Source of the DNA: a bacterium
GTDB lineage: Bacteria; CG03
Assembly: GCA_043825615.1 (NCBI GenBank)
Contig: JBDRRS010000003.1
Location: forward strand, 56,090 to 120,089
DNA length: 64,000 bases
Reading direction: 5' to 3'
How positions within the stretch are numbered: the stretch's first letter is position 1; every line of letters starts with the position of its first letter. Shown here piece after piece: positions 1 to 64,000 of the stretch. Made by a program: the position numbers and the translations under genes. The notes below the pieces were generated by a model. It was not told the DNA's origin and searched no databases. It saw only the letters and a list, made by a program, of their open reading frames with translations.

Positions 1-513
1 TCCTCTCTGATTCATCTTCAGTTTGTCAACATCCATCCTTTCAGGGACGGCAACGGCAGATGCGCAAGAGCGCTGGCGTCATGGGAATTATTCAGAAGGG
101 GCTTTGACTCCCTGCATATTTTTTCGATTGATGAGGTTCTGCTTGAAAACAGGACTCTTTATATTAAAAACCTTCAGAGAGTTCAACTTGAAAAGTATCC
201 GCTTGGGGCGTGGCTGGAATTTATGTCGGAAACAATACTGGAAACGCTTGAGCGCGTTTACAGTCGTATGATGTCAATAGGGATTGCTACCGAGACGCCT
301 GTTTCTATCACTATAAAACAGGAAAAACTTTTGCGAATTATTCAGGAACGGGGAATAATGGGTATTCGTGATATAGCGCGGGCGATTAGAACAACCGTTC
401 CCGGCGCTCACTATGTTCTTAAACCTCTTATCAGATACGGGGTAATCGTCAGAGTCGGACAGTACAAAAATGCTAAATATGCAGTCCCCTCCGCAATTAA
501 GATTTCCAAATAA
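1..513 (+). CDS. Fic/DOC family protein, C-terminal part (5' end outside window) with winged-helix-like tail
   Basis: Frame 1 is open from nt 1 and runs into the listed ORF 223..513. Nt 34-69 translate to HPFRDGNGRCAR, matching the Fic motif HxFx(D/E)GNGRxxR. The tail KLLRIIQERGIMGIRDIARAI looks like a wHTH. Confidence 0.75.
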   Translation, partial: SSLIHLQFVNIHPFRDGNGRCARALASWELFRRGFDSLHIFSIDEVLLENRTLYIKNLQRVQLEKYPLGAWLEFMSETILETLERVYSRMMSIGIATETPVSITIKQEKLLRIIQERGIMGIRDIARAIRTTVPGAHYVLKPLIRYGVIVRVGQYKNAKYAVPSAIKISK

Positions 514-526
514 TGAAAATTAAAAT

Positions 527-3301
527 TTGTCGGCACTGCAAAACCGAACTAATTTTTGCTCAGTTATGGCGGCTAAGATAAAAAAAGTTTTCTTTGCTAT
601 TTTGTTTTTTTCTTTCCTCCCATACGGCATTACTGCAAATGAAGGTTCTCTGACAAGAACTCTTAAAGGGCATACCGGATGGGTGTTGTCGGTTGCATTT
701 TCGCCGGACGGGAAATATCTTGCCTCAGGAAGTGGTGATGGAACAATAAAACTCTGGCGTGTTTCAGACGGCAAATTAATTAGAACTTTTAAAGGTCATG
801 CTAACAAGGTGGTTTCAGTTTCATTTTCTCCCGATGGGAAACTGATTGCCTCTGGAAGTTGGGATTGTACAATAAAAATCTGGCATGTTTCAAAGGGTTC
901 TCTAATCAGAACGCTTAAAGGGCATACCGGATATGTAAACTCAGTATCATTTTCACCTGATGGAAAATATCTTGCATCAGGAAGTGAAGATAAAACAATA
1001 AAAATCTGGCGGACTTCTGATGGCTCTCTCATAAGAACAGTTAAAGGACACATATCCCCTGTGAATTCAGTATCATTTTCACCTGATGGTAAATACTTTG
1101 CATCAGGAAGTGAAGATAAAACAATAAAAATCTGGTCGGCTTTCGACGGTTTTCTCATAGGAACGCTTATAGGACACACAGATTACGTGAGATCGCTATC
1201 ATTTTCACCTGACGGGAAATATATTGCATCAGGAAGTGATGTGTTAGATAATACAATAAAAATCTGGCGCGTCTCGGATGATTCTCTAATAAGAACGCTT
1301 AAAGGGCATACAGGGAAAGTTTATTCAGTATCATTTTCGCCTGATGGAAAATTTCTTGTCTCTGGAAGTCAGGATGAAACAATAAAAGTTTGGCGCATCT
1401 CTAATGGGACATTGATAGAAACGCTCAAAGGACATACATTTAAAGTGTGGTCAGTATCATTTTCACCAGATGGGAAATATCTTGCCTCGGGAAGTTGGAG
1501 AGCGATAAAAATCTGGCTTACACCATGGGAGAAAGAAAAAAGGGACACTGAAGAAGGAGTTGTTAGAGCAATTCAAGAAGCATCGAGACTGATGGAAGAA
1601 CAAGAAATTAAAGCTGCGCATAAAAGAAATGCGGAAAGAAAGGAGAAAGAAAAAAATGAATATCTTAATGCGTTTAACGGGTTATATCTGATTGGGAATC
1701 CAAGGATTGAAATTTTTGCCGGTTCAAAAGAAAATATAGAAATTAAGTTAAATAATGAATCATCGCAGAATTTCAGAGACATTACGGTAAAATGTTCCAT
1801 TTCGCAATCTTCACCTTATATTGAATATAAATCAAAAGAAAAATTAAATGAATTAAAATACGGAGAAGGGAAAAAATTGATTTTTCCGGTTTCTGTCCAG
1901 TGGCATGCAAAGGAAGATAATCTGCATTTTAATTTTGAAATGACGGAGAACCGGTATAATTTTTTCAGAAATTTTTCCATCCCTGTTGAAATAAAGAGAA
2001 GGGAGCCCATTTTCGAAATTCTGGATATAAAAATTGATGATTCTTCAACAGCGGAGACATGGGGTGACGGGGATGGTATCATAGAAAAAGGAGAACGGGT
2101 AAAAATGTCCGTTATGATTGTCAATAATGGAAAAGGCGCAGGAATGTCAAGTGCGTTTCATCTTTTAACAGCGCATCCTCATATAGAAATAACAAAAGGA
2201 AAAGAGGAAAAGGATGATATTCTGCCAGGAGAGAAAAAAGTTACTGAATTCGTACTTTCTCTTGACGCTGGCTATATTGGTCCGAAAGTTCTCCCCCTTT
2301 TATTAAAAATAACCGGCGATTTTGAAGAAAAAATTATTCCTCTAAAATTAAGTTATCGCAGGATATTTTCTGAAAATATAATTATTGTTGTTCTCGGTGC
2401 ATTACTTTTAATTTTTTCCATAGTATTTTTTATCAGGCAAAAAACTGATAAGAAAGAAATTAAACCTGTTCAGACAAAAGGTACAATCTCTGCAGGAATA
2501 CGCTCACAAGGGGATGTATTTGATAAATATGAAATTATTCGCGAGAGGGGTAGAGGCGGAATGGGAATTGTTTATGAGGCGATGAATAAAAAACTTGGCA
2601 AAAAAATCGCTCTGAAAAAAATGAAAGAGGAACTTGCAATAAATCCGAGGGAAAGAGAAAGGTTTTTAATGGAAGCGAGAAGAGTGGCAGTGTTACAACA
2701 TCCCCATATTGTTGATATTTACGACATTATTGAGGAGAAAAATAATATCTATCTTATTTTTGAATTTGTTGAAGGGAGAACAATAGAATGGCATTTAAAT
2801 GAGAAAGGGAAATTCATATTATCAAGGACGATAGAAATAACTAAACAAATATGTGAGGCACTGGATTATGCCCACGGGCATAAAATAATTCACAGAGATA
2901 TGACGACATCAAACATTATGATTTGTCACAATGGCAGAGTAAAGGTAATGGATTTCGGAATAGCAAGAGAGGCGAAGAATACTTTTTCACGGTTAACAGG
3001 AAAGGACACATCCGGCACTCTCGCTTATATGGCTCCCGAGCAGGAATTAGGAAGTTATGATGTGCAGTCGGACATATTTTCCGTCGGTGTTTGTTTTTAT
3101 GAGATGCTTGCAGGTGAACTGCCTTACAAAGGTCCGAACTTCTATTTGCAGAAAACAAAAATGTCATATAGAAAAATCAGAGAAATCAATCCTGAAATTC
3201 CGCAGGAAATTGAATCAATAATTGAAAAATGTCTCCAGCCGGAAAAAGAAAATAGATATAATACGGTTGAAGATTTGATTACAGAACTCAAAAAAATATG
3301 A
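527..3301 (+). CDS. Receptor-like protein: signal peptide, 7 WD40 blades, coiled coil, beta-rich middle domain, TM helix, C-terminal Ser/Thr kinase-like domain
   Basis: Seven GH..V.SVSFSPDGKYLASGS.D.TIKIW repeats (about nt 644-1532). TM helix IIIVVLGALLLIFSIVFFI. Kinase motifs GRGGMGIVY, ALKKMK, HRDMTTSN (nt 2891-2914), DFG, APE. The true start may be the internal MAAKIKK. Confidence 0.85.
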   Translation: MSALQNRTNFCSVMAAKIKKVFFAILFFSFLPYGITANEGSLTRTLKGHTGWVLSVAFSPDGKYLASGSGDGTIKLWRVSDGKLIRTFKGHANKVVSVSFSPDGKLIASGSWDCTIKIWHVSKGSLIRTLKGHTGYVNSVSFSPDGKYLASGSEDKTIKIWRTSDGSLIRTVKGHISPVNSVSFSPDGKYFASGSEDKTIKIWSAFDGFLIGTLIGHTDYVRSLSFSPDGKYIASGSDVLDNTIKIWRVSDDSLIRTLKGHTGKVYSVSFSPDGKFLVSGSQDETIKVWRISNGTLIETLKGHTFKVWSVSFSPDGKYLASGSWRAIKIWLTPWEKEKRDTEEGVVRAIQEASRLMEEQEIKAAHKRNAERKEKEKNEYLNAFNGLYLIGNPRIEIFAGSKENIEIKLNNESSQNFRDITVKCSISQSSPYIEYKSKEKLNELKYGEGKKLIFPVSVQWHAKEDNLHFNFEMTENRYNFFRNFSIPVEIKRREPIFEILDIKIDDSSTAETWGDGDGIIEKGERVKMSVMIVNNGKGAGMSSAFHLLTAHPHIEITKGKEEKDDILPGEKKVTEFVLSLDAGYIGPKVLPLLLKITGDFEEKIIPLKLSYRRIFSENIIIVVLGALLLIFSIVFFIRQKTDKKEIKPVQTKGTISAGIRSQGDVFDKYEIIRERGRGGMGIVYEAMNKKLGKKIALKKMKEELAINPRERERFLMEARRVAVLQHPHIVDIYDIIEEKNNIYLIFEFVEGRTIEWHLNEKGKFILSRTIEITKQICEALDYAHGHKIIHRDMTTSNIMICHNGRVKVMDFGIAREAKNTFSRLTGKDTSGTLAYMAPEQELGSYDVQSDIFSVGVCFYEMLAGELPYKGPNFYLQKTKMSYRKIREINPEIPQEIESIIEKCLQPEKENRYNTVEDLITELKKI

Positions 3302-4029
3302 AAGTAAAAATATGTCCGCAGTGTAAAACAGAAAATAGAGCCGAGGCAAGGTTTTGCAAAAACTGCGGCAACCGCTTTAAAATAATTGCGCTTATTCTTT
3401 TTATTACCGCAATTGCCGGTGCAGTGTATTATTTTTCAGATATTTCTGGACGATCGCGGCTCAATAATGAGCTCCGGTGGTATGGTGGTGATAAATATAT
3501 TCTTAAGGTAAAAGAAACAGTAAAAGGCTGGTTTGTGGAAGGAGACCTTGTTCCCCTATTAGAGATTACCAAAAAGGAAAGTCCGCCTCCAAAGCAGGCA
3601 GGAAAAATTAATTTTAACCAAAAACTTTATGAACAACATTTTGCGCAGGGTAAAAAAGAAGCGGAAAAAGGAAACTGGAATGAGGCAATGAAATCATACA
3701 GGAAATCTCTCCTATATAAGCCGCATGATAAGAAAGCAGAGAATGAACTGAAATTTGTCCGAGATGTTTGGCAGAGAAGAGAATTAAAGAAGGGGGAAGA
3801 AGAAGCGAAAAAAACTCTTGAGAGAGTAGAAGATAAAGAAAAATATGCAAGTCGCGTGGAAAGAATCGAAAATCTGAAAAGGCAATATTATAGCCGAGGA
3901 TTAAATCTATACCAGGCAAAAAAATATGAGGAAGCAATAAAAACGTTCAGGAAACTGCTTATGCTGGAACCTGCTCACCCGCAGGCGCTTTATATAATCA
4001 AAAAATGCGAAGATGCCCTTGGGATATAG
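3298..4029 (+). CDS. Zinc-ribbon / single TM / TPR-like repeat protein
   Basis: N-terminal CPQC...CKNC zinc ribbon, hydrophobic helix IIALILFITAIAGAVYYF, and TPR-like segments (GNWNEAMKSYRKSLLYKP, KKYEEAIKTFRKLLMLEP). Its ATGA start/stop overlaps the upstream kinase gene. Confidence 0.6.
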   Translation: MKVKICPQCKTENRAEARFCKNCGNRFKIIALILFITAIAGAVYYFSDISGRSRLNNELRWYGGDKYILKVKETVKGWFVEGDLVPLLEITKKESPPPKQAGKINFNQKLYEQHFAQGKKEAEKGNWNEAMKSYRKSLLYKPHDKKAENELKFVRDVWQRRELKKGEEEAKKTLERVEDKEKYASRVERIENLKRQYYSRGLNLYQAKKYEEAIKTFRKLLMLEPAHPQALYIIKKCEDALGI

Positions 4030-4082
4030 AAAAAATAGGGCCGGAGGAAATTAACATCCGATGGGTATTAATAAAATTTGAC

Positions 4083-4111
4083 TTGACTGATATTATAGAA
4101 ATCTATATAAT
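4083..4111 (+). promoter_or_regulatory. Sigma70-like promoter candidate (TTGACT, 17 nt, TATAAT)
   Basis: TTGACT at 4083-4088, a 17-nt spacer, then TATAAT at 4106-4111. It lies 37 nt upstream of the ATPase ORF start at 4148. Confidence 0.4.
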
Positions 4112-4147
4112 TAGTCGGGTTGATATTAAAGGAAAAAAGATTAATAG

Positions 4148-5539
4148 ATGAAAAGAATTTATTTTAGAACACTGGACCTGAATGGATTTTGGAACAGGGA
4201 AGAGCACATTGATTTTAATATGGAATCAATAATTCCGAGATTTAAGATAAAAAAAATATTAAGCAGATTAGAAGAAAAAAACATTGAAATAATCACAGGA
4301 CCGAGACAGACGGGAAAAACAACGTTGCTGTATCTCATCATAAAGGATATATTGAAAAACAGGAAAAACCATAAGAGATTATTCTACGTAAATCTTGATA
4401 CGATTGTAAATTACGAACTATTTGAAAACCCCTATTTATTTTATGAAAATATCAAAAGGTCATTTGCCGATGATAAAGGCGTAAATTATCTTTTTATAGA
4501 CGAAGTTCAGAGATTAAGAAATCCGGGACAGTTTTTGAAAGGGATATATGACTTAAAAAAGAACATAAAAATAATTGTTACGGGCTCTTCCTCTCTTGAA
4601 ATAAAATCCAAGACAAAAGAATTTTTAACCGGCAGAAAAAGGGAAACGACATTATTACCGGTTTCATTTTCGGAGTATATTGATTCGGGGAGGAAAATTC
4701 CGGAAGATTTGAAATCACTAAAAATAAATAACAAAACATTGTCATTATGGGCGGATAATGAGTTGCTTTACGGTAAATACCTTTCAGACAAATTGGAATA
4801 TATGCAGCTTTACGGAGGATATCCCGCGGCGCTGACTAAAAAAAATTATGAACAGAGGATTGAAGAACTATCGGAAATATTCAATTCATACATAAAAAAG
4901 GATGTTGTTGATTTTTTAAAAGTTGAACGCATTGATATTTATGACAAATTGATTAAAGTGGCAGCCACGCAAATAGGTAATATGATGAATTTTTCTGAAT
5001 TGTGCTCCCTTGTGCAGGGTAATTTAATAACCGTAACTAAATATTTAAGCATTCTTGAAAAAACTTTCATAACTTATTATTTAAAACCGTTCACCTCTAA
5101 AAAAAGGAATGAGGTCAAACATGCAACCAAATGTTATTTTATTGATACTGGCCTGCGAAATTTTGCCATAAGGCAGTTTAATAAAACCGATACGAGGATG
5201 GATTCAGGAGCATTGCTCGAGAATATTCTTTTAGCTGAAAATTTAAAGAAACAGAAATTAGACGAAGAGATATTTTACTGGAGAACAAAAGCAGGAGCGG
5301 AAATAGATTGTGTTATAAAAAAGCAGGGGAGAATTATTCCGATAGAAATAAAGTCGGGAAAAATAAAAATTGGAGCGCTTACCAAAAGTTTCCATTCTTT
5401 TATTAATTCATTTTCACCTGAAAAAGCCATATTTATCAATAAGGATAAGTTCGGAATAATGAAAATACACAGGACGAGAGTTTATTATATTCCTGCTAAA
5501 TGGTTTCTTTTATACGGTTTAAATTTAATAGGAGAATAA
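4148..5539 (+). CDS. COG1373-type ATPase (AAA_14 N-terminal domain plus DUF4143 C-terminal domain)
   Basis: Walker A GPRQTGKTTLL and Walker B-like LFIDEVQ. The C-terminal part reads WRTKAGAEIDCVIKK...IPIEIKSG, an E-x-D ... E-x-K nuclease-like pattern. Confidence 0.8.
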   Translation: MKRIYFRTLDLNGFWNREEHIDFNMESIIPRFKIKKILSRLEEKNIEIITGPRQTGKTTLLYLIIKDILKNRKNHKRLFYVNLDTIVNYELFENPYLFYENIKRSFADDKGVNYLFIDEVQRLRNPGQFLKGIYDLKKNIKIIVTGSSSLEIKSKTKEFLTGRKRETTLLPVSFSEYIDSGRKIPEDLKSLKINNKTLSLWADNELLYGKYLSDKLEYMQLYGGYPAALTKKNYEQRIEELSEIFNSYIKKDVVDFLKVERIDIYDKLIKVAATQIGNMMNFSELCSLVQGNLITVTKYLSILEKTFITYYLKPFTSKKRNEVKHATKCYFIDTGLRNFAIRQFNKTDTRMDSGALLENILLAENLKKQKLDEEIFYWRTKAGAEIDCVIKKQGRIIPIEIKSGKIKIGALTKSFHSFINSFSPEKAIFINKDKFGIMKIHRTRVYYIPAKWFLLYGLNLIGE

Positions 5540-5555
5540 AAACTCATAAGAATTT

Positions 5556-6830
5556 ATGAAAGTAAAAATCTGTCCGCAGTGCAAGACGGAAAATAGAGCC
5601 GAGGCGGTATTCTGCAAGAACTGCAGAAAAACATTAAAGTTATCTGTAGCGGTGCGATTTATCGCGCTTGGTTTTTTTATTAGCGCTATTGTCGGAGCGG
5701 GCTGGTATTTTTATTCAATAATAAATATCTCCGGTCGAGCAAATGCAAAAATAAAGGAAGCGGAAAAAATTAGGCAGACACTCCCAAAATTCCGTGAAGG
5801 AAAGCATCCTGCTGGTTATTTAAGGGAACAGTATGAAGCGTGGAAATCTCTTCGTTTAGCAAAAGAAACTTATGTTGCAGGGAATTATGCAGCGTCATTA
5901 AAATATGCAAAAAGTGCAATTCAAAAGGCAAAGAAATTAGATGAAACTGCACGCCTTGAATCGGATATAAAATATGGCCGCTGGTTTGTGGAAGGAGAGG
6001 AGAACCTAAAAAAAGCAGAAAAAACCGTAGCAGCAGAGCTTGCTCTGCCTTTATACCGGAGGACACTGGAATGTTTTGAAAAAGTGTTGAATTGCCGCCC
6101 GGATGATTCTGCTTCAAAAGAAAAAATTGAATTTTGTAAAAATAAAATTTATGAGCTACTTTTTATTCAAGGAAAAAATTATGCGGAAAAAGGAAACTGG
6201 GAGGATGCGATAACGTCATATCAGGAAGCATTGAAATACAAGCCGGGCGACAGCAAAGCGGAGAACGAGCTGAAATTTGTAACGTCAAAGAAAATTGATG
6301 ACTCTATTTCCAAAGGAAAAAGATACCTCAATCAAAAAAAATATTCGGACGCGGTGGATGAATTTCAGAAAGCAGTAAATCTCGGAGCATCAGGAGAAGT
6401 AATAGGATTATTGGCGGAAGCGAAGAAGAAGAAGAGGAAGTGGGTGGTACAGAAGGGCGAATGGAGTATAATTGACGATGACCTTGTAATTGTAGGTATC
6501 GGAGGAGGTGATTACCTGATGTGGCCAAGAAACAAATACAGGGCCGGATGCAACAATAATGGAGAATTAAACTGGTCGTCAGCTATGTCCTGGGCGCGGG
6601 ATTTGGTTTATAATGGCTATGACGACTGGCGTCTGCCGACAAAAGATGAACTAAAACAACTCTATGATTATGGGAAGACATATATTACTTACTCATCTTC
6701 TTGGTATTGGTCTTCGTCTGCTCACGCTAGGACCAATTTTACATGGTACGTGTATTTCGGCAATGGCTACGTGGGCTACGTCAATAAGACCGATAGCGGC
6801 TATGTTCGTCCGGTGCGTGGATGCCCGTGA
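5556..6830 (+). CDS. Zinc-ribbon / TM / TPR-like protein with C-terminal DUF1566 (Lcl C-terminal, C-type-lectin-like) domain
   Basis: The N-terminus MKVKICPQCKTENRAEAVFCKNC is nearly identical to that of ORF 3298. It has a TM helix and TPR-like segments. The C-terminus (DDWRLPTKDELKQLY ... GYVRPVRG) is typical of DUF1566. Confidence 0.7.
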   Translation: MKVKICPQCKTENRAEAVFCKNCRKTLKLSVAVRFIALGFFISAIVGAGWYFYSIINISGRANAKIKEAEKIRQTLPKFREGKHPAGYLREQYEAWKSLRLAKETYVAGNYAASLKYAKSAIQKAKKLDETARLESDIKYGRWFVEGEENLKKAEKTVAAELALPLYRRTLECFEKVLNCRPDDSASKEKIEFCKNKIYELLFIQGKNYAEKGNWEDAITSYQEALKYKPGDSKAENELKFVTSKKIDDSISKGKRYLNQKKYSDAVDEFQKAVNLGASGEVIGLLAEAKKKKRKWVVQKGEWSIIDDDLVIVGIGGGDYLMWPRNKYRAGCNNNGELNWSSAMSWARDLVYNGYDDWRLPTKDELKQLYDYGKTYITYSSSWYWSSSAHARTNFTWYVYFGNGYVGYVNKTDSGYVRPVRGCP

Positions 6831-6948
6831 GTATTGATTATTTGATTATTTCCTGCCGAAAGGCAGTGTGGATTTATGAATAAGATTTAGAAAATATGAG
6901 AAACGAAAAATCAGAATTAATAATATCTTTTGAAGAAGGGAGAAAATT

Positions 6949-7947
6949 ATGATATGTCCGGAATGTAAAAAAGAAGTTCCTGAAGGGGAATTCTGTGACC
7001 TTTGCGGAGCAAAATTAGAATCGGCAGGAAAAAGTACGCTCACTTCCGCCCCTGTGCAAAAGCCGTCATCTGAGAGTATATTAAAAGAAAAATATGAGAT
7101 TTTAAGAGAAATCGGGCGAGGGGGAATGGGGATTGTTTATGAGGCGGTGAACAAAAAACTTGGGAAAAAAGTTGCTCTGAAAAAGATGAAAGAGGAACTT
7201 GCAATAAATCCAAGAGAGAAGGAGAGATTTTTGAAAGAAGCAAGGAGAGTTGCCGAACTTCATCATCCGCGCATTGTTGACATTTACGATATTGTTGAAG
7301 AAGAAATCCCCTCACCTAACCTCTCCCCTGAGGGGAGAGGAAAAAGAGAGGGCGGGATTTATCTTGTGTTTGAGTTTGTGGACGGAAGAACAATTGAGCA
7401 GATGCTTAATTCAGGAATGAAATTCAAAGTTAATGAGGCGGTGAAAATAATCAAGCAGGTCTGCGAAGCGCTTGAATATGCTCACGGTAAAAAAATTATA
7501 CACAGAGATGTGAAACCCTCAAACATAATTGTTTGCCCCTCACCTGACCTCTCCCCGAAGGGGAGAGGAATGATGGTAAAAGTGATGGATTTCGGAATTG
7601 CAAGAGAAGCAAAGAATACGTATTCAAGATTAACCGGAAAGGATACATCGGGCACGTTGGCTTATATGGCTCCCGAGCAGGAACTGGGAAGTTATGATGT
7701 GCAGTCGGACATATTTTCGGTTGGAGTATGCTTGTATGAAATGCTCACAGGGGAACTGCCTTACAAGGGTCCAAACTTCTATTTGCAGAAAGAAAAGATG
7801 TCATATAGAAAAATCAGGGAAATCAATCCCGAAATCCCTCAGGGTATTGAATCAATAATTGAGAAATGCCTTCAGCCGGAAAAAGAAAATAGATATCAGT
7901 CGGTGGCGGAATTGATTGATCAAATAGCGGATTTGAAAGATGCTTAG
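6949..7947 (+). CDS. Zinc-ribbon Ser/Thr protein kinase (soluble)
   Basis: N-terminal CPEC...CDLC ribbon. Kinase motifs GRGGMGIVY, ALKKMK, HRDVKPSN (nt 7501-7524), DFG, APE. It is roughly 85% identical by eye to the kinase domain of ORF 527..3301. Confidence 0.85.
   Translation: MICPECKKEVPEGEFCDLCGAKLESAGKSTLTSAPVQKPSSESILKEKYEILREIGRGGMGIVYEAVNKKLGKKVALKKMKEELAINPREKERFLKEARRVAELHHPRIVDIYDIVEEEIPSPNLSPEGRGKREGGIYLVFEFVDGRTIEQMLNSGMKFKVNEAVKIIKQVCEALEYAHGKKIIHRDVKPSNIIVCPSPDLSPKGRGMMVKVMDFGIAREAKNTYSRLTGKDTSGTLAYMAPEQELGSYDVQSDIFSVGVCLYEMLTGELPYKGPNFYLQKEKMSYRKIREINPEIPQGIESIIEKCLQPEKENRYQSVAELIDQIADLKDA
7308..7340. repeat. 33-nt palindromic element, copy 1, in frame inside the kinase gene
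   Basis: Sequence cccctcacctaaCCTCTCCCCtgaGGGGAGAGG. It has a 9-bp perfect stem (7320-7328 / 7332-7340) and translates as PSPNLSPEGRG. It is absent from the paralogous kinase. Confidence 0.65.
7536..7568. repeat. 33-nt palindromic element, copy 2, in frame inside the kinase gene
   Basis: Sequence cccctcacctgaCCTCTCCCCgaaGGGGAGAGG. The stem is 7548-7556 / 7560-7568 and it translates as PSPDLSPKGRG. It is absent from the paralogous kinase. Confidence 0.65.
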
Positions 7948-10477
7948 AATGAAGAAAGACAGGCTGTTCGTAATTGACGGCAACAATTATCTGCACAGGG
8001 CGTATCACGCCCTCCCGCCGCTCACCACGAAGGACGGACGTCCCGTCGGTGCGCTGTACGGTTTTGTCAGAATGATTCTGTCTCTTGTAAAAAAGGAAAC
8101 GCCGGAGTATCTGCTCACGGTTTTCGACACACCCGCGCCGACTTTCAGGCACAGGGAATTTCCGCAGTACAAGGCGACGCGTCCCAAGCCGGAAGATGCG
8201 CTTGTCTTTCAATTGAAAAATATGAGAGAAATCGTTAACCTGCTCGGGGTAAAGACGTTTGAGGCGCCCGGCTTTGAAGCGGATGACATTATGGCGAGTG
8301 TTTGCGGAAAATTTTTGGGGAAGGTAAAGATATTCATTCTGTCCGCCGACAAGGATGTTTCGCAGATTGTCGGTAAAGAAGTCCTGATATACAATGAAAT
8401 GAAAAACCTCGTTATGGGTGAGGCGGAAATCATGCGGAAGTACGGCGTGAGCCCTTCAAAATTTTGCGACTGGCTCGCTCTCACGGGGGATTCCTCCGAC
8501 AACATTCCCGGCGCAAAAGGGATAGGCCCGAAGAGTGCGACGAAACTGCTCGGTTCTTTCTCGGGCGTGGAGGAAATTTACGAAAAGATTGACGAAATTC
8601 CCGCGAACCTCAGAGACAAACTCCTTGAAAGCAGGGAAAATGTTTTTCTTTCGAAAAAACTGGTCACTCTTCTGAAAGACGTTCCGCTGGACTTTGCTCT
8701 TGATGACCTGTCTTTCAGTTTGGATGCGGAGAAGGTGAAGAGCGTCGCCGAAAAGTGGGAGTTTTCTTCACTCCTCCGCAAAGATGACTCTTCCGGGACA
8801 AGCAAAGTTTTTGAGAAAATAAAATATACCGATGACCTTGCCGCGTTTTCCGCCTCCGAAAAAATGGCGGTAAGGTTTGTCAGTTCAAAAGACACAACCG
8901 GCTTTGCGGCGACCGACGGGAAGAACGCGGTTTTTATTCCGACCCTGCAGAGTGAGTTTGATTTCGGAGGAGGTAAAATAGAAGCATTTTTGAAAGTTTT
9001 ATCCCGCGGCGGCTTTTCCGTCGTAACAAATGACGCCAAGCATCTCTGCAAGTTCGCATTATCCAAAAAGCGGGAGCCCGCAGGTCCTTTTGAAGATATT
9101 TCGCTTATGGGGTATGTGCTTGATTCGGGTCCTTCGCAGGACATTTTTAACCTCTCAAGAAAATATCTCGGCGAGGAACTTCCCGCGGCGGTCGGCGAAA
9201 AGGAACAGGCGAAAATAACGGCGCAGTGTTTCAAACTGCGGGAAGTTCTGAAAGAGGAACTCTCAAAGAAGGGTCTGAAATTTTTATACGAGGAAATAGA
9301 ACTTCCTCTGGCGCGGGTCCTCGCGGAAATGGAACTGTGGGGCGTGAAACTTGACTGCGGGATTCTTGAAGAACTTTCCGCCGAAATGGCGGGAGAAATT
9401 ACAGCGGTACAGAAGACAATATTTTCTCTCGCAGGCGTTACATTTAACATAAATTCACAAATTGAAATGAGACGGGTACTCTTTGAAAAACTGAAACTTC
9501 CGGTGAAAAAACAGAAAAAAACCGGCGCGTCCGTCGACGCTTATGTCCTCAGGGAACTTTCGGCTTTTCACCCTATTTGCAGTGAAATAATAAAATACAG
9601 AACTCTCTCAAAATTGAAATCAACTTATGTGGATGCTCTGCCGCGCCTGGTGGCCGGCGACAACCGGCTCCACACCGATTTCAATTCGACGGGAACTCTT
9701 ACAGGGCGTCTTTCTTCCTCAAACCCGAACCTGCAAAACATTCCCGTCAGAGGCGAGTTCGCCTTCAAGATCCGTTCCGCATTCGTAGCGGAAGAAGGCT
9801 GCGTTCTGATTTCGGCTGATTACTCGCAGATTGATTTGAGAGCGCTTGCGCATTTTAGCGGCGACGAGCGGCTCCTGAAGGCATTCAGGGAGAACGATGA
9901 CATCCATAATTTTACCGCTTCGCTGGTCTTTGGCGTCGGAAGAAAAGATATTACGGGAGAGCAGCGCCGTATTGCGAAGACAGTGAATTTCGGCATTGTT
10001 TACGGAATGTCATCATACGGGCTTTCCGCCGACCTGGGTATTTCGAAAAATGAAGCCAAAAAAATTATAGACAATTACTGGATGATTTTTCCGGAAGTGA
10101 AGAACTATGTCGAAAAAAGCATTGAGGACGCGAAAAGGCATGGTTTTACGGAAACGCTTTTTAAGCGCCGACGGCCCATTTACGGGCGTTCGCCTTTTGA
10201 GCAGCGCGTTGCGGTGAACACGCCGATTCAGGGGACGTCCTCCGACATAATAAAAAAAGCAATGGTTGATATTTTTCCCATTCTTAAAGATTACGGGGCG
10301 AAAATGATTCTGCAGATTCACGATGAACTTCTTTTTGAAGTGGAGAATGACAAGTCATTGAAATTTGCTAAAATTGCGAAAACGACCATGGAAAAAGCCG
10401 TCGAATTAAAAGTCCCCGTAAAGGTAAATGTTAAATCGGGCAGGAATTTTGCCGGGATGGAAGCGCTGAATGTTTAA
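7940..10477 (+). CDS. polA: DNA polymerase I
   Basis: N-terminal 5'-nuclease domain (LFVIDGNNYLHRAYHAL). Pol motifs DYSQIDLRALAH, RRIAKTVNFGIVYG, QIHDELLFE. An alternative start lies at 7949. Confidence 0.95.
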   Translation: MLRMKKDRLFVIDGNNYLHRAYHALPPLTTKDGRPVGALYGFVRMILSLVKKETPEYLLTVFDTPAPTFRHREFPQYKATRPKPEDALVFQLKNMREIVNLLGVKTFEAPGFEADDIMASVCGKFLGKVKIFILSADKDVSQIVGKEVLIYNEMKNLVMGEAEIMRKYGVSPSKFCDWLALTGDSSDNIPGAKGIGPKSATKLLGSFSGVEEIYEKIDEIPANLRDKLLESRENVFLSKKLVTLLKDVPLDFALDDLSFSLDAEKVKSVAEKWEFSSLLRKDDSSGTSKVFEKIKYTDDLAAFSASEKMAVRFVSSKDTTGFAATDGKNAVFIPTLQSEFDFGGGKIEAFLKVLSRGGFSVVTNDAKHLCKFALSKKREPAGPFEDISLMGYVLDSGPSQDIFNLSRKYLGEELPAAVGEKEQAKITAQCFKLREVLKEELSKKGLKFLYEEIELPLARVLAEMELWGVKLDCGILEELSAEMAGEITAVQKTIFSLAGVTFNINSQIEMRRVLFEKLKLPVKKQKKTGASVDAYVLRELSAFHPICSEIIKYRTLSKLKSTYVDALPRLVAGDNRLHTDFNSTGTLTGRLSSSNPNLQNIPVRGEFAFKIRSAFVAEEGCVLISADYSQIDLRALAHFSGDERLLKAFRENDDIHNFTASLVFGVGRKDITGEQRRIAKTVNFGIVYGMSSYGLSADLGISKNEAKKIIDNYWMIFPEVKNYVEKSIEDAKRHGFTETLFKRRRPIYGRSPFEQRVAVNTPIQGTSSDIIKKAMVDIFPILKDYGAKMILQIHDELLFEVENDKSLKFAKIAKTTMEKAVELKVPVKVNVKSGRNFAGMEALNV

Positions 10478-11645
10478 AATACTGGGGCTTTTGTTCTTTT
10501 TGTCTTCAAGTTTATCTGCCGATACAAAAACCGTTGAGGTGAAGATTTTTGAAAATGAAGAACCGGCGGGTTCCGCCCCGCTGATATTAAAAGACGGGAT
10601 GGGGTATCTAAAAACATCGGACGTGGCGAATTTTTTCGGTCTCCGGGCGGAGTGGCTCCCCGATAAAAAATGCATCCGCCTGATTAACGAAGAAAAGGAG
10701 GACCTGCGGCTTTTCCTGAATTCAAAAAAAATATATATACGGAAACGTTTATGCACTTTGAAAAAAAGCCCCCTGATTTTTGAGGGAAAGTCATGGATTC
10801 CCTTTGAACTTATTCTTACGAAGTCGTTTCAGAGTTTTGCTTCTTCAAAGGTCTTCTGGGATTTTCAGGCCAAGAAACTTGCTATCTCCGGTTTTGGGGC
10901 TCGCCCGAAGAAAAGTTTGACAACTGTCCCGCCGCCGCAGATAAGGGCGCCGTTCCGGAAAACAAAAAGAAAGGTAAAAACGATTGTTATAGACCCCGGC
11001 CACGGCGGCAAGGACCCGGGCGCCGTCGCTCTTGACGGCACAAAAGAAAAAGACATTGTCCTTGATATTGCGCTTTGCCTGTATAAACTCTTCAGAAAAA
11101 ATCCGGCTTTCAACGCGATACTTACGAGAAAGACGGATATATTCCTGCCGCTTGCCACAAGAACTCTTATAGCAAACCGCGCCGAAGCCGACCTGTTTAT
11201 TTCAATCCACACAAACGCTTCATACAAAAAAAACACGAGGGGTTTTGAAGTTTATTTTTTAAGCGACACCGCATCCGACGACGAAGCGCAGACGGTTGCA
11301 AACACCGAAAACGCCGTTATTGAAATGGAGGAAAAACCGGCTTATAAGTCGGACATCAATTCAATACTCTGGTCGATGAAATTGAACGAGTATATGAACG
11401 AGTCGGCGGAGTGCTGCGCGTTTATATCCAGGGATGTGGGGAATTTTTTTTACACGAACAGAGGCATAAAACAGGCGGGTTTTTATGTGCTGAAAGGCGC
11501 CAGGATGCCGTCGCTTCTCATAGAGACGGGTTTTATCACCAACAGGAAGGACCTGAAAATCCTTAAAAAAGGCAGGAACAGACAGGTTATTGCGGAAAAA
11601 ATTTATAACTCGGTAACGGGTTATAAGATGTGGAGTGAAAAATAG
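10470..11645 (+). CDS. N-acetylmuramoyl-L-alanine amidase (Amidase_3 family)
   Basis: Signal peptide. Motifs IVIDPGHGGKDPGA, ADLFISIHTNA and GFYVLKGARMPSLLIETGFITN. Confidence 0.85.
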   Translation: MFKILGLLFFLSSSLSADTKTVEVKIFENEEPAGSAPLILKDGMGYLKTSDVANFFGLRAEWLPDKKCIRLINEEKEDLRLFLNSKKIYIRKRLCTLKKSPLIFEGKSWIPFELILTKSFQSFASSKVFWDFQAKKLAISGFGARPKKSLTTVPPPQIRAPFRKTKRKVKTIVIDPGHGGKDPGAVALDGTKEKDIVLDIALCLYKLFRKNPAFNAILTRKTDIFLPLATRTLIANRAEADLFISIHTNASYKKNTRGFEVYFLSDTASDDEAQTVANTENAVIEMEEKPAYKSDINSILWSMKLNEYMNESAECCAFISRDVGNFFYTNRGIKQAGFYVLKGARMPSLLIETGFITNRKDLKILKKGRNRQVIAEKIYNSVTGYKMWSEK

Positions 11646-11676
11646 AGAATTGCCGCGAGCGCGGTATTAGAAAAAA

Positions 11677-12408
11677 ATGAAAATAGGCGTTTTTGCGGAC
11701 ATTCACGCGAATCTGCCTGCTTTCGGGAAAGTTATTGAATTCCTTAAAAGTAAAGTCGGCGGTTTTGTCTGCTGCGGTGATATTGTCGGTTACGGGCCCC
11801 ATCCGAACGAGTGTATTGAAATGCTGCAGGGTCTTCAAAATACTTACATCGTTTGCGGGAACCATGACCTGGCGGTTATAGGCGCCGGGGATGCCGGAAC
11901 ATTCAGTGAAGACGCCGCCGCGGCGGTAGAGTGGACGATGGGAAAATTAACGGATTCATCCCGTTCCTTTCTGTCCGGCCTTGAGCGCAAAATCACCGTT
12001 GATAATTTTACCGCTGTTCACGGCTCTCTGATTGACCCTATCAAGCAGTATGTGACGGGCATTCCGGATTATATTCCTTCGCTCAGGGCGCAGGAAAAAG
12101 GGCTTGTTTTTAACGGCCACACCCACAGGCCGCTTTATTTCCGTGCTGCGGAGGAAACCGTAAGTTCGGGGTTCTTTAATCCCGGTTCTCCCGTTAAAAT
12201 TTCGGACGGGTCAAAATACTTTATCAACGCCGGCGCCGTCGGTCAGCCCAGAGACGGAGACCCGCGCGCCTCCTGCGTAATTTACGACGGGGATGCTGGA
12301 ACGGTTACGCTTTACCGCCTGGAGTATGATATAAAGAGTACGCAGAATGATATGAGGAAAACGGACAGCCCGCTGTTTTTGATTGAGCGGCTCGGAGCAG
12401 GAGTATGA
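11677..12408 (+). CDS. Metallophosphoesterase (YfcE/MJ0936-like)
   Basis: Motifs MKIGVFADIHAN, CCGDIVGYGP, GNHD and GHTH. Confidence 0.8.
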   Translation: MKIGVFADIHANLPAFGKVIEFLKSKVGGFVCCGDIVGYGPHPNECIEMLQGLQNTYIVCGNHDLAVIGAGDAGTFSEDAAAAVEWTMGKLTDSSRSFLSGLERKITVDNFTAVHGSLIDPIKQYVTGIPDYIPSLRAQEKGLVFNGHTHRPLYFRAAEETVSSGFFNPGSPVKISDGSKYFINAGAVGQPRDGDPRASCVIYDGDAGTVTLYRLEYDIKSTQNDMRKTDSPLFLIERLGAGV

Positions 12409-12992
12409 TTAAACCGGGAACGGTTGTTGGCGGGCAGCCGGAGTTCTGCGGCGCGGGCGCGACTCTTGCGGAGTTAATGGCGCGGGACAAATGGCTTGAA
12501 GTAAAAAGCGCCTGTAAAATAATAATGCAGGTTCTCGAAGTTCTTGCTCATATGCATTCGCGCGGGGTCATACTTCAAAACCTGAACCCGGAAAACATTA
12601 TTGTCTCAGGGAAGGGGGGCATAAAATTTGCTGATTTAGATTCGGCATATTATTTTGAAGCAGGAGCCGTCTCGCCGCCGGGCGCGCCCGGCGCGGTGGA
12701 ATATATGAGCCCGCAGAAGTTTTACGGCGACGTTTCAACCGAAAGCGATGTTTTTTCTGCGGGAGTCCTTTTTTACCGGCTCCTCACCGGCCATTTCCCG
12801 TACGCCCCGAGCGAAATTATTTCATACCCCGAAGCCGCCGCAAAGCCGCATCCTGTATCCCATTATAACAAAAGCGTTCCTCCGCCGCTGGAAAATGTGA
12901 TTATGAAGGCAGTCGCTCTTAAGAAGAAGGACAGATTCCCGACGGCGAAAAGTTTTATATCAGCGCTTTTAAAAACAGGAGCGGTCAAATGA
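12405..12992 (+). CDS. Protein-kinase C-lobe-only protein (predicted pseudokinase)
   Basis: It aligns to a Hanks kinase from the hinge onward. The catalytic loop is LQNLNPEN (nt 12573-12596) instead of HRDLKPEN. DLD replaces DFG and SPQ replaces APE. No P-loop or VAIK region is present. The start overlaps the upstream stop by 4 nt. Confidence 0.6.
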   Translation: MIKPGTVVGGQPEFCGAGATLAELMARDKWLEVKSACKIIMQVLEVLAHMHSRGVILQNLNPENIIVSGKGGIKFADLDSAYYFEAGAVSPPGAPGAVEYMSPQKFYGDVSTESDVFSAGVLFYRLLTGHFPYAPSEIISYPEAAAKPHPVSHYNKSVPPPLENVIMKAVALKKKDRFPTAKSFISALLKTGAVK

Positions 12993-14152
12993 ACTGCCGG
13001 CTGTTTGTCCCCTTTCTTTTTTGTGTGATTTTGTTTTTTTCTGCAACGTTGTCCGCAGACGATTTGATGAAAGCGTCGAAAGAATTTGTCCGCGGAAATT
13101 TTGCGGCGGCGGAAAAGAACATCAGCGAGTATCTGGAAAAAAATCCCGAAGATAAAAAAGCGCAAAATATTTATCAGAAAATCTGCATAGAACTTTCAAA
13201 GAAATCGCTTGACGGCGGTGACGAAGAGACAGCCCGCTCCTATGCCGAGAAAGCGTACAAGGTCAATCCGGATAATGCGAAAGCCCGCGACCTTTATCTT
13301 GCGACAAAAAAAGTCGAGAAAGTAAAGGTCACCCCGGAAAAGATTGAAGCCGAAAAAGTTAAAGTCAGAAAACAGAAACTTGAATCTCCGGATTTCGAGC
13401 GTCGCCAGGAAGTTAAAACGAAGATAGAATATGAAACCAAAACGGAATACGTCACGAAGGAGATGATACAGCAGGTTGCGGAAATTCCGGACTGGATATG
13501 GTTGAGCATTGCTTTCAACGCCGTTTTGCTCGTGGGGGTTTACCTGATTTACAAATATAAGAAAAAGGGCAATAAAACTGTCTACGAGCAGTATCTCAGG
13601 ACTAAAATGCAACTTACTAATTATTTGAAAAACGACCCTGAGGCGGTGAAAAAACAGTTGGGCGACGAGCGCGCCGCCGAAATGTTTAAGCTTCTTTCAA
13701 CCCAGAAAGTGCCCGATAGCGTCAACATAAAATTTGTTGATGCAAACAGGGCTTTTACGGATATAAATCCCATCCCGCGGCTTACAGCCGATATGGTGGA
13801 ACTCTCCGAATACTTCCTGACCGACCCGAAAGAGATTGTCAAATTTTTGACACCGTTCCTTCAACACAAGAACAACCGTGCACGCGCTAACGCGGCGAAG
13901 GCAATTTATAAATACAAGCCGGTACTGGCAATGAATACGATAAAAAAGATGGCTGAATCGGAGGACAGGTGGGAAAAAATTTCAGCCGTGTGGGCTTGTT
14001 CCCAGTTAAACGACGGCGCCGCGGCGGCAATTTTGGAGCGTCTCGTCGCGGATAATGACATGGAAGTTTCGCTCGCCGCCACACAGGCATGTAACGCTAA
14101 AAAAGTGGCAAATGTTTTCAAGAAAAAAAATGACGGAAAAAGAACGGCTTAA
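12989..14152 (+). CDS. Bitopic protein: signal peptide, TPR-like region, K/E-rich coil, TM helix, C-terminal HEAT-like repeats
   Basis: TPR-like segments GNFAAAEKNISEYLEKNPED and ARSYAEKAYKVNPDNAKA. TM helix WIWLSIAFNAVLLVGVYLIY. HEAT-like segments NNRARANAAKAIYKY, DRWEKISAVWACSQL and DNDMEVSLAATQA. Confidence 0.55.
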   Translation: MNCRLFVPFLFCVILFFSATLSADDLMKASKEFVRGNFAAAEKNISEYLEKNPEDKKAQNIYQKICIELSKKSLDGGDEETARSYAEKAYKVNPDNAKARDLYLATKKVEKVKVTPEKIEAEKVKVRKQKLESPDFERRQEVKTKIEYETKTEYVTKEMIQQVAEIPDWIWLSIAFNAVLLVGVYLIYKYKKKGNKTVYEQYLRTKMQLTNYLKNDPEAVKKQLGDERAAEMFKLLSTQKVPDSVNIKFVDANRAFTDINPIPRLTADMVELSEYFLTDPKEIVKFLTPFLQHKNNRARANAAKAIYKYKPVLAMNTIKKMAESEDRWEKISAVWACSQLNDGAAAAILERLVADNDMEVSLAATQACNAKKVANVFKKKNDGKRTA

Positions 14153-15212
14153 GTGGATTGAATTTTCTCTGGCAAAAGGCATCACGCAGCCGGACCTTTA
14201 CCTGCTTTACAAATTTAAAAGAGACCCTTTTGAAATTGAGGAAATGGATATTGAGGAACTGAAAAACGTGATGGGCAACAGAGCCGGTAATTTGAGAAAT
14301 CCGCGCACAAAAGTGAGCGAAGAAGTACGCCGGATGGAAAAGGCAGGGGCAAGAGCCGTTTTCCTCGTCGATGAGGAATATCCCGCCCTGCTTAAGGAAA
14401 TACCGAACCCGCCTCTTTTTTTGCGTGTGCGAGGAAAAATTCCCGCCAGCGCCGAAAGGATGATAGCGGTTGTCGGCACCCGCCGCGCGTCGTCCTACGG
14501 GAGAAGAATCTGCGAATATTTTTCGGAAGAGATTGCGGGAAGAAACTTTACCGTCGTCAGCGGCCTTGCGCTGGGAATTGACACCGTGGCGCACTCCGTG
14601 GCGGTGAAAGGCGCATCCGGCACGGTTGCGGTTCTGGGCTGCGGCGCGGATGTTATTTACCCGGGGGAAAACAAACTTCTTGCGGAAAAAATTATTTCAA
14701 ACGGGGCGGTTGTAAGCGAATATCCGATGGGCACCATCCCTTCTAAACAGAATTTCCCGGTGCGTAACCGCATAATCAGCGGAATGTCCTGCGGGGTTCT
14801 GGTGGTCGAGGCGCCGCAGAAGTCGGGTGCGCTCATAACATCTTCTTTCGCCGGCGAGCAGGGGAGAGACGTGTGGGTTGCCTGCGGAGATATTTTTGAT
14901 AAAAATTTCAAAGGTTCCCACGCTTTGATAAAAGACGGGGCGAAACTGTGCGAAAGCATTGAGGACATAATGTGCGAACTGAATCTTCCCGGGATTGAGC
15001 CGATGCCGAAGGCTCCGGCGACCGCGTCGTTGCCCGAAGACTCCGGCGAGAAGAAGATTTATTCATGCATCGGCTGGAAACCCGTTACGCTGGATGAGAT
15101 AAAAGAAAAATCGGGTTTTGAGATAGCGAAAATCTTTAAGACCTTGACAAATCTTCAGATAAATGGATTTATTGATAACTCGGCAGGCGGAAAATTTGTG
15201 CGAAAAAAATGA
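14130..15212 (+). CDS. dprA: DNA-processing protein DprA
   Basis: Core sequence AVVGTRRASSYGRRICEYFSEEIAGRNFTVVSGLALGIDTVAH...FPVRNRIISGMS. The ORF opens at 14055, but the ATG at 14130 is a more plausible start. Confidence 0.9.
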   Translation: MTEKERLKWIEFSLAKGITQPDLYLLYKFKRDPFEIEEMDIEELKNVMGNRAGNLRNPRTKVSEEVRRMEKAGARAVFLVDEEYPALLKEIPNPPLFLRVRGKIPASAERMIAVVGTRRASSYGRRICEYFSEEIAGRNFTVVSGLALGIDTVAHSVAVKGASGTVAVLGCGADVIYPGENKLLAEKIISNGAVVSEYPMGTIPSKQNFPVRNRIISGMSCGVLVVEAPQKSGALITSSFAGEQGRDVWVACGDIFDKNFKGSHALIKDGAKLCESIEDIMCELNLPGIEPMPKAPATASLPEDSGEKKIYSCIGWKPVTLDEIKEKSGFEIAKIFKTLTNLQINGFIDNSAGGKFVRKK

Positions 15213-16252
15213 TGACTGAAAAGAAAGAATATATTAAGTTTCTAAATGATTTAAAAAGCAAGATAAAGCGTGTTCAATATCAGGCATATAGGACTGTCAA
15301 TAAGGAACTTATTAATCTCTATTGGGATATTGGTAAATCTATTGTTGAAAAGCAAAAGAAATTAGGTTGGGGACAAAAAATAATTCAGCAACTTGCTGAA
15401 GATTTACAAAAAGAGTTTCCTAAAAATAGCGGTTTTTCTGAGAGAAACTTAAAATATATGAGAAAATTTTATCGTGAATATAATGACAAGCCAAAAGTGC
15501 AACAACTTGTTGCACAAATACCCTGGGGACAAAATATTGTCATTCTCACAAAAATGAAAAATGATTATCAGAGAGAATATTATTTGCAAATGACTATTAG
15601 AAACATCTGGAGCAGAAGTATTTTAGTTCATCAAATAGAATCAAAATCCTTTGAACGATTTTTAACAGATAAGAAAAATCATAATTTTGATAAGACACTA
15701 CCGGTTAAGATGTTGAAAAAAGCAAAGCCGGTCATAAAAGATTCATATTTACTTGATTTTCTTGAAATATCTGAGGATATTAAAGAAAAGAAATTAGAGA
15801 AGAAACTTTTAGAAAATATTAAAAGTTTCTTATTAGAACTTGGTACTGGATTTACTTTTATTGGAAACCAATATAAAGTTGCGCTTGGCGAAAATGAATA
15901 TTTCATTGATTTACTATTTTATCATCGTTACTTGAAATGCTTGATTGCTATTGATTTAAAAATAGGCAAATTTATTCCGGAATATGCGGGAAAGATGAAT
16001 TTTTATCTCAATCTTCTTGATGATAAAGTTAAATTGCAAGATGAGAATCCATCTATAGGACTTATCCTGTGCAAAGAGAAAGACAATATTGTAGTTGAAT
16101 ATGCCTTAAGAAATATCAAAAAGCCGGTAGGTGTAGCAAAGTATTATTTAACAAGAAAGTTACCTGCTAAATTATTAAAACAGTTACCGGCTCCATCTGT
16201 TATAGAAGATAAACTTAGAAAATTAGAGGGAAAAAAGAATGGGTTATTCTGA
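15209..16252 (+). CDS. YhcG/DUF1016 family PD-(D/E)xK nuclease-domain protein
   Basis: N-terminus (VQYQAYRTVNKELINLYWDIGKSI) is typical of DUF1016. The nuclease core reads IDLLFYHRYLKCLIAIDLKIGKF. The gene is AT-rich. Its ATGA start/stop overlaps dprA. Confidence 0.8.
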   Translation: MMTEKKEYIKFLNDLKSKIKRVQYQAYRTVNKELINLYWDIGKSIVEKQKKLGWGQKIIQQLAEDLQKEFPKNSGFSERNLKYMRKFYREYNDKPKVQQLVAQIPWGQNIVILTKMKNDYQREYYLQMTIRNIWSRSILVHQIESKSFERFLTDKKNHNFDKTLPVKMLKKAKPVIKDSYLLDFLEISEDIKEKKLEKKLLENIKSFLLELGTGFTFIGNQYKVALGENEYFIDLLFYHRYLKCLIAIDLKIGKFIPEYAGKMNFYLNLLDDKVKLQDENPSIGLILCKEKDNIVVEYALRNIKKPVGVAKYYLTRKLPAKLLKQLPAPSVIEDKLRKLEGKKNGLF

Positions 16253-16571
16253 TATACCCCGAATTTGTAGGGTTATTTGGAACGGGTTTCGAATTATGAA
16301 CAGGTTAGGCGAAAATTTGTCCTTAATTTTAAACAAAGATAAAAGGATAAAAGAAGAAAACATGGCTTCGAAAATGCCAAAAATTTTACAGTGATGTGGT
16401 GGTTTGTTAGCTATTTTAATCTACATAACTAATGCAATTTACATTAATTCAGAAGCTGGTAGAATTATTATTGCTCATGGACAAGAAGTTACGAAAGACA
16501 TACAAGTGGGCTTTTGGATGGTAATTTATATTGATGTAGTGATATGCGGGCGAAGATAAAAAGGGGAAAAT

Positions 16572-18569
16572 ATGGCAAAACATAATCTTGTGATTGTTGA
16601 ATCGCCCACAAAGGCGAAGACGATAAGGAATTTTCTGGCGGATGAGTTTACCATTGTTTCTTCAATGGGACACATAAGGGACCTGCCGGTGAAGGTTCTG
16701 GGCCTGGACGTAAAAGACAATTTCAAAGCGACCTATGCGGTTATTGCAAAGAAGAAGAAAATTGTGGCTCTGCTGCGGAAGCATTACAAGGAAAACGACT
16801 TCGTTTATATTGCCACCGACGGCGACAGAGAAGGCGAGGGAATCGCCTGGCACATAAAGGAAGTTCTGAAAATCCCTGATTCCAAAATAAAAAGGACGGT
16901 TTTTCACGAAATAACAAAGACCGCCATAAGGGACGCGTTTAAGAATCCGGGCGGCATCAATATGAATCTGGTGAACGCTTATAAAGCGAGAAGATTTCTG
17001 GACCGCCTCGTGGGTTATCAGATAAGCCCGATTCTCTGGAAGAAAATCGCATACGGTCTTTCGGCGGGGAGAGTTCAGTCCGTGGCTTTGAAAATGATTG
17101 TGGAGCGCGAGAAAGAAATAAGAAATTTCAAACCGGAAAAATACTGGAAAGTCGGCGCCGAATTTGAACATAACGGGAACGCCGTTTCGGCAGAACTGGT
17201 CAGAGTGGGCAGTTCCGACGCAAAAGAAGGAAAAATTTTTGACGGGAAACTGATTGAAAAGGTCTCGGAACTCAAAGGCAGAAATTTCGGCGTTTCCGGA
17301 GTCGGCACAACCGAGAAAAAACTGTCGCCTCCCGGACCGTTTATCACTTCAACCCTCCAGCAGCAGGCGAACACTAATTTTGGTTTTTCGTCAAAGAAAA
17401 CGATGGCTGTCGCCCAGCAGCTTTATGAAGGCGTTGACCTCCCCACGGGCAGGACGGGTCTGATTACGTATATGAGAACGGATTCGCTCTCGGTCGCGAA
17501 ACAGGCGCAGGTTCAGACGAGGAAATTCATAGAAGGAAAATACGGTCCGGAATTTCTGCCCGCAAAAATACCTTTCTACAAGACGAAGGCGGCTCACTCG
17601 CAGGAAGCCCATGAGGCGATCCGGCCGGTGGACGTAAACGTTGTTCCGTCGGGTATCTCGGAAAATCTTTCCGGAGAGCAGAATCTGCTCTACGATATGA
17701 TCTGGCGGAGGTTCGTCGCCTCTCAAATGGCGGGCGCATTGCAGGAAATTGCGACGGTTCACATAGACGGTGAGAATTATTTTTTCCGGGCGTCCCAGAG
17801 CGTTTTGAAAAAGGCGGGTTTCATTGCGCTTTTCCGGAAGAGAATAGAGGAAGATAAAAAACACCGGAAAATTTACGATGCGCTGGGGAAAATTAAAAAA
17901 GGGGATGCCGTAAAACTTCTTAAAATCGAAACCACCGAGCACGAGACGATGCCCCCGCCGCATTACAACGACGCATCCATCGTAAAGGTCCTTGAAGAAA
18001 AAGGCATCGGGAGGCCCTCAACTTACGCCTCTATCATAGAAACGCTCCTCCGCCGCAAGTATGTCGTCAGAAACAGGAAACAGATTCTCCTGCGCGAAAT
18101 AGGAGAGGTCGTTTCCGGCGTTCTCGACGAGCATTTCCCGCTGATAACGGATTATAATTTCACCTCCGATCTTGAGGAAAAACTCGACGATATCGCGAAT
18201 GCGAAGACGGACGATATTGCGGTTCTGAAAAATTTTTACAAGGTCTTTCTGCCTCTTCTGGAAAAGGCGAAAGTTAATATGAAATCCCTGAAAAGGGTAA
18301 CGGACAGGAAATGCCCATGGTGCGGGTCAATGCTCGTTGAAAAGGTCTCAAAAAACGGCAAGTTCCTTTACTGCAGCGGTTTCCCCGCCTGCGTTTACAG
18401 GATTTATTTCGAAGACGGGAAGGAAATTCTTCCTGAAAAGAAATTCTGCGGCAAGTGCGGCGCTCCGATGGTTTTGAGAGTGGGCCGTCTCGGGTATTTC
18501 AATGCCTGCAGCAAGTTCCCGAAATGCAGGAACATCGTTCCTTTCAATCAGGCCGCCGGCGGAAAATAA
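16572..18569 (+). CDS. topA: DNA topoisomerase I
   Basis: Toprim N-terminus LVIVESPTKAKTIRNFL. Active-site region GLITYMRTDS. C-terminal Cys4 zinc-ribbon repeats. Confidence 0.95.
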   Translation: MAKHNLVIVESPTKAKTIRNFLADEFTIVSSMGHIRDLPVKVLGLDVKDNFKATYAVIAKKKKIVALLRKHYKENDFVYIATDGDREGEGIAWHIKEVLKIPDSKIKRTVFHEITKTAIRDAFKNPGGINMNLVNAYKARRFLDRLVGYQISPILWKKIAYGLSAGRVQSVALKMIVEREKEIRNFKPEKYWKVGAEFEHNGNAVSAELVRVGSSDAKEGKIFDGKLIEKVSELKGRNFGVSGVGTTEKKLSPPGPFITSTLQQQANTNFGFSSKKTMAVAQQLYEGVDLPTGRTGLITYMRTDSLSVAKQAQVQTRKFIEGKYGPEFLPAKIPFYKTKAAHSQEAHEAIRPVDVNVVPSGISENLSGEQNLLYDMIWRRFVASQMAGALQEIATVHIDGENYFFRASQSVLKKAGFIALFRKRIEEDKKHRKIYDALGKIKKGDAVKLLKIETTEHETMPPPHYNDASIVKVLEEKGIGRPSTYASIIETLLRRKYVVRNRKQILLREIGEVVSGVLDEHFPLITDYNFTSDLEEKLDDIANAKTDDIAVLKNFYKVFLPLLEKAKVNMKSLKRVTDRKCPWCGSMLVEKVSKNGKFLYCSGFPACVYRIYFEDGKEILPEKKFCGKCGAPMVLRVGRLGYFNACSKFPKCRNIVPFNQAAGGK

Positions 18570-18576
18570 ACACGTA

Positions 18577-19446
18577 ATGCGTTTGCAGGGTCTCCTGAAA
18601 AACTTTGAAACATTCCTTATCGTGGAAAGGAACTGTTCGCCCCACACGATAAGGGCTTACAGCAAAGACATAAGAAATTTTTTGAGCTACGCCGCCAGAA
18701 AAAAAATTGAAATAGGAAGCATTACGCGGCCTCAGGTAAGAGGTTTCATAACTTATTTAAGGGGTAGTTTATCTCCCGTATCCATAGGAAGGGAACTATC
18801 GTCGCTGCGGTCTTTTTTCCGTTTCCTGATGAGGGATGAAGTCGTTTCGGAAAACCCGTTTTACGGGATTTCGGTGCCTTCGAGAATCAAAAAAATTCCG
18901 GATGTTCTTGAGGAAGACGAGATGAATGCGCTGCTCGCGCAGCCGGATGTTTCAAAACTGCATGGCCTGAGAGACAGGGCGATTCTGGAACTGCTTTATG
19001 CTACGGGTATGAGGGTGGGGGAACTGACCGACCTTAGAATCATCGACATTGATTTCTGGAGCGGTTCGGTAAAAGTTACGGGGAAGGGCAGAAAACAGAG
19101 GTTCTGTTACCTAACGGAAACGGCCGTCGATTTTATTGAAAAGTATCTGGAGAGAAGGCCGAAGAACCCCGATAAACTTTTTCTCAACAAGAACGGGACG
19201 CCTCTCTCGGCGGTGTCCGTGAGAAAAAATCTGAACAAATACATAAAGAAGACGGCAATTGTGAAACATGTCAGCCCTCACACAATCAGGCACAGTTTCG
19301 CGACGATTCTCCTTTCCCGCGGCTGCGGGCTCCGGGCGATTCAGGAACTTCTCGGGCACGCGGACATTTCCACAACGCAGATTTACACGCACATCTCCCC
19401 TAAACATCTGAAAGAGGTCTATGACAAAACGCATCCCCGTGCATAA
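18577..19446 (+). CDS. xerC: Tyrosine recombinase XerC/XerD family
   Basis: Motifs ELLYATGMRVGEL, HTIRHSFAT and LGHADISTTQIYTH. I chose the start at the internal ATG 18577, just after the topA stop. Confidence 0.85.
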   Translation: MRLQGLLKNFETFLIVERNCSPHTIRAYSKDIRNFLSYAARKKIEIGSITRPQVRGFITYLRGSLSPVSIGRELSSLRSFFRFLMRDEVVSENPFYGISVPSRIKKIPDVLEEDEMNALLAQPDVSKLHGLRDRAILELLYATGMRVGELTDLRIIDIDFWSGSVKVTGKGRKQRFCYLTETAVDFIEKYLERRPKNPDKLFLNKNGTPLSAVSVRKNLNKYIKKTAIVKHVSPHTIRHSFATILLSRGCGLRAIQELLGHADISTTQIYTHISPKHLKEVYDKTHPRA

Positions 19447-19530
19447 AAAAAAGAAAGGGGACGATTCTAATACTTTTTGGAAAAATGTCATATTGCCTGC
19501 CTGGCGGCAGACAGGTAAAGCACCGTCCCC
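19447..19530. repeat. About 84-nt imperfect-hairpin spacer element, full copy (family shared with 22094-22160 and 52863-52890)
   Basis: It begins directly after the xerC stop: aaaaaagaaaGGGGACGattctaatacttt ... tcatattgcctgcc ... ggtaaagcacCGTCCCC. The terminal arms GGGGACGATTCT / AGCACCGTCCCC are inverted repeats. Confidence 0.5.
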
Positions 19531-19533
19531 GTT

Positions 19534-20070
19534 ATGAGGACTTTCATAGCGGTTAAAATTCCCGAAGAGATAAAAGAAAAAATCCTGAAAAAAATCAGTC
19601 CGTTCAGGAATAAAATAAAAGGGCTGTTCGTAAAAAAACCGGCGATGCACATTACCCTGAAATTCCTCGGTGAAATTGACGAAGAGCAGAAAAACACGCT
19701 CTGCGGAATTTTGAAGGATGTTTTAAAACATTACGCGCCTTTCGCCGTCCGGTTAAATGGCGCCGGAACTTTCCCCCCGAAGAATCCGAGGGTCCTGTGG
19801 CTCGGCGTTGAAAAGGGAGCTGATGAACTTTCCGGGATGGCGGCGGTTATTTCGGAAAGGATTTTAGAAGAACTCGGGATAAAAGACGAAAAAAGAAAAT
19901 TCGTTCCCCATTTCACCGTCGCACGCCTGAAAAGCCCTTACGTTCCGGAGGAGTTCTTCAGGCAGGATATTGATTTCAGTTTTCCCGTGGCTTCGGTTTA
20001 CCTCATCCGGAGTTTCCTAAAATCCTCCGGCGCGGAATACAGTGACCTTGCCTCTTTTCCCCTTAAATAA
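19534..20070 (+). CDS. thpR: RNA 2',3'-cyclic phosphodiesterase (2H family, LigT/ThpR)
   Basis: Two HxT motifs: HITLKFLGE and HFTVAR. Confidence 0.8.
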   Translation: MRTFIAVKIPEEIKEKILKKISPFRNKIKGLFVKKPAMHITLKFLGEIDEEQKNTLCGILKDVLKHYAPFAVRLNGAGTFPPKNPRVLWLGVEKGADELSGMAAVISERILEELGIKDEKRKFVPHFTVARLKSPYVPEEFFRQDIDFSFPVASVYLIRSFLKSSGAEYSDLASFPLK

Positions 20071-20823
20071 ATGTATTTTGCGAAATTACTCCTGATATTC
20101 TTCGCCGGTGTTTGCGCGGGTTTTATCAACGTGTTCGCCGGCGGCGGGTCGTTGCTCACAATCCCTCTGTTGATTTTTATGGGAATGCCGTCTGCGGTAG
20201 CCAACGGAACAAACCGGCTTGCGGTATTAGTCCAGTGCGCTTTAGGCGTTGAGCGCTTCCGCCGCAAAGGCGTATTTGATTACAAGTTAGGTCTTCTCGT
20301 CGCTTTCCCTTCCGTAACGGGAGCCGTAATCGGCTCATTCATCGCCGTTGATTTACCAGACCGTATTTTCAATCGTCTTCTCGCCGTTGTTATGATTTTC
20401 GTTTTAATTTCAATCCTCGGAAAAACTCCTGAGAATAACACAAGCGTTAAGAAAGAGCCGGCCGCCCGGAGAAAAATAATTCTTGCCGTTGCTTTCTTTT
20501 TTGTGGGGCTGTACGGGGGAATCATCCAGGCGGGTGTGGGAATTGTTATTATCGCTATCCTGTCGTTTCTGACAGACCTTTCCCTCGTTAAGATAAACAG
20601 TTTAAAATTATTTATTGTCGCTTTTTATATGATTTTTTCCGTCGCTGTTTTTGCTTCCAGCGGCAAGATTGAATGGGCGCCCGGATTGGTTCTGGCTGCA
20701 GGGAATGCCGCCGGCGCGTGGATGGGGGTAAATGTTACGGTTAAAAAAGGCGACAGGTTTATAAGAGCAGTTCTCGCGGTTGTTATTCCGGCAATAGCGG
20801 TCAAACTCCTCTTTTTCATGTAA
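20071..20823 (+). CDS. TauE/SafE family anion exporter membrane protein
   Basis: Polytopic membrane protein with GGGSLLTIPLLIF and a second half-repeat GVGIVIIAIL. Confidence 0.75.
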   Translation: MYFAKLLLIFFAGVCAGFINVFAGGGSLLTIPLLIFMGMPSAVANGTNRLAVLVQCALGVERFRRKGVFDYKLGLLVAFPSVTGAVIGSFIAVDLPDRIFNRLLAVVMIFVLISILGKTPENNTSVKKEPAARRKIILAVAFFFVGLYGGIIQAGVGIVIIAILSFLTDLSLVKINSLKLFIVAFYMIFSVAVFASSGKIEWAPGLVLAAGNAAGAWMGVNVTVKKGDRFIRAVLAVVIPAIAVKLLFFM

Positions 20824-20950
20824 ACTATCTTTTCTTGCAGAATGCGATTTCTTCTTTCCCCATTTAGTAGAGGGGGACTGAGGTGAATTTGTTCTTCCCC
20901 CTTAATCCGTACCCCGTACCCCGTACCCATATTGCGTAAATCCTCTTAAT

Positions 20951-21613
20951 ATGATTAAATTTTCCGGCGGCAAAGTGAAATATATAGACATTGAGAAATG
21001 GAAGAGAAAAAAGCACTTTGAGTTTTTCAATTCCATGGATTATCCTCATTTCAGCCTGTGCGCGGACGTTGACGTTACCGCCGCCAGGAAATACACGAAG
21101 GAAAATGACATTTCCTTTTTTAAGGCGGTTTTGTATATCACGGCGCAGGCGGCTAACGGGGTGCCGGAACTGAGACAGAGGATACGCGGGGAAAAGGTTG
21201 TTGAGCATGGCGCCGTTCACCCGTCTTTTACAATGCTTACGGAAGATGACCTTTTCAGTTTCTGTCTTGTGGAGTATTCGCCCGGTTTTGCGGGCTTTGC
21301 AGGAAGGACGGAAAGGGCAATGGAGGATGCGCTGAAGAATCCGCGGCTTGCTGACCCCGAAGGCCGTGACGACCTTCTTTTCGTCACCGCTATTCCCTGG
21401 GTTTCTTTTACGAATATAACGCATCCGGTGCATATGCATCCGGCGGATTCGGTTCCGAGAATAGCATGGGGAAAGTTCCATAAAAGCGGTTCCGCGTTAA
21501 GGATGCCGGTCTCTCTGCAGGCGCACCATGCATTAGTGGATGGTTTTCATAGTGGTAAGTATTACAATCTTTTACAGGAAAAACTTAACAAACCGGATGA
21601 AGTATTAAAATAG
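20951..21613 (+). CDS. cat: Chloramphenicol O-acetyltransferase-family (type A CAT-like) protein
   Basis: Motifs IDIEKWKRKKHFEFF ... FSLC ... SLQAHHALVDGFH. The last is the catalytic His motif HHAxxDGxH. Confidence 0.8.
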   Translation: MIKFSGGKVKYIDIEKWKRKKHFEFFNSMDYPHFSLCADVDVTAARKYTKENDISFFKAVLYITAQAANGVPELRQRIRGEKVVEHGAVHPSFTMLTEDDLFSFCLVEYSPGFAGFAGRTERAMEDALKNPRLADPEGRDDLLFVTAIPWVSFTNITHPVHMHPADSVPRIAWGKFHKSGSALRMPVSLQAHHALVDGFHSGKYYNLLQEKLNKPDEVLK

Positions 21614-22069
21614 ATGCATAAAAAAGTACTTGACCCCTTTTATGTAAAAAACGAAATTTGTAAAAATTGCGGTGAATATAAAAATTGCAGGGATTCTTTA
21701 TCTTCGTGGATTTTTTTCATTATAGGTCTTATCGCAACTATAGCGATTCGTATTGTCATAGTTTTAATTCCCGTATATCCCGTTTATGGGAAGCTTGCGT
21801 GGTATATCGGCGTGGGCGGTTTTTTTCTATTTTTCCTTTACAAATTCAAAGTAAGCAATACGAGAGCCGAATCAATCAAACGCAGTAATCTGGTTGATAA
21901 AATCCGCGGCAAAAAAGAACTTTCTCCGGAAGATTACAGTTTGGTAAACGGAATTTTGTGCAGTATCAGCTCTAAAAAAGAGAGGATGAACTTTTTCTTC
22001 ATATTCGGATTATCGGCGCTGGCGTTGATTATAGCGGTGTATGTTGATTTTTTACGGGCGTTACTGTAA
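21614..22069 (+). CDS. Small membrane protein with N-terminal CxxC...C cluster (unknown function)
   Basis: CKNCGEYKNC followed by three hydrophobic helices. The start abuts the CAT stop. Confidence 0.4.
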   Translation: MHKKVLDPFYVKNEICKNCGEYKNCRDSLSSWIFFIIGLIATIAIRIVIVLIPVYPVYGKLAWYIGVGGFFLFFLYKFKVSNTRAESIKRSNLVDKIRGKKELSPEDYSLVNGILCSISSKKERMNFFFIFGLSALALIIAVYVDFLRALL

Positions 22070-22093
22070 TAAAAATCAGTCGGAACTACTTAA

Positions 22094-22160
22094 TAAGGGA
22101 CAAAAATAAAGTATGAAAAATTTCATATTGCCTGCCCCTATGGGGTAAAGCACCGTCCCC
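22094..22160. repeat. Diverged copy of the spacer hairpin element
   Basis: Shares tcatattgcctgcc (22123-22136) and ggtaaagcaccgtcccc (22144-22160) with copy 19447-19530. It is followed by a direct repeat ccccttgaatt x2 (22157-22186). Confidence 0.4.
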
Positions 22161-22214
22161 CCTTGAATTCCGTTCCCCCTTGAATTGGTCGGCGTAATTT
22201 TGTAATTTATACGA

Positions 22215-23375
22215 ATGCAGAATATTCTCGCTGTTTATAGAAAAATTCCACTCTCCGTAAAAAAGGCGGAGGGGAAGTTCATATGGGATACGAAGGGAAA
22301 GAAGTATCTTGATTTTTTCTCAGGGATATCCGTTACAAGTATCGGTCACAGGAACGGGAAGGTTTTGAAGGCGATTGAGGGGCAGATTTCAAAATATCTT
22401 CACGTATCTAATTATTATACCGACGCGGCGCAGGAAAAATACGCGGCGCTCCTCGTGAATAGGTCGTTTCCGGGGAAGGTCTTTTTTTCCAATTCGGGCG
22501 GCGAGGCGAACGAACTCGCAATAAAACTCGTGAGGAGTTTCGGAGCGGCCAGGAAACGGTACAGGATAATTTCTTTTAAGAATTCATTCCACGGGCGGTC
22601 GATGTCAACTCTTTCCGCGACGGGGCAGAAAAAATTCCAGAAGGGTTTTTCACCGCTACTTTCGGGTTTTGACTTTGCTGTTTTCAATGACGTTGACTCC
22701 GTGAGGAAACTCATCGGCAAAAGCACCGTTGCCGTAATCATTGAGCCGGTTCAGGGCGAGGGCGGTGTGTATCCCGCGGAAAAAAGTTTTTTAAAAGAAC
22801 TCCGGAAACTGTGCACGCGGAAAAATCTGCTGCTGATTCTGGACGAAATACAGACGGGGTTCGGCAGGTGCGGCAGCGCTTTCGCTTTTCAGTCGTACGG
22901 GATTAAGCCGGACATTTTAACCCTCGCGAAAGCGGCGGGCGGAGGTCTCCCTCTGGGCGTAACCGTTTTGCATGCGGGTCTTGAAAAATATCTTCCCGCC
23001 GGCAGCCACGGCTCCACGTTCGGGGGGAATCCCGTTTCCTGCGCCGCCGGTCTTGCGACGCTCGGGCAGATTGACGGTAAAATGCTGAAAAGAGTAAACC
23101 GGCTCGGCGAAATTTTTACCGCTGCTCTGGAGAAATTGAAAAGCAAAAACGGCATAATAAAAGAAATCCGTGGCAGGGGTCTTATGCTCGGGGTCGAATT
23201 GAAGAAACCGATTGCGTTTGACATTGCGCGGCAACTTTTAAAAAGGGGCATTCTGGTAAACGACTGCAAACCGGACATTGTGAGGTTTCTGCCGCCGTTC
23301 ATCGTTAGCGAAAAAGATATTTTGTCTGTTGTGAAAAATGTTTCTGAGGTTCTGGAAGAAATTGATAAAAGGTGA
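22215..23375 (+). CDS. argD: Class-III aminotransferase, acetylornithine aminotransferase-like
   Basis: Motifs FFSNSGGEANE and LLILDEIQTGFGRCG. TLAKAAGGGLP contains the PLP-binding lysine. The size of about 386 aa fits the family. Confidence 0.75.
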   Translation: MQNILAVYRKIPLSVKKAEGKFIWDTKGKKYLDFFSGISVTSIGHRNGKVLKAIEGQISKYLHVSNYYTDAAQEKYAALLVNRSFPGKVFFSNSGGEANELAIKLVRSFGAARKRYRIISFKNSFHGRSMSTLSATGQKKFQKGFSPLLSGFDFAVFNDVDSVRKLIGKSTVAVIIEPVQGEGGVYPAEKSFLKELRKLCTRKNLLLILDEIQTGFGRCGSAFAFQSYGIKPDILTLAKAAGGGLPLGVTVLHAGLEKYLPAGSHGSTFGGNPVSCAAGLATLGQIDGKMLKRVNRLGEIFTAALEKLKSKNGIIKEIRGRGLMLGVELKKPIAFDIARQLLKRGILVNDCKPDIVRFLPPFIVSEKDILSVVKNVSEVLEEIDKR

Positions 23376-23420
23376 TTAGGCGAAGAAAGGCAAAAACGAA
23401 GAAATTTCAGGGGGTGAAAG

Positions 23421-25496
23421 ATGATTGAATCGGTAAAGGTTTTTTACATTCCGCTGCTGGCAGGCATCGCCGGTCTTGTTATGGTGATAATACTCGCCGT
23501 TAAAATTCTTAAAGCGTCGCCGGGCAAAGCAAAGATGATAGAGATTTCCGAACTCATTCACGACGGGGCAATGTCTTTCCTCATGAGGGAGTACAAACAG
23601 ATAGGAATTTTTATTCTGGTTGTCGCTGTAATTATTTATTTTTTTGTTGACAAATTGATGCCCGTCGCTTTTGTCTGCGGGGCGCTGTTTTCGATTTTGG
23701 CTGGTTTCATCGGGATGAACATTGCGACGCGTTCAAACGCAAGAACCGCGCAGGCGGCGTCCGTCGGTCTCAACGAGGCTTTGAATATCGCTTTTCCCGC
23801 AGGGATGGTTATGGGGCTTTCGGTGGCGAGTCTGGGCCTTGTGGGGCTGACTCTTATGTTTATGCTGTTCAGCTGGTATCTGCATCTGCGCATAGATAAT
23901 TTTAATGACGTGCTGTTCAATGCGACGAATATCATCGTCGGTTTCAGCCTTGGCGCGAGTTCCGTCGCTCTCTTTGCCAGAGTCGGCGGAGGGATTTACA
24001 CGAAAGCGGCCGATGTCGGTGCGGACCTCGTCGGGAAAGTTGAGGCGGGTATCCCGGAGGACGACCCGAGGAACCCGGCTGTTATTGCTGATAACGTCGG
24101 GGACAACGTGGGTGACGTCGCCGGAATGGGCGCCGACCTGTATGAGTCGTACGTCGGGGCGATAATTTCGGCGTGCGTCATTGCCGCGGCGGCAAAGGAC
24201 GTGAAGGGAATTTTGCTTCCGCTGTTTCTTGTCGCGTGGGGTCTTATTGCGTCGATTATCGGGAAGTTTTTTGTCAAGACGACGGAGAAGAGAAATGCCC
24301 AGACCGCTTTGAGAAACGGCCTGTGGATGTCGGCTCTTGTTTTTATAATAGGAAGTCTGCTTTTGACGGCAAACTGGTACAGCAACCCCTCAATCGCGAA
24401 ATTCGGGCCGTTCGGGGCTATTCTCGCCGGTCTTCTCGCGGGTCTGGTGGTGGGTTTTGCGGCGGAATATTACACGTCGGGGAAACAGGTCCGGAAAATT
24501 GCCGAAGCGTCGGTTTCAGGCCCTGCCACGAACATTCTTTCGGGAATGACCTGCGGGATGTATTCAACGGGTATTTCGGTTCTCGCGATAGCAGTTGCCA
24601 CCATTCTCTCATTCAAATACGCCGGGATTTACGGCATTGCTCTTTCGGCGATAGGAATGCTTTCCATAACGGGTATGACGGTTGCGGTTGACGCGTACGG
24701 CCCGGTTGCCGACAATGCTGCCGGTATTGCCGAGATGGCGGGAATGGGGTCAGAGGTAAGGGCGCGGGCGGAACAGCTCGATGCTGTGGGCAATACGACT
24801 GCCGCCATCGGCAAGGGCTTTGCGATCGGCTCGGCGGCTCTGACGGCTCTCGCTCTTTTCACCGCCTATGCCGCAACGTCCGGAATTTTATGCCTCCCTG
24901 AAGTCGGGAACGTGATAAATATTCTGGACGCATCGGTTGTCGCGGGGCTTTTTCTCGGCGGCGTGGTTCCTTTCCTTTTTTCAGCCACGACAATTCAGGC
25001 GGTGAACAAGTCGGCGGTGAGCATCGTGGCTGAAGTCCGCCGCCAGTTTAGAGAGATACCCGGGCTTATGCAGGGCCGCGCTCTTCCCGACTCGGCCAGG
25101 TGCGTCGGCATAACGACGGACGGCGCTCTTGCCCAGATGAGAGTTCCGGGCATTGCGGCGGTTGTGGCGCCCGTGCTGGTAGGGTCTATTCTCGGACCTG
25201 AGGCGCTCGGCGGTTTTCTCGCCGGTTCTCTCATTACGGGAGTGCCTCTTGCCCTCTTCCTCGCAAACGCGGGCGGGGCATGGGACAACGCAAAGAAATT
25301 CGTGGAGGAGGGAAACCTCGGCGGCAAGGGCTCGGAAGTTCACAAAGCGACGGTCATAGGCGACACGGTCGGCGACCCGTGCAAGGATACGGCGGGCCCG
25401 TCCATAAACATCCTTTTGAAGCTTATGGCGATTGTCGCTCTTGTGTTCGCGCCGGTTATTTTCAAACTGCACGATATAATACTTGATTTATTCTGA
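23421..25496 (+). CDS. hppA: Membrane-integral ion-translocating pyrophosphatase
   Basis: Motifs [41 protein letters not shown] and [15 protein letters not shown]. Confidence 0.95.
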
Positions 25497-25594
25497 GAAT
25501 TTTGTTATTTGTTAAAAGAGTTTTAAGGGTATCCTTTTCCGCCTGATTGCCTTGCGGCGAGTTTGGGCGGACGGTAGGCCATAAAGGAGGATTT

Positions 25595-25891
25595 ATGGAT
25601 TACGAAACGATTTTCATTACGCCGGCGAATATTTCGGAGGGCGACTCCGCAGAAGTCGTCGGCGGAGTAAAAAAGATTTTAGAGGTCGAGAAAACGTCGG
25701 TTGAAAAAGAAGAGGTCTGGGGGAAGAAGTATCTCGCTTACGAAATCAAAAAGAATACGGAAGGCGTTTACCACTACATAAAGTTTTCAACGTCCGATTC
25801 CAGAATTCCCGGCAATCTCGTGGAATTTTACAGATACAACACCTCTGTCCTTAAATTCCTGACTGTTAAAGTGGATAAGAAAAAGAAATAA
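25595..25891 (+). CDS. rpsF: 30S ribosomal protein S6
   Basis: MDYETIFI...WGKKYLAYEIKK. The RBS aaaggagg precedes the ATG at 25595. The listed ORF start at 25547 looks like an over-extension. Confidence 0.9.
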   Translation: MDYETIFITPANISEGDSAEVVGGVKKILEVEKTSVEKEEVWGKKYLAYEIKKNTEGVYHYIKFSTSDSRIPGNLVEFYRYNTSVLKFLTVKVDKKKK

Positions 25892-26059
25892 TAGCAGCAT
25901 GCACGTAAAAAGCAACAATCTTTTTACCATCTGGGGGGTGACAAGCGGCGAAGGCGCTGGAAAGCGCGTGAGGAGCGCAATCAGGGGGGAGAATCCCCCC
26001 CTATTGAGCTGAGCCGGCCGGGAATTATAGGCGAGTGAAAAAGTATAACAGGGGGGGAT

Positions 26060-26503
26060 ATGGCAAATTTTAACAAGGTGATGCTGATGGGGAACCTCAC
26101 ACGGGACCCCGAAAAACGCTATACGAAAGGCGACCAGCCGGTTGCCCGTTTCAGCGTCGCCTGCAACAGAACTTACACCGACAGGCAAACGGGAGAAAAA
26201 AAGCAGATGGTTTCCTTTGTGCCTGTGGTCGTGTGGGGCAAGCAGGCGGAGAATTGTTCGCAGTATCTGCAGAAAGGGAGTCCGGTTTTTATTGAGGGCC
26301 GCCTTCAGTCCCGGTCGTGGGAAACATCGGACGGACAGAAGAGGAATACATTGGAAGTTATCGCTTCAGCGGTTCAGTTTTTAAACCGCGCGCCGAAACG
26401 TCAGGGTGATGATTATTCGCAGGTCGCCGCTGCCGCTCCGCCGGATGAGGAAATTGCTGAAGACCCGCCGAATACCCCGTCCGAAGACGACGTACCGTTT
26501 TAG
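26060..26503 (+). CDS. ssb: Single-stranded DNA-binding protein
   Basis: MANFNKVMLMGNLTRDPE...VVVWGKQAE. Acidic tail ending DDVPF. Confidence 0.95.
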   Translation: MANFNKVMLMGNLTRDPEKRYTKGDQPVARFSVACNRTYTDRQTGEKKQMVSFVPVVVWGKQAENCSQYLQKGSPVFIEGRLQSRSWETSDGQKRNTLEVIASAVQFLNRAPKRQGDDYSQVAAAAPPDEEIAEDPPNTPSEDDVPF

Positions 26504-26568
26504 AGATGAGTAGCGACCGTGCTGCATTTGAGAATGATGCAGATTAGATTAAAAAATTGAGGTAAATT

Positions 26569-26811
26569 ATGCAAAGAAAACCGTTTAAGAGAAAATTTGT
26601 GAGGAAGAAAAGGCCGCCTCGGCCGTGCAGGTTTTGCACTGCGAAAATGGAAATTGATTACAAAAACGTGAGAGTTCTGAGGAATTACGTCGGCGACAAT
26701 GCCCGCATTCTGCCGTCGTCCATAACAGGAACATGTCCCAGACATCAGAGGGCTCTTACGCTCGCGATAAAAAGAGCGAGGCAGATTGCTCTGCTGCCTT
26801 ACGTGATGTAA
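26569..26811 (+). CDS. rpsR: 30S ribosomal protein S18
   Basis: CRFC...[13 protein letters not shown]...[26 protein letters not shown]. Confidence 0.95.
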
Positions 26812-27672
26812 GTGGTTTTGTTCTTCAGGGTTATCTCGTCCTTCATTTTTTTTGTTTTTCTCGCCCAGGTTTTCCCCGTTTTTTATTTTCCGGGATCCTG
26901 CGGGCTGGGTGTTCTCAGGTCTTACGGCAGAAACTCCGAGGTCGTGCTTTTCTGCGGAGTTCTGGCTGCTGCGATATTTTTCATTCCATCCGGGTTCTGG
27001 GCGGTTTTTGCCGCCGTTACGGCTCTGAGCGGTTTTTTTGCCGGCAGGTCTTTGAAGACCGCCGGAAAATATTTTGCCGTTTTTTCGGGCGTTTTTTCGG
27101 GTCTGCTGACACTGTGGCTGCTTTTTTATGTTTTTTCGAAGCTGGATTTTACAGACGCTTTTTTAAATAAAATCAGCCGCGTTCTGCTGTACACCTTCGC
27201 GGGACAGAAAGAAATGGTGCTGGAAGGGTCTTTTGCGTTTGAAACGGCGGAGATTCTCCCCGCCATCGTTTTCATGTTTGCCGTCGCCGGTTTTTTTCTG
27301 AATACGGGCATAATCGGATTTCTGCTGAAGGGCGGAAAAGACATATTTCAGGATACCGCAATTATTCCCGCTCCAATTTACCTTTTAACCGGTTCAATCG
27401 CCGGAGGATTTTTTTACGAGAGCCCGTTCAGCCGGTTTGTTTTTAAAAATGTTTTCGTAATTTCGGTCTTCTTTTTTTTCATAAAGGGGCTGGAAATTTT
27501 CTGGTTTCTCCTGTCACGGCACGGGGTTCCCGCCTTTTTCAAAGTCGGTTTTATGATTTTTTTTGTTTTTATATATCCTGTTCCGGCTGTCACGGGTATT
27601 TTGAATACGTGGATTGACTTCAGGGGGGGAAATAAAAAGAGGGAGGAAAAAAGTGAAGATAATTCTTGCTGA
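26812..27672 (+). CDS. Polytopic membrane protein, DUF2232/YybS-like by position
   Basis: Many hydrophobic helices. It sits between rpsR and rplI as yybS does in Firmicutes. GTG start directly after the rpsR stop. Confidence 0.5.
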   Translation: MVLFFRVISSFIFFVFLAQVFPVFYFPGSCGLGVLRSYGRNSEVVLFCGVLAAAIFFIPSGFWAVFAAVTALSGFFAGRSLKTAGKYFAVFSGVFSGLLTLWLLFYVFSKLDFTDAFLNKISRVLLYTFAGQKEMVLEGSFAFETAEILPAIVFMFAVAGFFLNTGIIGFLLKGGKDIFQDTAIIPAPIYLLTGSIAGGFFYESPFSRFVFKNVFVISVFFFFIKGLEIFWFLLSRHGVPAFFKVGFMIFFVFIYPVPAVTGILNTWIDFRGGNKKREEKSEDNSC

Positions 27673-28099
27673 AAATGTCGTCAATCTCGGCGATATAGGC
27701 GAAGTTAAAGATGTTAAGGAGGGGTTTGCGAGAAACTATCTCCTTCCGAAGGGTATGGCTTATCCAGCGACGGCGAACGAAATAAAACGCGTTGACAAAA
27801 TTAAGGCGCGGTATATTGAGCGCAAGGGGCGTGAACTCCAGAAGGCGCAGGCAACGGCGGCGCGCCTGAAAGACACGGAACTCAATATCGTCCGTCCCGT
27901 GCACGAGGAAAAGAAACTTTTCGGCGCTGTTTCGCCGGCTGAAATCGCCTCGGCTCTTCTCGAAAAAGGCATTGAAATAGATAAGAAACGGATTGTCATG
28001 AAGGACGCCATAAGGGAAGTGGGAATTTATGAGGTTTCGGTAAAAATTCATCCGGAAGTAGAAGCAAAGCTGAAGATTTGGGTCACGCCGAAAGAGTGA
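27653..28099 (+). CDS. rplI: 50S ribosomal protein L9
   Basis: (V)KIILAENVVNLGDIGEVKDVKEGFARNYLLPKG. GTG at 27653 is preceded by gggagg. Confidence 0.9.
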   Translation: MKIILAENVVNLGDIGEVKDVKEGFARNYLLPKGMAYPATANEIKRVDKIKARYIERKGRELQKAQATAARLKDTELNIVRPVHEEKKLFGAVSPAEIASALLEKGIEIDKKRIVMKDAIREVGIYEVSVKIHPEVEAKLKIWVTPKE

Positions 28100-28104
28100 T
28101 AGTT

Positions 28105-28125
28105 GGGGACATAATCCCTGTCCCC
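28105..28125 (+). terminator. Hairpin after rplI (GGGGACA-7nt-TGTCCCC), no U-tract
   Basis: A 7-bp perfect stem lies 6 nt after the rplI stop. Confidence 0.3.
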
Positions 28126-28145
28126 TTCCGTATAGGAGGGAGCGT

Positions 28146-29561
28146 TTGAAAATGGAGAGAGAGGCAGTTTCTGCCGAAGTTCAGAATATTAAAATTCCGC
28201 CGCACGACCTTGAAGCGGAAAAGGCGGTTTTGGGTGCCGTTCTGATAGACGCTAAACTTATTCACGATGTCCTCGGCATACTTGGAATAAATTCTGATGT
28301 TTTTTACGACGAGAAAAACAAAAAAATATATTTGGCGATGCTTGAACTCCTGCAGAACTCGACGCCGATAGACCTTCTGACGCTGAAATCAAATATCGAC
28401 CAGAAGCACGAACTCGACCGTATCGGCGGGATGGATTATCTGACGTCGCTGGTGGAAACGGTGGAAGTTTCGGCCAACGCCGAAGAATACGCGCATATCG
28501 TGAAGGACAAGTATCTCTTAAGAGCGCTGATTGAGGCAAGCAGCGATGTGATAAATATGTGTCTCAAGGAGAAAAAATCGACTTCCGTTATTCTGGATAA
28601 ATCGGCGAAGAGGATTCTGGACGTCACATACGACAGGGTAACGTCGTCGGACTTTGACCGCCTGGGAGAACTCGGAAAAAGTTTTCTCACCGAAATAGGA
28701 AGCAGCCGACCCCGCGGGACTCTGAAATTCGGTTTCAGGGAACTCGACAGCAGGACGTTCGGCCTTCACCAGGGCGAACTCATCATTATTGCGGCGCGCC
28801 CCTCGGTGGGGAAAACGACTTTCGGAACAAATATTTGTCTGAATGTCGCCCGCCAGCTCGTAAAGGACTATAAAGGCGAAAAGCCGCCGGCGGTTTGTAT
28901 CTTCTCTCTGGAAATGTCTTCCGACGAACTTTTAAGAAGAGTCCTTTCCGCCGAGGCGCACATTGCAATGAACCGGCTGAGGTATGAAACTCTTGACCAG
29001 TGCATCACGAGCAAAGACGAAAGCAGAATAAACAGCACGATAAACAAAATGCAGGGTTACCCTGTTTTTATCGACGGCTCATCCACGCCGACCGTTCTTG
29101 AGATGAAAGCGAAAGCCCGCCGCCTTCAGACGGAAAGAGGCATAGGGCTTATCCTTGTTGATTATATTCAGCTGATGCCGGGCAGCATGGGCGGCGTAAA
29201 GTACAGGCAGTTTGAAATCGCCGAGATATCGAGGAGCCTGAAACTGATGGCGAAGGATTTGGGCGTTCCGGTCATAGCCATTTCGCAGTTATCGAGGGAA
29301 GTTGAGAAAAGGACCGGAAAATCAGCGAAGCCGCGGCTTTCCGATTTAAGGGATTCCGGCGCCATCGAGCAGGACGCCGACCTTGTTCTTTTCCTTCACC
29401 GGTCTGATGAGACGGACGATGGTAACGCTAATCCCGTTATGGAAGTAATAATAGGCAAGCAGAGAAACGGGGCGCTGGGCACGATAAATCTCAAGTTCCG
29501 CAAAGAATTTTCGCAGTTCGCCGAACTTGAAAAAACATTCGGGGAAGAAGAGCCGGCATGA
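28146..29561 (+). CDS. dnaB: Replicative DNA helicase
   Basis: Motifs PPHDLEAEKAVLGAVL, Walker A ARPSVGKTTF, LILVDYIQLM, SQLSREVE and KQRNG. The start is either TTG 28146 or ATG 28152. Confidence 0.95.
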   Translation: MKMEREAVSAEVQNIKIPPHDLEAEKAVLGAVLIDAKLIHDVLGILGINSDVFYDEKNKKIYLAMLELLQNSTPIDLLTLKSNIDQKHELDRIGGMDYLTSLVETVEVSANAEEYAHIVKDKYLLRALIEASSDVINMCLKEKKSTSVILDKSAKRILDVTYDRVTSSDFDRLGELGKSFLTEIGSSRPRGTLKFGFRELDSRTFGLHQGELIIIAARPSVGKTTFGTNICLNVARQLVKDYKGEKPPAVCIFSLEMSSDELLRRVLSAEAHIAMNRLRYETLDQCITSKDESRINSTINKMQGYPVFIDGSSTPTVLEMKAKARRLQTERGIGLILVDYIQLMPGSMGGVKYRQFEIAEISRSLKLMAKDLGVPVIAISQLSREVEKRTGKSAKPRLSDLRDSGAIEQDADLVLFLHRSDETDDGNANPVMEVIIGKQRNGALGTINLKFRKEFSQFAELEKTFGEEEPA

Positions 29562-30634
29562 TATTAAGGCCAACTGTCTGTAAAATTAATCTGAAAAACC
29601 TCGATGCGAACTACGGATTTCTGAGAAAAATTTCTCCCGTCATCGCTGTTGTTAAAGCGGACGCTTACGGTCACGGCGCCGTGGAGGTCTCAAAAACGCT
29701 TCAGCGCCGGAACATTAAAATGTTTGCGGTGGCTCTGATTGAGGAAGGCATTGTTCTGAGGAAGCAGGGAATAAAAAAACCCATTCTGATAGGCGGCAGC
29801 ATTTATCCGTTCGGCAATTTCAGGGAAGTGATAAAATATAACCTGACTCCGACGATTGCCTCCGTCGCGTCGGCGGAAGCCCTGTCCGGGATTGCCCGAA
29901 GGCCCGTTTTGGTGCACGTCAAGGTTGACTGCGGGATGAACAGAATAGGGCTGAAAATACGAAATGCTTACGCCGGAATTCTTGCAATCTCAAACATGAA
30001 AAACATTTTAATAGGCGGCGTTTATACGCATTTTCCGAGCGCCGACTGCGACATTCCTCTCACGGCGAAACAGGCGGGTGAATTTATTGAACTTAAAAAG
30101 AAACTTGAGGCGCCGGGAATATGTTTCCACGCTTCAAACACGGCGGCTCTGCGGCTCCCGCACCCCGCATTTGATATGATTCGCCCGGGACTCGGAATCT
30201 ACGGGCTCAAACCGTATCCCGGATTCAGGGGGATAAAACCGGTGATGAGCGTTCACACAAAAATTGTGTTTCTGAAAAAAATAAAAAAAGGCGAGAAAGT
30301 TTCTTACGGCGGCTCCTGGTCCGCCAAAAAGCAAACGACCCTTGCAACGCTCCCGATCGGTTATGCCGACGGGATAAGGCGCGAACTTTCAAACAGGGGT
30401 TCCGTCATAATACGGGGGAGAAGGTTTCCCATCGCCGGAAGGGTCTGTATGGATATGCTCATGGTTGACGTGACGGATTTGAAGAGGCCTAAAATCGGCG
30501 AAGACGCCGTGCTGATGGGGCGGGAGGGGCGCGAGCAGATTTCCGCCGAGGAAATCGCCGGAATCTGCGGAACGATAAACTATGAAATAACCTGCGGAAT
30601 TTCTGCGAGGGTCCCGAGGGTCTGCGTGCGATGA
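29558..30634 (+). CDS. alr: Alanine racemase
   Basis: AVVKADAYGHGA contains the PLP-binding lysine. Also PIGYADG, RVCMDM and YEITC. Confidence 0.9.
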   Translation: MILRPTVCKINLKNLDANYGFLRKISPVIAVVKADAYGHGAVEVSKTLQRRNIKMFAVALIEEGIVLRKQGIKKPILIGGSIYPFGNFREVIKYNLTPTIASVASAEALSGIARRPVLVHVKVDCGMNRIGLKIRNAYAGILAISNMKNILIGGVYTHFPSADCDIPLTAKQAGEFIELKKKLEAPGICFHASNTAALRLPHPAFDMIRPGLGIYGLKPYPGFRGIKPVMSVHTKIVFLKKIKKGEKVSYGGSWSAKKQTTLATLPIGYADGIRRELSNRGSVIIRGRRFPIAGRVCMDMLMVDVTDLKRPKIGEDAVLMGREGREQISAEEIAGICGTINYEITCGISARVPRVCVR

Positions 30635-31395
30635 AAAAGCATATCACCGGTTTTCTGGAAAATCTGGGCGAGGCCTCGGAGATTTTTTATAAAACGGTGA
30701 AATCCGTTTTTACGAAACGTATTGAATTCGGGAATACCCTCGACCAGGTGATAAAAATAGGGAACCAGTCGGTTGCTCTCGTCATTTTATGCGGCTTTTT
30801 TACGGGGATGGTTCTGGCTCTTCAGACGGGAGAGACATTTCTCGGTATTTTCAACGAACCGATATATGTCGGTCTTGTCGTCGGGTATGCAATAATTTTA
30901 GAGTTAGGTCCGGTGCTTACCGCAATTGTCGTTACCGGACGGGCGGGGGCCGCGATGACCGCCGAAATCGGGACGATGAAAGTTACGGAACAGATTGACG
31001 CCCTTTACACTCTCGGTACGGAACCCATCAGGTATATTCTGGTACCGAGGTTTCTCGCTTTTATGATTGCTCTGCCGTTTCTCACGCTGTTTTCCAACTG
31101 CGCGGGTATTTTAGGCGGGCTTGTCGTCGCAATGTATAAACTGCAGGTCCCGTTTTCAAAATACTGGGAAGAGATTACAAGGATGGGCGTAGAGGATTTG
31201 ATGCACGGTTTAATAAAGAGCGTTTTTTTTGCGGTGATAATTGTGTGGGTTTCCTGTTTCAACGGTCTGAAAACATCCGGCGGTGCGGAGGGCGTCGGGA
31301 AAGCGACGACAAGCGCCGTCGTCGTTTCCATGGTGCTGATTATTGCGACGGATTATTTCCTCACGTCTCTCCTGATAAGCATAGGAATAGGATGA
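30631..31395 (+). CDS. mlaE: MlaE-family ABC transporter permease
   Basis: ELGPVLTAIVVTGRAGAAMTAEIGTMKVTEQIDAL. Confidence 0.85.
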   Translation: MKKHITGFLENLGEASEIFYKTVKSVFTKRIEFGNTLDQVIKIGNQSVALVILCGFFTGMVLALQTGETFLGIFNEPIYVGLVVGYAIILELGPVLTAIVVTGRAGAAMTAEIGTMKVTEQIDALYTLGTEPIRYILVPRFLAFMIALPFLTLFSNCAGILGGLVVAMYKLQVPFSKYWEEITRMGVEDLMHGLIKSVFFAVIIVWVSCFNGLKTSGGAEGVGKATTSAVVVSMVLIIATDYFLTSLLISIGIG

Positions 31396-31439
31396 AAAAG
31401 ACAACGGTTATTTTTCAAAAGAGGTTGTAGAAGGAAAAT

Positions 31440-32174
31440 ATGGGAATTGAAATAAAAAACCTTTACAAAAGTTTCAACGGCCGGAATGTGCTGAAGGGTT
31501 TGAATTTAAAAATTCCGGACAAAGAAGTTTTAACGATAATCGGCGCAAGCGGGATGGGCAAGTCCGTTCTTTTCAAGAACATTGTGGGGCTTTTAAAGCC
31601 GGATTCGGGGAGCATTCTGGTGGACGGGACGGACATTACGAAAATCGGCGAGGACGAACTTCTGAAAGTTCAGACAAAATTCGGAATGCTTTTTCAGGGG
31701 TCGGCCCTTTTTGACTCTCTTGATGTTTTTGAAAATGTCGCCTTCGGTATAAGACACCTCACGAAAATGAACGATGCGCAGATTAAGAGAAAGGTCAGGG
31801 ATGTTCTTGAAATGGTGTCTCTCCCGTCTGCGGAGCGGATGCAGGTTTACGCTCTTTCGGGCGGAATGAAAAAAAGAGTGGCGCTTGCGCGTGCGATAGC
31901 GACGTCGCCGGAATATCTTTTTTACGACGAACCGACGACGGGGCTTGACCCTGTTCTTGCCGAATCTATAAACGACCTGATTGTGAAAATAAACAGGGAA
32001 CTTAAAATAACGTCAATCGCCGTTACTCACGATATGCACTCCGCGTTCAAGGTCTCGCACAGAATCGCTTTTCTCTATGACGGGGTGATTAAAACAATCG
32101 GTACGGGAGAAGAAATAAAAAAGACGGAACTGCAGAGTTTGAAAGATTTTATAGGGGCTTCCAATGCGGAGTAA
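31440..32174 (+). CDS. mlaF: MlaF-family ABC transporter ATP-binding protein
   Basis: Walker A GASGMGKS, signature LSGGMKKRVALARA, Walker B LFYDEPTTGLD. Confidence 0.85.
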   Translation: MGIEIKNLYKSFNGRNVLKGLNLKIPDKEVLTIIGASGMGKSVLFKNIVGLLKPDSGSILVDGTDITKIGEDELLKVQTKFGMLFQGSALFDSLDVFENVAFGIRHLTKMNDAQIKRKVRDVLEMVSLPSAERMQVYALSGGMKKRVALARAIATSPEYLFYDEPTTGLDPVLAESINDLIVKINRELKITSIAVTHDMHSAFKVSHRIAFLYDGVIKTIGTGEEIKKTELQSLKDFIGASNAE

Positions 32175-32224
32175 GTTTAATCCGTCTGCGGCGGCCGCGC
32201 ACTATATGCGGATAAGGAGCGCTT

Positions 32225-33553
32225 ATGACAAATAAGATAAGAGTGGGGCTTTTCGTTTTAATCGGGGCGAGCGTGCTTGCCGTTGTAATTGTGATTTTAG
32301 GTAAAATTAATATCCGTCCCGGCTACAGGTTTAATATTATTTTTGACGATATTTCAGGTCTCACCACGGATTCTCCCGTAAGAATCGCAGGGGTGCAGGT
32401 CGGGAAAGTTCTGAGTTTTGAAATTACCAAGGACGGGAAAGCCATGGTGACCGTCAGGATTGACCAAAAATACAGAATATATCACGGCTGTACCGTGAGG
32501 GTCGTTTCAACTGGCGTCATCGGGACGAAATACCTGCAGATAACCACGGGGGGAATAGACAAACCTCTCATAAAAGACGGCGAGGTCATAATGGGGCTCT
32601 CGTCGGTGAGTATTGAAGAAATTCTGGAATCCCTGAAACCGGCCACGGGCGAGGAGCCGCTCGGCGAAGTCCTCCGCGGGGCAATAGAAAATATCAGGAG
32701 CATAACGGGAAAAATTGATATGGGAATTGAGGACGAAAACGACATTAAGAACATCGTTAAGAATATCAGAAGTTTTACCGATACCCTCAGGAAAAGGAGA
32801 GGCGATTTAGACAGGGCGCTTGACCGGTTTCCGGAACTTATTGAGTCGGCGCAGCAGGCGTTTGAAGGGATACAGGAACTTGCCGATAAACTGTCGGATT
32901 CCGAAGGCACTTTCGGGACTCTTGTTAACGACAAGAAAGTCGCCGGCGAGGTGAAGGAAACCGTTTCAAACCTGAAGCGCGCCACGGACTCCGCCCATAA
33001 AGTTCTCAACAGGATGACGGGTTTTAAGACGTTATGGGATTACAAACTTGATTACAACACGGATGACGGTAAATACAGGAACGACCTCGGAATAAAGATA
33101 ATGCCGCAGGAGAACAAGTTCTACTACCTGGGGGTGTCTAATATAAAGGAGAAATCCGGCGCAACTTACGATATGGCGACGAGCAGCGCGCCTGCCGCCG
33201 GTCAGAAAATAAGCTCGTTCAACGCTTACCTGGGTAAGACCTTCGGGAGGGTAACGATTTACGGCGGGCTTCTGCGATCATCGGGCGGTTTCGGTTTTTC
33301 ATTGAAACCCGTTAAATTTCTGTCGCTGAATTCCGAAGTTTACAGGTTTGACAGGAAGGTCGCAAGCGGCACGAAGCCGTGGGTTGACGTGACCGCCAGA
33401 ATAAGATTCGCAAGCTGGCTGTACGCAAACCTCGGCGCCGGCGATGTCCTCGAGGGAAAAGATATGCGTGTCGGGCTGAATTTTGTTTATGATGATGAAG
33501 ACCTGCCGTACCTTTTCGGTCTGGGCTCTCTCGCCACCTCAATGCCGAAATGA
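32225..33553 (+). CDS. mlaD: MlaD/MCE-domain protein with long coiled-coil and beta-rich C-terminal extension
   Basis: N-terminal TM helix and MCE core (FDDISGLTTDSPVRIAGVQVGKV). It follows mlaE and mlaF. Confidence 0.7.
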   Translation: MTNKIRVGLFVLIGASVLAVVIVILGKINIRPGYRFNIIFDDISGLTTDSPVRIAGVQVGKVLSFEITKDGKAMVTVRIDQKYRIYHGCTVRVVSTGVIGTKYLQITTGGIDKPLIKDGEVIMGLSSVSIEEILESLKPATGEEPLGEVLRGAIENIRSITGKIDMGIEDENDIKNIVKNIRSFTDTLRKRRGDLDRALDRFPELIESAQQAFEGIQELADKLSDSEGTFGTLVNDKKVAGEVKETVSNLKRATDSAHKVLNRMTGFKTLWDYKLDYNTDDGKYRNDLGIKIMPQENKFYYLGVSNIKEKSGATYDMATSSAPAAGQKISSFNAYLGKTFGRVTIYGGLLRSSGGFGFSLKPVKFLSLNSEVYRFDRKVASGTKPWVDVTARIRFASWLYANLGAGDVLEGKDMRVGLNFVYDDEDLPYLFGLGSLATSMPK

Positions 33554-33586
33554 ATATTGAAGTGAGTATCACTTCCCGCTATTAAA

Positions 33587-34885
33587 ATGTTTGTCTGTAA
33601 GAACTGCGGTTATAAGTCAGCGCAGAAATTAGGGCAGTGCCCTTACTGCAGCAAGTGGGGGTCTTTTACGGAGGAAAAAAGTATTTCTTCCGGGAAGGTC
33701 TTTAGAAAAGCGGTGCGGATTTCCGAATTATCGGCAGGTGATTTCAAAAGAATTTCCGCCGGTTCTGCGGAAGTTGACGCTGTTCTCGGCGGCGGAATTG
33801 TGCAGGGTTCGGTTATTCTCCTCGCGGGACCTCCCGGGATAGGGAAATCCACGGTTATGCTCCAGATTGCGTCTTCCGTTTCGGGAGTTCTTTATGTCAC
33901 GGGCGAGGAGAGTTTATCGCAGGTCTGCCTGAGGTCAAAAAGAATAATGAAAGGACAAAACGTTCAACTCCTGGCGACACAGGATTTTGAAGAGGTTGCC
34001 TCGGAAATAAAACGGCTGAAACCGGCGGTGGTTATGATTGATTCCATTCAGTCGCTGAAGACCTCCGAGATATCCGGTTTCGCCGCGGCGCCTTCAATGA
34101 TGAAAGAAGTGACGGCCGGAATAGTCGGTATTGCAAAAACGCAGAATGTGTCTTTTATTCTTTCGGGGCACATTACGAAAGAGGGAATCCTGCAGGGACC
34201 AAAAATTCTTGAACACATGGTGGACGTCGTTCTTTATCTGGACGAAAGTCCCGTTCACGGTTACAGGATTCTGCATTCGACAAAAAACCGCTTCGGGAAC
34301 ACGCAGGAGTTTTCGGTTTTTCATATGTGCGGTGCCGGAATTGAACCGGTGGCCGATGCCTCAAAATTTTTTCTTGCGGGAAAACGGGATGCGCCGGGAA
34401 GCGTTGCCGTCTGCGCCTGTCAGGGGAGTTCTCCCTTCGCGGCGGAAATACAGGCGCTCATAAACCCGACGGCATTCCAGTATCCGAGGAGGCAGGTTAC
34501 GGGTCTTGACCTCAACAGGGTGTATCTCATTATCGCAATTCTCGAGCGTTTTCTGTCTCTCAGATTATCGTCATCCGATATTTATCTGAATGCCGCCGGA
34601 GGGATGAAAATCAACGAGCCCGCCGCCGACCTTGCAATTGCTGTTTCAATTATTTCGGCATTCAGGAAGTTTATCGTCCCGCAGGATTTCATATTCTCCG
34701 GCGAAATCGGGCTTACGGGAGAAATCAGGAACATTTCCAGAATAGAAGACAGGGTGAGGAAAGCCGGGAATCTCGGGTTTAAAAAAATGGTTCTTCCGCC
34801 GGTTGGAAAAAATATTTCTGGTAAAATGAAATTGTTTGAAGTAAGAAATATAAAGGAAGCGGCAAAGGTTATACAGGCAAAATGA
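33587..34885 (+). CDS. radA: DNA repair protein RadA/Sms
   Basis: Zinc finger CKNCGY...CPYC, Walker A GPPGIGKST, the KNRFG motif (STKNRFGNT), and a Lon-like C-terminal domain. Confidence 0.95.
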   Translation: MFVCKNCGYKSAQKLGQCPYCSKWGSFTEEKSISSGKVFRKAVRISELSAGDFKRISAGSAEVDAVLGGGIVQGSVILLAGPPGIGKSTVMLQIASSVSGVLYVTGEESLSQVCLRSKRIMKGQNVQLLATQDFEEVASEIKRLKPAVVMIDSIQSLKTSEISGFAAAPSMMKEVTAGIVGIAKTQNVSFILSGHITKEGILQGPKILEHMVDVVLYLDESPVHGYRILHSTKNRFGNTQEFSVFHMCGAGIEPVADASKFFLAGKRDAPGSVAVCACQGSSPFAAEIQALINPTAFQYPRRQVTGLDLNRVYLIIAILERFLSLRLSSSDIYLNAAGGMKINEPAADLAIAVSIISAFRKFIVPQDFIFSGEIGLTGEIRNISRIEDRVRKAGNLGFKKMVLPPVGKNISGKMKLFEVRNIKEAAKVIQAK

Positions 34886-34946
34886 CTACGAAATCCGATA
34901 TTTATCTTTTGCTTTCTGATATTTGATATTTTTATAGGGGGTTATT

Positions 34947-35936
34947 ATGGTTATGTGGTTTGCAAGGATTCTGATTATTATCGTGGGGCCCATCGTGGGT
35001 TATTTCCAGATTTCTTCCGGGCCGAAAGGTATTTTAATCGGCACGGGAGCGGCTTTAATTGTTATTTTTGTGGAATGGCTTATTGAAAAAGTTCCGCTTG
35101 ACGACATCATCGCGGCGTTTCTCGGTATTGTTATCGGGTTGATTACTGCGAAAGTTCTGGATTATCTCGTCGTTGTAACTTTCAGCGAAGAAATCGGGAG
35201 AGCATGGGTGAGGTATTCGCTCCTTTTGAAAATTGTTTTCGGTTATGTGGGTATGCTGCTCGCCGTAAAGAAAAAAAGCGAGTTATACCTGCTGGACAAA
35301 AACATTTCATTCACCTCAAAAAAACTCATTCCCGATAGCATCGTCGTTGACAGCTGCGTTCTTATTGAGGGAAGAATAATTGACGTTGCGAAATCGGGTT
35401 TTATCCTGACGGTGCTGGTTATTCCGAGGTTTATTATATCCGAACTCCAGACGCTCGCGGATTCCGCCGATGATTTGAAAAGAACCCGCGGCCGCAGGGG
35501 TCTTCAGACAATTTCGGCCATTGAAAAAAAAGACAGCGGCGTCAGGATGAAGATTTATGAGAAGGATTATCCCGAAATTCAGAAGACCGACGAAAAACTT
35601 TTGCAGTGCTGCAGGGCATTGAAAGCGCGGCTGATGACGACGGACTTCAATCTCGCCCAGGTTGCCGAAATAAGGGGCGTGCCGGTTCTGAACCTGAACG
35701 CTCTCGCTAAAGCGCTTAAGCCGATTGTTCTCCCCGGCGAGGCGCTTGAAATTTTCCTTCTCCGCGAGGGCAAGGAACACCGGCAGGCAGTGGGGTATCT
35801 TGATGACGGAACAATGGTGGTTGTGGAAGACGCCAGGAGGTTTATAGGTTCGAAGAGGAAGGTGGCCGTCACGAGTTCTCTTCAGACCGATGCGGGCAGA
35901 ATGATTTTTGCGAAACTTGATAATGGCGGGCGATAG
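34947..35936 (+). CDS. PIN/TRAM domain membrane-anchored protein (YacL-like)
   Basis: N-terminal TM helices, a PIN-like segment (VVDSCVLIEGRIIDV ... LMTTDFNL) and a TRAM-like end. It sits in the radA ... ispD position, as yacL does in Bacillus. Confidence 0.7.
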   Translation: MVMWFARILIIIVGPIVGYFQISSGPKGILIGTGAALIVIFVEWLIEKVPLDDIIAAFLGIVIGLITAKVLDYLVVVTFSEEIGRAWVRYSLLLKIVFGYVGMLLAVKKKSELYLLDKNISFTSKKLIPDSIVVDSCVLIEGRIIDVAKSGFILTVLVIPRFIISELQTLADSADDLKRTRGRRGLQTISAIEKKDSGVRMKIYEKDYPEIQKTDEKLLQCCRALKARLMTTDFNLAQVAEIRGVPVLNLNALAKALKPIVLPGEALEIFLLREGKEHRQAVGYLDDGTMVVVEDARRFIGSKRKVAVTSSLQTDAGRMIFAKLDNGGR

Positions 35937-36618
35937 GCCTTTTGCTTCAGCGGTTCTTCTCGCCGCAGGTTCGGGCAAAAGGGCGGGTTTGAAAATTCCG
36001 AAACAGTTCGTAAAATTAAACTCGCGTTTTCTTTTTGAATACAGTTTGAGAAAACTTGAGAAATCGAAGTTTATCCGCAGCATTGTTCTCGTCGTGCCGC
36101 GGGATTACGGAGGCGTGAGTAAACTGCGTAATCCGAAGGTAAAAATCGTTTTCGGAGGGTGCAGGAGGCAGGACTCTCTCTTAAACGGCGTCAGGGAAAT
36201 TTGTCCGCAAACGGAGGTCGTCCTTGTTCATGATTCCGCAAGGCCGTTCATTACGGAGAAAATGATAAAGATGTCTGTCCTGGCGGCGTACAGGTCCGGC
36301 GGCGCCGTTCTGGCCGTTCCCTGCAGGGACACGATGAAAGTTGCCGAATATGGTTTCGTAAAGAAAACCGTGCCGAGAAAAATGCTGTTCGAAGCTCAGA
36401 CGCCGCAGGCATTCAGAGCGGAATTTCTCGGCAGGATGAAAAAACTTCTGTCGGGAAAAACCGTTTTTACCGACGAGGCGGCGGTTCTTGAAAAAATGAG
36501 AGTCCCAGTGAAAATTATTGCAGCGGAGTCAATAAATATGAAAATAACAACGGCGGAGGATTTGAGAATTGCAGAGGTTTTAATGAAGAGTTCCGCGGGA
36601 AATTCCCGGCGGATTTAG
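35923..36618 (+). CDS. ispD: 2-C-methyl-D-erythritol 4-phosphate cytidylyltransferase
   Basis: Motifs AVLLAAGSGKR, VLVHDSARPF and QTPQAF. Confidence 0.85.
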   Translation: MAGDRPFASAVLLAAGSGKRAGLKIPKQFVKLNSRFLFEYSLRKLEKSKFIRSIVLVVPRDYGGVSKLRNPKVKIVFGGCRRQDSLLNGVREICPQTEVVLVHDSARPFITEKMIKMSVLAAYRSGGAVLAVPCRDTMKVAEYGFVKKTVPRKMLFEAQTPQAFRAEFLGRMKKLLSGKTVFTDEAAVLEKMRVPVKIIAAESINMKITTAEDLRIAEVLMKSSAGNSRRI

Positions 36619-36639
36619 CATTAAAGGAGGAAAACAGAG

Positions 36640-37137
36640 GTGCAAAAAAGGTCTTTTACAAATGAACGTATCAGGGCTGAAAAAGTTCAGCTTATCGACG
36701 AAACGGGGAAAAACATTGGTGTTATAGAAAAGTTTAAAGCCATTAATATGGCGACTGTGAAGGGTCTTGACCTCGTTCAGGTCTCGGACAGGGATGTGCC
36801 CGTATGCAGAATCATGGATTATTCCAAATACCGCTACATGCAGGCCAAAAAAAACAAGGGAACCAAACATGTTTCTACGCTGAAGGAGATACGTTTCAGA
36901 CCGCACACCGACGACCACGACATCGAAGTAAAGGTAGGCAAAGCAAAAAAATTTCTCGCGGTGGGGGACAAGGTAAAAATGACGATTTTTTTCAGGGGCA
37001 GGGAGAATATTTTCAAAAAAGAGGGCTACAAACAGATGGAAAGGATACAGAATATTCTTTCGGATGTTGCAAGGATGGAAAGCTCGCCGCAGCTATTCGG
37101 CAAAAGATTGATTGCCTTATTCGTAAAAAACAGATAA
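36640..37137 (+). CDS. infC: Translation initiation factor IF-3
   Basis: NERIRAEKVQLIDETGKNIGV...KEIRFRPHTDDHDIEVK. GTG start 9 nt after aaaggagg. Confidence 0.9.
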   Translation: MQKRSFTNERIRAEKVQLIDETGKNIGVIEKFKAINMATVKGLDLVQVSDRDVPVCRIMDYSKYRYMQAKKNKGTKHVSTLKEIRFRPHTDDHDIEVKVGKAKKFLAVGDKVKMTIFFRGRENIFKKEGYKQMERIQNILSDVARMESSPQLFGKRLIALFVKNR

Positions 37138-37213
37138 GGGTTTCTTAAATTCAGTAACCCGCATTCTGCGGTTATTAACGTCAAACAAAATATTTTGTAT
37201 CATTGGCACGGTT

Positions 37214-37287
37214 GCGCCCGTAGCTCAGCAGGATAGAGCATCTGCCTTCTAAGCAGAGGGCCGCATGTTCGAGTCATGCCGGGCGCG
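37214..37287 (+). tRNA. tRNA-Arg (anticodon TCT)
   Basis: Hand-folded cloverleaf: acceptor gcgcccg/cgggcgc, D stem gctc/gagc, anticodon stem tctgc/gcaga with loop cTTCTAa, T stem gcatg/catgc with loop ttcgagt. Total 74 nt, no encoded CCA. Confidence 0.9.
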
Positions 37288-37309
37288 AAAACATTTGGTA
37301 TTTTTTTAT

Positions 37310-37386
37310 GGTGAGTGTAGCTCAGTTGGTAGAGCTCCGGATTGTGGTTCCGGCGGCCGCGGGTTCAAGTCCCGTCACTCACCCCA
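37310..37386 (+). tRNA. tRNA-His (anticodon GTG) with encoded G-1 and CCA
   Basis: Extra 5' G opposite C73. Acceptor gtgagtg/cactcac. Anticodon stem ccgga/tccgg with loop ttGTGgt. T loop ttcaagt. 3' CCA at 37384-37386. Confidence 0.9.
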
Positions 37387-37420
37387 CATATAACAAGCGG
37401 CGGATTTCCCAAAATTTTTC

Positions 37421-37437
37421 GGTGAGCTCCGCTCACC
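37421..37437 (+). terminator. Hairpin GGTGAGC-tcc-GCTCACC downstream of the tRNA pair
   Basis: A perfect 7-bp stem followed by atttctc. The U-tract is weak. Confidence 0.3.
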
Positions 37438-37822
37438 ATTTCTCAAGGGCATTTCAAATTTTTCGTCGGGGAAAGACAAAAAAGACCACGGCTTTTTCCA
37501 ATCAAAGAGAACAGTTTTGTCCAGAAGGCGGCGGTTCGTTTTTGAAAAAATCCCGGATAATACTAAATACCAGATTATTCAATTTGTCAACGAATTGAAT
37601 GAATAGAAAAAGAGGGAGACGAACATGTAGGGGAAATTGGGCGGAATTGAGGACCGTTCCCAATGGGAGTTCTCTTAAACAACAGCGTATTTACAATATG
37701 GGAGCGTGTTTGTAAAATGATGTTAGATATTGGAAAGTGTCTCTTATTTTTAGGCGCAAAGTGTCCGATTGTTTTTGAAGGCGTACAATCAGGTGATAAT
37801 TTTTAAAAAGGAGTGTTACATT

Positions 37823-38314
37823 ATGGTTAAGCTATTTTTGTTTGTAGGTTTAGGCGCCGCGCTGTTTTGCGGTAATATAGCAGCGCAGGATGGAGAATTA
37901 GGGTTGGGGATTATTTTAGGTGAGCCGACAGGATTAAGCGCAAAACTGTGGAAGACGGATACCACGGCAATTGACGGGGCAGTCGCTTGGTCATTAAGCG
38001 GCAGGGATGCCTTACTTTTGCATGTGGATTATCTTTTTCATAATTTCAACCTTTTCAATGTGGAAAAAGGGAAACTGCCGTTTTATTATGGCTTTGGCGG
38101 GAGAATTAAAGTTGAAGAGGACACCACAAACAAGAATGGTGTCACGAATAATGGAGATACACGTGTTGGTATCCGTGTGCCTGTTGGAATCAGCTATATC
38201 TTTGCGGATGCCCCTGTGGATATTTTTCTTGAAATTGTTCCTGTCCTTGATTTAGCGCCTGATACAGATTTTGACCTGGACGTCGGAATCGGCGTCCGGT
38301 ATTTTTTAAAATAG
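37823..38314 (+). CDS. Small secreted beta-strand-rich protein, OM beta-barrel-like
   Basis: Signal peptide MVKLFLFVGLGAALFCGNIAAQ. Alternating-hydrophobic strands (VGIRVPVGISYIF, DVGIGVRYFLK) and a terminal aromatic residue near the C-terminus. The RBS aaggag precedes the ATG at 37823. Confidence 0.5.
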   Translation: MVKLFLFVGLGAALFCGNIAAQDGELGLGIILGEPTGLSAKLWKTDTTAIDGAVAWSLSGRDALLLHVDYLFHNFNLFNVEKGKLPFYYGFGGRIKVEEDTTNKNGVTNNGDTRVGIRVPVGISYIFADAPVDIFLEIVPVLDLAPDTDFDLDVGIGVRYFLK

Positions 38315-38382
38315 ACGGGCAATGGGGTCAGTTTAGAGTGGGGTCAAGGCCTGATACCTAATATTTATTGGAGGAGTAAAAA

Positions 38383-39021
38383 ATGAGTAAAAGTTTTGGA
38401 TTGAAAATTGTGGGTGTTTTTGCTTTTGTTTTGATGGTTTCCGGTTGTACTAAAATTCCTACGGGGGCTGTAAAGAACAACAAAGTTACCGTAGTCAAGT
38501 TAGCGATAGCAATGGGAGCTGATGTTAATGTGAAGAGCAAGGGTGGCCGGACAGCATTGATGAGTGCGGCATTGAATAATTCCCTGGGAGTAGCAAAACT
38601 CTTGATAAAAAAAGGAGCAGATATCAATGCGAAAACTGAAGATGGTATAACAGTATTGATGACGGCAGCCGACTGGAATTCCATGGACGTGGCGAAGCTG
38701 CTGATAGAAAAAGGAGCTGATGTTAATGCAAAAACGGATAATGGCGAGACAGCATTGATGAAAGCAGTCCAGAGAAATTCCCTGGAAACAGCGAAGCTGC
38801 TGATAGGGAAAGGAGTGGATGTTAATGCAAAAGATAAATATGGTATGACAGCATTGATGAGTGTAGCTTTCTTTAATTCTCAGGAAGTAGCAAAGCTGCT
38901 GATAGCGGAGGGAGCGGATGTTAATGCAAAAACTAAAGGTGGCGGAACAGCATTGCAGTGGGCAAAAAATAAAGGTCATCAGCAAATGGTGGATTTGCTT
39001 AAAAAGCACGGGGCAAAATGA
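38383..39021 (+). CDS. Ankyrin-repeat lipoprotein (5 repeats)
   Basis: Lipobox LMVSGC. Five 33-aa units of the form GADVNAKT..G.TALM.A...NS..VAKLLI.K. Confidence 0.85.
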   Translation: MSKSFGLKIVGVFAFVLMVSGCTKIPTGAVKNNKVTVVKLAIAMGADVNVKSKGGRTALMSAALNNSLGVAKLLIKKGADINAKTEDGITVLMTAADWNSMDVAKLLIEKGADVNAKTDNGETALMKAVQRNSLETAKLLIGKGVDVNAKDKYGMTALMSVAFFNSQEVAKLLIAEGADVNAKTKGGGTALQWAKNKGHQQMVDLLKKHGAK

Positions 39022-39547
39022 ACCTGTACTATCCCATCAAAGTCTCTTTTTTCACTGAAACTTATAAAAAGAATTTCCAATTGTAAAAGCTATCTACTTG
39101 GAGTTAAGCGTAACACTTCGGGAAATTTGTTTTTCCGGAGTTTAATCAATATATGGGTAAGATGTCTCCCCAAATACCTAATTCTTCTTACAGGTAACCT
39201 GTGGCAAAAAAGTGGAAAATGCACGAAATAGAGCTAAACAAGGCGTTGAGCAGGGGTTTACGGGTAATTGAAATTGGCGAATTCCTCCGGACAGGTTTGC
39301 AAACACGTTCTAACGTCGTGTAGTGAGGGCTCCCTAACGGCATACTACCTTGAACCCTTCGACTTCGCTCAGGGCATGCTTTTTGGATATAAGATGACAG
39401 AGGAGCCAATGGAAGGCTCAACTGTATCTGGATATTATCTTTTGAATCAACATTTACTTTTTTTATAAAAGACCTGAACTCCCGGCCGGCGCAGAGCCCG
39501 CATTTGCGTTCTTGAGGGAATTGCGGTTAAATGATAAACTAAAACAT

Positions 39548-41794
39548 ATGAACTCGGTCGGAAAATCGGAAATCAGAAAAGACGCTGCGCCGAAAGTAAC
39601 GGGGGCAGCCCTCTTCACGGACGACAGAAAATTTCCCGGGATGCTTTACGGAGCGACAATCCGCTCCCCGAAACCGCGCATAAGGATTCTCGGGATCGAC
39701 GATAAGGAAGCGCGAAAACTGAAGGGCGTCGCCGGGATTTACTACGCGAAAGATATTCCGGGCTGCAACATCGTTCCTCTGGTTTTTATGGATTATCCTT
39801 TTCTTGCGGATAAGGAAGCGGAATTTCAGGGTCAGGCAATCGGTCTTGTCGCCGCGGGAGACATATTGACTGCCCGGAAAGCCGTCCGGCTGGTAAAAGT
39901 AAAATACAGAGAACTTCCGGCGGTCTTTGACCCGCTCGAGTCATTGAAGAAGAAAATGCCCAAAATCTACGGGAAAGACAACGTTTTCAAAAAATTCGTC
40001 ATAAAAAAAGGGAACTTAAAAAAAGCGGCTCCCGATGTGGAAATAGAGGACACTTTCACGACGAACTATCAGGTTCACGCTTATCTGGAAACGCAGGCGG
40101 CCGTCGCGGTTCCGCAGGACGACGGCGGAATGAACGTTTACGGGTCAATGCAGTGCCCGTTCTATGTTCAGGACGCCGTGAAAAAAGTTCTGGGGATACC
40201 TTACAATAAAGTCAGGATTATCCAGCAGACGACGGGCGGCGCTTTCGGCGGGAAGGAGGACGTCCCTTCAATCGTCTGCGGTCATGCGGCGCTCCTCGCG
40301 CATCTTACGGAAAAACCCGTCAAAATTATTTACACCAGGGAAGAGGACTTTCAGTCAATGTCCAAAAGGCATCCCGGATGGGCGAAGATAAAGTACGGTG
40401 CGAAGAAAAACGGGAAAATCGTTTCCTGTAAAGTAAAATACGTTCTCGACGGGGGCGCTTTTGCGACGCTCAGCCCCATTGTTCTGTGGCGTGGAACCGT
40501 CCACGCGGCGGGGCCTTACGATATTCCGAACGTTTTAGTTGAAACGTATGCGGTTGCGACGAACAAAGTCCCGTGCGGGGCTTACAGGGGTTTCGGCCAG
40601 CCGCAGATTGCTTTTGCGAACGAATCGCTGATTGACATGCTCGCCGAGAAACTGAAACTCAATCCGTACAAAATCAGGGAGCTCAACGCGGTAAAAAAGG
40701 GCTCATCCACCATAACGGGACAAAAAATAAAAGAGAGCATCGGTCTCGCAAAAACAATGGAGCGGGCGAAGAAACTGAGCGGCTGGGAGAGAAAATGGGA
40801 GGAGCCGTCGTTAAAGAAAGGCGTTAAAAGGCGCGGGATAGGAATGGCGTCGTCCATTTACGGCGTGGGCCTCGGCGCTGGCGGTCAGCATCTGGCAAAA
40901 AGCGGTTCATTCGTCCAGGTCGAGCCCGACGGCAGCGTTCTAATCGCTGTCGGGAACACGGAAATGGGGCAGGGCGCCAAAACGGTTCTGCCGCAGATTG
41001 CAAGCGAGGCGCTCGGCGCGCCGTATGAAATGGTAGAACTTATGGCAACCGATACCTCGCGCGTCCCCGATTCGGGGCCCACCGTCGCCTCGCGCACGAC
41101 CGTGATGAGCGGAACTTCCATTCTGAACGCCTGTTCTGAAATCAGAAAGGGGATTGACGAAACGGTACGCAGAATGCTCAAAGCAAAAGGAAAAGTTATA
41201 TCCAGGGACGGTTTTTACCATCTCGGCGGAAAAAAGGTTTTATATAAAGACGCAATTGCGCGTGCGTGGGCGGACAGGGTTCATCTCACCGCGCAGGGCT
41301 GGTTCAGGGTAGAAGGTACGACTTTTAGAGATAAGGACGGCCAGGGCGACCCTTATTTCGTTTATACTTATTCGACGATGATTGCGGAGGTGGAAGTGGA
41401 TACTGAGACGGGGCAGGTGGACGTTTTGAATTTTGTGAGCGCTCACGACATAGGAAAAGCGATAAACCCCCAGCAGTCGGAAGGGCAGATTCAGGGCGGC
41501 GGCCTTCAGGGAATCGGCTATGCCCTGTCCGAAAATCTTGTGCTGAAAGAAGGCGCGATGCTGAACCCCAGTTTTACGGGTTATATTATTCCGACGGCGA
41601 TGGATGCGCCCGATATAAAGCCAATAATTGTTGAGGAAAAATATCCGAAGGGCCCTTACGGCGCGAAGGGGCTCGGCGAGCCCCCTCTTATAGCGGTGGC
41701 TCCCGCTGTGATTAACGCCGTTTATAACGCGACGGGGATAAGAATTAAAAATCTTCCGGCAGTGCCCGAAAGAATTGCGGGGCTGGTAAAATAA
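39548..41794 (+). CDS. Xanthine dehydrogenase/aldehyde oxidase family molybdopterin-binding large subunit
   Basis: MNSVGKSEIRKDAAPKVTG start. Motifs TTGGAFGGKE, GAYRGFG, GQGAKT and GLGEPP. The ORF opens at TTG 39512. Confidence 0.9.
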   Translation: MNSVGKSEIRKDAAPKVTGAALFTDDRKFPGMLYGATIRSPKPRIRILGIDDKEARKLKGVAGIYYAKDIPGCNIVPLVFMDYPFLADKEAEFQGQAIGLVAAGDILTARKAVRLVKVKYRELPAVFDPLESLKKKMPKIYGKDNVFKKFVIKKGNLKKAAPDVEIEDTFTTNYQVHAYLETQAAVAVPQDDGGMNVYGSMQCPFYVQDAVKKVLGIPYNKVRIIQQTTGGAFGGKEDVPSIVCGHAALLAHLTEKPVKIIYTREEDFQSMSKRHPGWAKIKYGAKKNGKIVSCKVKYVLDGGAFATLSPIVLWRGTVHAAGPYDIPNVLVETYAVATNKVPCGAYRGFGQPQIAFANESLIDMLAEKLKLNPYKIRELNAVKKGSSTITGQKIKESIGLAKTMERAKKLSGWERKWEEPSLKKGVKRRGIGMASSIYGVGLGAGGQHLAKSGSFVQVEPDGSVLIAVGNTEMGQGAKTVLPQIASEALGAPYEMVELMATDTSRVPDSGPTVASRTTVMSGTSILNACSEIRKGIDETVRRMLKAKGKVISRDGFYHLGGKKVLYKDAIARAWADRVHLTAQGWFRVEGTTFRDKDGQGDPYFVYTYSTMIAEVEVDTETGQVDVLNFVSAHDIGKAINPQQSEGQIQGGGLQGIGYALSENLVLKEGAMLNPSFTGYIIPTAMDAPDIKPIIVEEKYPKGPYGAKGLGEPPLIAVAPAVINAVYNATGIRIKNLPAVPERIAGLVK

Positions 41795-41804
41795 AGGATA
41801 AAAA

Positions 41805-42278
41805 ATGGAGATAAAATTTGAGGTAAACGGTAAAAAGGTCCGTCTTGACGTTTCGCCGATGAAGCGTCTTCTCGACGTTTTAAGAGAAGACCTCGGCTTG
41901 ACGGGAACGAAGGAGGGCTGCGGGAAGGGGGAATGCGGGACCTGTTCCGTTATTGTTGACGGAAAACTCGTCGCTTCCTGCCTTTATCCCGCCGGTCATC
42001 TCGACGGGAAAAAAGTCATCACGATAGAGGGGCTGATCCGCGGTTCGAAACTTCACCCGATTCAGAAAGCGTTTGTGGAAGAAGGAGCGGTCCAGTGCGG
42101 TTTCTGCACGCCGGGGATGGTTCTCGCAACAAAAGCCCTTCTTGATAAAAAAGCATCCCCGTCGGCTTCGGAAATTAAAGAAGGTCTTTCGGGAAACCTC
42201 TGCAGGTGCACGGGTTATGTGAAGATATTCAATGCCGTGAAGAAAGCGGTGCGGTTATTGAAACAGAGAGTCCGGTGA
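41805..42278 (+). CDS. (2Fe-2S)-binding small subunit of the XDH-family enzyme
   Basis: Motifs CGKGECGTCSV, QCGFCTPGM and CRCTGY. Confidence 0.9.
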   Translation: MEIKFEVNGKKVRLDVSPMKRLLDVLREDLGLTGTKEGCGKGECGTCSVIVDGKLVASCLYPAGHLDGKKVITIEGLIRGSKLHPIQKAFVEEGAVQCGFCTPGMVLATKALLDKKASPSASEIKEGLSGNLCRCTGYVKIFNAVKKAVRLLKQRVR

Positions 42279-43081
42279 ATTTTATAAAAATCGCAAAGTT
42301 GAAGAATGTCCGTCGGAAAGTAAGGTTCCTTGCGGGCGGTACGGATATTTTTCCTCTCCTGTCTGACGGGCTGCTTGACGGGGAGGTCTTCTGCGACATT
42401 TCACCGCTCGGCGGACTCAAAAAAATTGAAATCCGGAAGAACACAATCGCTATCGGGGCTCTTGTGACGTTTTCGCAGATAAAGGAAAGCAAAGTTCTGG
42501 CGGAATACGCGCCCTGTCTTGTTCAGGCCGCCTGCGAGATGGGTTCTCCCCAGATAAGAAACAGGGCGACAATAGGGGGCAACATCGCGAACGGTTCTCC
42601 GTCGGGAGATGCTATTCCTCCGCTTTTTGTTCTAAGCGCGGAGATAAAAACAGACAGGAGAAAGATTTCCGTGGAAAAGTTTTTTACAGGGCCGAAAAAG
42701 ACGGTTCTTAAAAACAACGAACTGATAACGGAAATTGTCATTGCGAAAGAGAAAAGGTTTTCCGCATTCCTGAAGATGGGTCCGAGAAAGGCCCTCGCCA
42801 TTTCAAAGGTTTCCGCGGCCGTGAGTTTAAAAATGCAAAAGGGCGCGGTTAATGAGATATTGATTGCTCTCGGCGCCGTCGCCCCGACGGTCGTGAGAGC
42901 GTATAAAACGGAGAGATTTTTGTCGGGGAAAAAAATAACCGGAAAAACAATAAAAGAAGCCGCGGAAATAGCGCGCGGCGAAATTTCACCGATTGACGAC
43001 TTCCGCTCTACCGGCGATTACAGAAGAATGGTCGCCGGCGTCCTCGTTTCAAGAATCCTTGAATCTCGGGCAACATTCTGA
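42275..43081 (+). CDS. FAD-binding (CO dehydrogenase flavoprotein-like) medium subunit
   Basis: Motifs LAGGTDIFP, RNRATIGGNIANGSPSGD and DFRSTGDYRR. The likely GTG start overlaps the small-subunit stop. The ORF opens at 42206. Confidence 0.85.
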   Translation: MNFIKIAKLKNVRRKVRFLAGGTDIFPLLSDGLLDGEVFCDISPLGGLKKIEIRKNTIAIGALVTFSQIKESKVLAEYAPCLVQAACEMGSPQIRNRATIGGNIANGSPSGDAIPPLFVLSAEIKTDRRKISVEKFFTGPKKTVLKNNELITEIVIAKEKRFSAFLKMGPRKALAISKVSAAVSLKMQKGAVNEILIALGAVAPTVVRAYKTERFLSGKKITGKTIKEAAEIARGEISPIDDFRSTGDYRRMVAGVLVSRILESRATF

Positions 43082-43157
43082 CTTTGAATTTGGTTACTCA
43101 CTGGTAATTTACAGGGTAATTTGCTAACATTCTGGTAAATATGAACTGGAGGAAAAA

Positions 43158-43427
43158 ATGGCATTGAAGAAAGTTAAGAAAACGGAGATTATAAAACGTT
43201 TTAAGAAGGGCGAGAAGGACACCGGCTCGGCGGAGGTTCAGATTGCGATTTTTACCGCGAGAATCAATGAAATAACCGAGCATCTCAAGGTAAATAAAAA
43301 GGACAAGCATTCACGGTTCGGGCTTATAAAACTTGTTTCAAAAAGGAAGAAACTCCTTACATATCTAAAGAGAGTAAACCCGCCTTCGTTTGGCAAAATC
43401 GCGCAGGACCTGGATATAAGAGTATAA
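43158..43427 (+). CDS. rpsO: 30S ribosomal protein S15
   Basis: [50 protein letters not shown]. Confidence 0.95.
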
Positions 43428-43493
43428 GAAAAATCAAAAATCAAAAATCAAAATGCTTAATCGAAATGACAAAATTCAAGGAGTATAGAAAAA

Positions 43494-45608
43494 ATGTTTA
43501 AGGTAAAAACGGAAATTGCGGGAAGAACTTTGACGATTGAAACGGGGGAATATGCGAGGCAGGCAAACGGCTCCTGTGTTGTGCAGTACGGAGAAACCGT
43601 CGTCCTGTGCGCCGTTACGATGGGCGATGCGAAAGAAACGGATTTTATGCCGCTTACGGTCGATTACAGGGAGATGACCTACGCCGCGGGGAAAATTCCC
43701 GGCGGTTTTTTCAAGAGGGAAGGCCGCCCGCGAGAATCGGAAATCCTGTCCGCCCGTATCGTTGACAGGTCCATCAGGCCTCTTTTCCCGAAGGACTTCG
43801 TTCAGGAGGTGCTTGTTTCGCTTATTGTGCTTTCGTCGGACCAGGAAAATAAAGCGGATGTGCTTTCGCTGATAGGCGCATCCACGGCGCTGCTCCTGTC
43901 GGATATACCTTTTGAGACCGCCATCGCCTGCTGCAGAATCGGTGTTCTCGACGGGAAATTCATCGTAAACCCGACGATTACCGAAATTGAGGAGTGTTCG
44001 CTGGACGTTGTTATCGCGGGGACAGAGACCGGCATAACGATGCTTGAGGGCTGCGGCGCCGAAGTTGACGAGGATGTATTTCTGAAAGCGGTTGAAATGG
44101 GAAAGGAAATAGTGGACGGCATCATTCCGATTTGCAAACAACTGAAATCGGATGCCGGCAGGGAGAAAGTGCAGGGCGTCAGAGTGAGCAAGGTTCCCGA
44201 TAATTTCAGGGAAAGAGTCAGCAGAGAAATAAAACCCATGCTCACGGATGCGTTCAAAGAGAAAAGCCACGCGAAAAGGGTGGAACTTCTGTCAAAAATA
44301 AAAGAGTCATCCACGGAAAAACTTGAGGTTTCCGAAGATGAGCAGCTGCACTTCAAAATGGTTTTTGACGATTGCATAAAAGAGATTTTTGTTTCAAAAA
44401 TCAGAACCGACAGGGTCCGGCTCGACGGACGGGCTTTTGATGAAGTCCGCCCGATTTCCTGCAAGGTTTCGGTCCTTCCGCGCACGCACGGTTCGGGCGT
44501 TTTCACGAGAGGCGAAACGCAGGCGCTTGCCACCACGACGCTCGGGAGCGTTTCGGACAAGCAGATTATGGATGAACTTGAAAGGGATTACAAGAAGAGG
44601 TTTATGCTGCATTATAATTTCCCGCATTTCGCCACCGGCGAGACGGGTTTTCCCCGCGGCCCCGGCCGCAGGGAAATAGGCCACGGACATTTAGCCGAGC
44701 AGGCGCTTGCGGCGCTTATTCCGACAGAGGAAAATTTTCCGTACACAATCAGGATTGTTTCCGACATCCTTGAATCGAACGGGTCTTCCTCTATGGCGAG
44801 CGTTAGCGGCGGCTGTCTTTCTCTCATGGACGCCGGCGTGCCGCTGAAGGGAATTGCCGCCGGCATTGCGATGGGTATTGCGAATCTCGAGCAGGAGAAA
44901 GTCCTGCTTGTGGACATTGCCGGCGAGGAGGACCATCTCGGAAATATGGACCTGAAAGTAGCCGGAACAAAAAAGGGCATTACGGCGGTTCAAATGGACC
45001 TGAAGATGGAATCGCTTGATGTTGATACGTTCAGGAAAGCGCTGGTGCTGGCCAAAAAAGCGAGGTTCGGTATTATTGACAAGATGGCGGAAGTCATACC
45101 CGAATCGCGCCTGAAGGTCTCGGAGTTTGCTCCGCAGATTGAAATAATAAAAATTGACCAGTCAAAGATAGGAGCGGTCATAGGGCCGGGCGGGAAAAAC
45201 ATCAAACGGATAACCGCCGACACGGAATGCGATGTCAACATCGACGACGACGGGACCGTCACGCTTTCCTCCCCGAAGCTGGAAAATATCAATGCCGCCA
45301 AACAGATGATTGAATGGCTTACCGGCGAGGTTAAGGTCGGAGCGATACACATGGGGAAGGTTGTGAAGACGGTAAATTTCGGCGCGTTCGTGGAAATTTT
45401 TCCCGGGATGGAAGGTCTTGTCCACATTTCGGAACTGGCGCCCAGCAGGATTAACATGGTAACGGATATCGTCCAGGAAGGGGAAAAAATTCTTGTAAAG
45501 GTGGTTGCCGTTGACGACAGAGGGAAAGTCCGGCTTTCAAGAAAGGAAGCTTTGAGAGAACTGAAAATAACCGATGAGAGCCAGTACAAAGCGGATGGCG
45601 CCGGGTAA
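43494..45608 (+). CDS. pnp: Polyribonucleotide nucleotidyltransferase (PNPase)
   Basis: Two RNase PH domains, a KH domain (IGAVIGPGGKNIKRI) and an S1 domain (GKVVKTVNFGAFVEI). Confidence 0.95.
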   Translation: MFKVKTEIAGRTLTIETGEYARQANGSCVVQYGETVVLCAVTMGDAKETDFMPLTVDYREMTYAAGKIPGGFFKREGRPRESEILSARIVDRSIRPLFPKDFVQEVLVSLIVLSSDQENKADVLSLIGASTALLLSDIPFETAIACCRIGVLDGKFIVNPTITEIEECSLDVVIAGTETGITMLEGCGAEVDEDVFLKAVEMGKEIVDGIIPICKQLKSDAGREKVQGVRVSKVPDNFRERVSREIKPMLTDAFKEKSHAKRVELLSKIKESSTEKLEVSEDEQLHFKMVFDDCIKEIFVSKIRTDRVRLDGRAFDEVRPISCKVSVLPRTHGSGVFTRGETQALATTTLGSVSDKQIMDELERDYKKRFMLHYNFPHFATGETGFPRGPGRREIGHGHLAEQALAALIPTEENFPYTIRIVSDILESNGSSSMASVSGGCLSLMDAGVPLKGIAAGIAMGIANLEQEKVLLVDIAGEEDHLGNMDLKVAGTKKGITAVQMDLKMESLDVDTFRKALVLAKKARFGIIDKMAEVIPESRLKVSEFAPQIEIIKIDQSKIGAVIGPGGKNIKRITADTECDVNIDDDGTVTLSSPKLENINAAKQMIEWLTGEVKVGAIHMGKVVKTVNFGAFVEIFPGMEGLVHISELAPSRINMVTDIVQEGEKILVKVVAVDDRGKVRLSRKEALRELKITDESQYKADGAG

Positions 45609-46029
45609 AGCCGGCCGTTCACGTTCGTCGGAGGGCAGGTTGGTTTCTCTTTTCAACCGCTATTATTCCCTGATGCTTGAAAAAAAAATTAACGAATTCC
45701 GTTTTCAGGAAGGTGATTTAAAAATTTATATCAGACGCGCGCAAGCGGGGGAAGAGAAACCCGCCGCGCCCGCCGCCGGTGAACAACCCCGGAATAAAAA
45801 ATTCATCCGTTCACCTTTGACCGGCATTTTTTACGCGAGTTCCAGCCCGAATACCTCCGCTTATGTGACGCCGCCCTGCGAGGTAAAGAAAGGGGATATT
45901 CTCTGCGTAATAGAAGCGATGAAAGTTATGAACGAAATAGAAAGCCCCGACGACGGCAGGGTTCTTGAGACAATTGCAAAGAACGCGGAACTCGTGACCA
46001 AAGGCGACCCTCTCTTTGAAATCGAATAG
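45574..46029 (+). CDS. accB: Biotin carboxyl carrier protein-like (biotinyl domain)
   Basis: C-terminal CVIEAMKVMNEIESP is the biotinyl-lysine motif EAMKxMN. An Ala/Pro linker is present. The start is uncertain (TTG 45640 or ATG 45673 are more likely than 45574, which overlaps pnp). Confidence 0.7.
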   Translation: MRASTKRMAPGKAGRSRSSEGRLVSLFNRYYSLMLEKKINEFRFQEGDLKIYIRRAQAGEEKPAAPAAGEQPRNKKFIRSPLTGIFYASSSPNTSAYVTPPCEVKKGDILCVIEAMKVMNEIESPDDGRVLETIAKNAELVTKGDPLFEIE

Positions 46030-46051
46030 TTGGAAAACGTAAGGAGGAGAA

Positions 46052-46342
46052 ATGAAAGTTACTGATGTGAAGATCCGGATGAGTAAAGGTTCGTCAAAAA
46101 TAAAGGCGTTTGCCGTAGTTACGTTTGACGAAATTCTGGAAGTGCATTCCTTCAAGGTTGTTGAAGGCGAAAATGGCCTTTTTGTCGGGATGCCGTCACA
46201 GCGCGGCCAGGGCGACAAGTTTTACAACACCGTTTGGATCAAGGACGAAAACTTCAAAAACGAAGTTACGGAACAGGTTCTCGGTAAATATAACGAAATG
46301 CCTCCGGCCGGCGAAACGCAGATATTCGAAGAACCGGAATAA
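46052..46342 (+). CDS. spoVG: Septation protein SpoVG
   Basis: MKVTDVKIR...IKAFAVVTFDE...VHSFKVVEGENGLFVGMPS. Confidence 0.9.
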   Translation: MKVTDVKIRMSKGSSKIKAFAVVTFDEILEVHSFKVVEGENGLFVGMPSQRGQGDKFYNTVWIKDENFKNEVTEQVLGKYNEMPPAGETQIFEEPE

Positions 46343-46354
46343 ATAAAAGAACAA

Positions 46355-47119
46355 ATGGCGGCGGCGCTTAAAGGCGTTCTTCTCGGGCTGGTGCAGGGCG
46401 TTACGGAGTTTCTGCCCGTTTCGTCTTCCGGACATCTCGTTATTTTCAGAACTCTTCTCGGCAGCGGCACAAACGCTTTCAATGAAATAGCGTTTCTGCA
46501 TATCGCAACGCTCCTTGCCGTGTTCGTCTATTTCAGGAAAGGGCTCGTAAAATTAATTGCCGGTTTCTTCGGTAAAAAAAGCGAAAGCCGGCGGTTCGTC
46601 CTCTTTTTGTTCATCGCGAGCATTCCCGCCGGTATTGCGGGCCTTTTTTTCAAGGATATTATCGACTCCGTTTTTTCGGGAAATTCCATTTTCATATCTC
46701 TTTTTTTCGCCATTAATTCGGCGGTTCTCATAACAAGCGATATGAAAAAAACAGGTTCAAAGAAACTGAATGCGTTTGGTTCTTTTATTATCGGGATGTT
46801 TCAGGCGGTGTCCGTCCTTCCAGGCGTCTCCCGGAGCGGCGCGACGATTTCCGCAGGGATTTTTTCCGGCCTTGACAGAAAGACCGCTGTCGTATTTTCA
46901 TTTTATATGAGCATTCCCGCCGTTCTGTTCGGGAATATTTTTTTCAGTTCTTTCGGCGTTTCCCAACTTACGACAGCGGATATTCTTGCCTTTGCCGCCG
47001 CATTTTTCAGCGGCCTTTTGGCGATAAGGATTCTGATTACCGTGGTTGAGAAAGCGAATTTGAAATTTTTCGGGTTTTACACGCTGTTTGCGGCGCTGGT
47101 CAACCTTTTACTCATATGA
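46355..47119 (+). CDS. uppP: Undecaprenyl-diphosphate phosphatase
   Basis: Motifs GVTEFLPVSSSGHL and PGVSRSGATI. Confidence 0.9.
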   Translation: MAAALKGVLLGLVQGVTEFLPVSSSGHLVIFRTLLGSGTNAFNEIAFLHIATLLAVFVYFRKGLVKLIAGFFGKKSESRRFVLFLFIASIPAGIAGLFFKDIIDSVFSGNSIFISLFFAINSAVLITSDMKKTGSKKLNAFGSFIIGMFQAVSVLPGVSRSGATISAGIFSGLDRKTAVVFSFYMSIPAVLFGNIFFSSFGVSQLTTADILAFAAAFFSGLLAIRILITVVEKANLKFFGFYTLFAALVNLLLI

Positions 47120-47378
47120 AAAAAAAATTTATTGGCACCGGCGGGGACGCTCGCGGTTGTGCCGTCGGCGGAGCTGCCTACCGGAGACGCTCACGTTTGC
47201 GGCTTGCTCCGGCAATCCTGCGGGCATACTGTCAAACTCCTCGGATTGACGGCTCCGTTAGACACCATCCGCCTCCTTATACAGCCCCGCTTGCCAAAAC
47301 CCGCTCGCTGAAAATTCCTCGCGCCGCCGGTTCCGTCAGTCCTCCGGCCGCTTTGCAGGTGCAGCAAAATTTCAGGAT
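47120..47378. other. GC-rich, stem-rich 259-nt spacer; candidate structured RNA of unknown class and strand
   Basis: Nested complementary segments are visible by eye: CCGGAG (47191-47196) / CTCCGG (47217-47222), GTCAA (47241-47245) / TTGAC (47256-47260), CGGAGC (47169-47174) / GCTCCG (47262-47267). The ORF called here is R/A/P-rich and does not look coding. Confidence 0.3.
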
Positions 47379-49427
47379 ATGAAAGAGAAAAAGCTGACAG
47401 GGAAAGGCGACATAGCGGGAATCGTCCTTGTGGCGTCCGGGATTCTTCTCCTGCTGTGGCTGACTTGGGTGCCGTCAAGAGGCGTCGTCGGTAATGCCGT
47501 AACATATACCCTTGAATATCTGTTCGGCGCTGTTTCCGTGATTTTTTCGGGGATTCTGGTAATCGTGGGTATTTTTTCAATTTTAAAAGTGGTGATTGCG
47601 AGATTCTGGTATAAACTCGCCGGCATAGTGATTATCGTGTGTATGATTTGCAGTTTCGCCGACATAACGGCTTCGGGCGGCGCAACAAGAATCTCCGGCG
47701 TCGTCGGTGATTTTCTGGGCTGGGCGTTTGAGGAACTCTTCGGGCGCACCGGCGGCATTGTCATAATCGGAGTGGGTTTTATCTCGGGAATTTTAATCAC
47801 GTTTGAAACTAATGTCATCCGTCTCCTGCGGCTGATTTTCCTGCCTTTTGCAAAACTCGGATGCGTTGTTATTTTGCTTGTGAAGAAAATTTTTACGGGG
47901 AGAAAATTTCCGGAAGAAAAAAAGGAAAAGAAAGAAAAACCTCCGAAAGTTAGTCCCGTTCCCGCGCAGGCCCGGCGCCACGAACCGGAGGAAAAAGAAA
48001 CGTCCGCCGCGGCGGATGAAAGCGCCGCCGCCGGCGTTTATCGTCTGCCGTCCGCTGAGATGCTTTTGAAAAGTCCGCCATCGCAGAAAGAGGACTACGA
48101 TACCGCATCGCTTGAAAAAGCGCTGCTTGCATTCGGGATAAAAGTTGAAATTGTAAAAGTCATTACCGGTCCCTGCGTTATCAGGTTCGAACTCGCCCTT
48201 GAATCCGGGCAGAAGATTTCGAGAATCCAGAGTATTTCCAATGATATAGCGATGCAGCTCCGCGCCGAATCGGTCCGGATTCTCGCCCCGATTCCCGGGA
48301 AGGCGGCGGTGGGAATTGAAGTGCCGCGGTCTCACCGCGCGCAGATCTTTCTTCGGGAAATTATTGAGTCGGATATTTTCGCCGGGAGCAGCGCGCAGCT
48401 GCCGGTAATACTCGGAGAAAATGTCGTGGGGGACTCCATCGTCGCCGACCTGGGTTCTATGCCGCATCTCCTTATCGCAGGCGCCACGGGGTCGGGGAAG
48501 AGCGTTTGTATCCACAACATAATTTTGAGCATGCTTTTCAAGTTCCACCCTGAGGATTTGAAACTTCTTCTTGTTGACGCGAAGATGGTGGAACTGACCG
48601 TTTATAACGGGTGCCCGCACCTTATTTCCAGGGTGCAGACGGACGTAACGGGCGCGGTGTCTGCCCTCAAGTGGGTCGTTTTGGAAATGGAAAGACGGTT
48701 GAAACTTTTTTCGCAGGCGGGCGTCAGGGATATTTCGGGTTTCCTTGAAAGGGGCGAAAAACTCCCGTACATTGTCGTGATAATAGACGAACTCGCCGAC
48801 CTGATGAATGTCGCCCAGAAAGACATGGAACTTGTGATTACGCGGCTTTCCCAGATGTCCCGCGCGGCCGGAATACACCTGATTCTTTCAACGCAGAGGC
48901 CTTCCGTAAATGTAATAACGGGGGTAATAAAAGCGAATCTCCCCGCGAGAATTTCCTTTAAGGTTATTTCAAAAATAGATTCGCGGACGATTCTTGATTC
49001 TCAGGGCGGCGAAACGCTCCTCGGGAAGGGTGATATGCTTTATCTCCAGCCGGGTTCAAGTTTTCTCGAACGTATTCAGTCCCCGTTTGTCAGCAGGAAA
49101 GAGGTAAAGAAAATAGCGGATTTTATAAAAGAGCAGAATTTCCCGTATGAATATTTGGACCTTGCGAAAGAGGTCAAGCAGAGAGCGTCCGCCTCGACGC
49201 AGATTTCGGACGGGCTTTTCTGGGAAGCGGCGGAATTCGTCGTGAGCCAGGGAAAGGCGTCCACATCGCTTCTCCAGAGGAGGTTCCACATCGGATATTC
49301 ACGCGCCGCCTCGCTGATGGACACGATGTATGAAATAGGAATTATAGGAGAGGATATGGGCCCGACGAAAGGCAGAGAAATTCTGGTTGACCCGGAACTT
49401 CTTGAAAAACTGAAGACCGAATTATGA
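47379..49427 (+). CDS. ftsK: DNA translocase FtsK
   Basis: N-terminal TM helices and an acidic/basic linker. Motor domain motifs PHLLIAGATGSGKS and VVIIDELADL. C-terminal gamma wHTH (SLLQRRFHIGYSRAASLMD). Confidence 0.95.
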   Translation: MKEKKLTGKGDIAGIVLVASGILLLLWLTWVPSRGVVGNAVTYTLEYLFGAVSVIFSGILVIVGIFSILKVVIARFWYKLAGIVIIVCMICSFADITASGGATRISGVVGDFLGWAFEELFGRTGGIVIIGVGFISGILITFETNVIRLLRLIFLPFAKLGCVVILLVKKIFTGRKFPEEKKEKKEKPPKVSPVPAQARRHEPEEKETSAAADESAAAGVYRLPSAEMLLKSPPSQKEDYDTASLEKALLAFGIKVEIVKVITGPCVIRFELALESGQKISRIQSISNDIAMQLRAESVRILAPIPGKAAVGIEVPRSHRAQIFLREIIESDIFAGSSAQLPVILGENVVGDSIVADLGSMPHLLIAGATGSGKSVCIHNIILSMLFKFHPEDLKLLLVDAKMVELTVYNGCPHLISRVQTDVTGAVSALKWVVLEMERRLKLFSQAGVRDISGFLERGEKLPYIVVIIDELADLMNVAQKDMELVITRLSQMSRAAGIHLILSTQRPSVNVITGVIKANLPARISFKVISKIDSRTILDSQGGETLLGKGDMLYLQPGSSFLERIQSPFVSRKEVKKIADFIKEQNFPYEYLDLAKEVKQRASASTQISDGLFWEAAEFVVSQGKASTSLLQRRFHIGYSRAASLMDTMYEIGIIGEDMGPTKGREILVDPELLEKLKTEL

Positions 49428-50017
49428 GGCATTTTTACGGTTTTGTTTTTTTTCTGTTTATTTCCGCTTCTTTGAGCGCTGATGAAATTAACGGCGTCAA
49501 TAAGGAAAAGGCCGCGTTCAGAAATCTGATAAACGGCTCAAAAACGGTTTTTGTCAGGTTTACAAAATCGCAGAAACTCAAAGGGTCGGAAAAAGCATTC
49601 GTCGAGGAGGGAAAAATTTATTACAGGAAGAGCCCTATGCTTTTTAAACTTGAAATGCCCTCGGAAACGATTCTTATAAAAGAGAAAACGATTGAAAGGT
49701 TTCTGCCGAAGTTTAACGAAAAATATGTCAACGACTGGGACGGGCGCAATCCCTTTTTCCTGTATCTTGATATTCCGGACGGCGTCATAGAGGTTAAAAA
49801 GAGCAGTTCTAATATCGTGGACATACAAGTCATCAGGGATAATGGAACGGTGAAAATTTGCTATGATAAAACCAAAAAAAATATAAAAAGCATCAGGGAA
49901 GAAAATCCTGTCTGCCTATGGCAGACGGAAGTGGAGGCATTTGAGACGGATGTTGTTTTTGAGAAAGGTGTCTTTGATTTACCAGGAGACGTCAAGGTGG
50001 TTGATTTAAGAAAATGA
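49424..50017 (+). CDS. LolA-like periplasmic protein (tentative)
   Basis: Signal peptide and about 175 aa of beta-rich sequence. It sits directly after ftsK, where lolA is often found. Sequence resemblance is weak. Confidence 0.4.
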   Translation: MRHFYGFVFFLFISASLSADEINGVNKEKAAFRNLINGSKTVFVRFTKSQKLKGSEKAFVEEGKIYYRKSPMLFKLEMPSETILIKEKTIERFLPKFNEKYVNDWDGRNPFFLYLDIPDGVIEVKKSSSNIVDIQVIRDNGTVKICYDKTKKNIKSIREENPVCLWQTEVEAFETDVVFEKGVFDLPGDVKVVDLRK

Positions 50018-50643
50018 CTCTCGCGAATAAAATAACGGTCTCCAGGATAGCCGGTATTCCGCTGTTTATGTTTCTTATGGGGATTGCGTCTGTTTTCAGG
50101 CAAAAAGTTACTTTCAGTTTCTGGTGCTCGGCCGCCGGTTTTTTTATTTTTATAGGTCTTTCTTTTACTGACTGGATTGACGGGCATGTCGCCAGGATAA
50201 GAAAAGAAGTTACGTTCCTCGGGGAATTTCTCGACCCGCTCGCCGACAAACTGCTTGTTATCTCCGCTCTGCTCTATTTCATCAACGTTGACTGGATAAA
50301 GGTTTACTGGTGGATGGTTGTCATAATTATTTCGCGGGAGTTCATAATAACGGGGCTCCGCGTGGTTGCCGCGCACAAGAATATTTCAATTGCGGCGCTG
50401 ACTTCGGGGAAAGTCAAGACGACCGTTCAGATGATTGCGATTATTGCCACGCTTTTCATAATCGTTCTGAAAAACGCTACGAGGAAATGGGGTTTCTATT
50501 TTAACGGGCTGGACGTTGTTTTTTCACTGCCCTTTTACCTGGTGCTGTTTGCGACGCTGACGACCCTTTACAGCGGTATAAGTTATGTTGCTCAATACGC
50601 TTATCTGTTCACTGATGCTTTATTCGCGAAGGAGAGTAAATGA
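50014..50643 (+). CDS. pgsA: CDP-diacylglycerol--glycerol-3-phosphate 3-phosphatidyltransferase
   Basis: CDP-alcohol phosphatidyltransferase motif DWIDGHVARIRKEVTFLGEFLDPLADK. Confidence 0.9.
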   Translation: MTLANKITVSRIAGIPLFMFLMGIASVFRQKVTFSFWCSAAGFFIFIGLSFTDWIDGHVARIRKEVTFLGEFLDPLADKLLVISALLYFINVDWIKVYWWMVVIIISREFIITGLRVVAAHKNISIAALTSGKVKTTVQMIAIIATLFIIVLKNATRKWGFYFNGLDVVFSLPFYLVLFATLTTLYSGISYVAQYAYLFTDALFAKESK

Positions 50644-51140
50644 AAGAAGAATCTGTTATTGACGGGAGAGGCGCCGGCGGAGTAAATAAAATTATCAAAT
50701 TTATCGCCACGGGTTTCGGCGCGTCGAACTATGCGCCGCACCCTGGAGAAGGCACCGTCGGGACGCTGGTCGGCGTGCTTATTTTTGTGATTTGGCCTGA
50801 CTCAAAATTGTATCCGACCGCCTACTGGCTACTGCTGGTGCTCGGGCTGCCGCTCGGAGTGTTTATTGCGGGCAGGGCGGAAGAAATGTTTGCGCAGAGG
50901 GACTGCCCCCGCATCGTTATTGACGAGATTATGGGTTTTCTCGTTTCAGCGGCTTTCCTGCCGAAGAAATTCTGGCTGATTGTTGCGGCATTCGTTATTT
51001 TCCGTATTTTCGACGGGCTTAAAATCAAGCCCGTAAAGACGGCTGAGAATCTCCAAGCCGGCTGGGGAATAATGGCGGATGATTTTATTGCAGGGATTTT
51101 CACGAACGTTATAATGCAAGTCGTCCTGATTTTTTTCTAA
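50640..51140 (+). CDS. pgpA: Phosphatidylglycerophosphatase A
   Basis: Motifs GFGASNYAPHPGEGTVGTLVG, IVIDEIMG and FRIFDGLK. Confidence 0.85.
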   Translation: MKEESVIDGRGAGGVNKIIKFIATGFGASNYAPHPGEGTVGTLVGVLIFVIWPDSKLYPTAYWLLLVLGLPLGVFIAGRAEEMFAQRDCPRIVIDEIMGFLVSAAFLPKKFWLIVAAFVIFRIFDGLKIKPVKTAENLQAGWGIMADDFIAGIFTNVIMQVVLIFF

Positions 51141-52862
51141 ATGAAGGAAAGATTGCCGATTGATTCGCTGAATAAAAATTCCGCCGGGAAAACCGTTGAA
51201 CTTCTCGGGTGGATTGACACAATCAGAGACCACGGCGGCGTTCTTTTCGCCGACTTGAGAAACCGCTCGGGAAAGATACAGCTGGTTTTTGACGTTTCAA
51301 ACAAGGACGGGGAATTCCGCCGTCTTGCAGGGTCACTCCGTTCGGAATTTGTTGTTTCCGTAAAGGGCTGCGTGAAACCCCGCCCGGAGGACTCCGTAAA
51401 TAAAAAAATACCGACAGGCGAAGTTGAAGTGTGGGTTGACGGGATTGACGTGCTGAATCCGTCGCTTGCGCTGCCTTTTTATCCGGGTGACGCCGTAAGC
51501 GACGAGACGCGGCTTAAATACAGGTTCCTTGATTTAAGGAGCAGCGGTATGCTTTCAAACCTTGCCGCTCTGGATAAAATTATGCGCATCACAAGGGAGT
51601 ATTTCTTTGCGAATGACTTTATAGAAGTTCTCACTCCCCTTCTTACGAAATCGACGCCGGAAGGGGCGAGGGACTATCTTGTTCCCGCGAGAATGCAGAA
51701 GGGAGCGTTTTTCGCCCTCCCGCAGTCGCCGCAGCTTTTCAAACAGGTTTTGATGTCCGCCGGCGTTGAAAGGTATTACCAGATTGCCAAGTGTTTCAGG
51801 GACGAGGACTTAAGGTCGGACCGCCAGCCGGAGTTCACCCAGATTGATATGGAAATGTCTTTTGCGGACGCGGATGAAGTGATGGAAACGGTCAGGAAAC
51901 TTCTGATGAAGATTTTTTCCGGCTTTTCGCTGAAACTGCCGGAGCCCGGAATTATTAAATATGAGGATGCAATCGCGAAATACGGGACGGACAAACCGGA
52001 TTTACGCCTGAACGTTTCGCCGATAGAGAATTTAACTGAAATTTTTAAGGACACAGGTTTTAACGTTTTCAAGTCGCAGATTCAGAAGGGTAATAAAATT
52101 ACCTCATTTTTTGCGGAGAGGAATTTTTCCGGCAGCGAGTTAAACGTCTTGACGTCCGCCGCAAAGGAATTCGGAGCGGGCGGTCTCGTCTGGATAAAGA
52201 AATCGGGGACGGAACTCAAAAGTCCCGTTTTGAAGTTTTTCGGAAAAGAGGAAATCGAACGCATCCTGAAATTGTTCCCGGGTTCGGGGACTATTTTTGC
52301 CTGCACCGGCCCTGCCGCTTTTGAAATCATCGGCAGAATGAGAATAGAAGCGGCGGAAAAATTCAATCTCAAAAAAGACGGATTTTTCGCCCTGTGGATT
52401 ACGGAGGCGCCCCTTTTTGAAAAAGATAAGGAAGGGAACGTGCAGGCAACGCACCACCCGTTCACCGCTCCCATAGGCGACGTTTTTACGGGCGAGGCGA
52501 TGGAACTCAAATCGCATTCCTACGATTTCGTCATAAACGGAGAGGAAATCGGCGGGGGTTCCGTGAGAATCCACAACGTGGAAATGCAGAAAAGAATTTT
52601 TGAAATTCTGAAAATTCCCGAAGAGGAATACAATAAAAAATTCGGTTTTCTTCTCGGAGCCCTTTCATACGGCTGTCCGCCGCACGGGGGCTTCGCCGTC
52701 GGGCTTGAGCGCCTCGCCGCAATGCTCCTCGGCTTGAAATCAATAAGAGACGTGATTGCGTTCCCGAAGACCCAGAACGCCTGCTGCCCCCTGACCGGAG
52801 CCCCCGACAGGGTTTCGGAAAAACAACTGAAAGACCTCGGCCTGAAATTACTCCAGGATTAA
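51141..52862 (+). CDS. aspS: Aspartate--tRNA ligase
   Basis: OB-fold N-terminus. Class II motifs FRDEDLRSDRQPEFTQID, GGGSVRIH and GLERL. Confidence 0.95.
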   Translation: MKERLPIDSLNKNSAGKTVELLGWIDTIRDHGGVLFADLRNRSGKIQLVFDVSNKDGEFRRLAGSLRSEFVVSVKGCVKPRPEDSVNKKIPTGEVEVWVDGIDVLNPSLALPFYPGDAVSDETRLKYRFLDLRSSGMLSNLAALDKIMRITREYFFANDFIEVLTPLLTKSTPEGARDYLVPARMQKGAFFALPQSPQLFKQVLMSAGVERYYQIAKCFRDEDLRSDRQPEFTQIDMEMSFADADEVMETVRKLLMKIFSGFSLKLPEPGIIKYEDAIAKYGTDKPDLRLNVSPIENLTEIFKDTGFNVFKSQIQKGNKITSFFAERNFSGSELNVLTSAAKEFGAGGLVWIKKSGTELKSPVLKFFGKEEIERILKLFPGSGTIFACTGPAAFEIIGRMRIEAAEKFNLKKDGFFALWITEAPLFEKDKEGNVQATHHPFTAPIGDVFTGEAMELKSHSYDFVINGEEIGGGSVRIHNVEMQKRIFEILKIPEEEYNKKFGFLLGALSYGCPPHGGFAVGLERLAAMLLGLKSIRDVIAFPKTQNACCPLTGAPDRVSEKQLKDLGLKLLQD

Positions 52863-52890
52863 AAAAGAAAGGGGACGGTTCTAATACTTT
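52863..52890. repeat. Left-half copy of the spacer hairpin element, directly after the aspS stop
   Basis: aaaagaaaggggacggttctaatacttt differs from 19449-19476 by one substitution. Confidence 0.45.
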
Positions 52891-52927
52891 GGGAATGGGG
52901 ATATGGGTAATGCCGGGGAGTAAAAAA

Positions 52928-53176
52928 ATGAGAAAAATTAAATTATCACCTCAGGAAAAAGAAACAGAAAAAGACATTTTGGATGGAATTTACATTCCTG
53001 TAAAGGGCGATGAACTTCAATCTATCGCTAAGGCGATAGCGCACCGCAAAAAGGATGCGGTTTTAAATATTAGGGTGAACAGCAAGGATTTAGAAAGCAT
53101 AAGACGGAAATCTAAGAACATGGGCATAAAATATCAAACATTTATTTCCGAAGTCCTTCATAAAGTTGCTTTGTAA
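52928..53176 (+). CDS. CopG/RHH-type antitoxin-like small protein (no adjacent toxin seen)
   Basis: EKDILDG..IPV ... KKDAVLNIRVNSKDLESIRRKSKNMGIKYQTFISEVLHK matches the pattern I recall for CopG-type antitoxins (..INIRL...DL..IK..A...GIPYQTLIS..LHK). Confidence 0.5.
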   Translation: MRKIKLSPQEKETEKDILDGIYIPVKGDELQSIAKAIAHRKKDAVLNIRVNSKDLESIRRKSKNMGIKYQTFISEVLHKVAL

Positions 53177-53229
53177 TAAAAAAAATGGGGACGTCCGTAA
53201 GCAAGTGCTGTCAACCGGCGCACTTCAAA

Positions 53230-53583
53230 ATGTCTGCTAAACTTTACGATAAAGACGGGAAATGCCTTGTGGAAAATCTTGAAGTTGCTGATACTTTTTT
53301 TTCGCGTCTCAAAGGGCTTCTCGGCAGAAAATATATTTCAAAAGATTACGGGCTGCTTCTGGTCCCGTGTGGGAGCATTCATATGTTTTTTATGAAATTT
53401 CCGATTGACGTTTTTTTTCTTAAAAAAGTGAGCGGCGGCTTTGAGATTTTGAAGATTGTAAGGAATCTTGCGCCGTGGCGGCTATGTTTTGCGCCGGCGG
53501 GCACCTGCGCCGTGCTGGAGGTCTTTCCCGGCGCGGTCACCGGCGTGGAAGAGAAAGAAAAATTAATGTGCAAATGTGAATAA
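53230..53583 (+). CDS. DUF192 domain protein
   Basis: LEVADTFFSRLKGLLGRK...GLLLVPCGSIHMFFMKFPIDVFFL. Confidence 0.7.
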   Translation: MSAKLYDKDGKCLVENLEVADTFFSRLKGLLGRKYISKDYGLLLVPCGSIHMFFMKFPIDVFFLKKVSGGFEILKIVRNLAPWRLCFAPAGTCAVLEVFPGAVTGVEEKEKLMCKCE

Positions 53584-54172
53584 AATATCAAAAGTTTCGG
53601 GTATTATTCTTTCGGCCGGTTTTTCGTCAAGGATGAAGACGAATAAAGCGCTGCTTGAAATGGACGGGAAAACCTTTCTTGAAAATATTTTCTCCAAACT
53701 GAATGACTGCGTTCGGGAAGTTATCGTCGTCCTGGGGCACGGGAAAGAAGAAATTTTGTCGGAGGTTAAACTGCCCGGGGCAAAAATCGTATTTAACGAA
53801 AACTTTAAAGCCGGACAGTTCTCGTCATTAAAAAAAGGCATTTCCGCAATGAGCCCGGATAGCGAAGGGTTTATGCTGAATCCCGTTGACTGTCCGCTCG
53901 TAAGGAAAGAGACGTACCGGGAAATGCTTGAGTTATGGGGGCAGAACGGGTCACGGATTTTAATTCCCGTCTTTAACGGGATGAAAGGTCACCCCGCGAT
54001 TTTCCCCGCATCCGCCGCCGGGGAAATACTGAAAAGTCCCGATGATACCGCAGGGGGCGTCAGGTTTTTTCTAAAAAAATACGGGAACGCCGTTTCGTAC
54101 TTCAAAACTTCCGATAAAGGTGTTATAATAGATGCTGACACACCGGAGGATTTGTTAAGCTGTAATCTGTAA
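53576..54172 (+). CDS. mocA: MobA-like nucleotidyltransferase, molybdenum cofactor cytidylyltransferase-like
   Basis: GIILSAGFSSRMKTNKALLEMDGKTFLE, and DCPLV. It is adjacent to xdhC. Confidence 0.7.
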   Translation: MNKISKVSGIILSAGFSSRMKTNKALLEMDGKTFLENIFSKLNDCVREVIVVLGHGKEEILSEVKLPGAKIVFNENFKAGQFSSLKKGISAMSPDSEGFMLNPVDCPLVRKETYREMLELWGQNGSRILIPVFNGMKGHPAIFPASAAGEILKSPDDTAGGVRFFLKKYGNAVSYFKTSDKGVIIDADTPEDLLSCNL

Positions 54173-54190
54173 GCGGTAAGAGGGGAATAG

Positions 54191-54994
54191 ATGGTTGATT
54201 TTAAAAAAATAGAGCGGATAAAAAAGATGAACAAGCCCTTTGTCGTTGCGACAATCATCGCCAGCACCGGCTCGGCTCCGAGGAAAACGGGAACTTCAAT
54301 GGTCGTTTTTGAAACAGGAGAAATTGAAGGTTCCGTCGGCGGGGGCGAAATCGAGCGCAAAGTCATAAAAGAGGCGGTTTCGCTGCTCGGGAAGGGGAAA
54401 TCCAGAATGGTTAAGTTTAATCTCGCCGCGGGCAGGCGGAGGAAATCCGTTTCCACAAAAATGATTTGCGGCGGAACGGTGGATGTTTTTTTAAATGTTT
54501 ATCAGCCGCCGGTGAAACTGATTGTCTGCGGCGCGGGCCACATAGGGCAGAAACTTATAAAACTGGCGGTCTTGCTGGAGTGGGGCTGCGAGGTTGTTGA
54601 CAACAGGAAAGATTTTATCAAAAATCTGCGGCTGAGAGATGTCAGGATATCGGTATCGCCGTATGAAAAAGCGTTTAAAAAAGTTGACGCGGATGAAAAC
54701 AGCGCTGTCGTTATCGTCACGTACAATCATTCGGGGGATGCCGCCTGTCTTGAAGGAGCGCTTAAAACGAAGGCGTTTTATATCGGCATGATAGGAAGCC
54801 GGAATAAAATTCTCGTAAACTTTAAAAAAATCACGGCAAAAGGAATCCATATAGATAAGAGGGTCTATTCGCCGGTCGGTCTTGACCTCGGCGGCGATTC
54901 GCCCGGTGAAATTGCGCTCTGCATAATTTCCGAAATAATGAAAGTTAAAAGCGGCAGGAAAGGCGGACATCTGAGGATAAGGTGCGGGGCGTGA
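54191..54994 (+). CDS. xdhC: XdhC/CoxI family molybdoenzyme maturation protein
   Basis: VVATIIASTGSAPRKTGTSMVV...GSVGGGEIE. A Rossmann-like C-terminal half (LIVCGAGHIGQKL). Confidence 0.8.
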   Translation: MVDFKKIERIKKMNKPFVVATIIASTGSAPRKTGTSMVVFETGEIEGSVGGGEIERKVIKEAVSLLGKGKSRMVKFNLAAGRRRKSVSTKMICGGTVDVFLNVYQPPVKLIVCGAGHIGQKLIKLAVLLEWGCEVVDNRKDFIKNLRLRDVRISVSPYEKAFKKVDADENSAVVIVTYNHSGDAACLEGALKTKAFYIGMIGSRNKILVNFKKITAKGIHIDKRVYSPVGLDLGGDSPGEIALCIISEIMKVKSGRKGGHLRIRCGA

Positions 54995-55046
54995 GGAAAA
55001 GGCAAGCGGAGATTACAGGAGAAAGAGGAAATACGGAGGAGGAAAG

Positions 55047-55835
55047 ATGAGAATTTACAAACTGGCGGATAAGTTGAATATACCGTCGAAAGAAGTTCTG
55101 AAAATCGCAAAAAAGTTAAAGATGAGAAAGAAATACGCCGTTTCAACGCTGACCGTCGAGCAGGAGAAAAAAATCAGAGCGACGGCGTTAAAAGCGAAAA
55201 AAAATAAAAAAATGGAGAAAGAAATTAAAAGGAAGAATAAGATTTTGAAAGTCGCCGCGCCTGTAAAAAAAATGCCCGCTTCGCCCGTCAGATTGCCTAA
55301 AAAACCGGCTCCTCCGAGAAAGGTTTTTGTGGATACGGGTCCGAGCCTTCCGGAAGGTTACGGGAAAGATATGTTCTTTATTCTTCCTAAAGACCCTTCC
55401 GTCATCTTCGCCTGCTGGGAACTGAATAAAAAGATTGAAGGCAGTATGCAGATAAGGGTTTATGAAGTTACGGGCGGTAAAGATAAAACCTGTTTTGATA
55501 TTTCAATAAATCCGGACGCAAACAACTGGTATATAAAAGTTCCGTGGTCAGGGGCGAAATACAGGGCGGAACTGGGCGTGATTACGAACGGCAGGTTTAT
55601 CCGGCTCCTTTCTTCAAATACGATTCTGGTCCCGCGCGCCGGTATTTCCGACGATGTGGACGAGGAATGGATGATTGTCAAGGAAGACCTTCAGAAAATA
55701 ATCAGAGACACGGGACTCGGTAAGGCATCACGCAGCAGTTTAAGGAAAGCGCAGGGGTATCTCAAGAGCGTTTTAGGTATGCTGAGAATGAGGGCGCCGG
55801 GCAGTTCTTCTCACATGCCGAAAAAACAGAAATAG
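55047..55835 (+). CDS. DUF4912-like protein with N-terminal IF2-N-like helix-hairpin and a K-rich linker
   Basis: MRIYKLADKLNIPSKEVLKIAKKL. C-terminal FILPKDPSVIFACWEL ... NWYIKVPWSGAKYRAELG. It sits next to the GH57 genes, as DUF4912 often does. Confidence 0.5.
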   Translation: MRIYKLADKLNIPSKEVLKIAKKLKMRKKYAVSTLTVEQEKKIRATALKAKKNKKMEKEIKRKNKILKVAAPVKKMPASPVRLPKKPAPPRKVFVDTGPSLPEGYGKDMFFILPKDPSVIFACWELNKKIEGSMQIRVYEVTGGKDKTCFDISINPDANNWYIKVPWSGAKYRAELGVITNGRFIRLLSSNTILVPRAGISDDVDEEWMIVKEDLQKIIRDTGLGKASRSSLRKAQGYLKSVLGMLRMRAPGSSSHMPKKQK

Positions 55836-55893
55836 TATAAATCGGATGCCCCTAATTTGAATTATTCACACTATGAGTAAAAGTCATGCATGT

Positions 55894-56010
55894 TGTCATT
55901 GCGAGGCGCAGCCGCGGCAATCCGCGAAGCGTTGCGAGGGCGTAGCCCGTGGCAATCTGGATTGCTTTACGGAGTTTACACTGAGTGTAACGAATGTGTT
56001 CGCAATGACA
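55894..56010. repeat. 117-nt inverted-repeat-bounded spacer element (MITE-like)
   Basis: Terminal inverted repeats TGTCATTGCGA (55894-55904) / TCGCAATGACA (56000-56010). Internal direct repeat ttgcgagg.g.agcc.g.ggcaatc x2. Internal hairpin ttacac-tgag-gtgtaa (55975-55990). Confidence 0.55.
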
Positions 56011-56056
56011 AGAAGAATATGAATAATGCGGGCAACCGTTCAGCGCCCGTGAGTAA

Positions 56057-57634
56057 ATGACAAAGGGTTATCTCTGTCTCGTTCTTCACGCTCATCTGCC
56101 GTTTATCAGGCATCCGGAATTTGAGGATTTTCTTGAAGAGGACTGGTTTTACGAAGCGATAACGGAAACATATATCCCGCTGCTCCTTATGATGGAGCGC
56201 CTGGAAAAAGAAGGGCTCAATTTTCGCCTGACGATGTCCATAACGCCTCCTCTCGCCGGAATGCTGACGGATTCTCTTCTCCAGCAAAGGTATTCGAAAT
56301 ATCTGTCGAATCTTGAGACCCTTGCCGAAAAAGAAACGTTCAGGATAAAAAGTAAACCGCAGTTCGGGGCGACGCTGGATCTTTACAAGGAGAGGTTCAG
56401 CTCCTGCAGGAAAATTTACGCGCGTTACGGGGGAAACCTTTTAAAAGGTTTTAAACACTTTCAGGACAGGGGTTTTCTCGAAATAATAACCTGCGCGGGA
56501 ACTCACGGTTTCCTGCCGCTGATGGCAAGCCGCAAAAACCAGCGCGCCCAGGTGCGGATGGCGGTTTCCGACTACTTTATGAAATTCGGGAAAAAACCGA
56601 GGGGGATATGGCTTGCCGAATGCGGTTACACCGATGGCGTGGACGAGCTCCTCGGGGAAAACGGCATCAGGTACTTTTTTACCGACACGCACGGGGTTCT
56701 TTACGGGCGCCCGCGGCCGAAATACGCCGTGTATGCGCCTGTCTTCTGCCCGTCGGGAGTTGCCGTTTTCGCAAGGGACGTTGAGTCGTCAATGCAGGTT
56801 TGGAGCGCCGAAGCCGGATACCCCGGCGATTACAGATACAGAGAATTTTACCGGGATGCCGGGTATGACCTTCCGTATGATTACATAAAACCCCATCTTC
56901 ACAGGGACGGCGTCCGGAGAAACGTCGGCATAAAATATTACCGGATTACCGGCAGGGTTCCTTTGAATAAAAAAGAACCTTACGACCCCGGCCCGGCGAG
57001 CGAAGCGGCTTTAACGCATGCGAAGCATTTCATTTTTTGCAGGGAAAGACAGTGCGAGTATTTGAATTCGGTTCTGGACCGCGAGCCGCTTATTGTTTGT
57101 CCGTATGACGCCGAACTCTACGGGCACTGGTGGTGGGAAGGGCCCGAATTTCTTTATTTTCTTTTCAGGGAACTTGCGAGGCAGGATACGGTGAAACCGG
57201 TGACGCCGTCCTGGTATCTGGAGAAATTTCCGCAGCTGCAGGTTCTTGAGCCGTGCCCGTCGACGTGGGGAGACAAGGGCTTCAATGAGGTGTGGCTCAA
57301 CAAGACAAACGACTGGATTTACAGGCATCTCAATTATGCAGGGGAGAAAATGGCGGAAATGGCTGAAAAGTTTCCGGACGCATCGGGGATAAAAGAAATG
57401 ATTTTAAACCAGATGGCGAGGGAACTGATGCTCGCCGAGTCATCCGACTGGGCTTTTATTATGACGGCCGGAACGACTGTCCCGTACGCCCACAAAAGGA
57501 CAAAAACGCATCTTAATAATTTTCTTACTTTTCTGAAAATGCTTGAAAGTGACTGCGTGGACGGGAACTTTTTGAAGATGTGCGCGGAAAGGAACAACAT
57601 ATTCCCGCAGATGGATTACAGGATATATAGATGA
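56057..57634 (+). CDS. GH57 family 1,4-alpha-glucan branching enzyme-like (GH57 plus DUF1957)
   Basis: YLCLVLHAHLPFIRHPE. WLAECGY is the nucleophile Glu region. PYDAELYGHWWWEG is the acid/base Asp region. Confidence 0.85.
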   Translation: MTKGYLCLVLHAHLPFIRHPEFEDFLEEDWFYEAITETYIPLLLMMERLEKEGLNFRLTMSITPPLAGMLTDSLLQQRYSKYLSNLETLAEKETFRIKSKPQFGATLDLYKERFSSCRKIYARYGGNLLKGFKHFQDRGFLEIITCAGTHGFLPLMASRKNQRAQVRMAVSDYFMKFGKKPRGIWLAECGYTDGVDELLGENGIRYFFTDTHGVLYGRPRPKYAVYAPVFCPSGVAVFARDVESSMQVWSAEAGYPGDYRYREFYRDAGYDLPYDYIKPHLHRDGVRRNVGIKYYRITGRVPLNKKEPYDPGPASEAALTHAKHFIFCRERQCEYLNSVLDREPLIVCPYDAELYGHWWWEGPEFLYFLFRELARQDTVKPVTPSWYLEKFPQLQVLEPCPSTWGDKGFNEVWLNKTNDWIYRHLNYAGEKMAEMAEKFPDASGIKEMILNQMARELMLAESSDWAFIMTAGTTVPYAHKRTKTHLNNFLTFLKMLESDCVDGNFLKMCAERNNIFPQMDYRIYR

Positions 57635-57715
57635 ATGCTCGTGAGATAGAGCAAATGGTTTCCTTTGGAGGGGGTAACAGCAAGTGAGTATTCCGAAGGA
57701 ATGCGAGCGAGCGCA

Positions 57716-57737
57716 AAAGGGGGAAACTGCCCCCTTT
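57716..57737 (+). terminator. Strong hairpin between the two GH57 genes (AAAGGGGG-6nt-CCCCCTTT)
   Basis: A perfect 8-bp stem with no clear U-tract. Confidence 0.3.
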
Positions 57738-57780
57738 GAGCACATAGCAATCGAGTATTATGTGCGGGAGAATAAGTATA

Positions 57781-60087
57781 ATGGCTGAAAGGTTTGTAAT
57801 TTTCCACGGGCATTTTTACCAGCCGCCGAGGGTGAATCCCTGGCTCGGGAAAGTGCTTCAGCAGGACTCCGCCGAGCCGCTGCACGACTGGAATGAAAGA
57901 ATTTTTACCGAATGTTACCAGCCGAATACCGGCGCGAGGGTTATGGACGATAAAGGTCTTACCGTGGATGTCGTAAACAATTTTGAATTCATGTCGTTTA
58001 ATTTCGGAGCGCTCCTCGCGGACTGGTTTCAGAAAAAACACTCTTTCACGTGGGATAAAATAAAAAAAGCGGACGCCGCCTCAAAAGAACGCCTGGGGTC
58101 CGGCAACGCGCTCGCCTGCGCGTACAGCCACACAATTATCCCGCTTGATTTGCCGCTCATAAGGAAAACGGACATTCTATGGGGGCTGAAGGCGTTTGAG
58201 GAAAGTTTCGGCCGTCCGTCGGAAGCCCTGTGGCTCCCCGAGACAGCCGTTAACCGCGGCGTGATAGACGATCTGATAGCCCGTAATTTAAAGTATGTTT
58301 TTCTCGTGGCCTCGCAGATTCAGTCGGCGCGGCTGATAAACGGGCGTCACGAAATAGATTTATCCTCGGGCAACATAGACACGCGCTACCCGTATAAAAT
58401 AACGACGGAGAAAGGTTCCATAACCTGTTTTGTAGGCCACCCCGGAATTTCGCATGCCGCCTGTTTTGAAAATCTTATGAAGGACTCTAAAACGGCCGCC
58501 GATATGATTGAGAGTTCCTTCTCGCAGAAGACGCGTCACGACCAGGTTATTGTCGTTCTGTTCGACGGCGAAACATTCGGCCACCACCAGCCGTTCGCCG
58601 AAAGAGGGCTCGCCCACCTTTTGAAATATGAACTGCCGAAGAGAGGGATAAAAGTCGTAAACCCCGCATATATCCGGAAATTAATCCCTGCCGAATGGGA
58701 AATAAAAATAAAAGACGGGCGGGAAGGTGAAGGAACTTCGTGGTCCTGCGCTCACGGGCTCGGCAGGTGGCGCGAGGACTGCGGCTGCGGGAAAAAACAC
58801 AATTTTACGCAGGCGTGGCGCGGCCCGTTAAGAGATGCCTTCAATTTCGTCGCCGGAAAGACGTCGGGGCTTTACGAGAAAAAAATAAGCGGGTTTTTAA
58901 AGGACGCTGATTCGGCGCTGGAAAATTACCCGAGGATTCTTGACAATTTTTCAAAAACGGACGGATTTATCGGCGAATTCCAGAAAAAGGAACTCACTTT
59001 TTCCGAGAAACAATATGTGCTGAATCTTTTTGAAATGCTCAGGCAGACGCTTTTTACGTTTACGTCCTGCGGCTGGTTCTGGGCGGAAATAAGCGGCATC
59101 GAGACGGTGCAGAATATGGCTTTCGCCGCCCGGGCAATTGAGATTTACAAAAAACTCACGGGAGAAGATATAGAACCGGAGTTTCTGAAAATCCTTAAAA
59201 AAGCCCCTTCAAACGCTGATTTTTCCGACGGAGCAGACGTTTTCAAACAGTGTGCGGCGACCCAGAAAGAAAGTATTTTCACGTTTGTTGCGGGGGAGAT
59301 TATGCAGGAAATCGCATCGGGCCTCGCCCGGCCGCAGGCGCTGGAGCACTCCTTCTTTCACCTTTTTATTGATACCGGAAAGAAAACGGCTGAATTTTTT
59401 CAAAAGATAAACGAAGAAAAAATGTTTTTTGAATATGAAATAGTGGACAGTGATTTCCCGTTTGAAATTAAACTTAAAAGCGGCGAGCTCGCGCGCAATT
59501 TTACGGTGGACAATATTTTCGGCGAAGCGAGATACAGCATAATGAACGAGTTCTGGCTGAAAAAAATCGTTGAACTGAAAGATACGTATAACCTGCTGCT
59601 CGACCATTATCTTGAGTTTGAAAGCGTTTACCGGCTGTTCGGAAAACCGATCAAGGAAATAGAGCCGGTAATAGCGAAGGTCCTGATGTTCCAGCTTCTT
59701 GAAATTGAAGAATTCAGCAATCTTAAGAAAATACCCGTCGTCAGGTCTCTCGTGCAGATTGTGAAGGAACACAATTTGAATCTGGACGGTTTCTATACGC
59801 GGCAGTGTCTTCAGGATGCGCTCAACAAAGAGGTAAACAAGTTTATTATCGGGGACTTTTCAAAGGTTGAGTTTTTAAAACTTCTTTTTGATATTTATTT
59901 TCTGCTTTCTTACCGTGAAAAGGAAAACATTTATCACTCTATAATTTTTGATTCAGTCAGGGACAGGGCAGGCGAAATATCAAAACTGAGTGCGCCGCAG
60001 AAACGCAACCTGCGCGAAATCTGCGAGGCATTCCATATAAATCCCGACATTGCCAGGAACCATCCTTTAAAACCTGCTATAAATTAG
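57781..60087 (+). CDS. GH57 catalytic domain protein with long DUF3536-like C-terminal region
   Basis: Motifs FVIFHGHFYQPPR, LWLPETAV and LFDGETFGHH. I chose the start at the internal ATG 57781. Confidence 0.8.
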   Translation: MAERFVIFHGHFYQPPRVNPWLGKVLQQDSAEPLHDWNERIFTECYQPNTGARVMDDKGLTVDVVNNFEFMSFNFGALLADWFQKKHSFTWDKIKKADAASKERLGSGNALACAYSHTIIPLDLPLIRKTDILWGLKAFEESFGRPSEALWLPETAVNRGVIDDLIARNLKYVFLVASQIQSARLINGRHEIDLSSGNIDTRYPYKITTEKGSITCFVGHPGISHAACFENLMKDSKTAADMIESSFSQKTRHDQVIVVLFDGETFGHHQPFAERGLAHLLKYELPKRGIKVVNPAYIRKLIPAEWEIKIKDGREGEGTSWSCAHGLGRWREDCGCGKKHNFTQAWRGPLRDAFNFVAGKTSGLYEKKISGFLKDADSALENYPRILDNFSKTDGFIGEFQKKELTFSEKQYVLNLFEMLRQTLFTFTSCGWFWAEISGIETVQNMAFAARAIEIYKKLTGEDIEPEFLKILKKAPSNADFSDGADVFKQCAATQKESIFTFVAGEIMQEIASGLARPQALEHSFFHLFIDTGKKTAEFFQKINEEKMFFEYEIVDSDFPFEIKLKSGELARNFTVDNIFGEARYSIMNEFWLKKIVELKDTYNLLLDHYLEFESVYRLFGKPIKEIEPVIAKVLMFQLLEIEEFSNLKKIPVVRSLVQIVKEHNLNLDGFYTRQCLQDALNKEVNKFIIGDFSKVEFLKLLFDIYFLLSYREKENIYHSIIFDSVRDRAGEISKLSAPQKRNLREICEAFHINPDIARNHPLKPAIN

Positions 60088-60136
60088 TGGAAAATCGGGT
60101 CACCGCTATTTTTTCATGAGAATACAGTTAAAAAAA

Positions 60137-61288
60137 TCAGAAGTGACCCATTTTCCAATACTTTATTTGCGCAAGAGGAATTACCGTAATATTTTTACGT
60201 AATTTATACAATTGTTTACCGGGGTATACAATCCAGAGGTGGGAAAGGGATAAATCGTTAATACTTGTATGCATTGACCTGGTAAGCTTTGGAGAATCAC
60301 TGTATTTAAATTCTACGCCCCAGTTCCTGCCGTTATCCTGCCAGAAGAGGTCAATTTCTGCTCCGGCATGAGTATTCCAGAAATAAAAATCTTCATTGCG
60401 TTTTCCTATGGCTCTTATAACGCATTCCAGGGAAAATCCTTCCCATGAAGCCCCAAGTTTGTTGTACGTAAGTATTTGCTTGTGGGTTTCTATTGAGTTT
60501 AATGAATGAAAAATGCCGGAATCCCTGATGTAAATCTTCGGCCGCTTTACAAGCCGTTTGCTTATATTTATATGCCATGGCTGCAGTACCCGCAGCATCA
60601 TTGTGTGCTCTAAAATGTCAATGTATTTTTTTACGGTAAAATCAGAGATACCGAAAGACCTTCCGATTTCAGAATAATTGATGACCTGTCCATGATAATG
60701 GCTCAGCATTATCCAGAACCGCCTCAGGGTATTTGCCGGTATGCTTATACCAAGCTGAGGGATGTCTCTCTCAAGAAACGTGCTGATATAATTTGTAATC
60801 CATAAAAAACTCTCGCCGTCTGAGCGGGCAAGATAAGCTCTCGGAAATCCGCCCCTTAACCATATCTTCTTGATATTAGATGAACCGATATCGGATATTC
60901 TAAATCCCCCCAGATAGTAATATCCTATTCTTCCGGCAAGAGATTCTGAGCTCTGTTTCATCAGGTCACCGGAAGCGCTTCCGAGAATAAGGTATTTTTG
61001 TTTTGGATTACTGTCAACAAGATATCTTATTAAATTAAACAGGTCCGGCTTGCGCTGGATTTCATCAATTATAATCAATCCTTCCAAATCTTCTAATGCC
61101 AGTTGAGGATTATCCAGCACGGTCATGTCCCGCGGATTCTCTAAATCAAAATAGTGATTATAGGCGAGTTGTTTTGCGATAAATGTTTTTCCTGATTGCC
61201 TCGGCCCCAGTATTGCAGTTACAGGAAAAATTGAAATATATTTTTTAATACTAGAATTATCCGCCGGTCTTTTTATATTTTTTTTCAT
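60137..61288 (-). CDS. COG1373-type ATPase (AAA_14 plus DUF4143), second copy
   Basis: Walker A GPRQSGKTFIAKQ and Walker B IIIDEIQ. The C-terminus reads WNTHAGAEIDLFWQ...WGVEFKYS. The ORF opens at 61312. Confidence 0.8.
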   Translation of the reverse strand: MKKNIKRPADNSSIKKYISIFPVTAILGPRQSGKTFIAKQLAYNHYFDLENPRDMTVLDNPQLALEDLEGLIIIDEIQRKPDLFNLIRYLVDSNPKQKYLILGSASGDLMKQSSESLAGRIGYYYLGGFRISDIGSSNIKKIWLRGGFPRAYLARSDGESFLWITNYISTFLERDIPQLGISIPANTLRRFWIMLSHYHGQVINYSEIGRSFGISDFTVKKYIDILEHTMMLRVLQPWHINISKRLVKRPKIYIRDSGIFHSLNSIETHKQILTYNKLGASWEGFSLECVIRAIGKRNEDFYFWNTHAGAEIDLFWQDNGRNWGVEFKYSDSPKLTRSMHTSINDLSLSHLWIVYPGKQLYKLRKNITVIPLAQIKYWKMGHF

Positions 61289-61381
61289 AATATGAATGTA
61301 GTAAAATAACATTGAAATGTCAAGTTCATTATCAGAAATATCAATGTTAAAAAAGCGCCGGACCTATGTTCGCCGGATAGA

Positions 61382-62077
61382 TTAATCTGTTTTTTCGAAC
61401 TGGTCTTTGCCGACCCCGCAGACGGGACACACCCAGTCGTCGGGCAGACTTTCAAAAGAAGTTCCCGGATTTATTCCCGAATCGGAATCTCCTTTTTCAG
61501 GGTCGTATATATACCCGCAGACAGTGCATTTGTACTTTGACATCTTCTTTTCCTCCTTAGGTTTTTCTCCCCCCTCTTTAACATAGGTGGGCGCCGCGGG
61601 AGGGGCTTTACCGTTTTTTACCCGGTGATAATAGGCGTAGGTCATCGGCTCCCCCTCTTTTATCGTCTGCGCATCAACAATTTTTCCTATAAAAACAGTA
61701 TGCGTTCCCGCATCCGTACTTCCTGTTATTTCACATTCCAGATATGCCAGACAGTTCCGGATAACGACGGGCGCGCCGGTTATTCCCTTTTTATATTCGA
61801 TATCCCTGAATTTATCGGTATCTCTGCCGGATTTGAACCCGAACCGCCCGATAAATTCCACAGGCGTATCCCGCTCTAAAATAGATACGGAAAAAACTTT
61901 GCTTTTTTGAATAAACCGGTGGGTCAGATTCTGCTTGTTTATGCAAACAGCCAGTTGGGAAGGTTCTGCTGTCACCTGAAACACGGTATTGGCAATCTGC
62001 CCGTTATATTTATCCGCCTCGACGGAACTTACAACATACAAGCCGTAACTGATTTTAAAAAAAACTTTTTTGTCCAT
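61382..62077 (-). CDS. Flavin reductase-like domain fused to C-terminal rubredoxin (high-molecular-weight rubredoxin type)
   Basis: N-terminal SYGLYVVSS...[13 protein letters not shown]-terminal [16 protein letters not shown]...DDWVCPVCG. Confidence 0.8.
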
Positions 62078-62126
62078 ATTCCTCTCCTCGTACCCCGCTG
62101 CCCCATCCGGCGGTTGCGGGTAAGTT

Positions 62127-62705
62127 TTAAAATTTTACTTCAGGCGCTTCTTTCTTTTCAGGGGCCACTTCAAAATACGGCCTTGCATCGTTAAGGCCTT
62201 TTCTTGAAGCGAAGAAACTTCCGAACACTTCCCTGATGTAGGCGTTAAATGTCTTAACGTCACGGTTGTATCTTGTTCGCGCCACGGCTATCCTGTTCTC
62301 CGTCCCTGCCAGTTCGTCCTGCAGTTTCAGGAAATTTTCATTGGCTTTCAGCTTCGGGTAGTTCTCCACAATTACGAGAAGACGGGACAATGCGCCCTGA
62401 AGCTCCTTTGCAGCGTCTATTTTTGAGTTAAGGGAGCCGCCTTCTTTGATAAGGCCCGCAAGGCGCGCCCTTGCGTCAGCCACGTGAGTGAAAACTTTTT
62501 CTTCGTGTTTCGCGTAGCCCTTTACAGTATTTACCAGGTTGGGGATGAGGTCGTTTCTCCTGAGAAGCTGATTTTCTATCTCGGACCACGACTCGTTTAC
62601 CGTCTCGTCAAGTCTTACGACACGGTTCAACCCGCGGATGTACCATGAAATACCGGCGAGAAAAACAAATAAAACGCCTAAAACAACCCATGCCCACTTT
62701 TTCAT
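62127..62705 (-). CDS. lemA: LemA family protein
   Basis: N-terminal TM helix. [29 protein letters not shown]...[32 protein letters not shown]. Confidence 0.85.
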
Positions 62706-62733
62706 AATAAACCTTCCTTTAAACAAATATTTT

Positions 62734-63435
62734 CTACCACGAACCGCTCGCCCCTCCGCCTCCGGAAAGGCCTCCTCCAAACCCGCTGAAACCTCCGAAA
62801 CCTCCTCCTCCGCCGGAGTAGTAACCCCTGCCTCCCATAAACAAAAAAGGAAAAAAGAATAATCTTCCGCCGAGGATCAGGAATATTACTAATAAATTTA
62901 AAAGCAGGGTCAGCATTGACGGTCCTGCCGCCGCCCTCTCCGGGATTTTGTAATTTCCCGTCAGGCCGACATTCATCTCCTTCGCCATTATGGAGAGAAT
63001 AACAACAGCGCCCCGCAGGACGCCTTTGTCCATATCGCCTTTTTTAAAGTAAGGCAGGATGTCTTTTCTGATTATCTCGCCTGCAAGACCGTCCGGAAGC
63101 GCCCCTTCGAATCCATAACCCGTTTCAATGCGGAGTTTTCTCTCGTTCGGCGCAACCAGAAGAAGAACTCCGGTATCTTTGCCTTTTGCGCCGATGCCCC
63201 ATTTTTCGAAAATCTTCCAGGCGTAATCTTCAACGCTTGTTCCGTCCAGACTTTTAACGGTGACAACAGCCAGCTGCGCTCCGCTCTTCTGCTGGAGTTC
63301 GTAAGCGAGGCCGTGTATGATGTTTTTTGTTTCGGGTTTTACAATGCCTGCAAAGTCATTGACATAACCGGCGGGTTTCGGGAATGAAGCCCCGGCAGTC
63401 AGGAAGCAAAGCAGAATAAAAACCGCCCGTTTCAT
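62734..63435 (-). CDS. TPM-domain (YgcG-like) protein with TM helix and Gly-rich tail
   Basis: VNDFAGIV...AQLAVVTVKSLDG...GVLLLVAPNERKLRIETGYGFEGALPD. Tail GGGGGFGGFSGFGGG. Confidence 0.85.
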   Translation of the reverse strand: MKRAVFILLCFLTAGASFPKPAGYVNDFAGIVKPETKNIIHGLAYELQQKSGAQLAVVTVKSLDGTSVEDYAWKIFEKWGIGAKGKDTGVLLLVAPNERKLRIETGYGFEGALPDGLAGEIIRKDILPYFKKGDMDKGVLRGAVVILSIMAKEMNVGLTGNYKIPERAAAGPSMLTLLLNLLVIFLILGGRLFFFPFLFMGGRGYYSGGGGGFGGFSGFGGGLSGGGGASGSW

Positions 63436-63438
63436 TTT

Positions 63439-64000
63439 TTACCGCCCGCCCGTATCAAACCTGTCCGCAAGACCGGCAATCTCCTCTATTTTCTCATAAA
63501 AGTCATGAACAAGTTTTTTGAAGTCATCGGGTTTCGTTCCGTTTTTCCAGTTCAGAACATCTTTAAGCGGCTTTAAATCAACGCTGAATTTCTGCTGCAT
63601 ATTTTCAATTAAAACTGCGGGAGAAAACTGCCCGGAAATTCCGGATAATTCCAGAATACCCTCAAACCCCGCAAAGACATCTTCAAGAGCGAGAAAAGAA
63701 GCCCGGCTCAGGTTCCTCATATTTTTTCCGCTTTCAAGAATAACCTGCGTCAGCCGTATGAGCGCGCCTTTTATTTTCTGTTCACATTCCAGCCGGATAT
63801 TTTCGGAAGGAATCTCAAGTTTATCCAGAACGCTTTTTCCGTATAGGACCTTGAAAGACCGCTTCATTTTCAGGTATTCAAGAGGATACACGTCGCACGA
63901 TGTCTTTATATATTCCTCGGTCAGATAAAGAGGCACAATACCTTTGCTCTGCATTTTTCTTACGAGTTTTGAATTTTCAATCAGGTTATTGAAATTCAGT
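63439..64000 (-). CDS. Hypothetical protein, 3' part (reading frame stays open to the window edge)
   Basis: The frame upstream of the listed ATG (63954) remains open to nt 64000 (..LNFNNLIENSKLVRK-MQSKG). I recognise no diagnostic motif. Confidence 0.35.
   Translation of the reverse strand, partial: LNFNNLIENSKLVRKMQSKGIVPLYLTEEYIKTSCDVYPLEYLKMKRSFKVLYGKSVLDKLEIPSENIRLECEQKIKGALIRLTQVILESGKNMRNLSRASFLALEDVFAGFEGILELSGISGQFSPAVLIENMQQKFSVDLKPLKDVLNWKNGTKPDDFKKLVHDFYEKIEEIAGLADRFDTGGR

What the first reader, a model, noticed from the sequence alone, without database searches (positions are those of the whole stretch)
1..7947. Low-GC accessory block: Fic, WD40 receptor kinase, two zinc-ribbon/TPR membrane proteins, COG1373 ATPase-nuclease and zinc-ribbon kinase, a candidate undescribed signalling or conflict system
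Six co-oriented, tightly spaced genes form a block whose composition differs from the housekeeping genes that follow. My hand count of one sampled 60-nt line gives 23/60 G+C at 601-660 and 27/60 at 8041-8100, and later housekeeping lines are much higher. Several features make the combination unusual:
- It pairs an AMPylator-type Fic protein (HPFRDGNGRCAR) with two paralogous Hanks kinases.
- Three proteins begin with the same kind of short CxxC...CxxC zinc ribbon.
- Two of the proteins have periplasmic TPR ectodomains, and one ends in a lectin-like DUF1566 domain.
- An ATPase with a PD-(D/E)xK-like C-terminus sits in the middle, behind its own near-consensus promoter.
- The block ends with an 8-nt overlap onto polA.

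Repeat-domain sensors (WD40, TPR), kinases, Fic and ATPase-nucleases are recurring parts of bacterial conflict and defence systems. I do not recognise this particular arrangement as a described system.
Basis: partly seen in the sequence, partly recalled or inferred. Interest (0 to 1): 0.75.

Follow-up and report, generated by a model that had tools for sequence, protein, structure and literature searches.

The report
Mosaic accessory island upstream of polA
The low-GC block is a real, strain-specific accessory island, but it is a patchwork of separate parts (a Fic enzyme, a self-contained ATPase-nuclease cassette, two membrane kinase/zinc-ribbon sensor pairs) and not one new six-gene system.

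Summary
Positions 1-7947 carry six co-oriented genes with GC 0.37, against 0.47 for the rest of the window, and every domain call was confirmed. The "one undescribed system" reading is only partly supported.

- **The block is dispensable.** A sister MAG with 99.6% identical polA has uvrA-dedA directly abutting polA and none of the block.
- **The ATPase-nuclease is autonomous.** Three more distant relatives carry only this cassette (AAA_14+DUF4143, PADLOC candidate PDC-S01) at the same dedA|polA site, with its promoter. Its synonymous divergence (dS about 0.33) is half or less that of the flanking core genes (0.58-1.1), and dN/dS is 0.11. Homologs 49-53% identical sit alone among metabolic genes.
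- **Fic looks separate.** It is SoFic-like and is absent from every related kinase cluster.
- **One pairing does recur.** Hanks kinases of one lineage-specific family sit next to small zinc-ribbon proteins, most of them membrane-anchored (TPR, Lcl_C, PEGA, TM2). In relatives these usually come with an FHA protein and an unknown ~480-aa protein, both missing from this window.

Best reading: a hotspot island that mixes defence-type single genes with a partial receptor-kinase signalling module. Interest is moderate.

The parts
1..513 (+). C-terminal half of a SoFic-like Fic AMP-transferase: Fic core motif HPFRDGNGRCAR plus a C-terminal winged helix-turn-helix. The N-terminus lies outside the window.
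   Evidence: Translation. Pfam Fic 1.4e-8 and HTH_24. PADLOC SoFic 3.3e-26, profile positions 185-357 of 361. Aligns to SoFic structures 3EQX/3ZCN, residues 190-356.
513..581 (+). Truncated, out-of-frame stub of a type-A zinc-ribbon gene (MKIKICRHCKTELIFAQLWRLR*). Its ATG overlaps the Fic stop (TAATG). It is a scar of a rearrangement.
   Evidence: Repeat family D5. Sequence read. Comparable stubs lie at the junctions in L090 and L091.
566..3301 (+). Receptor-type Hanks kinase, 911 aa. In order: signal peptide, seven-blade WD40 propeller with very similar repeats, about 270 aa with no family match, one TM helix (residues 605-623), cytoplasmic kinase. The catalytic loop reads HRDMTTSN, so the conserved Lys is lost.
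   Evidence: Pfam WD40 8.9e-100 and Pkinase 1e-54. NCBI start at 566. TM prediction. Repeat list. Alignment A3. No Pfam hit in the middle region. dN/dS 0.10 against ORF6.
3298..4029 (+). Type-A zinc ribbon (cytoplasmic), one TM helix (residues 29-47), and an extracytoplasmic TPR domain. Proposed co-receptor or adaptor.
   Evidence: Pfam Zn_ribbon_3 and TPR_2. TM prediction. Paralogy with ORF5.
4077..4147 (+). Left end of the autonomous ATPase-nuclease cassette, with its own promoter TTGACT-17-TATAAT (4083-4111).
   Evidence: Promoter scan, 11 of 12. Similarity to L090/L091/L092 begins at 4077-4079.
4148..5539 (+). AAA_14 + DUF4143 (COG1373) AAA+ ATPase fused to a PD-(D/E)xK nuclease-like domain. 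Matches the PADLOC single-gene defence candidate PDC-S01.
   Evidence: Pfam. PADLOC PDC-S01 1.2e-87. Walker A/B and E385, D387, E400, K402 invariant in 40 homologs. AF2 model pLDDT 92, closest folds 2FNA, ORC/Cdc6, RFC, Apaf-1. Stands alone in L090, L091, L092 and L094-L098. dS 0.33 and dN/dS 0.11.
5556..6830 (+). Type-A zinc ribbon, TM helix, extracytoplasmic TPR, and a C-terminal Lcl_C (DUF1566) lectin-like domain. Its first 18-40 nt travel with the ATPase cassette in relatives.
   Evidence: Pfam Lcl_C 1.6e-20 and TPR_2. TM prediction. 41% identical ortholog in L001. Only 4 full-length homologs found. Stubs in relatives.
6949..7947 (+). Soluble kinase with an N-terminal type-B zinc ribbon and canonical catalytic residues (HRDVKPSN, DFG). 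A 91% nt-identical ortholog in L093 has a different downstream neighbour.
   Evidence: Pfam Pkinase 1.5e-54. Alignment A3. L093. No TM helix.
7308..7342 (+). 35-nt GC-rich palindromic element inserted in frame in the kinase beta4-beta5 loop (encodes ..PSPNLSPEGRG..).
   Evidence: Repeats D16/I5. Pattern search: 2 hits against 0.01 expected. Absent from paralogs. Kept in L093.
7536..7570 (+). Second copy of the same palindromic element, inserted in frame just before the DFG motif (encodes ..PSPDLSPKGRG..).
7948..7951 (+). Right boundary of the island. Similarity to the block-free sister genome begins exactly at the polA start codon (ATG 7949).
   Evidence: blastn L005 against the window. Junction alignment. 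NCBI polA product of 842 aa.

Best explanation
Positions 1-7947 are a strain-variable accessory island. In relatives the same site, immediately upstream of polA, is the junction between a dedA/VTT membrane-protein gene and polA. The genome is an uncultivated, deep-branching bacterium. The island is a mosaic of at least three functionally separate units.

1. **A SoFic-like Fic AMP-transferase.** It is a single-gene unit.
2. **An autonomous AAA_14+DUF4143 cassette (PDC-S01 type) with its own promoter.** It most likely acts alone as an ATP-dependent nuclease of the defence or selfish-gene kind. It moves between lineages by recombination.
3. **Two pairs from a lineage-specific expanded family.** Each pair is a Hanks Ser/Thr kinase and a small protein with a cytoplasmic zinc ribbon, one TM helix and a TPR (with or without Lcl_C) ectodomain.

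Inferred mechanism for unit 3:
- The extracytoplasmic WD40 propeller, TPR and lectin-like domains sense an envelope or surface cue.
- The zinc-ribbon heads and the catalytically weakened WD40 receptor kinase (HRDMTTSN) act as membrane scaffolds.
- These scaffolds engage the soluble, catalytically intact zinc-ribbon kinase.
- That kinase phosphorylates an output partner. The partner is not encoded here; in relatives it is probably the ~670-aa FHA protein.

Shown: modularity, dispensability, lateral history, domain content, topology prediction, and recurrence of the kinase + zinc-ribbon pairing. Inferred: every binding and phosphorylation step, and any defence role.
For: **Dispensability**
- L005 (polA 99.6% nt identical) has uvrA-dedA-polA with 1 nt between dedA and polA and no block. 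Similarity to the window starts at 7950.
- GC3 is 0.29-0.44 in the block and 0.53-0.58 in core genes.

**Autonomy of the ATPase cassette**
- L090, L091 and L092 carry only window 4077-5573/5595 at this site, with the promoter included.
- Its dS is 0.33-0.36, against 0.58-1.1 for polA and amidase. Its dN/dS is 0.11.
- Homologs 49-53% identical are solitary among metabolic genes.
- A second copy, 23% identical, lies at 60137-61312.
- The family occurs on 494 plasmids.
- The literature treats PDC-S01 as a widespread single-gene candidate (PMC12988326).

**Kinase + zinc-ribbon pairing**
- L001 has three zinc-ribbon membrane proteins (TPR-Lcl_C, PEGA, DZR) among its kinases.
- L085-L087 have a ZnR-TM2 protein directly upstream of a zinc-ribbon kinase.
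- L002 has a small zinc-ribbon protein after a zinc-ribbon kinase.
- Three zinc-ribbon-start ORFs lie in the 8-kb block, against one (at 33587) in the other 56 kb.
- The type-A zinc ribbon is far better conserved than the rest of these proteins.

**Family expansion**
- A third paralog, P0007, on the same contig has a polytopic membrane N-terminus.
- All intact ORFs are under purifying selection.
Against: - AAA_14/DUF4143 genes also sit directly beside kinases of this family in L001 and L088, and a PF01637 ATPase does so in L002. A functional link between such ATPases and the kinase clusters is therefore not excluded.
  - These ATPases are only 25-28% identical to ORF4 and to each other.
  - The family is dense in this lineage, so chance adjacency is plausible but unquantified.
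- The relatives that carry only the ATPase keep a decayed zinc-ribbon stub downstream. The ATPase/zinc-ribbon adjacency is therefore old.
- What lies upstream of Fic is unknown, because the window edge cuts it.
- No interaction, phosphorylation or defence activity was tested.
- The partner proteins seen in relatives (FHA, the ~480-aa protein) are absent from the window, so the module may be incomplete or may work with genes elsewhere.
Confidence: 0.68

Rival explanations
1. All six genes form one integrated, undescribed conflict or signalling system. Sensors (WD40, TPR, Lcl_C) would feed kinases that control Fic and the ATPase-nuclease as effectors.
For: The genes are co-oriented and tightly spaced. 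The part types are typical of conflict systems. Kinase/ATPase adjacency recurs in L001 and L088.
Against: - The cassette has its own promoter and stands alone in three relatives, with a younger history than its flanks.
- Closer homologs of the ATPase have no kinases nearby.
- Fic is absent from all related kinase clusters.
- The ORF6 ortholog in L093 has a different downstream neighbour.
- GC3 varies within the block, from 0.29 to 0.44, which suggests several sources.
Confidence: 0.07
2. The kinases and zinc-ribbon sensors regulate the AAA_14/DUF4143 ATPase-nuclease, as a phospho-controlled nuclease effector. Fic is a bystander. The alleles that carry only the ATPase are degenerate leftovers.
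For: - Three different AAA_14/DUF4143 genes lie next to kinases of this family: window, L001 and L088.
- L001 and L088 place it in the same slot, between a kinase and the ~480-aa/FHA gene pair.
- A zinc-ribbon stub remains beside the ATPase in L090 and L091.
Against: - The stand-alone copies are intact, with dN/dS 0.11.
- L085-L087 have the same kinase/FHA core without any ATPase.
- The ATPases are not orthologous to each other (25-28% identity).
- The family is abundant in this lineage. There are 2 copies in this 64-kb window, and another lies beside polA in L016.
Confidence: 0.13
3. The block is conserved core synteny for housekeeping envelope or cell-division signalling (PknB-like), and its low GC only reflects amino-acid composition.
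For: polA, an amidase and dprA-topA-xerC lie downstream. Receptor Hanks kinases often regulate the cell wall (general knowledge).
Against: - The block is absent from the 99.6%-identical sister genome and from three other relatives.
- The GC deficit is at third codon positions.
Confidence: 0.02
4. The block is an assembly chimera or decaying debris with no function.
For: - MAG contigs can be chimeric.
- The sister MAG's contig ends 3.5 kb upstream of polA.
- Stubs, and a core kinase gene split in two, occur in the region.
Against: - The ATPase + zinc-ribbon stub + polA junction is seen independently in three other metagenomes.
- All six ORFs are intact.
- dN/dS is 0.10-0.15 for the ATPase, for ORF6 against L093, and for ORF2 against ORF6.
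Confidence: 0.05

Closest known systems
PDC-S01 (PADLOC single-gene phage-defence candidate; AAA_14 + DUF4143, COG1373)
   Same: ORF4 has the same two-domain architecture. It matches the profile strongly (1.2e-87). Walker motifs and the D..ExK residues are invariant. It behaves as a single, laterally moving gene. DUF4143 is classed in the PD-(D/E)xK superfamily (PMC3424549).
   Different: No defence activity has been shown for this family; validation is pending (PMC12988326). Here the gene is embedded between kinase and zinc-ribbon genes.
SoFic (Fic-domain single-gene defence protein; structures 3EQX, 3ZCN)
   Same: The Fic core motif HPFRDGNGRCAR is intact and there is a C-terminal winged helix. 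The fragment aligns to the C-terminal half of SoFic.
   Different: Only 170 residues are visible. The N-terminal half, with any inhibitory helix, is outside the window. Sequence similarity to solved SoFic is low (E = 2.5e-4).
Receptor-type Hanks Ser/Thr kinase signalling clusters with FHA and phosphatase partners (PknB/PstP/FhaA type)
   Same: There is a single-pass receptor kinase with an extracytoplasmic sensor domain. Paralogous kinases are clustered. Related loci carry FHA proteins and Metallophos phosphatases.
   Different: The sensor is a WD40 propeller, not PASTA. The partners are zinc-ribbon-anchored TPR/Lcl_C proteins. The genes are accessory, not core. No FHA or phosphatase gene lies in the block.
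Esr epibiont-sensing pathway of Actinomycetes (Wang et al., bioRxiv 2026, PMC13622651), with the vWA-MoxR conflict systems of Kaur et al. 2020 (PMC7159879)
   Same: An extracellular WD40 beta-propeller sensor is linked to Ser/Thr kinases. Relatives have FHA proteins, and one related kinase locus also has caspase-like and trypsin-like proteases. The location is in the flexible genome, next to defence-type genes.
   Different: No MoxR, vWA, transglutaminase or FHA output gene is present here. The propeller is fused to the kinase in one polypeptide. The phylum and envelope type are different. Membership is not established; this is an analogy only.
PD-T4-6 and Stk2 kinase-based anti-phage proteins
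   Same: Both kinases hit the PD-T4-6 profiles at 1e-75 to 1e-78.
   Different: The hits are generic for Hanks kinases. A core-genome kinase fragment (12405-12992) also hits at 2e-32 over half a domain. Domain architectures differ.

Membership tests
PDC-S01 / COG1373 (AAA_14 + DUF4143) | N-terminal AAA_14 P-loop ATPase with intact Walker A and B motifs | tested here: met
   Pfam AAA_14 5.6e-33. G51, K57, T58 and D118, E119 are invariant in 40 homologs.
PDC-S01 / COG1373 (AAA_14 + DUF4143) | C-terminal DUF4143 domain with PD-(D/E)xK-type residues | tested here: met
   Pfam DUF4143 2.2e-35. E385, D387, E400 and K402 are invariant. Superfamily assignment in PMC3424549.
PDC-S01 / COG1373 (AAA_14 + DUF4143) | Match to the PADLOC family profiles | tested here: met
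   PDLC04789, 1.2e-87 over residues 29-435.
PDC-S01 / COG1373 (AAA_14 + DUF4143) | Works as a single gene with no obligatory partner | tested here: met
   It stands alone at dedA|polA in L090, L091 and L092, and among metabolic genes in L094-L098. dN/dS is 0.11.
PDC-S01 / COG1373 (AAA_14 + DUF4143) | Protects against phage | not testable with these tools
   The family is also unvalidated in the literature (PMC12988326).
SoFic-type Fic protein | Fic core motif HxFx(D/E)GNGRxxR | tested here: met
   HPFRDGNGRCAR at residues 12-23 of the fragment. Pfam Fic 1.4e-8.
SoFic-type Fic protein | C-terminal winged-helix domain, collinear with SoFic | tested here: met
   PADLOC SoFic 3.3e-26, profile positions 185-357 of 361. 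Aligns to 3EQX residues 190-355. HTH_24.
SoFic-type Fic protein | Full-length protein with the N-terminal half, including the inhibitory helix | not testable with these tools
   The gene is cut by the start of the window. The source contig could not be retrieved.
Hanks-type Ser/Thr protein kinase (active) | Gly-rich loop, VAxK Lys, HRDxKxxN catalytic loop and DFG | tested here: met
   ORF6 has GRGGMG, VALK, HRDVKPSN and DFG. Pkinase 1.5e-54.
Hanks-type Ser/Thr protein kinase (active) | The same catalytic residues in the WD40 receptor kinase (ORF2) | tested here: not met
   The catalytic loop is HRDMTTSN. The Lys conserved in at least 90% of the family is Thr in ORF2 only. The other motifs are present. 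The domain is under purifying selection, so it is probably a weak kinase or a scaffold.
PD-T4-6 / Stk2 kinase defence | Specific match to the family, as opposed to any Hanks kinase | tested here: inconclusive
   Hits are strong, but a core-genome kinase fragment and unrelated cluster kinases hit equally well for their length.
Esr-like / vWA-MoxR conflict signalling | Extracytoplasmic WD40 beta-propeller sensor plus a Ser/Thr kinase | tested here: met
   In ORF2, a signal peptide and seven WD40 repeats lie outside, with a TM helix at 605-623 and the kinase inside.
Esr-like / vWA-MoxR conflict signalling | FHA-domain output protein in the locus | tested here: not met
   No FHA domain in the block. 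tblastn of the relatives' FHA and ~480-aa proteins against the window finds nothing. Both are present in L001, L085-L088 and the P0025 locus.
Esr-like / vWA-MoxR conflict signalling | MoxR AAA+ ATPase and a vWA protein | tested here: not met
   No such domains in any of the six block proteins, nor in the nine further window genes scanned: eight between 7940 and 19446, and the one at 60137-61312. The rest of the window was not scanned.
   None of the neighbourhoods read has the set. The nearest strain lacks all six.

The most novel reading that the evidence does not exclude
The zinc-ribbon-tagged membrane sensors, the WD40 receptor (pseudo)kinase and the soluble zinc-ribbon kinase form an undescribed cell-surface threat-sensing phospho-relay in an uncultivated deep-branching lineage. 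It would be functionally analogous to the Esr pathway of Actinomycetes. It is carried in a genomic hotspot beside single-gene defences, and diversifies by shuffling one kinase cassette and one zinc-ribbon head onto different ectodomains. It may also gate the neighbouring ATPase-nuclease.
Probability: 0.15. Interest if true: 0.65.

Novelty: new variant of a known kind. Interest (0 to 1): 0.33.

Why it matters
- **A clean natural experiment on a very common candidate defence gene.** Four related genomes show three states of one intergenic site: empty, ATPase cassette only, and the full island. This indicates that the PDC-S01-type ATPase-nuclease is a self-sufficient, laterally exchanged unit.
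- **A caution about inferring systems from adjacency.** A tidy, co-oriented gene block built from defence-like parts need not be a single system.
- **A possible new sensor architecture.** The kinase + zinc-ribbon membrane-protein pairing is a small, lineage-specific family. If it senses surface threats, it would extend receptor-kinase immunity-like signalling to a new phylum. That remains inference.

Tried and rejected
- **Source contig.** Exact look-ups of window proteins returned nothing, so the region upstream of Fic stays unknown.
- **Metagenome scan with ORF4.** It found only one 29%-identical relative.
- **polA scan of GTDB genomes.** It gave one same-species MAG, and everything else was 40% identical or less. 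Deeper synteny comparison was impossible.
- **PD-T4-6 membership.** Rejected as uninformative after a control with a core kinase fragment.
- **Transposon-like ends.** No terminal inverted repeats or target duplications were found around the ATPase cassette. The left and right junctions were also read directly.
- **Rfam and tRNA scans.** Nothing in the block. There are two tRNAs at 37.2-37.4 kb.
- **Sequence search of ORF4 against PDB.** No meaningful hit.
- **Structure of the ORF2 middle region.** The single-sequence AlphaFold model had pLDDT 48.7 and was not used. Pfam finds nothing there.
- **Chance adjacency of AAA_14 genes to kinases.** This could only be estimated roughly, because the context look-ups were exhausted.
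- **Literature search for 'AAA_14'.** It returned only noise.
Full report
**1. Observation**

| Gene | Coordinates | Pfam result |
|---|---|---|
| Fic (partial) | 1-513 | Fic motif HPFRDGNGRCAR, then a winged helix |
| ORF2 | 566-3301 | seven WD40 repeats (8.9e-100) and Pkinase (1e-54) |
| ORF3 | 3298-4029 | Zn_ribbon and TPR |
| ORF4 | 4148-5539 | AAA_14 (5.6e-33) and DUF4143 (2.2e-35) |
| ORF5 | 5556-6830 | Zn_ribbon, TPR and Lcl_C/DUF1566 (1.6e-20) |
| ORF6 | 6949-7947 | zinc ribbon and Pkinase (1.5e-54) |

GC is 0.373 in the block and 0.473 in the rest of the window.
- The deficit is at synonymous positions. GC3 is 0.29-0.44 in the block and 0.53-0.58 in polA, amidase, dprA, topA and xerC.
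- The kinase domains of ORF2 and ORF6 are 73% identical.
- ORF3 and ORF5 share a 61% identical zinc-ribbon/TM head and one TPR stretch.
- The promoter TTGACT-17-TATAAT at 4083-4111 is the best match in the region, at 11 of 12 positions.
- Hydrophobicity finds one TM helix in ORF2 (605-623), one each in ORF3 and ORF5 just after the zinc ribbon, and none in ORF4 or ORF6.

Corrections:
- NCBI's own annotation and the relatives place the ORF2 start at 566, giving a signal peptide.
- They place the polA start at 7949, one base after the ORF6 stop. The 8-nt overlap is therefore not real.
- A truncated fourth zinc-ribbon start (MKIKICRHCKTE.., out of frame) lies at 513-581 and overlaps the Fic stop.

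**2. The block is accessory and sits in a hotspot**

A polA-anchored scan of GTDB genomes found one same-species MAG, L005 (JBDRMV010000033.1). Its polA is 99.6% nt identical to the window's. All other polA genes are 40% identical or less.

- L005 aligns with the window at 92-99% from 7950 onward. Upstream it has uvrA and a DedA/VTT membrane protein whose stop is one base from the polA start. None of the block is present.
- The second low-GC patch of the window is a YhcG/DUF1016 nuclease gene at 15209-16252 (PADLOC PDC-S02, 1e-141). It is also missing from L005.
- Low GC therefore marks strain-specific insertions in this genome.

**3. The ATPase-nuclease is an autonomous cassette**

The cluster containing ORF4 led to three further relatives: L090, L091 and L092. 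Their order is uvrA-dedA-AAA_14/DUF4143-polA, with no Fic, kinase or TPR gene in the island.

- The shared DNA is window 4077/4079 to 5573/5595. It includes the promoter and the first 18-40 nt of ORF5. That fragment survives as a decayed zinc-ribbon stub, for example MKIKICPQCKTENMKETRFSKARG.. in L090.
- The cassette is 91-92% nt identical among lineages whose polA is 78-83% identical.
- Its dS is 0.33-0.36, against 0.58-1.1 for polA and amidase. Its dN/dS is 0.11.
- The cassette therefore shares a more recent ancestor than the backbones, and it is kept intact without the kinases.
- Homologs 49-53% identical (P0131, P0153) are solitary genes among metabolic genes.
- A second family member, 23% identical, lies at 60137-61312.
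- Distant members occur on 494 plasmids.
- Walker A/B and E385, D387, E400, K402 are invariant in 40 homologs.
- The AlphaFold model (pLDDT 92) resembles the archaeal AAA+ protein 2FNA, ORC/Cdc6, RFC and Apaf-1.
- DUF4143 is classed as PD-(D/E)xK (PMC3424549). PDC-S01 is described as a very common but unvalidated single-gene candidate (PMC12988326).
- No inverted-repeat ends were found.

**4. What does recur: kinases with zinc-ribbon proteins, most of them membrane-anchored**

Homologs of ORF6 come mostly from Elusimicrobiota MAGs. They often occur several per contig. The neighbourhoods read were:

| Locus | Gene order |
|---|---|
| L001 | TPR-Lcl_C (41% identical to ORF5), kinase, ZnR-PEGA, double zinc ribbon, ZnR-kinase, AAA_14, ~470-aa protein, FHA protein, LamG-kinase, TPR proteins |
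| L085-L087 | TPR- or WD40-kinase, ~480-aa protein, FHA protein, kinase, ZnR-TM2, ZnR-kinase |
| L088 | kinase, AAA_14, Metallophos, ~486-aa protein, FHA protein, WD40 protein, kinase |
| L002 | ZnR-kinase, small zinc-ribbon protein, PF01637 ATPase, Metallophos |
| P0025 locus | WD40-kinases with caspase-like proteases, trypsin and FHA |

- The pairing of a kinase with a small zinc-ribbon protein, usually membrane-anchored, is therefore recurrent.
- The type-A zinc ribbon is much better conserved than the ectodomains.
- The block holds three zinc-ribbon-start ORFs. The other 56 kb of the window hold one.
- The FHA and ~480-aa proteins are conserved at 32-63% identity among relatives. They are absent from the window.
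- ORF5's full architecture has only four homologs in 5.8 billion proteins.
- A 91%-identical ORF6 ortholog (L093) is followed by an unrelated gene.
- A third paralog on the same contig (P0007) has a polytopic membrane N-terminus.
- This is a lineage-specific, shuffling kinase family. The window holds a partial set of it.

**5. The open point**

AAA_14/DUF4143 genes touch kinases in the window, L001 and L088.

- They are only 25-28% identical to one another.
- L085-L087 lack one in the same slot.
- The family is dense in this lineage. There are two copies in this window, and another lies beside polA in the Elusimicrobia locus L016.
- I could not run a background-corrected test because the context look-ups were exhausted. 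I keep a 0.13 rival that the ATPase is functionally tied to the kinases.

**6. Mechanism**

Shown:
- domain content;
- predicted topology;
- modularity;
- lateral history.

Inferred:
- ORF2 is a receptor with an outside WD40 propeller. Its repeats are highly similar, with variation at a few positions.
- Its inside kinase alone in the family has lost the catalytic-loop Lys (HRDMTTSN). It is nonetheless under purifying selection (dN/dS 0.10), so it is likely a weak kinase or a scaffold.
- ORF3 and ORF5 present TPR and lectin-like domains outside and a conserved zinc ribbon inside.
- ORF6 is the soluble, catalytically intact kinase.
- I propose that the membrane proteins recruit or activate ORF6 on an envelope cue. 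The output partner would be encoded elsewhere.
- Fic and ORF4 act independently.

The nearest functional analogy is the Esr epibiont-sensing pathway, which combines an extracellular WD40 sensor, Ser/Thr kinases and an FHA output (PMC13622651). A second analogy is the conflict systems of Kaur et al. (PMC7159879). The MoxR, vWA and FHA components that define those systems are absent here, so membership is not claimed. PD-T4-6 profile hits are generic.

**7. Verdict**

- The island is a mosaic in a dedA|polA hotspot.
- The "one new system" reading is not supported.
- The kinase + zinc-ribbon pairing is a modestly novel variant of Hanks-kinase signalling.
- Interest is 0.33.

Noticed in passing
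window 7308-7342 and 7536-7570: Two copies of a 35-nt GC-rich palindromic element (CCCCTCACCTrACCTCTCCCC-nnn-GGGGAGAGGAA) are inserted in frame in two surface loops of the ORF6 kinase. They are kept in the 91%-identical ortholog L093 and are absent from paralogs ORF2 and P0007. Other family members (P0002, P0003, P0009) carry different Pro/Gly-rich inserts in the same loops. This resembles the in-frame palindromic elements of Rickettsia (from memory, not checked).
   Followed up: partly
window 513-581; L090 7619-7711; L091 about 7415-7432: Truncated 5' stubs of type-A zinc-ribbon genes lie at three separate rearrangement junctions. The conserved zinc-ribbon-coding 5' ends may be preferred breakpoints.
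   Followed up: partly
window 15209-16252: A low-GC (0.29) YhcG/DUF1016 PD-(D/E)xK nuclease gene (PADLOC PDC-S02, 1e-141) is inserted between dprA and topA. It is absent in L005, reduced to a 140-aa remnant in L090, and intact in L091. This is a second hotspot.
   Followed up: partly
window 11677-14152; L090 11511-14171: The core kinase-HEAT gene is one 559-aa ORF in L090. It is split into a 195-aa kinase C-lobe fragment and a 387-aa HEAT/TPR protein in the window, and likewise in L091. Where the window has a Metallophos gene (11677-12408), L090 and L091 have a Y1 transposase-like gene with a DnaA C-terminal domain.
   Followed up: no
window 60137-61312 (- strand): A second AAA_14+DUF4143 gene, 23% identical to ORF4, with GC 0.39. 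The family is multi-copy in this genome.
   Followed up: partly
L016 8256-9383 (- strand): In an unrelated Elusimicrobia MAG, another AAA_14/DUF4143 gene lies about 600 nt upstream of polA. This is either coincidence or a shared preference for this neighbourhood.
   Followed up: no
window 20071-20823: A 250-aa ORF between 19.5 and 20.9 kb has no counterpart in L005. This is another strain-specific gene, and it was not annotated.
   Followed up: no
window 37213-37386: tRNA-Arg(TCT) and tRNA-His(GTG) lie in tandem. They are the only Rfam or ARAGORN hits in the 64-kb window.
   Followed up: yes

Follow-up and report, generated by a model that had tools for sequence, protein, structure and literature searches.

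Two nearly identical 33-nt sequences, each able to form a hairpin, lie within one protein kinase gene in the 64-kb stretch of DNA analysed here (the window), raising the question of what this repeat is and how a conserved enzyme came to carry it twice. The original prediction described a 33-nt palindromic element, inserted in frame into loops of the kinase domain and resembling in its behaviour the Rickettsia palindromic elements (RPEs). The features that bear on the question are these:

2470..3301, + strand: paralogous kinase domain at the C-terminus of the WD40-kinase ORF 527..3301 (DNA alignment, 84% mean column identity)
6949..7947, + strand: Ser/Thr protein kinase (Hanks-type), 332 aa (ORF list and translation)
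7308-7340, + strand: repeat copy 1, CCCCTCACCTAACCTCTCCCC-TGA-GGGGAGAGG, 33 nt, in the kinase ORF
7308-7316, + strand: copy 1, Hoogsteen-type block CCCCTCACC
7317-7319, + strand: copy 1, TAA loop
7320-7328, + strand: copy 1, pyrimidine arm CCTCTCCCC
7329-7331, + strand: copy 1, TGA loop
7332-7340, + strand: copy 1, purine arm GGGGAGAGG
7341..7356, + strand: 3' tail of copy 1, spacer AAAAA and degenerate G-rich fourth block GAGAGGGCGGG (7346-7356)
7536-7568, + strand: repeat copy 2, CCCCTCACCTGACCTCTCCCC-GAA-GGGGAGAGG, 33 nt, in the kinase ORF
7536-7544, + strand: copy 2, block CCCCTCACC
7545-7547, + strand: copy 2, TGA loop
7548-7556, + strand: copy 2, pyrimidine arm
7557-7559, + strand: copy 2, GAA loop
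7560-7568, + strand: copy 2, purine arm

Of the 33 positions, 30 are shared by the two copies; the three differences lie at position 11 and at two loop nucleotides. AA follows each copy. Both form a perfect 9-bp Watson-Crick stem (9/9) around a 3-nt loop, just where the original prediction had placed them. Its description of a 33-nt palindrome holds as far as the repeat goes, but only 21 of the 33 nt are palindromic; the 5' CCCCTCACC makes up a third block, mirroring the purine arm. Read on the minus strand, the element is CCTCTCCCCTCAGGGGAGAGGTTAGGTGAGGGG. As single-stranded DNA each copy has a folding energy of -10 kcal/mol (z-scores -2.8 and -3.1), and the predicted RNA folds reach -28.5 kcal/mol for copy 1 (7300-7360) and -22.6 kcal/mol for copy 2. 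In the RNA fold of 7300-7360, pairing of the 3' tail with the 5' AAATCCCCTC encloses the 9-bp stem of copy 1 in an outer stem, which makes this copy a two-tier, four-block palindrome of ~50 nt; copy 2 has three blocks and lacks the fourth. Complete four-block palindromes are found elsewhere, in loci L100 and L129 and in the E. coli locus L132. Three of the six reading frames are open through copy 1 and four of six through copy 2. With 2-3 mismatches allowed, searches of the 64 kb turned up no copy beyond these two, which are also the only hairpins in the window that pair a pyrimidine arm with a purine arm over a stem of at least 7 bp. Within the 64 kb of the source genome that were scanned, both copies fall in a single 1-kb gene, far from random expectation; the scan having covered that stretch, dispersed multi-copy status within the source genome is unproven.

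The gene that carries them is a recognisable kinase (Pfam Pkinase, E=1.5e-54, residues 49-317) with a zinc-ribbon-like CxxC...CxxC motif at its N-terminus. K78, E97, HRD185-187, N192, DFG214-216 and PE242-243 all fall in invariant columns of the homolog alignment, and the ORF is intact despite the two additions. Its nearest neighbour in an NJ tree is the kinase domain of ORF 527..3301 in the same window, which served as comparator because it is empty at both sites. In the DNA alignment of the two, site 1 is a 45-nt gap spanning 7307-7351 (+15 aa), followed by 5 mismatched bases, and site 2 consists of gaps of 18 and 9 nt, 27 nt in all (+9 aa). These are the gains of 15 and 9 aa that had been predicted, and the predicted preservation of the frame was likewise borne out: both copies are in frame, sharing one reading frame inside ORF 6949..7947, with the catalytic residues intact. 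Conceptual translation gives PSPNLSPEGRG for copy 1 and PSPDLSPKGRG for copy 2. A comparison with kinase relatives for empty sites, proposed as a check, agrees as well, since in addition to the paralog 85 of 98 homologs at site 1 and 105 of 113 at site 2 (from a set of 120) have the canonical length. By alignment, then, both segments are insertions. Comparison of filled with empty sites revealed no clear target-site duplication or clean element boundary.

Where the insertions sit was examined on an AlphaFold model of the host kinase (mean pLDDT 84.5) and by alignment to M. tuberculosis PknB, the closest solved structure (E=2e-41). Consistent with the predicted placement in surface loops, both sites are loops between beta-strands in the model and correspond to gaps of 11 and 9 residues against PknB. 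Site 1 is the beta4-beta5 loop of the N-lobe, and site 2 is the beta7-beta8 turn, which lies after the catalytic loop HRDVKPSN and before the DFG motif. The inserts are modelled without regular secondary structure; their 10-residue blocks average pLDDT 56 and 72, the deepest dips in the kinase core, and only one activation-segment block (~residues 221-240) is comparably low.

Because CCCCTCACC is a third block mirroring the purine arm, we assigned the element to the described BoxC/PIT/TMECO class. Members of this class, the "intrastrand triplex motif", are built from a pyrimidine stem, its purine complement and a third stem that follows the Hoogsteen or reverse-Hoogsteen rule (~9 nt, at most one mismatched triplet), with a TTA loop in type A and CCG in type B (Holder et al. 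NAR 2015, PMC4666352). In the window, the stem pairs at 9/9 in both copies and CCCCTCACC fits GGGGAGAGG at 8/9 by the parallel pyrimidine rule; the single third-block mismatch is A.A, at the same position as in the BoxC copy between E. coli fimH and gntP. That copy reads CCCCTCACCC-TAA-CCCTCTCCCC-GGA-GGGGCGAGGG(-TTA-GGGTGAGGG). Compared with it, every block of the window's CCCCTCACC-TAA-CCTCTCCCC-TGA-GGGGAGAGG is one base shorter, and a single base of the purine arm and the hairpin loop are different. Around the second loop, GGGGAGAGG-TTA-GGTGAGGGG of the window is nearly the same sequence as GGGGAGAGGG-TTA-GGGTGAGGG of E. coli BoxC, and three-block and palindromic four-block forms are common to both. 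The published TMECO pattern (CCCTCNCCC N3-6 GGGNGAGGG N3 GGGNGAGGG) has no match on either strand of the window, where the blocks CCTCTCCCC / GGGGAGAGG / GGTGAGGGG lack, on either side of the second loop, one G that the E. coli blocks have; on the minus strand this loop is TTA (type A) in copy 1 and TCA, neither type, in copy 2. By its architecture, the window element is a variant of the class and not a strict TMECO. Repeats of this class have been known for ~30 years and were described, from proteobacteria and cyanobacteria, as strictly intergenic; earlier work on them is reportedly that of Bachellier et al. in the 1990s and of Hoyne and Maher in 2000. The present host, a 46%-GC MAG with a probable relationship to Elusimicrobiota, is neither a proteobacterium nor a cyanobacterium. 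No transposase is known to act on the class. Its members are dispersed in multiple copies through many genomes and have neither a known function nor a known mobilising enzyme, and in E. coli K-12 TMECO is reported to be always intergenic and without link to mobile elements (PMC4666352); both window copies, by contrast, are genic and in frame, within ORF 6949..7947. In Rfam, the window region and eight loci matched nothing above threshold and only microRNA-like hairpins below it, so no curated RNA family applies, and a full-text literature search for GGGGAGAGG returned only unrelated primer lists.

The repeat is widely distributed. A 22-base pattern for which less than one match was expected by chance was found at least 139 times, in at least 120 genomic stretches from at least ten phyla. 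The matches listed include Alphaproteobacteria, Desulfobacterota, Planctomycetota, Chloroflexota, Bacteroidota, Ignavibacteriota, Nitrospirota/Nitrospinota, Omnitrophota, Verrucomicrobiota, Acidobacteriota and Rokubacteria, and among them 5' CCCCTC and 3' (A/G)A, which lie outside the pattern, are nearly invariant. Some genomes hold many copies, with at least 14 stretches in the alphaproteobacterial MAG CAVXWG01 and at least 10 in the Desulfobacteraceae MAG JBNKKC01. A BoxC-type consensus matches 5419 of 5426 E. coli genomes at a median of 33 places per genome, none of the ten places listed lying under an annotated feature. The motif is also present in isolate genomes (E. coli, Reyranella soli, Flexilinea flocculi and Methyloligella). 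We considered a link to phages, but a scan of viral contigs yielded six stretches only and no evident association. A hairpin that sequesters the Shine-Dalgarno sequence was also considered, as GGAGAGGaacATGa ends many Reyranella-type copies; this is not general, and it is irrelevant inside an ORF.

The dispersal of the 33-mer over at least 120 stretches elsewhere makes the comparison with RPE behaviour apt, and RPEs and the window-type repeat both occur between genes as well as in frame within conserved protein genes, at tolerated surface positions. The behaviour is shared; membership is not. As summarised in PMC2229807, RPEs measure 105-146 bp, are restricted to Rickettsia and end in inverted repeats of ~12 bp (Ogata et al. 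2000); they are fused in frame in conserved protein genes, with a functional product in the tested case. They are AT-rich and unrelated in sequence, whereas the window element is 33-50 nt long, is built of homopyrimidine and homopurine blocks, crosses phyla and resides in a host that is not Rickettsia. It is neither an RPE nor new, belonging to the triplex-motif class already described. REP/REPIN elements carry a GTAG/CGTC tag at the palindrome end, are mobilised by RAYT transposases and are extragenic by definition (PMC3116915, PMC3733652); no RAYT link is known for BoxC (PMC4666352). REP/REPINs and the window element alike are short (20-40 nt), GC-rich hairpins that occur singly or as inverted pairs, numerous in some genomes and missing from close relatives, but neither copy is flanked by a GTAG or CGTC tag. 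The small dispersed repeats (SDR) of Nostoc, reportedly described by Elhai et al. in 2008, and the GC clusters/byp elements of yeast mitochondria are hairpin repeats of ~20-55 nt that form mobile insertions and can land within genes. Their sequences and hosts differ from those of the window element, and byps are skipped by the ribosome, whereas the window copies are in frame and stop-free.

Insertion into coding sequence extends well beyond this kinase. At least 12 other Pfam-verified proteins carry in frame either the window-type motif or its sister variant, CCCCCTTT-nnn-AAAGGGGG; all 12 other fetched instances that we checked against Pfam were in frame in real proteins, in a set biased towards intact ORFs. 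The window-type motif is carried by a histidine kinase HATPase_c domain, UvrD, HrpA and DnaE2, and the sister variant by polyprenyl synthase, CarA, Dus, UDP-GlcNAc 2-epimerase, GH57, RsmE, an O-methyltransferase and a MetH-like protein. Other proteins make use of all three open frames, which give the unrelated peptides PHLTSP..GE, PSPNLSP..GRG and PLP.GERLGEG. In ~86 kb of DNA flanking the kinase loci we found no further copies, which prompted the idea that the repeat is associated specifically with kinases. As a general rule this was ruled out by the sister variant in metagenomes, where 23 of 142 matches lie within long ORFs, not one of them a kinase.

Sister variants also occupy these two loops in homologous kinases from other metagenomes, where both orientations occur and some copies have decayed. 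The variant with loop ATC occupies site 1 in locus L001 and site 2 in L003, and its reverse (loop GAT) occupies site 2 in L004 and L129. The predicted peptides across the inserts of the host kinase are PSPNLSPEGRGK, EEEIPSPNLSPEGR and IIVCPSPDLSPK, and P-rich/G-rich inserts are also present at these loops in several relatives. Between L004 and L131, the insert is 93% identical at the nucleotide level vs 63% for the gene; immediately outside the insert, at catalytic motifs, identity is 71-73%. Gene conversion with long flanks is not supported as the source of this similarity, since identity peaks on the insert and drops just outside it. One pair of the stem is broken in L131, and in L127, where the gene is 86% identical, no part is less conserved than the insert.

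In our judgement the two 33-mers probably derive from a BoxC/PIT/TMECO-class repeat, a small, non-autonomous element defined by its structure, that was inserted twice and is read through as loops. The repeat would have been copied into the kinase twice, after its divergence from the in-genome paralog, one copy entering the beta4-beta5 loop of the N-lobe and the other the beta7-beta8 turn before DFG. Homopyrimidine and homopurine blocks cannot hold stop codons, which leaves at least half of the six frames open; the insertions probably persist because of these open frames, because net additions of 45 and 27 nt keep the frame and because the landing sites are solvent-exposed hairpin turns. Read through, the repeat would yield a Pro/Ser/Leu-rich and then Gly/Arg/Glu-rich peptide that lengthens the loop, and this peptide is presumably translated and roughly neutral for the kinase. 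Spread probably occurred by structure-dependent copying, for which an ssDNA hairpin/triplex intermediate, template switching/microhomology or a trans-acting enzyme are candidate routes.

Some observations run against this explanation. A plain neutral relic leaves the 93% insert identity of L004 and L131 in 63%-identical genes unexplained, and the class in E. coli is reported as always intergenic, the TMECO pattern is unmatched and target-site duplications are not clear. A broader reading, which we advance tentatively and on balance doubt, is that micro-repeats of 30-50 nt with this triplex grammar are pan-bacterial, ultra-small mobile DNA that routinely colonises coding sequence, giving rise to lineage-specific loops in proteins, and that its landing sites are not random. 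On that reading, the repeated entry into the same two turns by near-identical copies, with identical junctions in ~60%-identical genes, would point to targeting guided by structure or microhomology, possibly to purine or G-runs, of which the conserved glycine codon in the beta7-beta8 turn would be an example.

We think it unlikely that the hairpins are retained for a role in cis at the DNA or RNA level, as a translational pause, in RNase/mRNA stability or as a recombination hot spot diversifying kinases. Such a role would fit the two perfect stems in one gene with their strong RNA folds, the peak of identity on the insert relative to its flanking catalytic motifs, the repeated entry into the same two loops across the family and the association of TM motifs with local genomic instability in E. 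coli (PMC4666352). Most homologs and the closest paralogs, however, do without the insert, and elsewhere the stems decay, as in L131 and L127. Among the kinase inserts compared we saw no compensatory stem changes, no Rfam family was matched, and PIT elements had neither promoter nor terminator activity according to earlier work cited in PMC4666352.

Selection on the protein itself, with PSPxLSPxGRG serving as a regulatory or docking loop (e.g. through Ser-Pro phospho-sites) and the DNA hairpin as a by-product, seems to us improbable. Both insertions do fall in loops that vary among kinases, both peptides contain Ser-Pro motifs, and the P-rich/G-rich inserts of several relatives occupy the same loops. 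Yet the same DNA is found mostly outside genes, in more than 100 genomes, and its three open frames encode unrelated peptides in other proteins. Nor is 9/9 complementarity in both copies expected from selection on a peptide, and the inserts are modelled at low pLDDT without regular structure.

Absence of the segments from the protein, through translational bypassing or excision from the transcript, is very improbable. Yeast mitochondrial byp elements and T4 gene 60 are examples of bypassing, and GC-rich palindromes in AT-rich mitochondrial genes are reportedly bypassed (Lang et al. 2014). In favour of bypassing, the strong hairpin at site 1 comes immediately after an Ile codon, ATC, and a second Ile codon, ATT, follows the insert. 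All insertion alleles examined, whether in kinases or in the 12 other proteins (a set biased towards intact ORFs), are nevertheless in frame and stop-free, which bypassing would not require, and no stop codon follows the putative take-off codon. Chance or an assembly artefact, as might be suspected of low-complexity C/T-rich then G/A-rich sequence in a metagenome-assembled contig, is effectively refuted by zero matches to the 33-mer in 100 dinucleotide shuffles, by analogous kinase insertions in independent ENA, JGI and Logan assemblies and by the motif's presence in isolate genomes, including E. coli and Reyranella soli.

Overall, these results indicate that a class of repeats regarded as "intergenic", the BoxC type, also colonises coding sequence, with in-frame members in many conserved enzymes. 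The class accounts for recurrent P-rich/G-rich "linker" peptides in the annotation of metagenomic proteins, such as PSPxLSPxGRG and NPPxPPFxKGG, and pairs of filled and empty sites provide natural material for working out the copying mechanism. What had been an E. coli curiosity may thus be a general source of loop insertions in bacterial proteins.

A kinase gene in the window carries two insertions of a BoxC-class repeat, both at loop positions and both with the reading frame kept. The two 33-mers on which the original prediction was built were recovered; they match at 30 of 33 positions, and AA lies directly 3' of each.

The two 33-mers in the window
7308-7340, copy 1 (site 1), in ORF 6949..7947 (+), the host kinase: CCCCTCACCTAACCTCTCCCC-TGA-GGGGAGAGG
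7536-7568, copy 2 (site 2), in ORF 6949..7947 (+): CCCCTCACCTGACCTCTCCCC-GAA-GGGGAGAGG

With 2-3 mismatches allowed, no further copy was found in the rest of the 64-kb window or in 100 dinucleotide-preserving shuffles, and a scan of the window for all perfect hairpins gave no pyrimidine-arm/purine-arm hairpin with a stem of at least 7 bp other than these two. Folding of each copy as single-stranded DNA confirmed the predicted 9-bp stem (-10 kcal/mol; z-scores -2.8 and -3.1). Both are read in the same frame, giving PSPNLSPEGRG for copy 1 and PSPDLSPKGRG for copy 2.

The host kinase is a 332-aa Ser/Thr kinase with an end-to-end Pfam Pkinase match, and its catalytic Lys, alphaC Glu, HRD, Asn, DFG and (A)PE occupy invariant columns. 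DNA alignment with the paralogous kinase domain of ORF 527..3301 (mean column identity 84%) places gaps of 45 nt at site 1 and 18+9 nt at site 2 in that domain, so the host kinase has gained the 15 and 9 residues originally proposed. Empty sites were also looked for among the best 120 homologs from public metagenomes: 85 of 98 readable homologs had the canonical length at site 1, as did 105 of 113 at site 2. In a neighbour-joining tree made after removal of the inserts, the host kinase groups most closely with the empty in-window paralog, and both insertions are therefore younger than the split between the two. The predicted loop placement agrees with an AlphaFold model (mean pLDDT 84.5, pTM 0.78), where residues 122-132 (site 1) form a coil flanked by strands 112-121 and 133-142, and strands 193-197 and 208-212 likewise flank a coil of residues 198-207 (site 2). 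Model confidence falls locally at both segments, which face gaps of 11 and 9 residues in an alignment with M. tuberculosis PknB. Site 1 is the beta4-beta5 loop and site 2 the beta7-beta8 turn.

The 3' end of the kinase ORF overlaps by 8 nt (7940-7947) the start of downstream polA (7940..10477), a family-A DNA polymerase with a 5'-3' exonuclease domain, suggesting co-transcription and translational coupling. Window 1-8000 encodes a WD40-kinase, a zinc-ribbon/TPR protein, a DUF4143 ATPase, a TPR/Lcl_C protein and the host kinase. GC content there is 33-41% versus 42-54% in 8001-64000, and 31-43% in homologous kinase loci of other metagenomes; the low-GC first 8 kb may be an acquired island or a compositional feature of the gene cluster. 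Kinases are multiplied in the source genome: 527-3301 encodes a seven-repeat WD40 beta-propeller, a transmembrane segment and a fused kinase domain, a third, weak kinase-like match lies at 12456-12947, and another region of the same 252-kb contig carries a 77% identical paralog (P0007).

Rather than being new, the element is a shortened form of the BoxC/PIT/TMECO triplex motif, in which a pyrimidine block and its purine complement are accompanied by a third block mirroring the purine block. The original prediction spoke of a 33-nt palindromic element. Of these nucleotides, 21 make up the palindrome, and the 5' CCCCTCACC is the third block: set parallel to the purine arm GGGGAGAGG, 8 of its 9 positions conform to the C.G / T.A rule. 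On the minus strand, copy 1 (CCTCTCCCC-TCA-GGGGAGAGG-TTA-GGTGAGGGG) is a class II motif whose TTA loop is that of "type A". Applied strictly as published, the TMECO regular expression gave no match because each block adjoining the TTA loop is one G shorter, and we therefore file the element as a class variant by architecture, not as strict TMECO. Rfam returned nothing relevant to it.

This repeat, named BoxC, then PIT elements and now the "intrastrand triplex motif" TMECO (Holder et al. 2015, PMC4666352), has 23 copies in E. coli K-12 and 3610 in 262 proteobacterial genomes. It is described as always intergenic, without association to transposons, phages or plasmids and without promoter or terminator activity, and is associated with local sequence instability; its single-stranded DNA forms a stable triplex in vitro, undemonstrated in vivo (PMC4666352). 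A consensus for the similar E. coli repeat matched 5419 of a collection of 5426 E. coli genomes (median 33 places each), and no annotated feature overlapped any of the ten places listed.

Copies of the repeat in E. coli
fimH-gntP interval: tCCCCTCACCCTAACCCTCTCCCCGGAGGGGCGAGGGTTAGGGTGAGGGc
cpsG-wcaJ interval: CCGCTCACCCCAGCCCTCTCCCCACAGGGGAGAGGGTTAGGGTGAGGGG

The fimH-gntP copy shares block order, first loop and mismatch position with the window element, but has one more base in each block and departs from it in the hairpin loop and at one position of the purine arm.

DNA of homologous kinase loci from other metagenomes holds a sister variant, a related three-block motif with other arm sequences, in exactly the two loops occupied in the host kinase.

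Sister elements in homologous kinase loci
Site 1, L002: ATCCCCCTCAAT-CCCCCTTT-TGC-AAAGGGGG
Site 1, L001: tandem pair of elements, loops TTC and ATC
Site 1, L127: decayed remnant
Site 2, L003: loop ATC
Site 2, L004, L129 and L131: loop GAT

The L129 element is a near-perfect two-tier palindrome, ATCCCCC-TCAG-TCCCCCTTT-GAT-AAAGGGGGA-ATAAAA-GGGGGAT. The ATC form, the reverse complement of the GAT form, is found at site 1 in one genome and site 2 in another, which is the outcome expected of a mobile element. Insert-bearing kinases are dispersed over the neighbour-joining tree, and several are positional orthologs with a TPR/Lcl_C gene directly upstream. L002 and L127 are 86% identical overall and 42-58% over the insert, which indicates decay. 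For L004 and L131 identity is 63% overall, 93% over the insert and 71-73% just outside it, a pattern suggesting either that near-identical copies were inserted repeatedly at one identical junction or that the sequence is constrained at the nucleotide level. No other such hairpin was found in about 86 kb of non-kinase DNA of all the kinase loci, so local density is high in the kinase genes, in loci selected for their inserts.

Kinase P0008 has a third in-frame insertion of 12 residues in its C-lobe (L003:860-905, local sequence GQSPSTTSSVMGTVP), bounded by near-palindromic direct repeats GGGACAGTCCCC ... GGGGACAGTCCC; it stems from a different repeat, and a second kind of small repeat thus colonises the same kinase. 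In the window, a purine-first hairpin at 57716-57737 (AAAGGGGG-AAACTG-CCCCCTTT) has the sister-variant arms in reversed order and so does not count as a triplex-class motif in the sense used here.

The repeat class is widespread. Scanning one genome per GTDB species with the pattern ACCTNACCTCTCCCCN{3,5}GGGGAGAGG (22 specified bases; chance expectation <1 in 596 Gb) gave at least 139 matches in at least 120 stretches. Hosts among the matches listed, isolate genomes included, are Alphaproteobacteria (Reyranella, Xanthobacter, Azospirillum and others), Desulfobacterota, Planctomycetota, Chloroflexota, Bacteroidota, Ignavibacteriota, Nitrospirota/Nitrospinota, Omnitrophota, Verrucomicrobiota, Acidobacteriota and Rokubacteria. 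Bases outside the pattern are nearly invariant among these matches (5' CCCCTC, 3' (A/G)A), and the whole 33-35-mer of the window is therefore common to several phyla. Some copies, such as L100, are complete four-block palindromes. A viral contig scan gave six stretches only, and plasmid matches were mainly from Azospirillum and Rhizobium.

In one alphaproteobacterial MAG (CAVXWG010000004.1; L033:7089-7780, minus strand), inverted pairs of the 33-mer build four tandem 196-nt units, each with a hairpin, GGTGAGGGGG, a 27-nt spacer, CCCCCTCACC and a hairpin, followed by about 100 nt of GC-rich sequence. Similar arrays in stretches L058 and L099 have spacings of 176-191 nt; such arrays resemble a MITE-like composite, built from the triplex motif, that has been amplified. 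Most copies in Reyranella and related Alphaproteobacteria (L008-L118) have longer common flanks, with gcaggagacagtcttcgNgttga upstream and aacATGa downstream, and their purine arm GGAGAGG lies at Shine-Dalgarno distance from the ATG.

The class is genic elsewhere too. Stop-to-stop ORFs spanning genome matches were checked against Pfam, which placed the window-type motif within four real proteins.

Window-type motif within other proteins (Pfam)
Chloroflexota: HATPase_c domain of a GAF histidine kinase
Xanthobacteraceae: UvrD, between helicase motifs II and III
Verrucomicrobiota: HrpA, between HA2 and OB
Stellaceae: HHH_6 domain of DnaE2

All three open frames are used (PSPNLSP..GRG, PHLTSP..GE and PLP.GERLGEG). 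The sister variant, scanned in metagenomes as TCCCCC-N3-6-CCCCCTTT-NNN-AAAGGGGG, matched at least 142 unique positions; of those listed, 23 fall within ORFs of 200 aa or more. The eight such ORFs tested are all real proteins with domain matches flanking or spanning the insert (polyprenyl synthase, CarA, Dus, UDP-GlcNAc 2-epimerase, a GH57 enzyme, RsmE, an O-methyltransferase and a MetH-like protein). Copy 1 is open in three of six frames and copy 2 in four; tolerance is due in part to homopyrimidine/homopurine blocks being unable to encode stop codons. The UvrD insertion of about 60 residues (Xanthobacteraceae MAG, L052 ~1400-1600) includes two or more triplex-type repeats that differ in sequence (TNLTSPHGGEV... 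and ...PSPQPSPHRGEG), and thus represents nested or tandem colonisation of one loop.

We infer that the inserted segments are translated and roughly neutral, and that the class would spread through a structure-dependent copying process. No target-site duplication is visible when filled and empty sites are compared. The purine arm of copy 2, AAG GGG AGA, lies in frame opposite AAT GGC AGA of the paralog, and a purine run, GAAGAAGAAA, precedes site 1; these could be insertion-guiding microhomologies or chance. Noncoding copies in more than 100 genomes are less well accounted for by any of the rival readings. Of these, selection retaining a cis-acting structure is unlikely in our view, a loop that is adaptive for the protein has little probability, and translational bypass is more doubtful again. 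Chance low-complexity sequence or an assembly artefact can be set aside.

The original observation is confirmed, and in-frame insertion of a small repeat with RPE-like behaviour, as first proposed, is supported. Relative to the published account, three features appear to be advances: occurrence far beyond Proteobacteria and Cyanobacteria, frequent in-frame residence in conserved proteins, and recurrent occupation of two particular kinase turns. Whereas TMECO had been placed exclusively between genes, the window copies and others, the GGGGAGAGG-arm motif included, reside in frame in conserved proteins.

Follow-up and report, generated by a model that had tools for sequence, protein, structure and literature searches.

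We have found that a small gene in a groundwater Elusimicrobiota genome, analyzed here within a 64-kb stretch of DNA (the window), encodes what appears to be the C-terminal lobe of a Hanks-type kinase whose N-terminal lobe has been deleted. The gene lies between a metallophosphoesterase gene and a gene for a membrane protein with TPR-like and HEAT repeats. The locus looks like a pseudokinase caught in the course of its formation and not like a new kind of system. The most likely explanation, to which we give a probability of roughly 0.55, is that the remnant would be a recently born, non-catalytic adaptor of the TPR/TM/HEAT membrane protein.

The three ORFs (Table 1) are chained by ATGA stop/start overlaps at exactly the coordinates given by an earlier, sequence-only reading of this DNA. 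The same reading placed them correctly between an amidase gene and dprA, both recognized by Pfam profiles. SD-like GGAG/AGGAG sequences are located 7–8 nt 5' of both internal starts, those of ORF2 and ORF3. As 4-nt overlaps are frequent in the window (at least nine among ORFs of at least 150 aa), those of the trio are a sign of operon membership and of nothing rarer. The probable start of dprA results in a 23-nt overlap with the HEAT gene, and lineage L001 is arranged alike. The amidase and phosphoesterase genes overlap by 4 nt in relatives (L004 and others), whereas in the window they are separated by a 31-nt spacer created by a 35-nt insert relative to L012. An independent Logan contig (run X1, depth 86) is identical to positions 10400–15300 of the window, so the split, N-lobe-less form is not an assembly slip.

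Table 1. Coordinates of the features at the locus, counted from the first nucleotide of the window.
Feature	Position	Strand	Basis
Amidase_3 cell-wall amidase, conserved 5' neighbour	10470-11645	+	Pfam Amidase_3 E 1e-48; synteny
ORF1, metallophosphoesterase	11677-12408	+	243 aa; Metallophos_2, 3RQZ-like
ATGA stop/start overlap, ORF1/ORF2	12405-12408	+	ORF coordinates
ORF2, predicted kinase C-lobe	12405-12992	+	195 aa; Pkinase profile match
N-terminal remnant of the deleted N-lobe	12405-12470	+	Orthologue alignment; blastn breakpoints
Kinase C-lobe proper, hinge/alphaD to alphaI, without TM tail	12471-12992	+	Pkinase profile; StkP/PknB; dN/dS
Degenerate catalytic loop LQNLNPEN, residues 57-64	12573-12596	+	Orthologues HQDLKPEN
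DLD replacing DFG, residues 77-79	12633-12641	+	Orthologue alignment
P+1 loop to alphaF block, YMSPQKFYGDVSTESDVFSAGVLFYRLLTGHFPY	12702-12803	+	Best conserved part of the remnant
ATGA stop/start overlap, ORF2/ORF3	12989-12992	+	ORF coordinates
ORF3, TPR/TM/HEAT membrane protein	12989-14152	+	387 aa; HEAT_2 and TPR_14 matches
ORF3 signal-peptide-like hydrophobic segment, residues 1-25	12989-13063	+	Hydrophobicity
ORF3 TM helix, residues 166-190	13484-13558	+	Hydrophobicity
ORF3 PBS-type HEAT repeats, residues 282-376	13832-14116	+	HEAT_2; alphaRep match
dprA, conserved 3' neighbour (probable start)	14130-15212	+	Pfam DNA_processg_A E 2e-73

The ORF2 protein matches the Pkinase profile over positions 79–252 of 263 only (71.4 bits for a cut-off of 31.7; E 1e-19), which agrees with the earlier observation that its kinase likeness begins at the hinge. 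In the PDB it matches StkP (E 3e-22) and PknB (E 2e-17). Alignment with full-length orthologues leaves about 85 N-lobe residues missing, and the Gly-rich loop, the beta3 Lys of the VAIK motif and the alphaC Glu are indeed absent. The stop-to-stop frame extends only six codons upstream of ORF2, and no N-lobe is hidden in frame. The catalytic Asp and the Lys of the catalytic loop are both replaced by Asn, and the DFG motif has kept its Asp with its Phe-Gly replaced. The LQNLNPEN, DLD and SPQ sequences noted earlier are all present as described, but SPQ (residues 102–104) is the normal form in full-length relatives too and is no sign of decay. The P+1/alphaF block is conserved, 27 of its 34 positions being invariant among the four N-lobe-less sequences compared. 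The AF2 model of the 195-aa protein, built from a four-sequence alignment, is of low confidence (mean pLDDT 51), with a secondary structure that fits a C-lobe, and the top Foldseek matches of this weak model are to PknB (TM 0.58–0.60). Of the two checks proposed for the kinase fold, the profile search supports it and the structure prediction confirms it weakly. The matches to Pkinase, StkP and PknB, together with the motif alignment, support the view that ORF2 is a free-standing, apparently catalytically dead C-lobe of the Hanks-type kinase fold, from alphaD to alphaI. A catalytically competent Hanks-type kinase has an N-lobe and the HxD and DFG motifs, and ORF2 lacks the one and has the others altered. 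Judged by its residues it is a fragment of a pseudokinase, and since its fold is not bilobal it is not a standard pseudokinase.

The product of ORF1 belongs to the calcineurin-like metallophosphoesterase superfamily by both profile (Metallophos_2, 71 bits for a cut-off of 27) and motifs: the five metal-binding motifs D8-x-H10, GD35, GNH63D, H115 and GH148-x-H150 do not vary among the aligned orthologues, and the enzyme is probably intact, as had been proposed. Its description as YfcE-like holds at the level of the superfamily and of a weak similarity to YfcE, but not at that of the YfcE family TIGR00040, for which it scores 44.2 bits, under the curated cut-off of 56.25. It resembles over its full length 3RQZ, an uncharacterised protein of Sphaerobacter thermophilus (E 5e-47; profile 3e-68), which has the same metal-binding motifs, and it is more weakly similar to YfcE, MJ0936, the SapH-like 3QFM and ApaH. 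Assignment to the PPP-family Ser/Thr phosphatases was considered and rejected, the motifs being DIHAN, GDIVGYG and GNHD and not GDxHG, GDxVDRG and GNHE; lambda phosphatase 1G5B matches the ORF1 family profile with an E-value of 0.17 only. A kinase domain is absent from all 120 best phosphoesterase homologues, which gives no support for a phosphoesterase-kinase fusion, and a more distant homologue adjoins SMC and response regulator genes, not a kinase gene.

ORF3 matches HEAT_2 (40.9 bits, cut-off 27.7) and, marginally, TPR_14 (24.1 bits, cut-off 23.5). Its PBS-type repeats are similar to PBS-type alphaRep proteins (E 4e-25), and it carries the conserved motif RAFTDINPxPRLTAD. The long start is backed by the conserved N-terminal hydrophobic segment; one gene call (P0003, 361 aa) has a later start. 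AF2 modelling of an orthologue in which the C-lobe and the HEAT protein are fused (P0004) gives helical repeats for the TPR and HEAT parts, with pLDDT values of 83–94. Profile matches, hydrophobic segments and this model are consistent with the topology suggested earlier, with a TPR-like domain predicted to lie outside, HEAT repeats in the cytoplasm and a TM helix between the two.

When the co-occurrence of the three families was analyzed, they were found to form a conserved, translationally coupled module. In 10 distinct lineages of Elusimicrobiota (L004, L008, L009, L011, L016, L018, L019, L021, L022 and L025) the genes of the module overlap by 1–4 nt, and the middle one encodes a kinase of 290–312 aa that has an intact Lys, HQD and DFG and carries a C-terminal TM anchor. 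The HQD of these full-length relatives makes them non-RD kinases. The module is part of a housekeeping synteny conserved across the phylum (polA, amidase, module, dprA, topA, xerC). Comparison of these loci shows the gene string composed of the amidase, a predicted 243-aa metallophosphoesterase, a tail-anchored Hanks kinase, the TPR/TM/HEAT protein and dprA to be the ancestral state in the class of the host. The three families also co-occur in one MAG labelled Caldiserica, with other downstream genes. No account combining metallophosphoesterase, Hanks-type kinase, phosphatase and operon was found in the literature searched.

The N-lobe-less form is confined to a narrow clade (the window, L012/L003, L029, L002 and L001), and when 1.8 billion representative proteins were searched exhaustively with HMMER, two close relatives, short or fused, and the 311-aa orthologue were all that came up. 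The window protein retains the ancestral N-terminus (MIKPGTVV, compared with MIKLGTIV in L018 and MIELGQVI in L030) as well as a remnant of strand beta5, GGQPEFCGAG, where QPEFCGAG-TLAEL aligns with QVMEFFNGLTLVEL of L030. At the nucleotide level, blastn homology between the window and L030 stops at 12406 and restarts at 12471. Because the first eight ancestral residues and the beta5 remnant are still present, the alignments show an internal in-frame deletion of the N-lobe (beta1 to beta4/5 and alphaC) in the window. The N-terminal remnant is trimmed further in L012 and L029 than in the window; in L012 a 39-nt indel at window position 12421 corresponds to 13 codons missing from it. Within the clade the catalytic Asp is replaced by Asn, DFG has become DL[DGS] or DSG (DLD, DLG, DLS, DSG) and the TM tail that the kinase once had is gone. 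From these residues, the remaining C-lobe is predicted to be incapable of ATP binding or phosphorylation.

In L001 and L002 a Y1_Tnp (transposase-like) cassette flanked by inverted repeats has taken the place of both the N-lobe and the phosphoesterase. This cassette directly borders the kinase hinge, gives the start codon in L001, and is younger than its surroundings (dS 0.31 versus 0.87–1.08 for the flanks). Since these two of the five N-lobe-less lineages have no phosphoesterase gene, the phosphoesterase is dispensable and the trio is not obligate; the C-lobe/HEAT pair is kept even there. Three relatives carry a fusion of the C-lobe and the HEAT protein, with a basic linker preceding the TM segment. 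The fusion in sister strains involves a change of ATG to ACG, a 22-nt insert and a 3-nt deletion at the site of the second ATGA overlap, and a fused allele was also found in run X2. Three kinds of rearrangement, among them the trimming in L012 and L029 and the cassette in L001 and L002, all end at the boundary of the C-lobe domain. Lineage L030 has a full-length kinase that retains HQD and DFG and in which the Gly loop is degenerate, and is the sister of the truncated L001 (87% identity for the amidase and 88% for the C-lobe). Whether every loss of the N-lobe goes back to one event was considered; this sister relationship and the young age of the cassette suggest either at least two events or the spread of a deleted allele by recombination.

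The C-lobe ORF has neither stop nor frameshift in five lineages with dS up to about 0.9, and its dN/dS ratio is 0.19–0.36 in all 10 pairs of these lineages (upper 95% bounds at most 0.53; Fisher p at most 2e-5 in every pair), which indicates purifying selection. The corresponding values are 0.08–0.16 for full-length relatives and 0.09–0.21 for neighbouring genes, so constraint on the remnant is relaxed two- to three-fold. Because the ORF is intact and the ratios are low, the remnant is, by these estimates, not a neutral pseudogene. That the rearrangements stop at a domain boundary and that three HEAT fusions exist likewise argues that it is not a simple one. A metatranscriptome contig (run X3) is 100% identical to positions 11618–12060, at the 5' end of the phosphoesterase gene. 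In three metatranscriptome runs contigs lie only there and on dprA, but contigs cannot show absence elsewhere.

We propose that the C-lobe has been retained for the non-catalytic half of the old kinase's job. It would dock on the TPR/TM/HEAT protein from the cytoplasmic side, might also dock on the phosphoesterase or the former substrate through the strongly conserved P+1/alphaF surface, and would serve the membrane protein as an adaptor or decoy subunit. In the window it would be a polypeptide of its own, with its translation coupled to that of the HEAT gene through the ATGA overlap. In the sister strains the 22-nt indel would lead to one chain composed of the cytoplasmic C-lobe, a TM segment, the outside TPR domain, a second TM segment and the cytoplasmic HEAT repeats. 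The phosphoesterase may be a leftover, optional partner of the once-active kinase. Modelled by AF2 from a shallow alignment in place of a complex, the natural fusion P0004 has a pTM of 0.36 and a poor C-lobe, with no inter-domain contacts readable, and Foldseek searches with it retrieve kinases only. A more specific version of the idea is put forward tentatively: the locus could hold a bacterial counterpart of KIND, i.e. a stand-alone C-lobe derived within one Elusimicrobiota clade from an active split receptor kinase and selected as a non-catalytic adaptor, whose conserved substrate-binding surface (P+1, alphaF and alphaG) would keep the phosphoesterase or the former substrate at the cytoplasmic HEAT domain of the TPR sensor.

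The main rival to a C-lobe adaptor is a decaying remnant without a function of its own, its ORF left open for translational coupling of the HEAT gene or simply too young to have been broken; we regard this as less likely. The truncation or pseudogene alternative of the sequence-only reading is right in that relatives have a full-length kinase, but less so for the remnant itself, given its intact ORF and low dN/dS in five lineages. Relaxed constraint, loss of the catalytic residues with variable replacements of DFG, stepwise shrinking of the N-terminal remnant and loss of the phosphoesterase in L001 and L002 would all be expected of decay, as would the lack of RNA contigs on the C-lobe, although contigs cannot show absence. 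The eroding remnant, the polymorphic split or fused state and the twice-lost phosphoesterase also fit slow decay, which counts against the adaptor. However, all that coupling would maintain is an open frame, whereas the protein sequence itself is constrained, with pN well under pS in 10 of 10 pairs (p at most 2e-5). The invariant positions of the P+1/alphaF block and the lack of stops or frameshifts at these dS values also speak against decay, and in the fused alleles the C-lobe has become part of the HEAT protein itself.

The sequence-only reading had favoured a dedicated module of phosphoesterase, kinase-fold scaffold and TM repeat protein, in which the dead C-lobe would be original and obligate. 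Coupling of the genes and co-occurrence of the families in Elusimicrobiota and in the Caldiserica-labelled MAG would suit it. It has become very improbable, since a full-length kinase, which that reading had named as evidence against itself, was looked for and found in this slot in the ten related lineages; outside one narrow clade the middle gene always encodes a full-length kinase with its catalytic residues. The lineages lacking a phosphoesterase and the neighbourhoods of its more distant homologues argue in the same sense. Still more remote is a split kinase, in which an N-lobe from elsewhere or another kinase would complete the C-lobe in trans. The window does contain two other complete Hanks kinases (527–3301 and 6949–7947), but tblastn of the 64 kb with orthologous N-lobes detects N-lobes only inside these two and no free N-lobe ORF, and the active site with its Asn residues and DLD would be dead even with an N-lobe supplied. 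An equally slim chance is given to a PD-T4-6-like anti-phage kinase system degraded in the host strain. PD-T4-6 is the best PADLOC match (E 2e-32), NCBIfam MADS6 matches with E 5e-24, and two candidate defence genes (PDC-S01 and PDC-S02) are nearby. The PD-T4-6 match, however, spans only model positions 92–271 of 292, a generic C-lobe for which PknB and StkP score equally well. PADLOC gives no match for either the phosphoesterase or the HEAT protein, and the surroundings of the module are the housekeeping gene order shared across the phylum rather than a variable island.

Pseudokinases are usually known as complete bilobal domains with mutated motifs, and their origin, as well as which of their parts remain useful, has mostly been inferred from old, fixed families. 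Here, one syntenic position in close uncultured relatives presents an active-looking kinase, a copy with a degenerate Gly loop, an N-lobe deletion, a cassette replacement and fusions. If the reading as a KIND counterpart is true, this living series would give the order of steps to a pseudokinase scaffold: a full-length active-looking kinase, a dead Gly loop (L030), deletion of the N-lobe with Asp to Asn, and fusion to the partner. If the remnant is functional, the C-lobe alone would be a selectable unit in bacteria, as KIND is in animals, and the TPR/TM/HEAT protein would be the membrane partner of the kinase in an undescribed Elusimicrobiota signalling module. If it is merely decaying, the locus is an ordinary story of gene loss, relevant to annotation alone, in that these ORFs should not carry the name "protein kinase".

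Bacterial pseudokinases include EssB/YukC of T7SSb and seven families, ActPs1-3, GLW, CP1, DYD and DLHK, and some non-catalytic kinase-fold proteins are bitopic membrane scaffolds (PMC12599244). ORF2 shares with EssB/YukC and the seven families a non-catalytic kinase fold, a comparison made through the text of that review, published in 2025. N-lobe-less forms are apparently not discussed in it, its full text containing none of the terms "C-lobe", "truncat", HEAT, TPR or Elusimicrobia. ORF2 also resembles KIND of animals, a kinase C-lobe that has neither an N-lobe nor catalytic residues and serves as a protein-interaction module (PMC5928657, PMC2064798). This resemblance is architectural only: ORF2 comes from a bacterium, arose in a single narrow clade from a PknB-like kinase and occurs either alone or joined to a membrane protein, and the Pfam KIND profile gave no match to it at E up to 1. 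In PTPN13, KIND is joined with a phosphatase. The best sequence and structure matches of ORF2 are in the receptor-type Hanks kinases with cognate phosphatase, PknB/PstP and StkP/PhpP. The ancestral module shares the logic of these systems, with a membrane-anchored kinase, an outside sensor and an adjacent phosphoesterase, and it adjoins a cell-wall amidase. It is unlike PknB/PstP and StkP/PhpP in that the TPR sensor and the kinase are on separate polypeptides, the sensor protein bears cytoplasmic HEAT repeats, and the partner is a Metallophos_2 protein and not a PP2C phosphatase. The window departs further from the PknB and StkP systems, its kinase being cut down to an apparently dead C-lobe.

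Three open reading frames (ORFs) in the window are linked by ATGA overlaps, exactly at 12405-12408 and 12989-12992 as the sequence-only reading had it, with GGAG/AGGAG motifs 7-8 nt 5' of both internal starts. Since 4-nt overlaps are common among the genes of the window, these overlaps alone are a sign of an operon and nothing more. The arrangement is no assembly slip, because a Logan contig of the groundwater run X1 (depth 86) is identical to window 10400-15300. The middle protein (195 aa) is closest to PknB/StkP-type kinases; NCBIfam and PDB searches agree with Pfam that the match always starts at the hinge, as had been noticed before, and the frame is open for only 6 codons further upstream, so there is no hidden N-lobe. 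Its motifs LQNLNPEN, DLD and SPQ are also as first read. The first protein had been described as an apparently intact YfcE-like phosphoesterase. All 5 metal-binding motifs are indeed kept, but the score falls under the YfcE family cut-off and the nearest solved structure is the uncharacterised 3RQZ (E 5e-47); a PPP-phosphatase signature is not present. The third protein (hereafter the HEAT protein) has the proposed architecture of an outside TPR-like domain, a transmembrane (TM) helix and HEAT repeats. Its best-conserved stretch across the family is RAFTDINPxPRLTAD, just N-terminal to the HEAT repeats, with a nearly invariant Thr. On sequence grounds, this motif may serve the partner kinase as a docking or phospho-acceptor site.

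Features of the window and of related loci
Locus	Feature	Coordinates	Strand	Matches and remarks
Window	WD40-repeat + Pkinase protein, 924 aa	527-3301		
Window	Zn-ribbon + TPR protein	3298-4029		
Window	AAA_14/DUF4143 ATPase	4148-5539		PADLOC candidate PDC-S01, E 1e-87
Window	Zn-ribbon + TPR + Lcl_C protein	5556-6830		
Window	Zn-ribbon + fully canonical Hanks kinase	6949-7947		GRGGMG, VALKK, HRD, DFG, APE
Window	ORF1, metallophosphoesterase, 243 aa	11677-12408	+	Metallophos_2, 71 bits (Pfam)
Window	ORF2, kinase C-lobe, 195 aa	12405-12992	+	Pkinase profile positions 79-252 of 263, E 1e-19 (Pfam)
Window	ORF3, TPR/TM/HEAT protein, 387 aa	12989-14152	+	HEAT_2, marginal TPR_14 (Pfam); signal-peptide-like residues 1-25, outside TPR-like domain, TM helix 166-190 then KYKKKGNK, PBS-type HEAT repeats 282-376
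Window	RAFTDINPxPRLTAD motif	13740-13790		HEAT protein residues about 251-267
Window	YhcG/DUF1016 PDDEXK nuclease	15209-16252		PADLOC candidate PDC-S02, E 1e-141
L001	Y1_Tnp + DnaA_C-like gene, 316-318 aa	8987-10017		
L002	Y1_Tnp + DnaA_C-like gene, 316-318 aa	4969-5996		
L033	Phosphoesterase homologue, 42% identical	5001-6126		Between smc and a single-domain response regulator; polA nearby

Homologues of the HEAT protein carry names that assign the organism to Elusimicrobiota; their flanks were fetched and the genes there classified by BLAST against reference proteins. The string polA, Amidase_3, 243-aa phosphoesterase, kinase, TPR/TM/HEAT, dprA, topA and xerC was found in 10 distinct lineages (loci L004, L008, L009, L011, L016, L018, L019, L021, L022 and L025), with neighbouring genes overlapping by 1-4 nt; the location between the amidase gene and dprA seen in the window is part of this conserved string. 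L009, a MAG labelled Caldiserica, has riboflavin genes in place of dprA 3' of its trio, which argues that the three genes travel as a unit. A full-length kinase in relatives, which the sequence-only reading had named as a refuting result that would point to a simple truncation or pseudogene, is what all 10 lineages outside the N-lobe-less clade encode at this position (290-312 aa). These kinases have a GGM Gly loop, the beta3 Lys, the alphaC Glu, HQDLKPEN, DFG and SPQ, and end in a C-terminal hydrophobic tail that we read as a TM anchor. SPQ, previously counted as a mark of a dead kinase, and the non-RD HQD are thus family traits and no decay signs. The suspected module is real and apparently undescribed, a literature search having returned no relevant paper, but its normal middle component is, judging by these motifs, an active-looking, tail-anchored kinase. 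The finding itself stands, but as a lineage-specific truncation of a conserved kinase it is less exotic than proposed. The tail-anchored kinase and the separate TPR/HEAT membrane protein look like a receptor kinase split over two chains, and the adjacent phosphoesterase could be the phosphatase of the kinase. A phosphoesterase homologue was also seen in a different setting in L033 (Elusimicrobiales MAG GCA_028713125.1); this setting and the more than 6000 matches of the family indicate that it is not generally kinase-linked.

The N-lobe-less form was found only in 5 distinct lineages: the window, L012 (GTDB representative JBDRMV010000033.1, essentially the same as L003/L020), L029, L002 and L001. 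When 1.8 billion representative proteins were scanned exhaustively with HMMER, only 2 close short or fused relatives came up, followed by a 311-aa orthologue; the rest were ordinary kinases. The upstream gene is the phosphoesterase in the window, L012 and L029. Residues 1-8 of the window C-lobe (MIKPGTVV) resemble the ancestral N-terminus (MIKLGTIV in L018, MIELGQVI in L030), and QPEFCGAG-TLAEL resembles strand beta5 and the hinge of L030 (QVMEFFNGLTLVEL). Retention of both remnants indicates that the N-lobe was lost by an internal in-frame deletion that left both the start codon and the phosphoesterase coupling in place. The N-terminal remnant is trimmed further in L029 and in L012 (13 more codons missing in the latter), and the kinase's own TM tail is gone from all N-lobe-less copies. 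In L001 and L002 a Y1_Tnp/DnaA_C gene that abuts the hinge has taken the place of phosphoesterase and N-lobe. It is bracketed by inverted repeats (24 nt, perfect, in L001; 33 nt, 91% complementary, in L002), a layout like that of a REP-associated tyrosine transposase, and the right repeat supplies the ATG in L001. The window has no copy of this cassette. Between L001 and L002 its dS is 0.31 versus 0.87-1.08 for the flanks, so the cassette is younger than its flanks. L030, the sister of L001 (amidase 87% and C-lobe 88% identical), is the closest full-length orthologue. It still has the phosphoesterase, and a full-length kinase (3668-4264) with Lys, HQD and DFG, a degenerate Gly loop that has lost its glycines (QENELSRFY where relatives have REGGMAKIY) and an activation-loop insert of ~25 aa; the contig ends inside the kinase gene. 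Its sequence may represent an intermediate state before N-lobe loss. A full-length L030 as sister to the N-lobe-less L001, together with the younger cassette, implies that the N-lobe was lost more than once or that the deleted allele spread by recombination. Catalytic-loop Asp to Asn and DFG Phe to Leu occur on both sides of that split.

C-lobe and HEAT protein are separate in the window and L001 and fused in L012, L029 and L002. The junction common to the window and L001 is ...CAAATGAAC..., and that of L012/L003 and L002 has ACG for ATG and an insert of ~22 nt. Compared with the window, a 22-nt insert and a 3-nt deletion bring both ORFs of L012 into one frame, and a basic linker (KRGRRLWK.. 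or KRGRFSRR..) precedes the segment corresponding to the window's signal peptide. The fusion is predicted to run from a cytoplasmic C-lobe through TM, outside TPR and a second TM to cytoplasmic HEAT. When the products of neighbouring genes are naturally fused, this is classically taken as evidence that they work together. Run X2 yields contigs that match the window perfectly as far as 12327, and L012-like contigs with the fused allele from 12510 onwards. Identity between the window and L012 is 100% over 9185-11384 (2.2 kb; polA end and the larger part of the amidase gene) and ~94% to both sides of this stretch. Shuffling of alleles between co-occurring strains seems to have taken place, and the mosaic identity points either to recent recombination among these strains or to chimeric assemblies.

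Selection was estimated in the 5 N-lobe-less lineages by Nei-Gojobori dN/dS, with bootstrap bounds and Fisher tests of pN < pS. For the C-lobe, dN/dS was 0.19-0.36 in 10/10 pairs (bootstrap upper bounds <=0.53; Fisher p <=2e-5). It was 0.28-0.36 in the 3 pairs among the window, L012 and L029, most of whose divergence should post-date the deletion, since they share the phosphoesterase-plus-remnant layout. The same region gave 0.08-0.16 in full-length relatives at comparable dS, and neighbouring genes 0.09-0.21 in the same genome pairs. C-lobes of lineages with dS up to ~0.9 contain no stops or frameshifts, and 27 of the 34 positions from the P+1 loop to alphaF (YMSPQKFYGDVSTESDVFSAGV..) are invariant. 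The phosphoesterase of the N-lobe-less clade is likewise constrained but relaxed (0.23-0.28 versus 0.08 in L004/L011). In the groundwater metatranscriptome run X3, contigs 100% identical to the window cover 11618-12060, 14080-14242 and 14340-14467, i.e. only the phosphoesterase region and the start of dprA. The first begins 59 nt 5' of the phosphoesterase start and thus still within the amidase gene, near its end, a hint that transcription reads through from there.

The 195-aa protein lacks the ATP-binding lobe, the catalytic Asp and DFG, and so cannot be a kinase. We consider it somewhat probable (about 0.55) that the C-lobe has been kept as a subunit of the TPR/TM/HEAT protein with no catalytic role, via a surface that once bound substrate or partner. 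It would be made as a coupled separate chain in the window and as one chain with the HEAT protein in sister strains, and the phosphoesterase is on this reading a former partner that the clade can do without. No C-lobe interaction could be read from the AF2 models, which were too weak for this. Slow decay of the remnant, the main rival, appears less probable: codon comparisons indicate that constraint on the amino-acid sequence is relaxed about 2- to 3-fold yet clearly present, and such constraint would not arise from a need for translational read-through alone. Completion in trans by an N-lobe encoded elsewhere is very improbable, since the active site is dead and the window contains no free N-lobe ORF. 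A defence role of the trio could be suggested by the PADLOC matches of the C-lobe, but is unlikely: these matches are generic, neither partner protein has one, and the locus lies in housekeeping synteny. The twist is that selection still acts on the C-lobe remnant, which is tied time and again to its partner in the membrane.

A kinase/TPR-rich block made up of the WD40-repeat + Pkinase protein, the two Zn-ribbon + TPR proteins and the canonical Hanks kinase lies upstream of polA (527-7947), and window about 5600-7946 has no blastn match in L001 or L002. In the window and L001 the YhcG/DUF1016 nuclease gene separates dprA from topA; L002 has a truncated copy, and at this position L012 and the full-length clade have none. 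This nuclease and the AAA_14/DUF4143 ATPase resemble variable defence candidates of one gene each, inserted into a string of housekeeping genes.

Bacterial pseudokinase scaffolds are known, among them EssB/YukC and 7 catalogued families (PMC12599244), and a term search of that review turned up no C-lobe-only or truncated forms. In way of working, the nearest known counterpart comes from animals: the KIND domain is a kinase C-lobe without catalytic function that serves in protein binding (PMC5928657, PMC2064798). The likeness is limited to this, the C-lobe interaction itself being a proposal, and the 195-aa protein has no match to Pfam KIND and hence no sequence membership. The logic of the ancestral module is like that of PknB/PstP or StkP/PhpP; what sets it apart is a sensor on a chain of its own, with HEAT repeats, and a Metallophos_2 partner instead of a PP2C.
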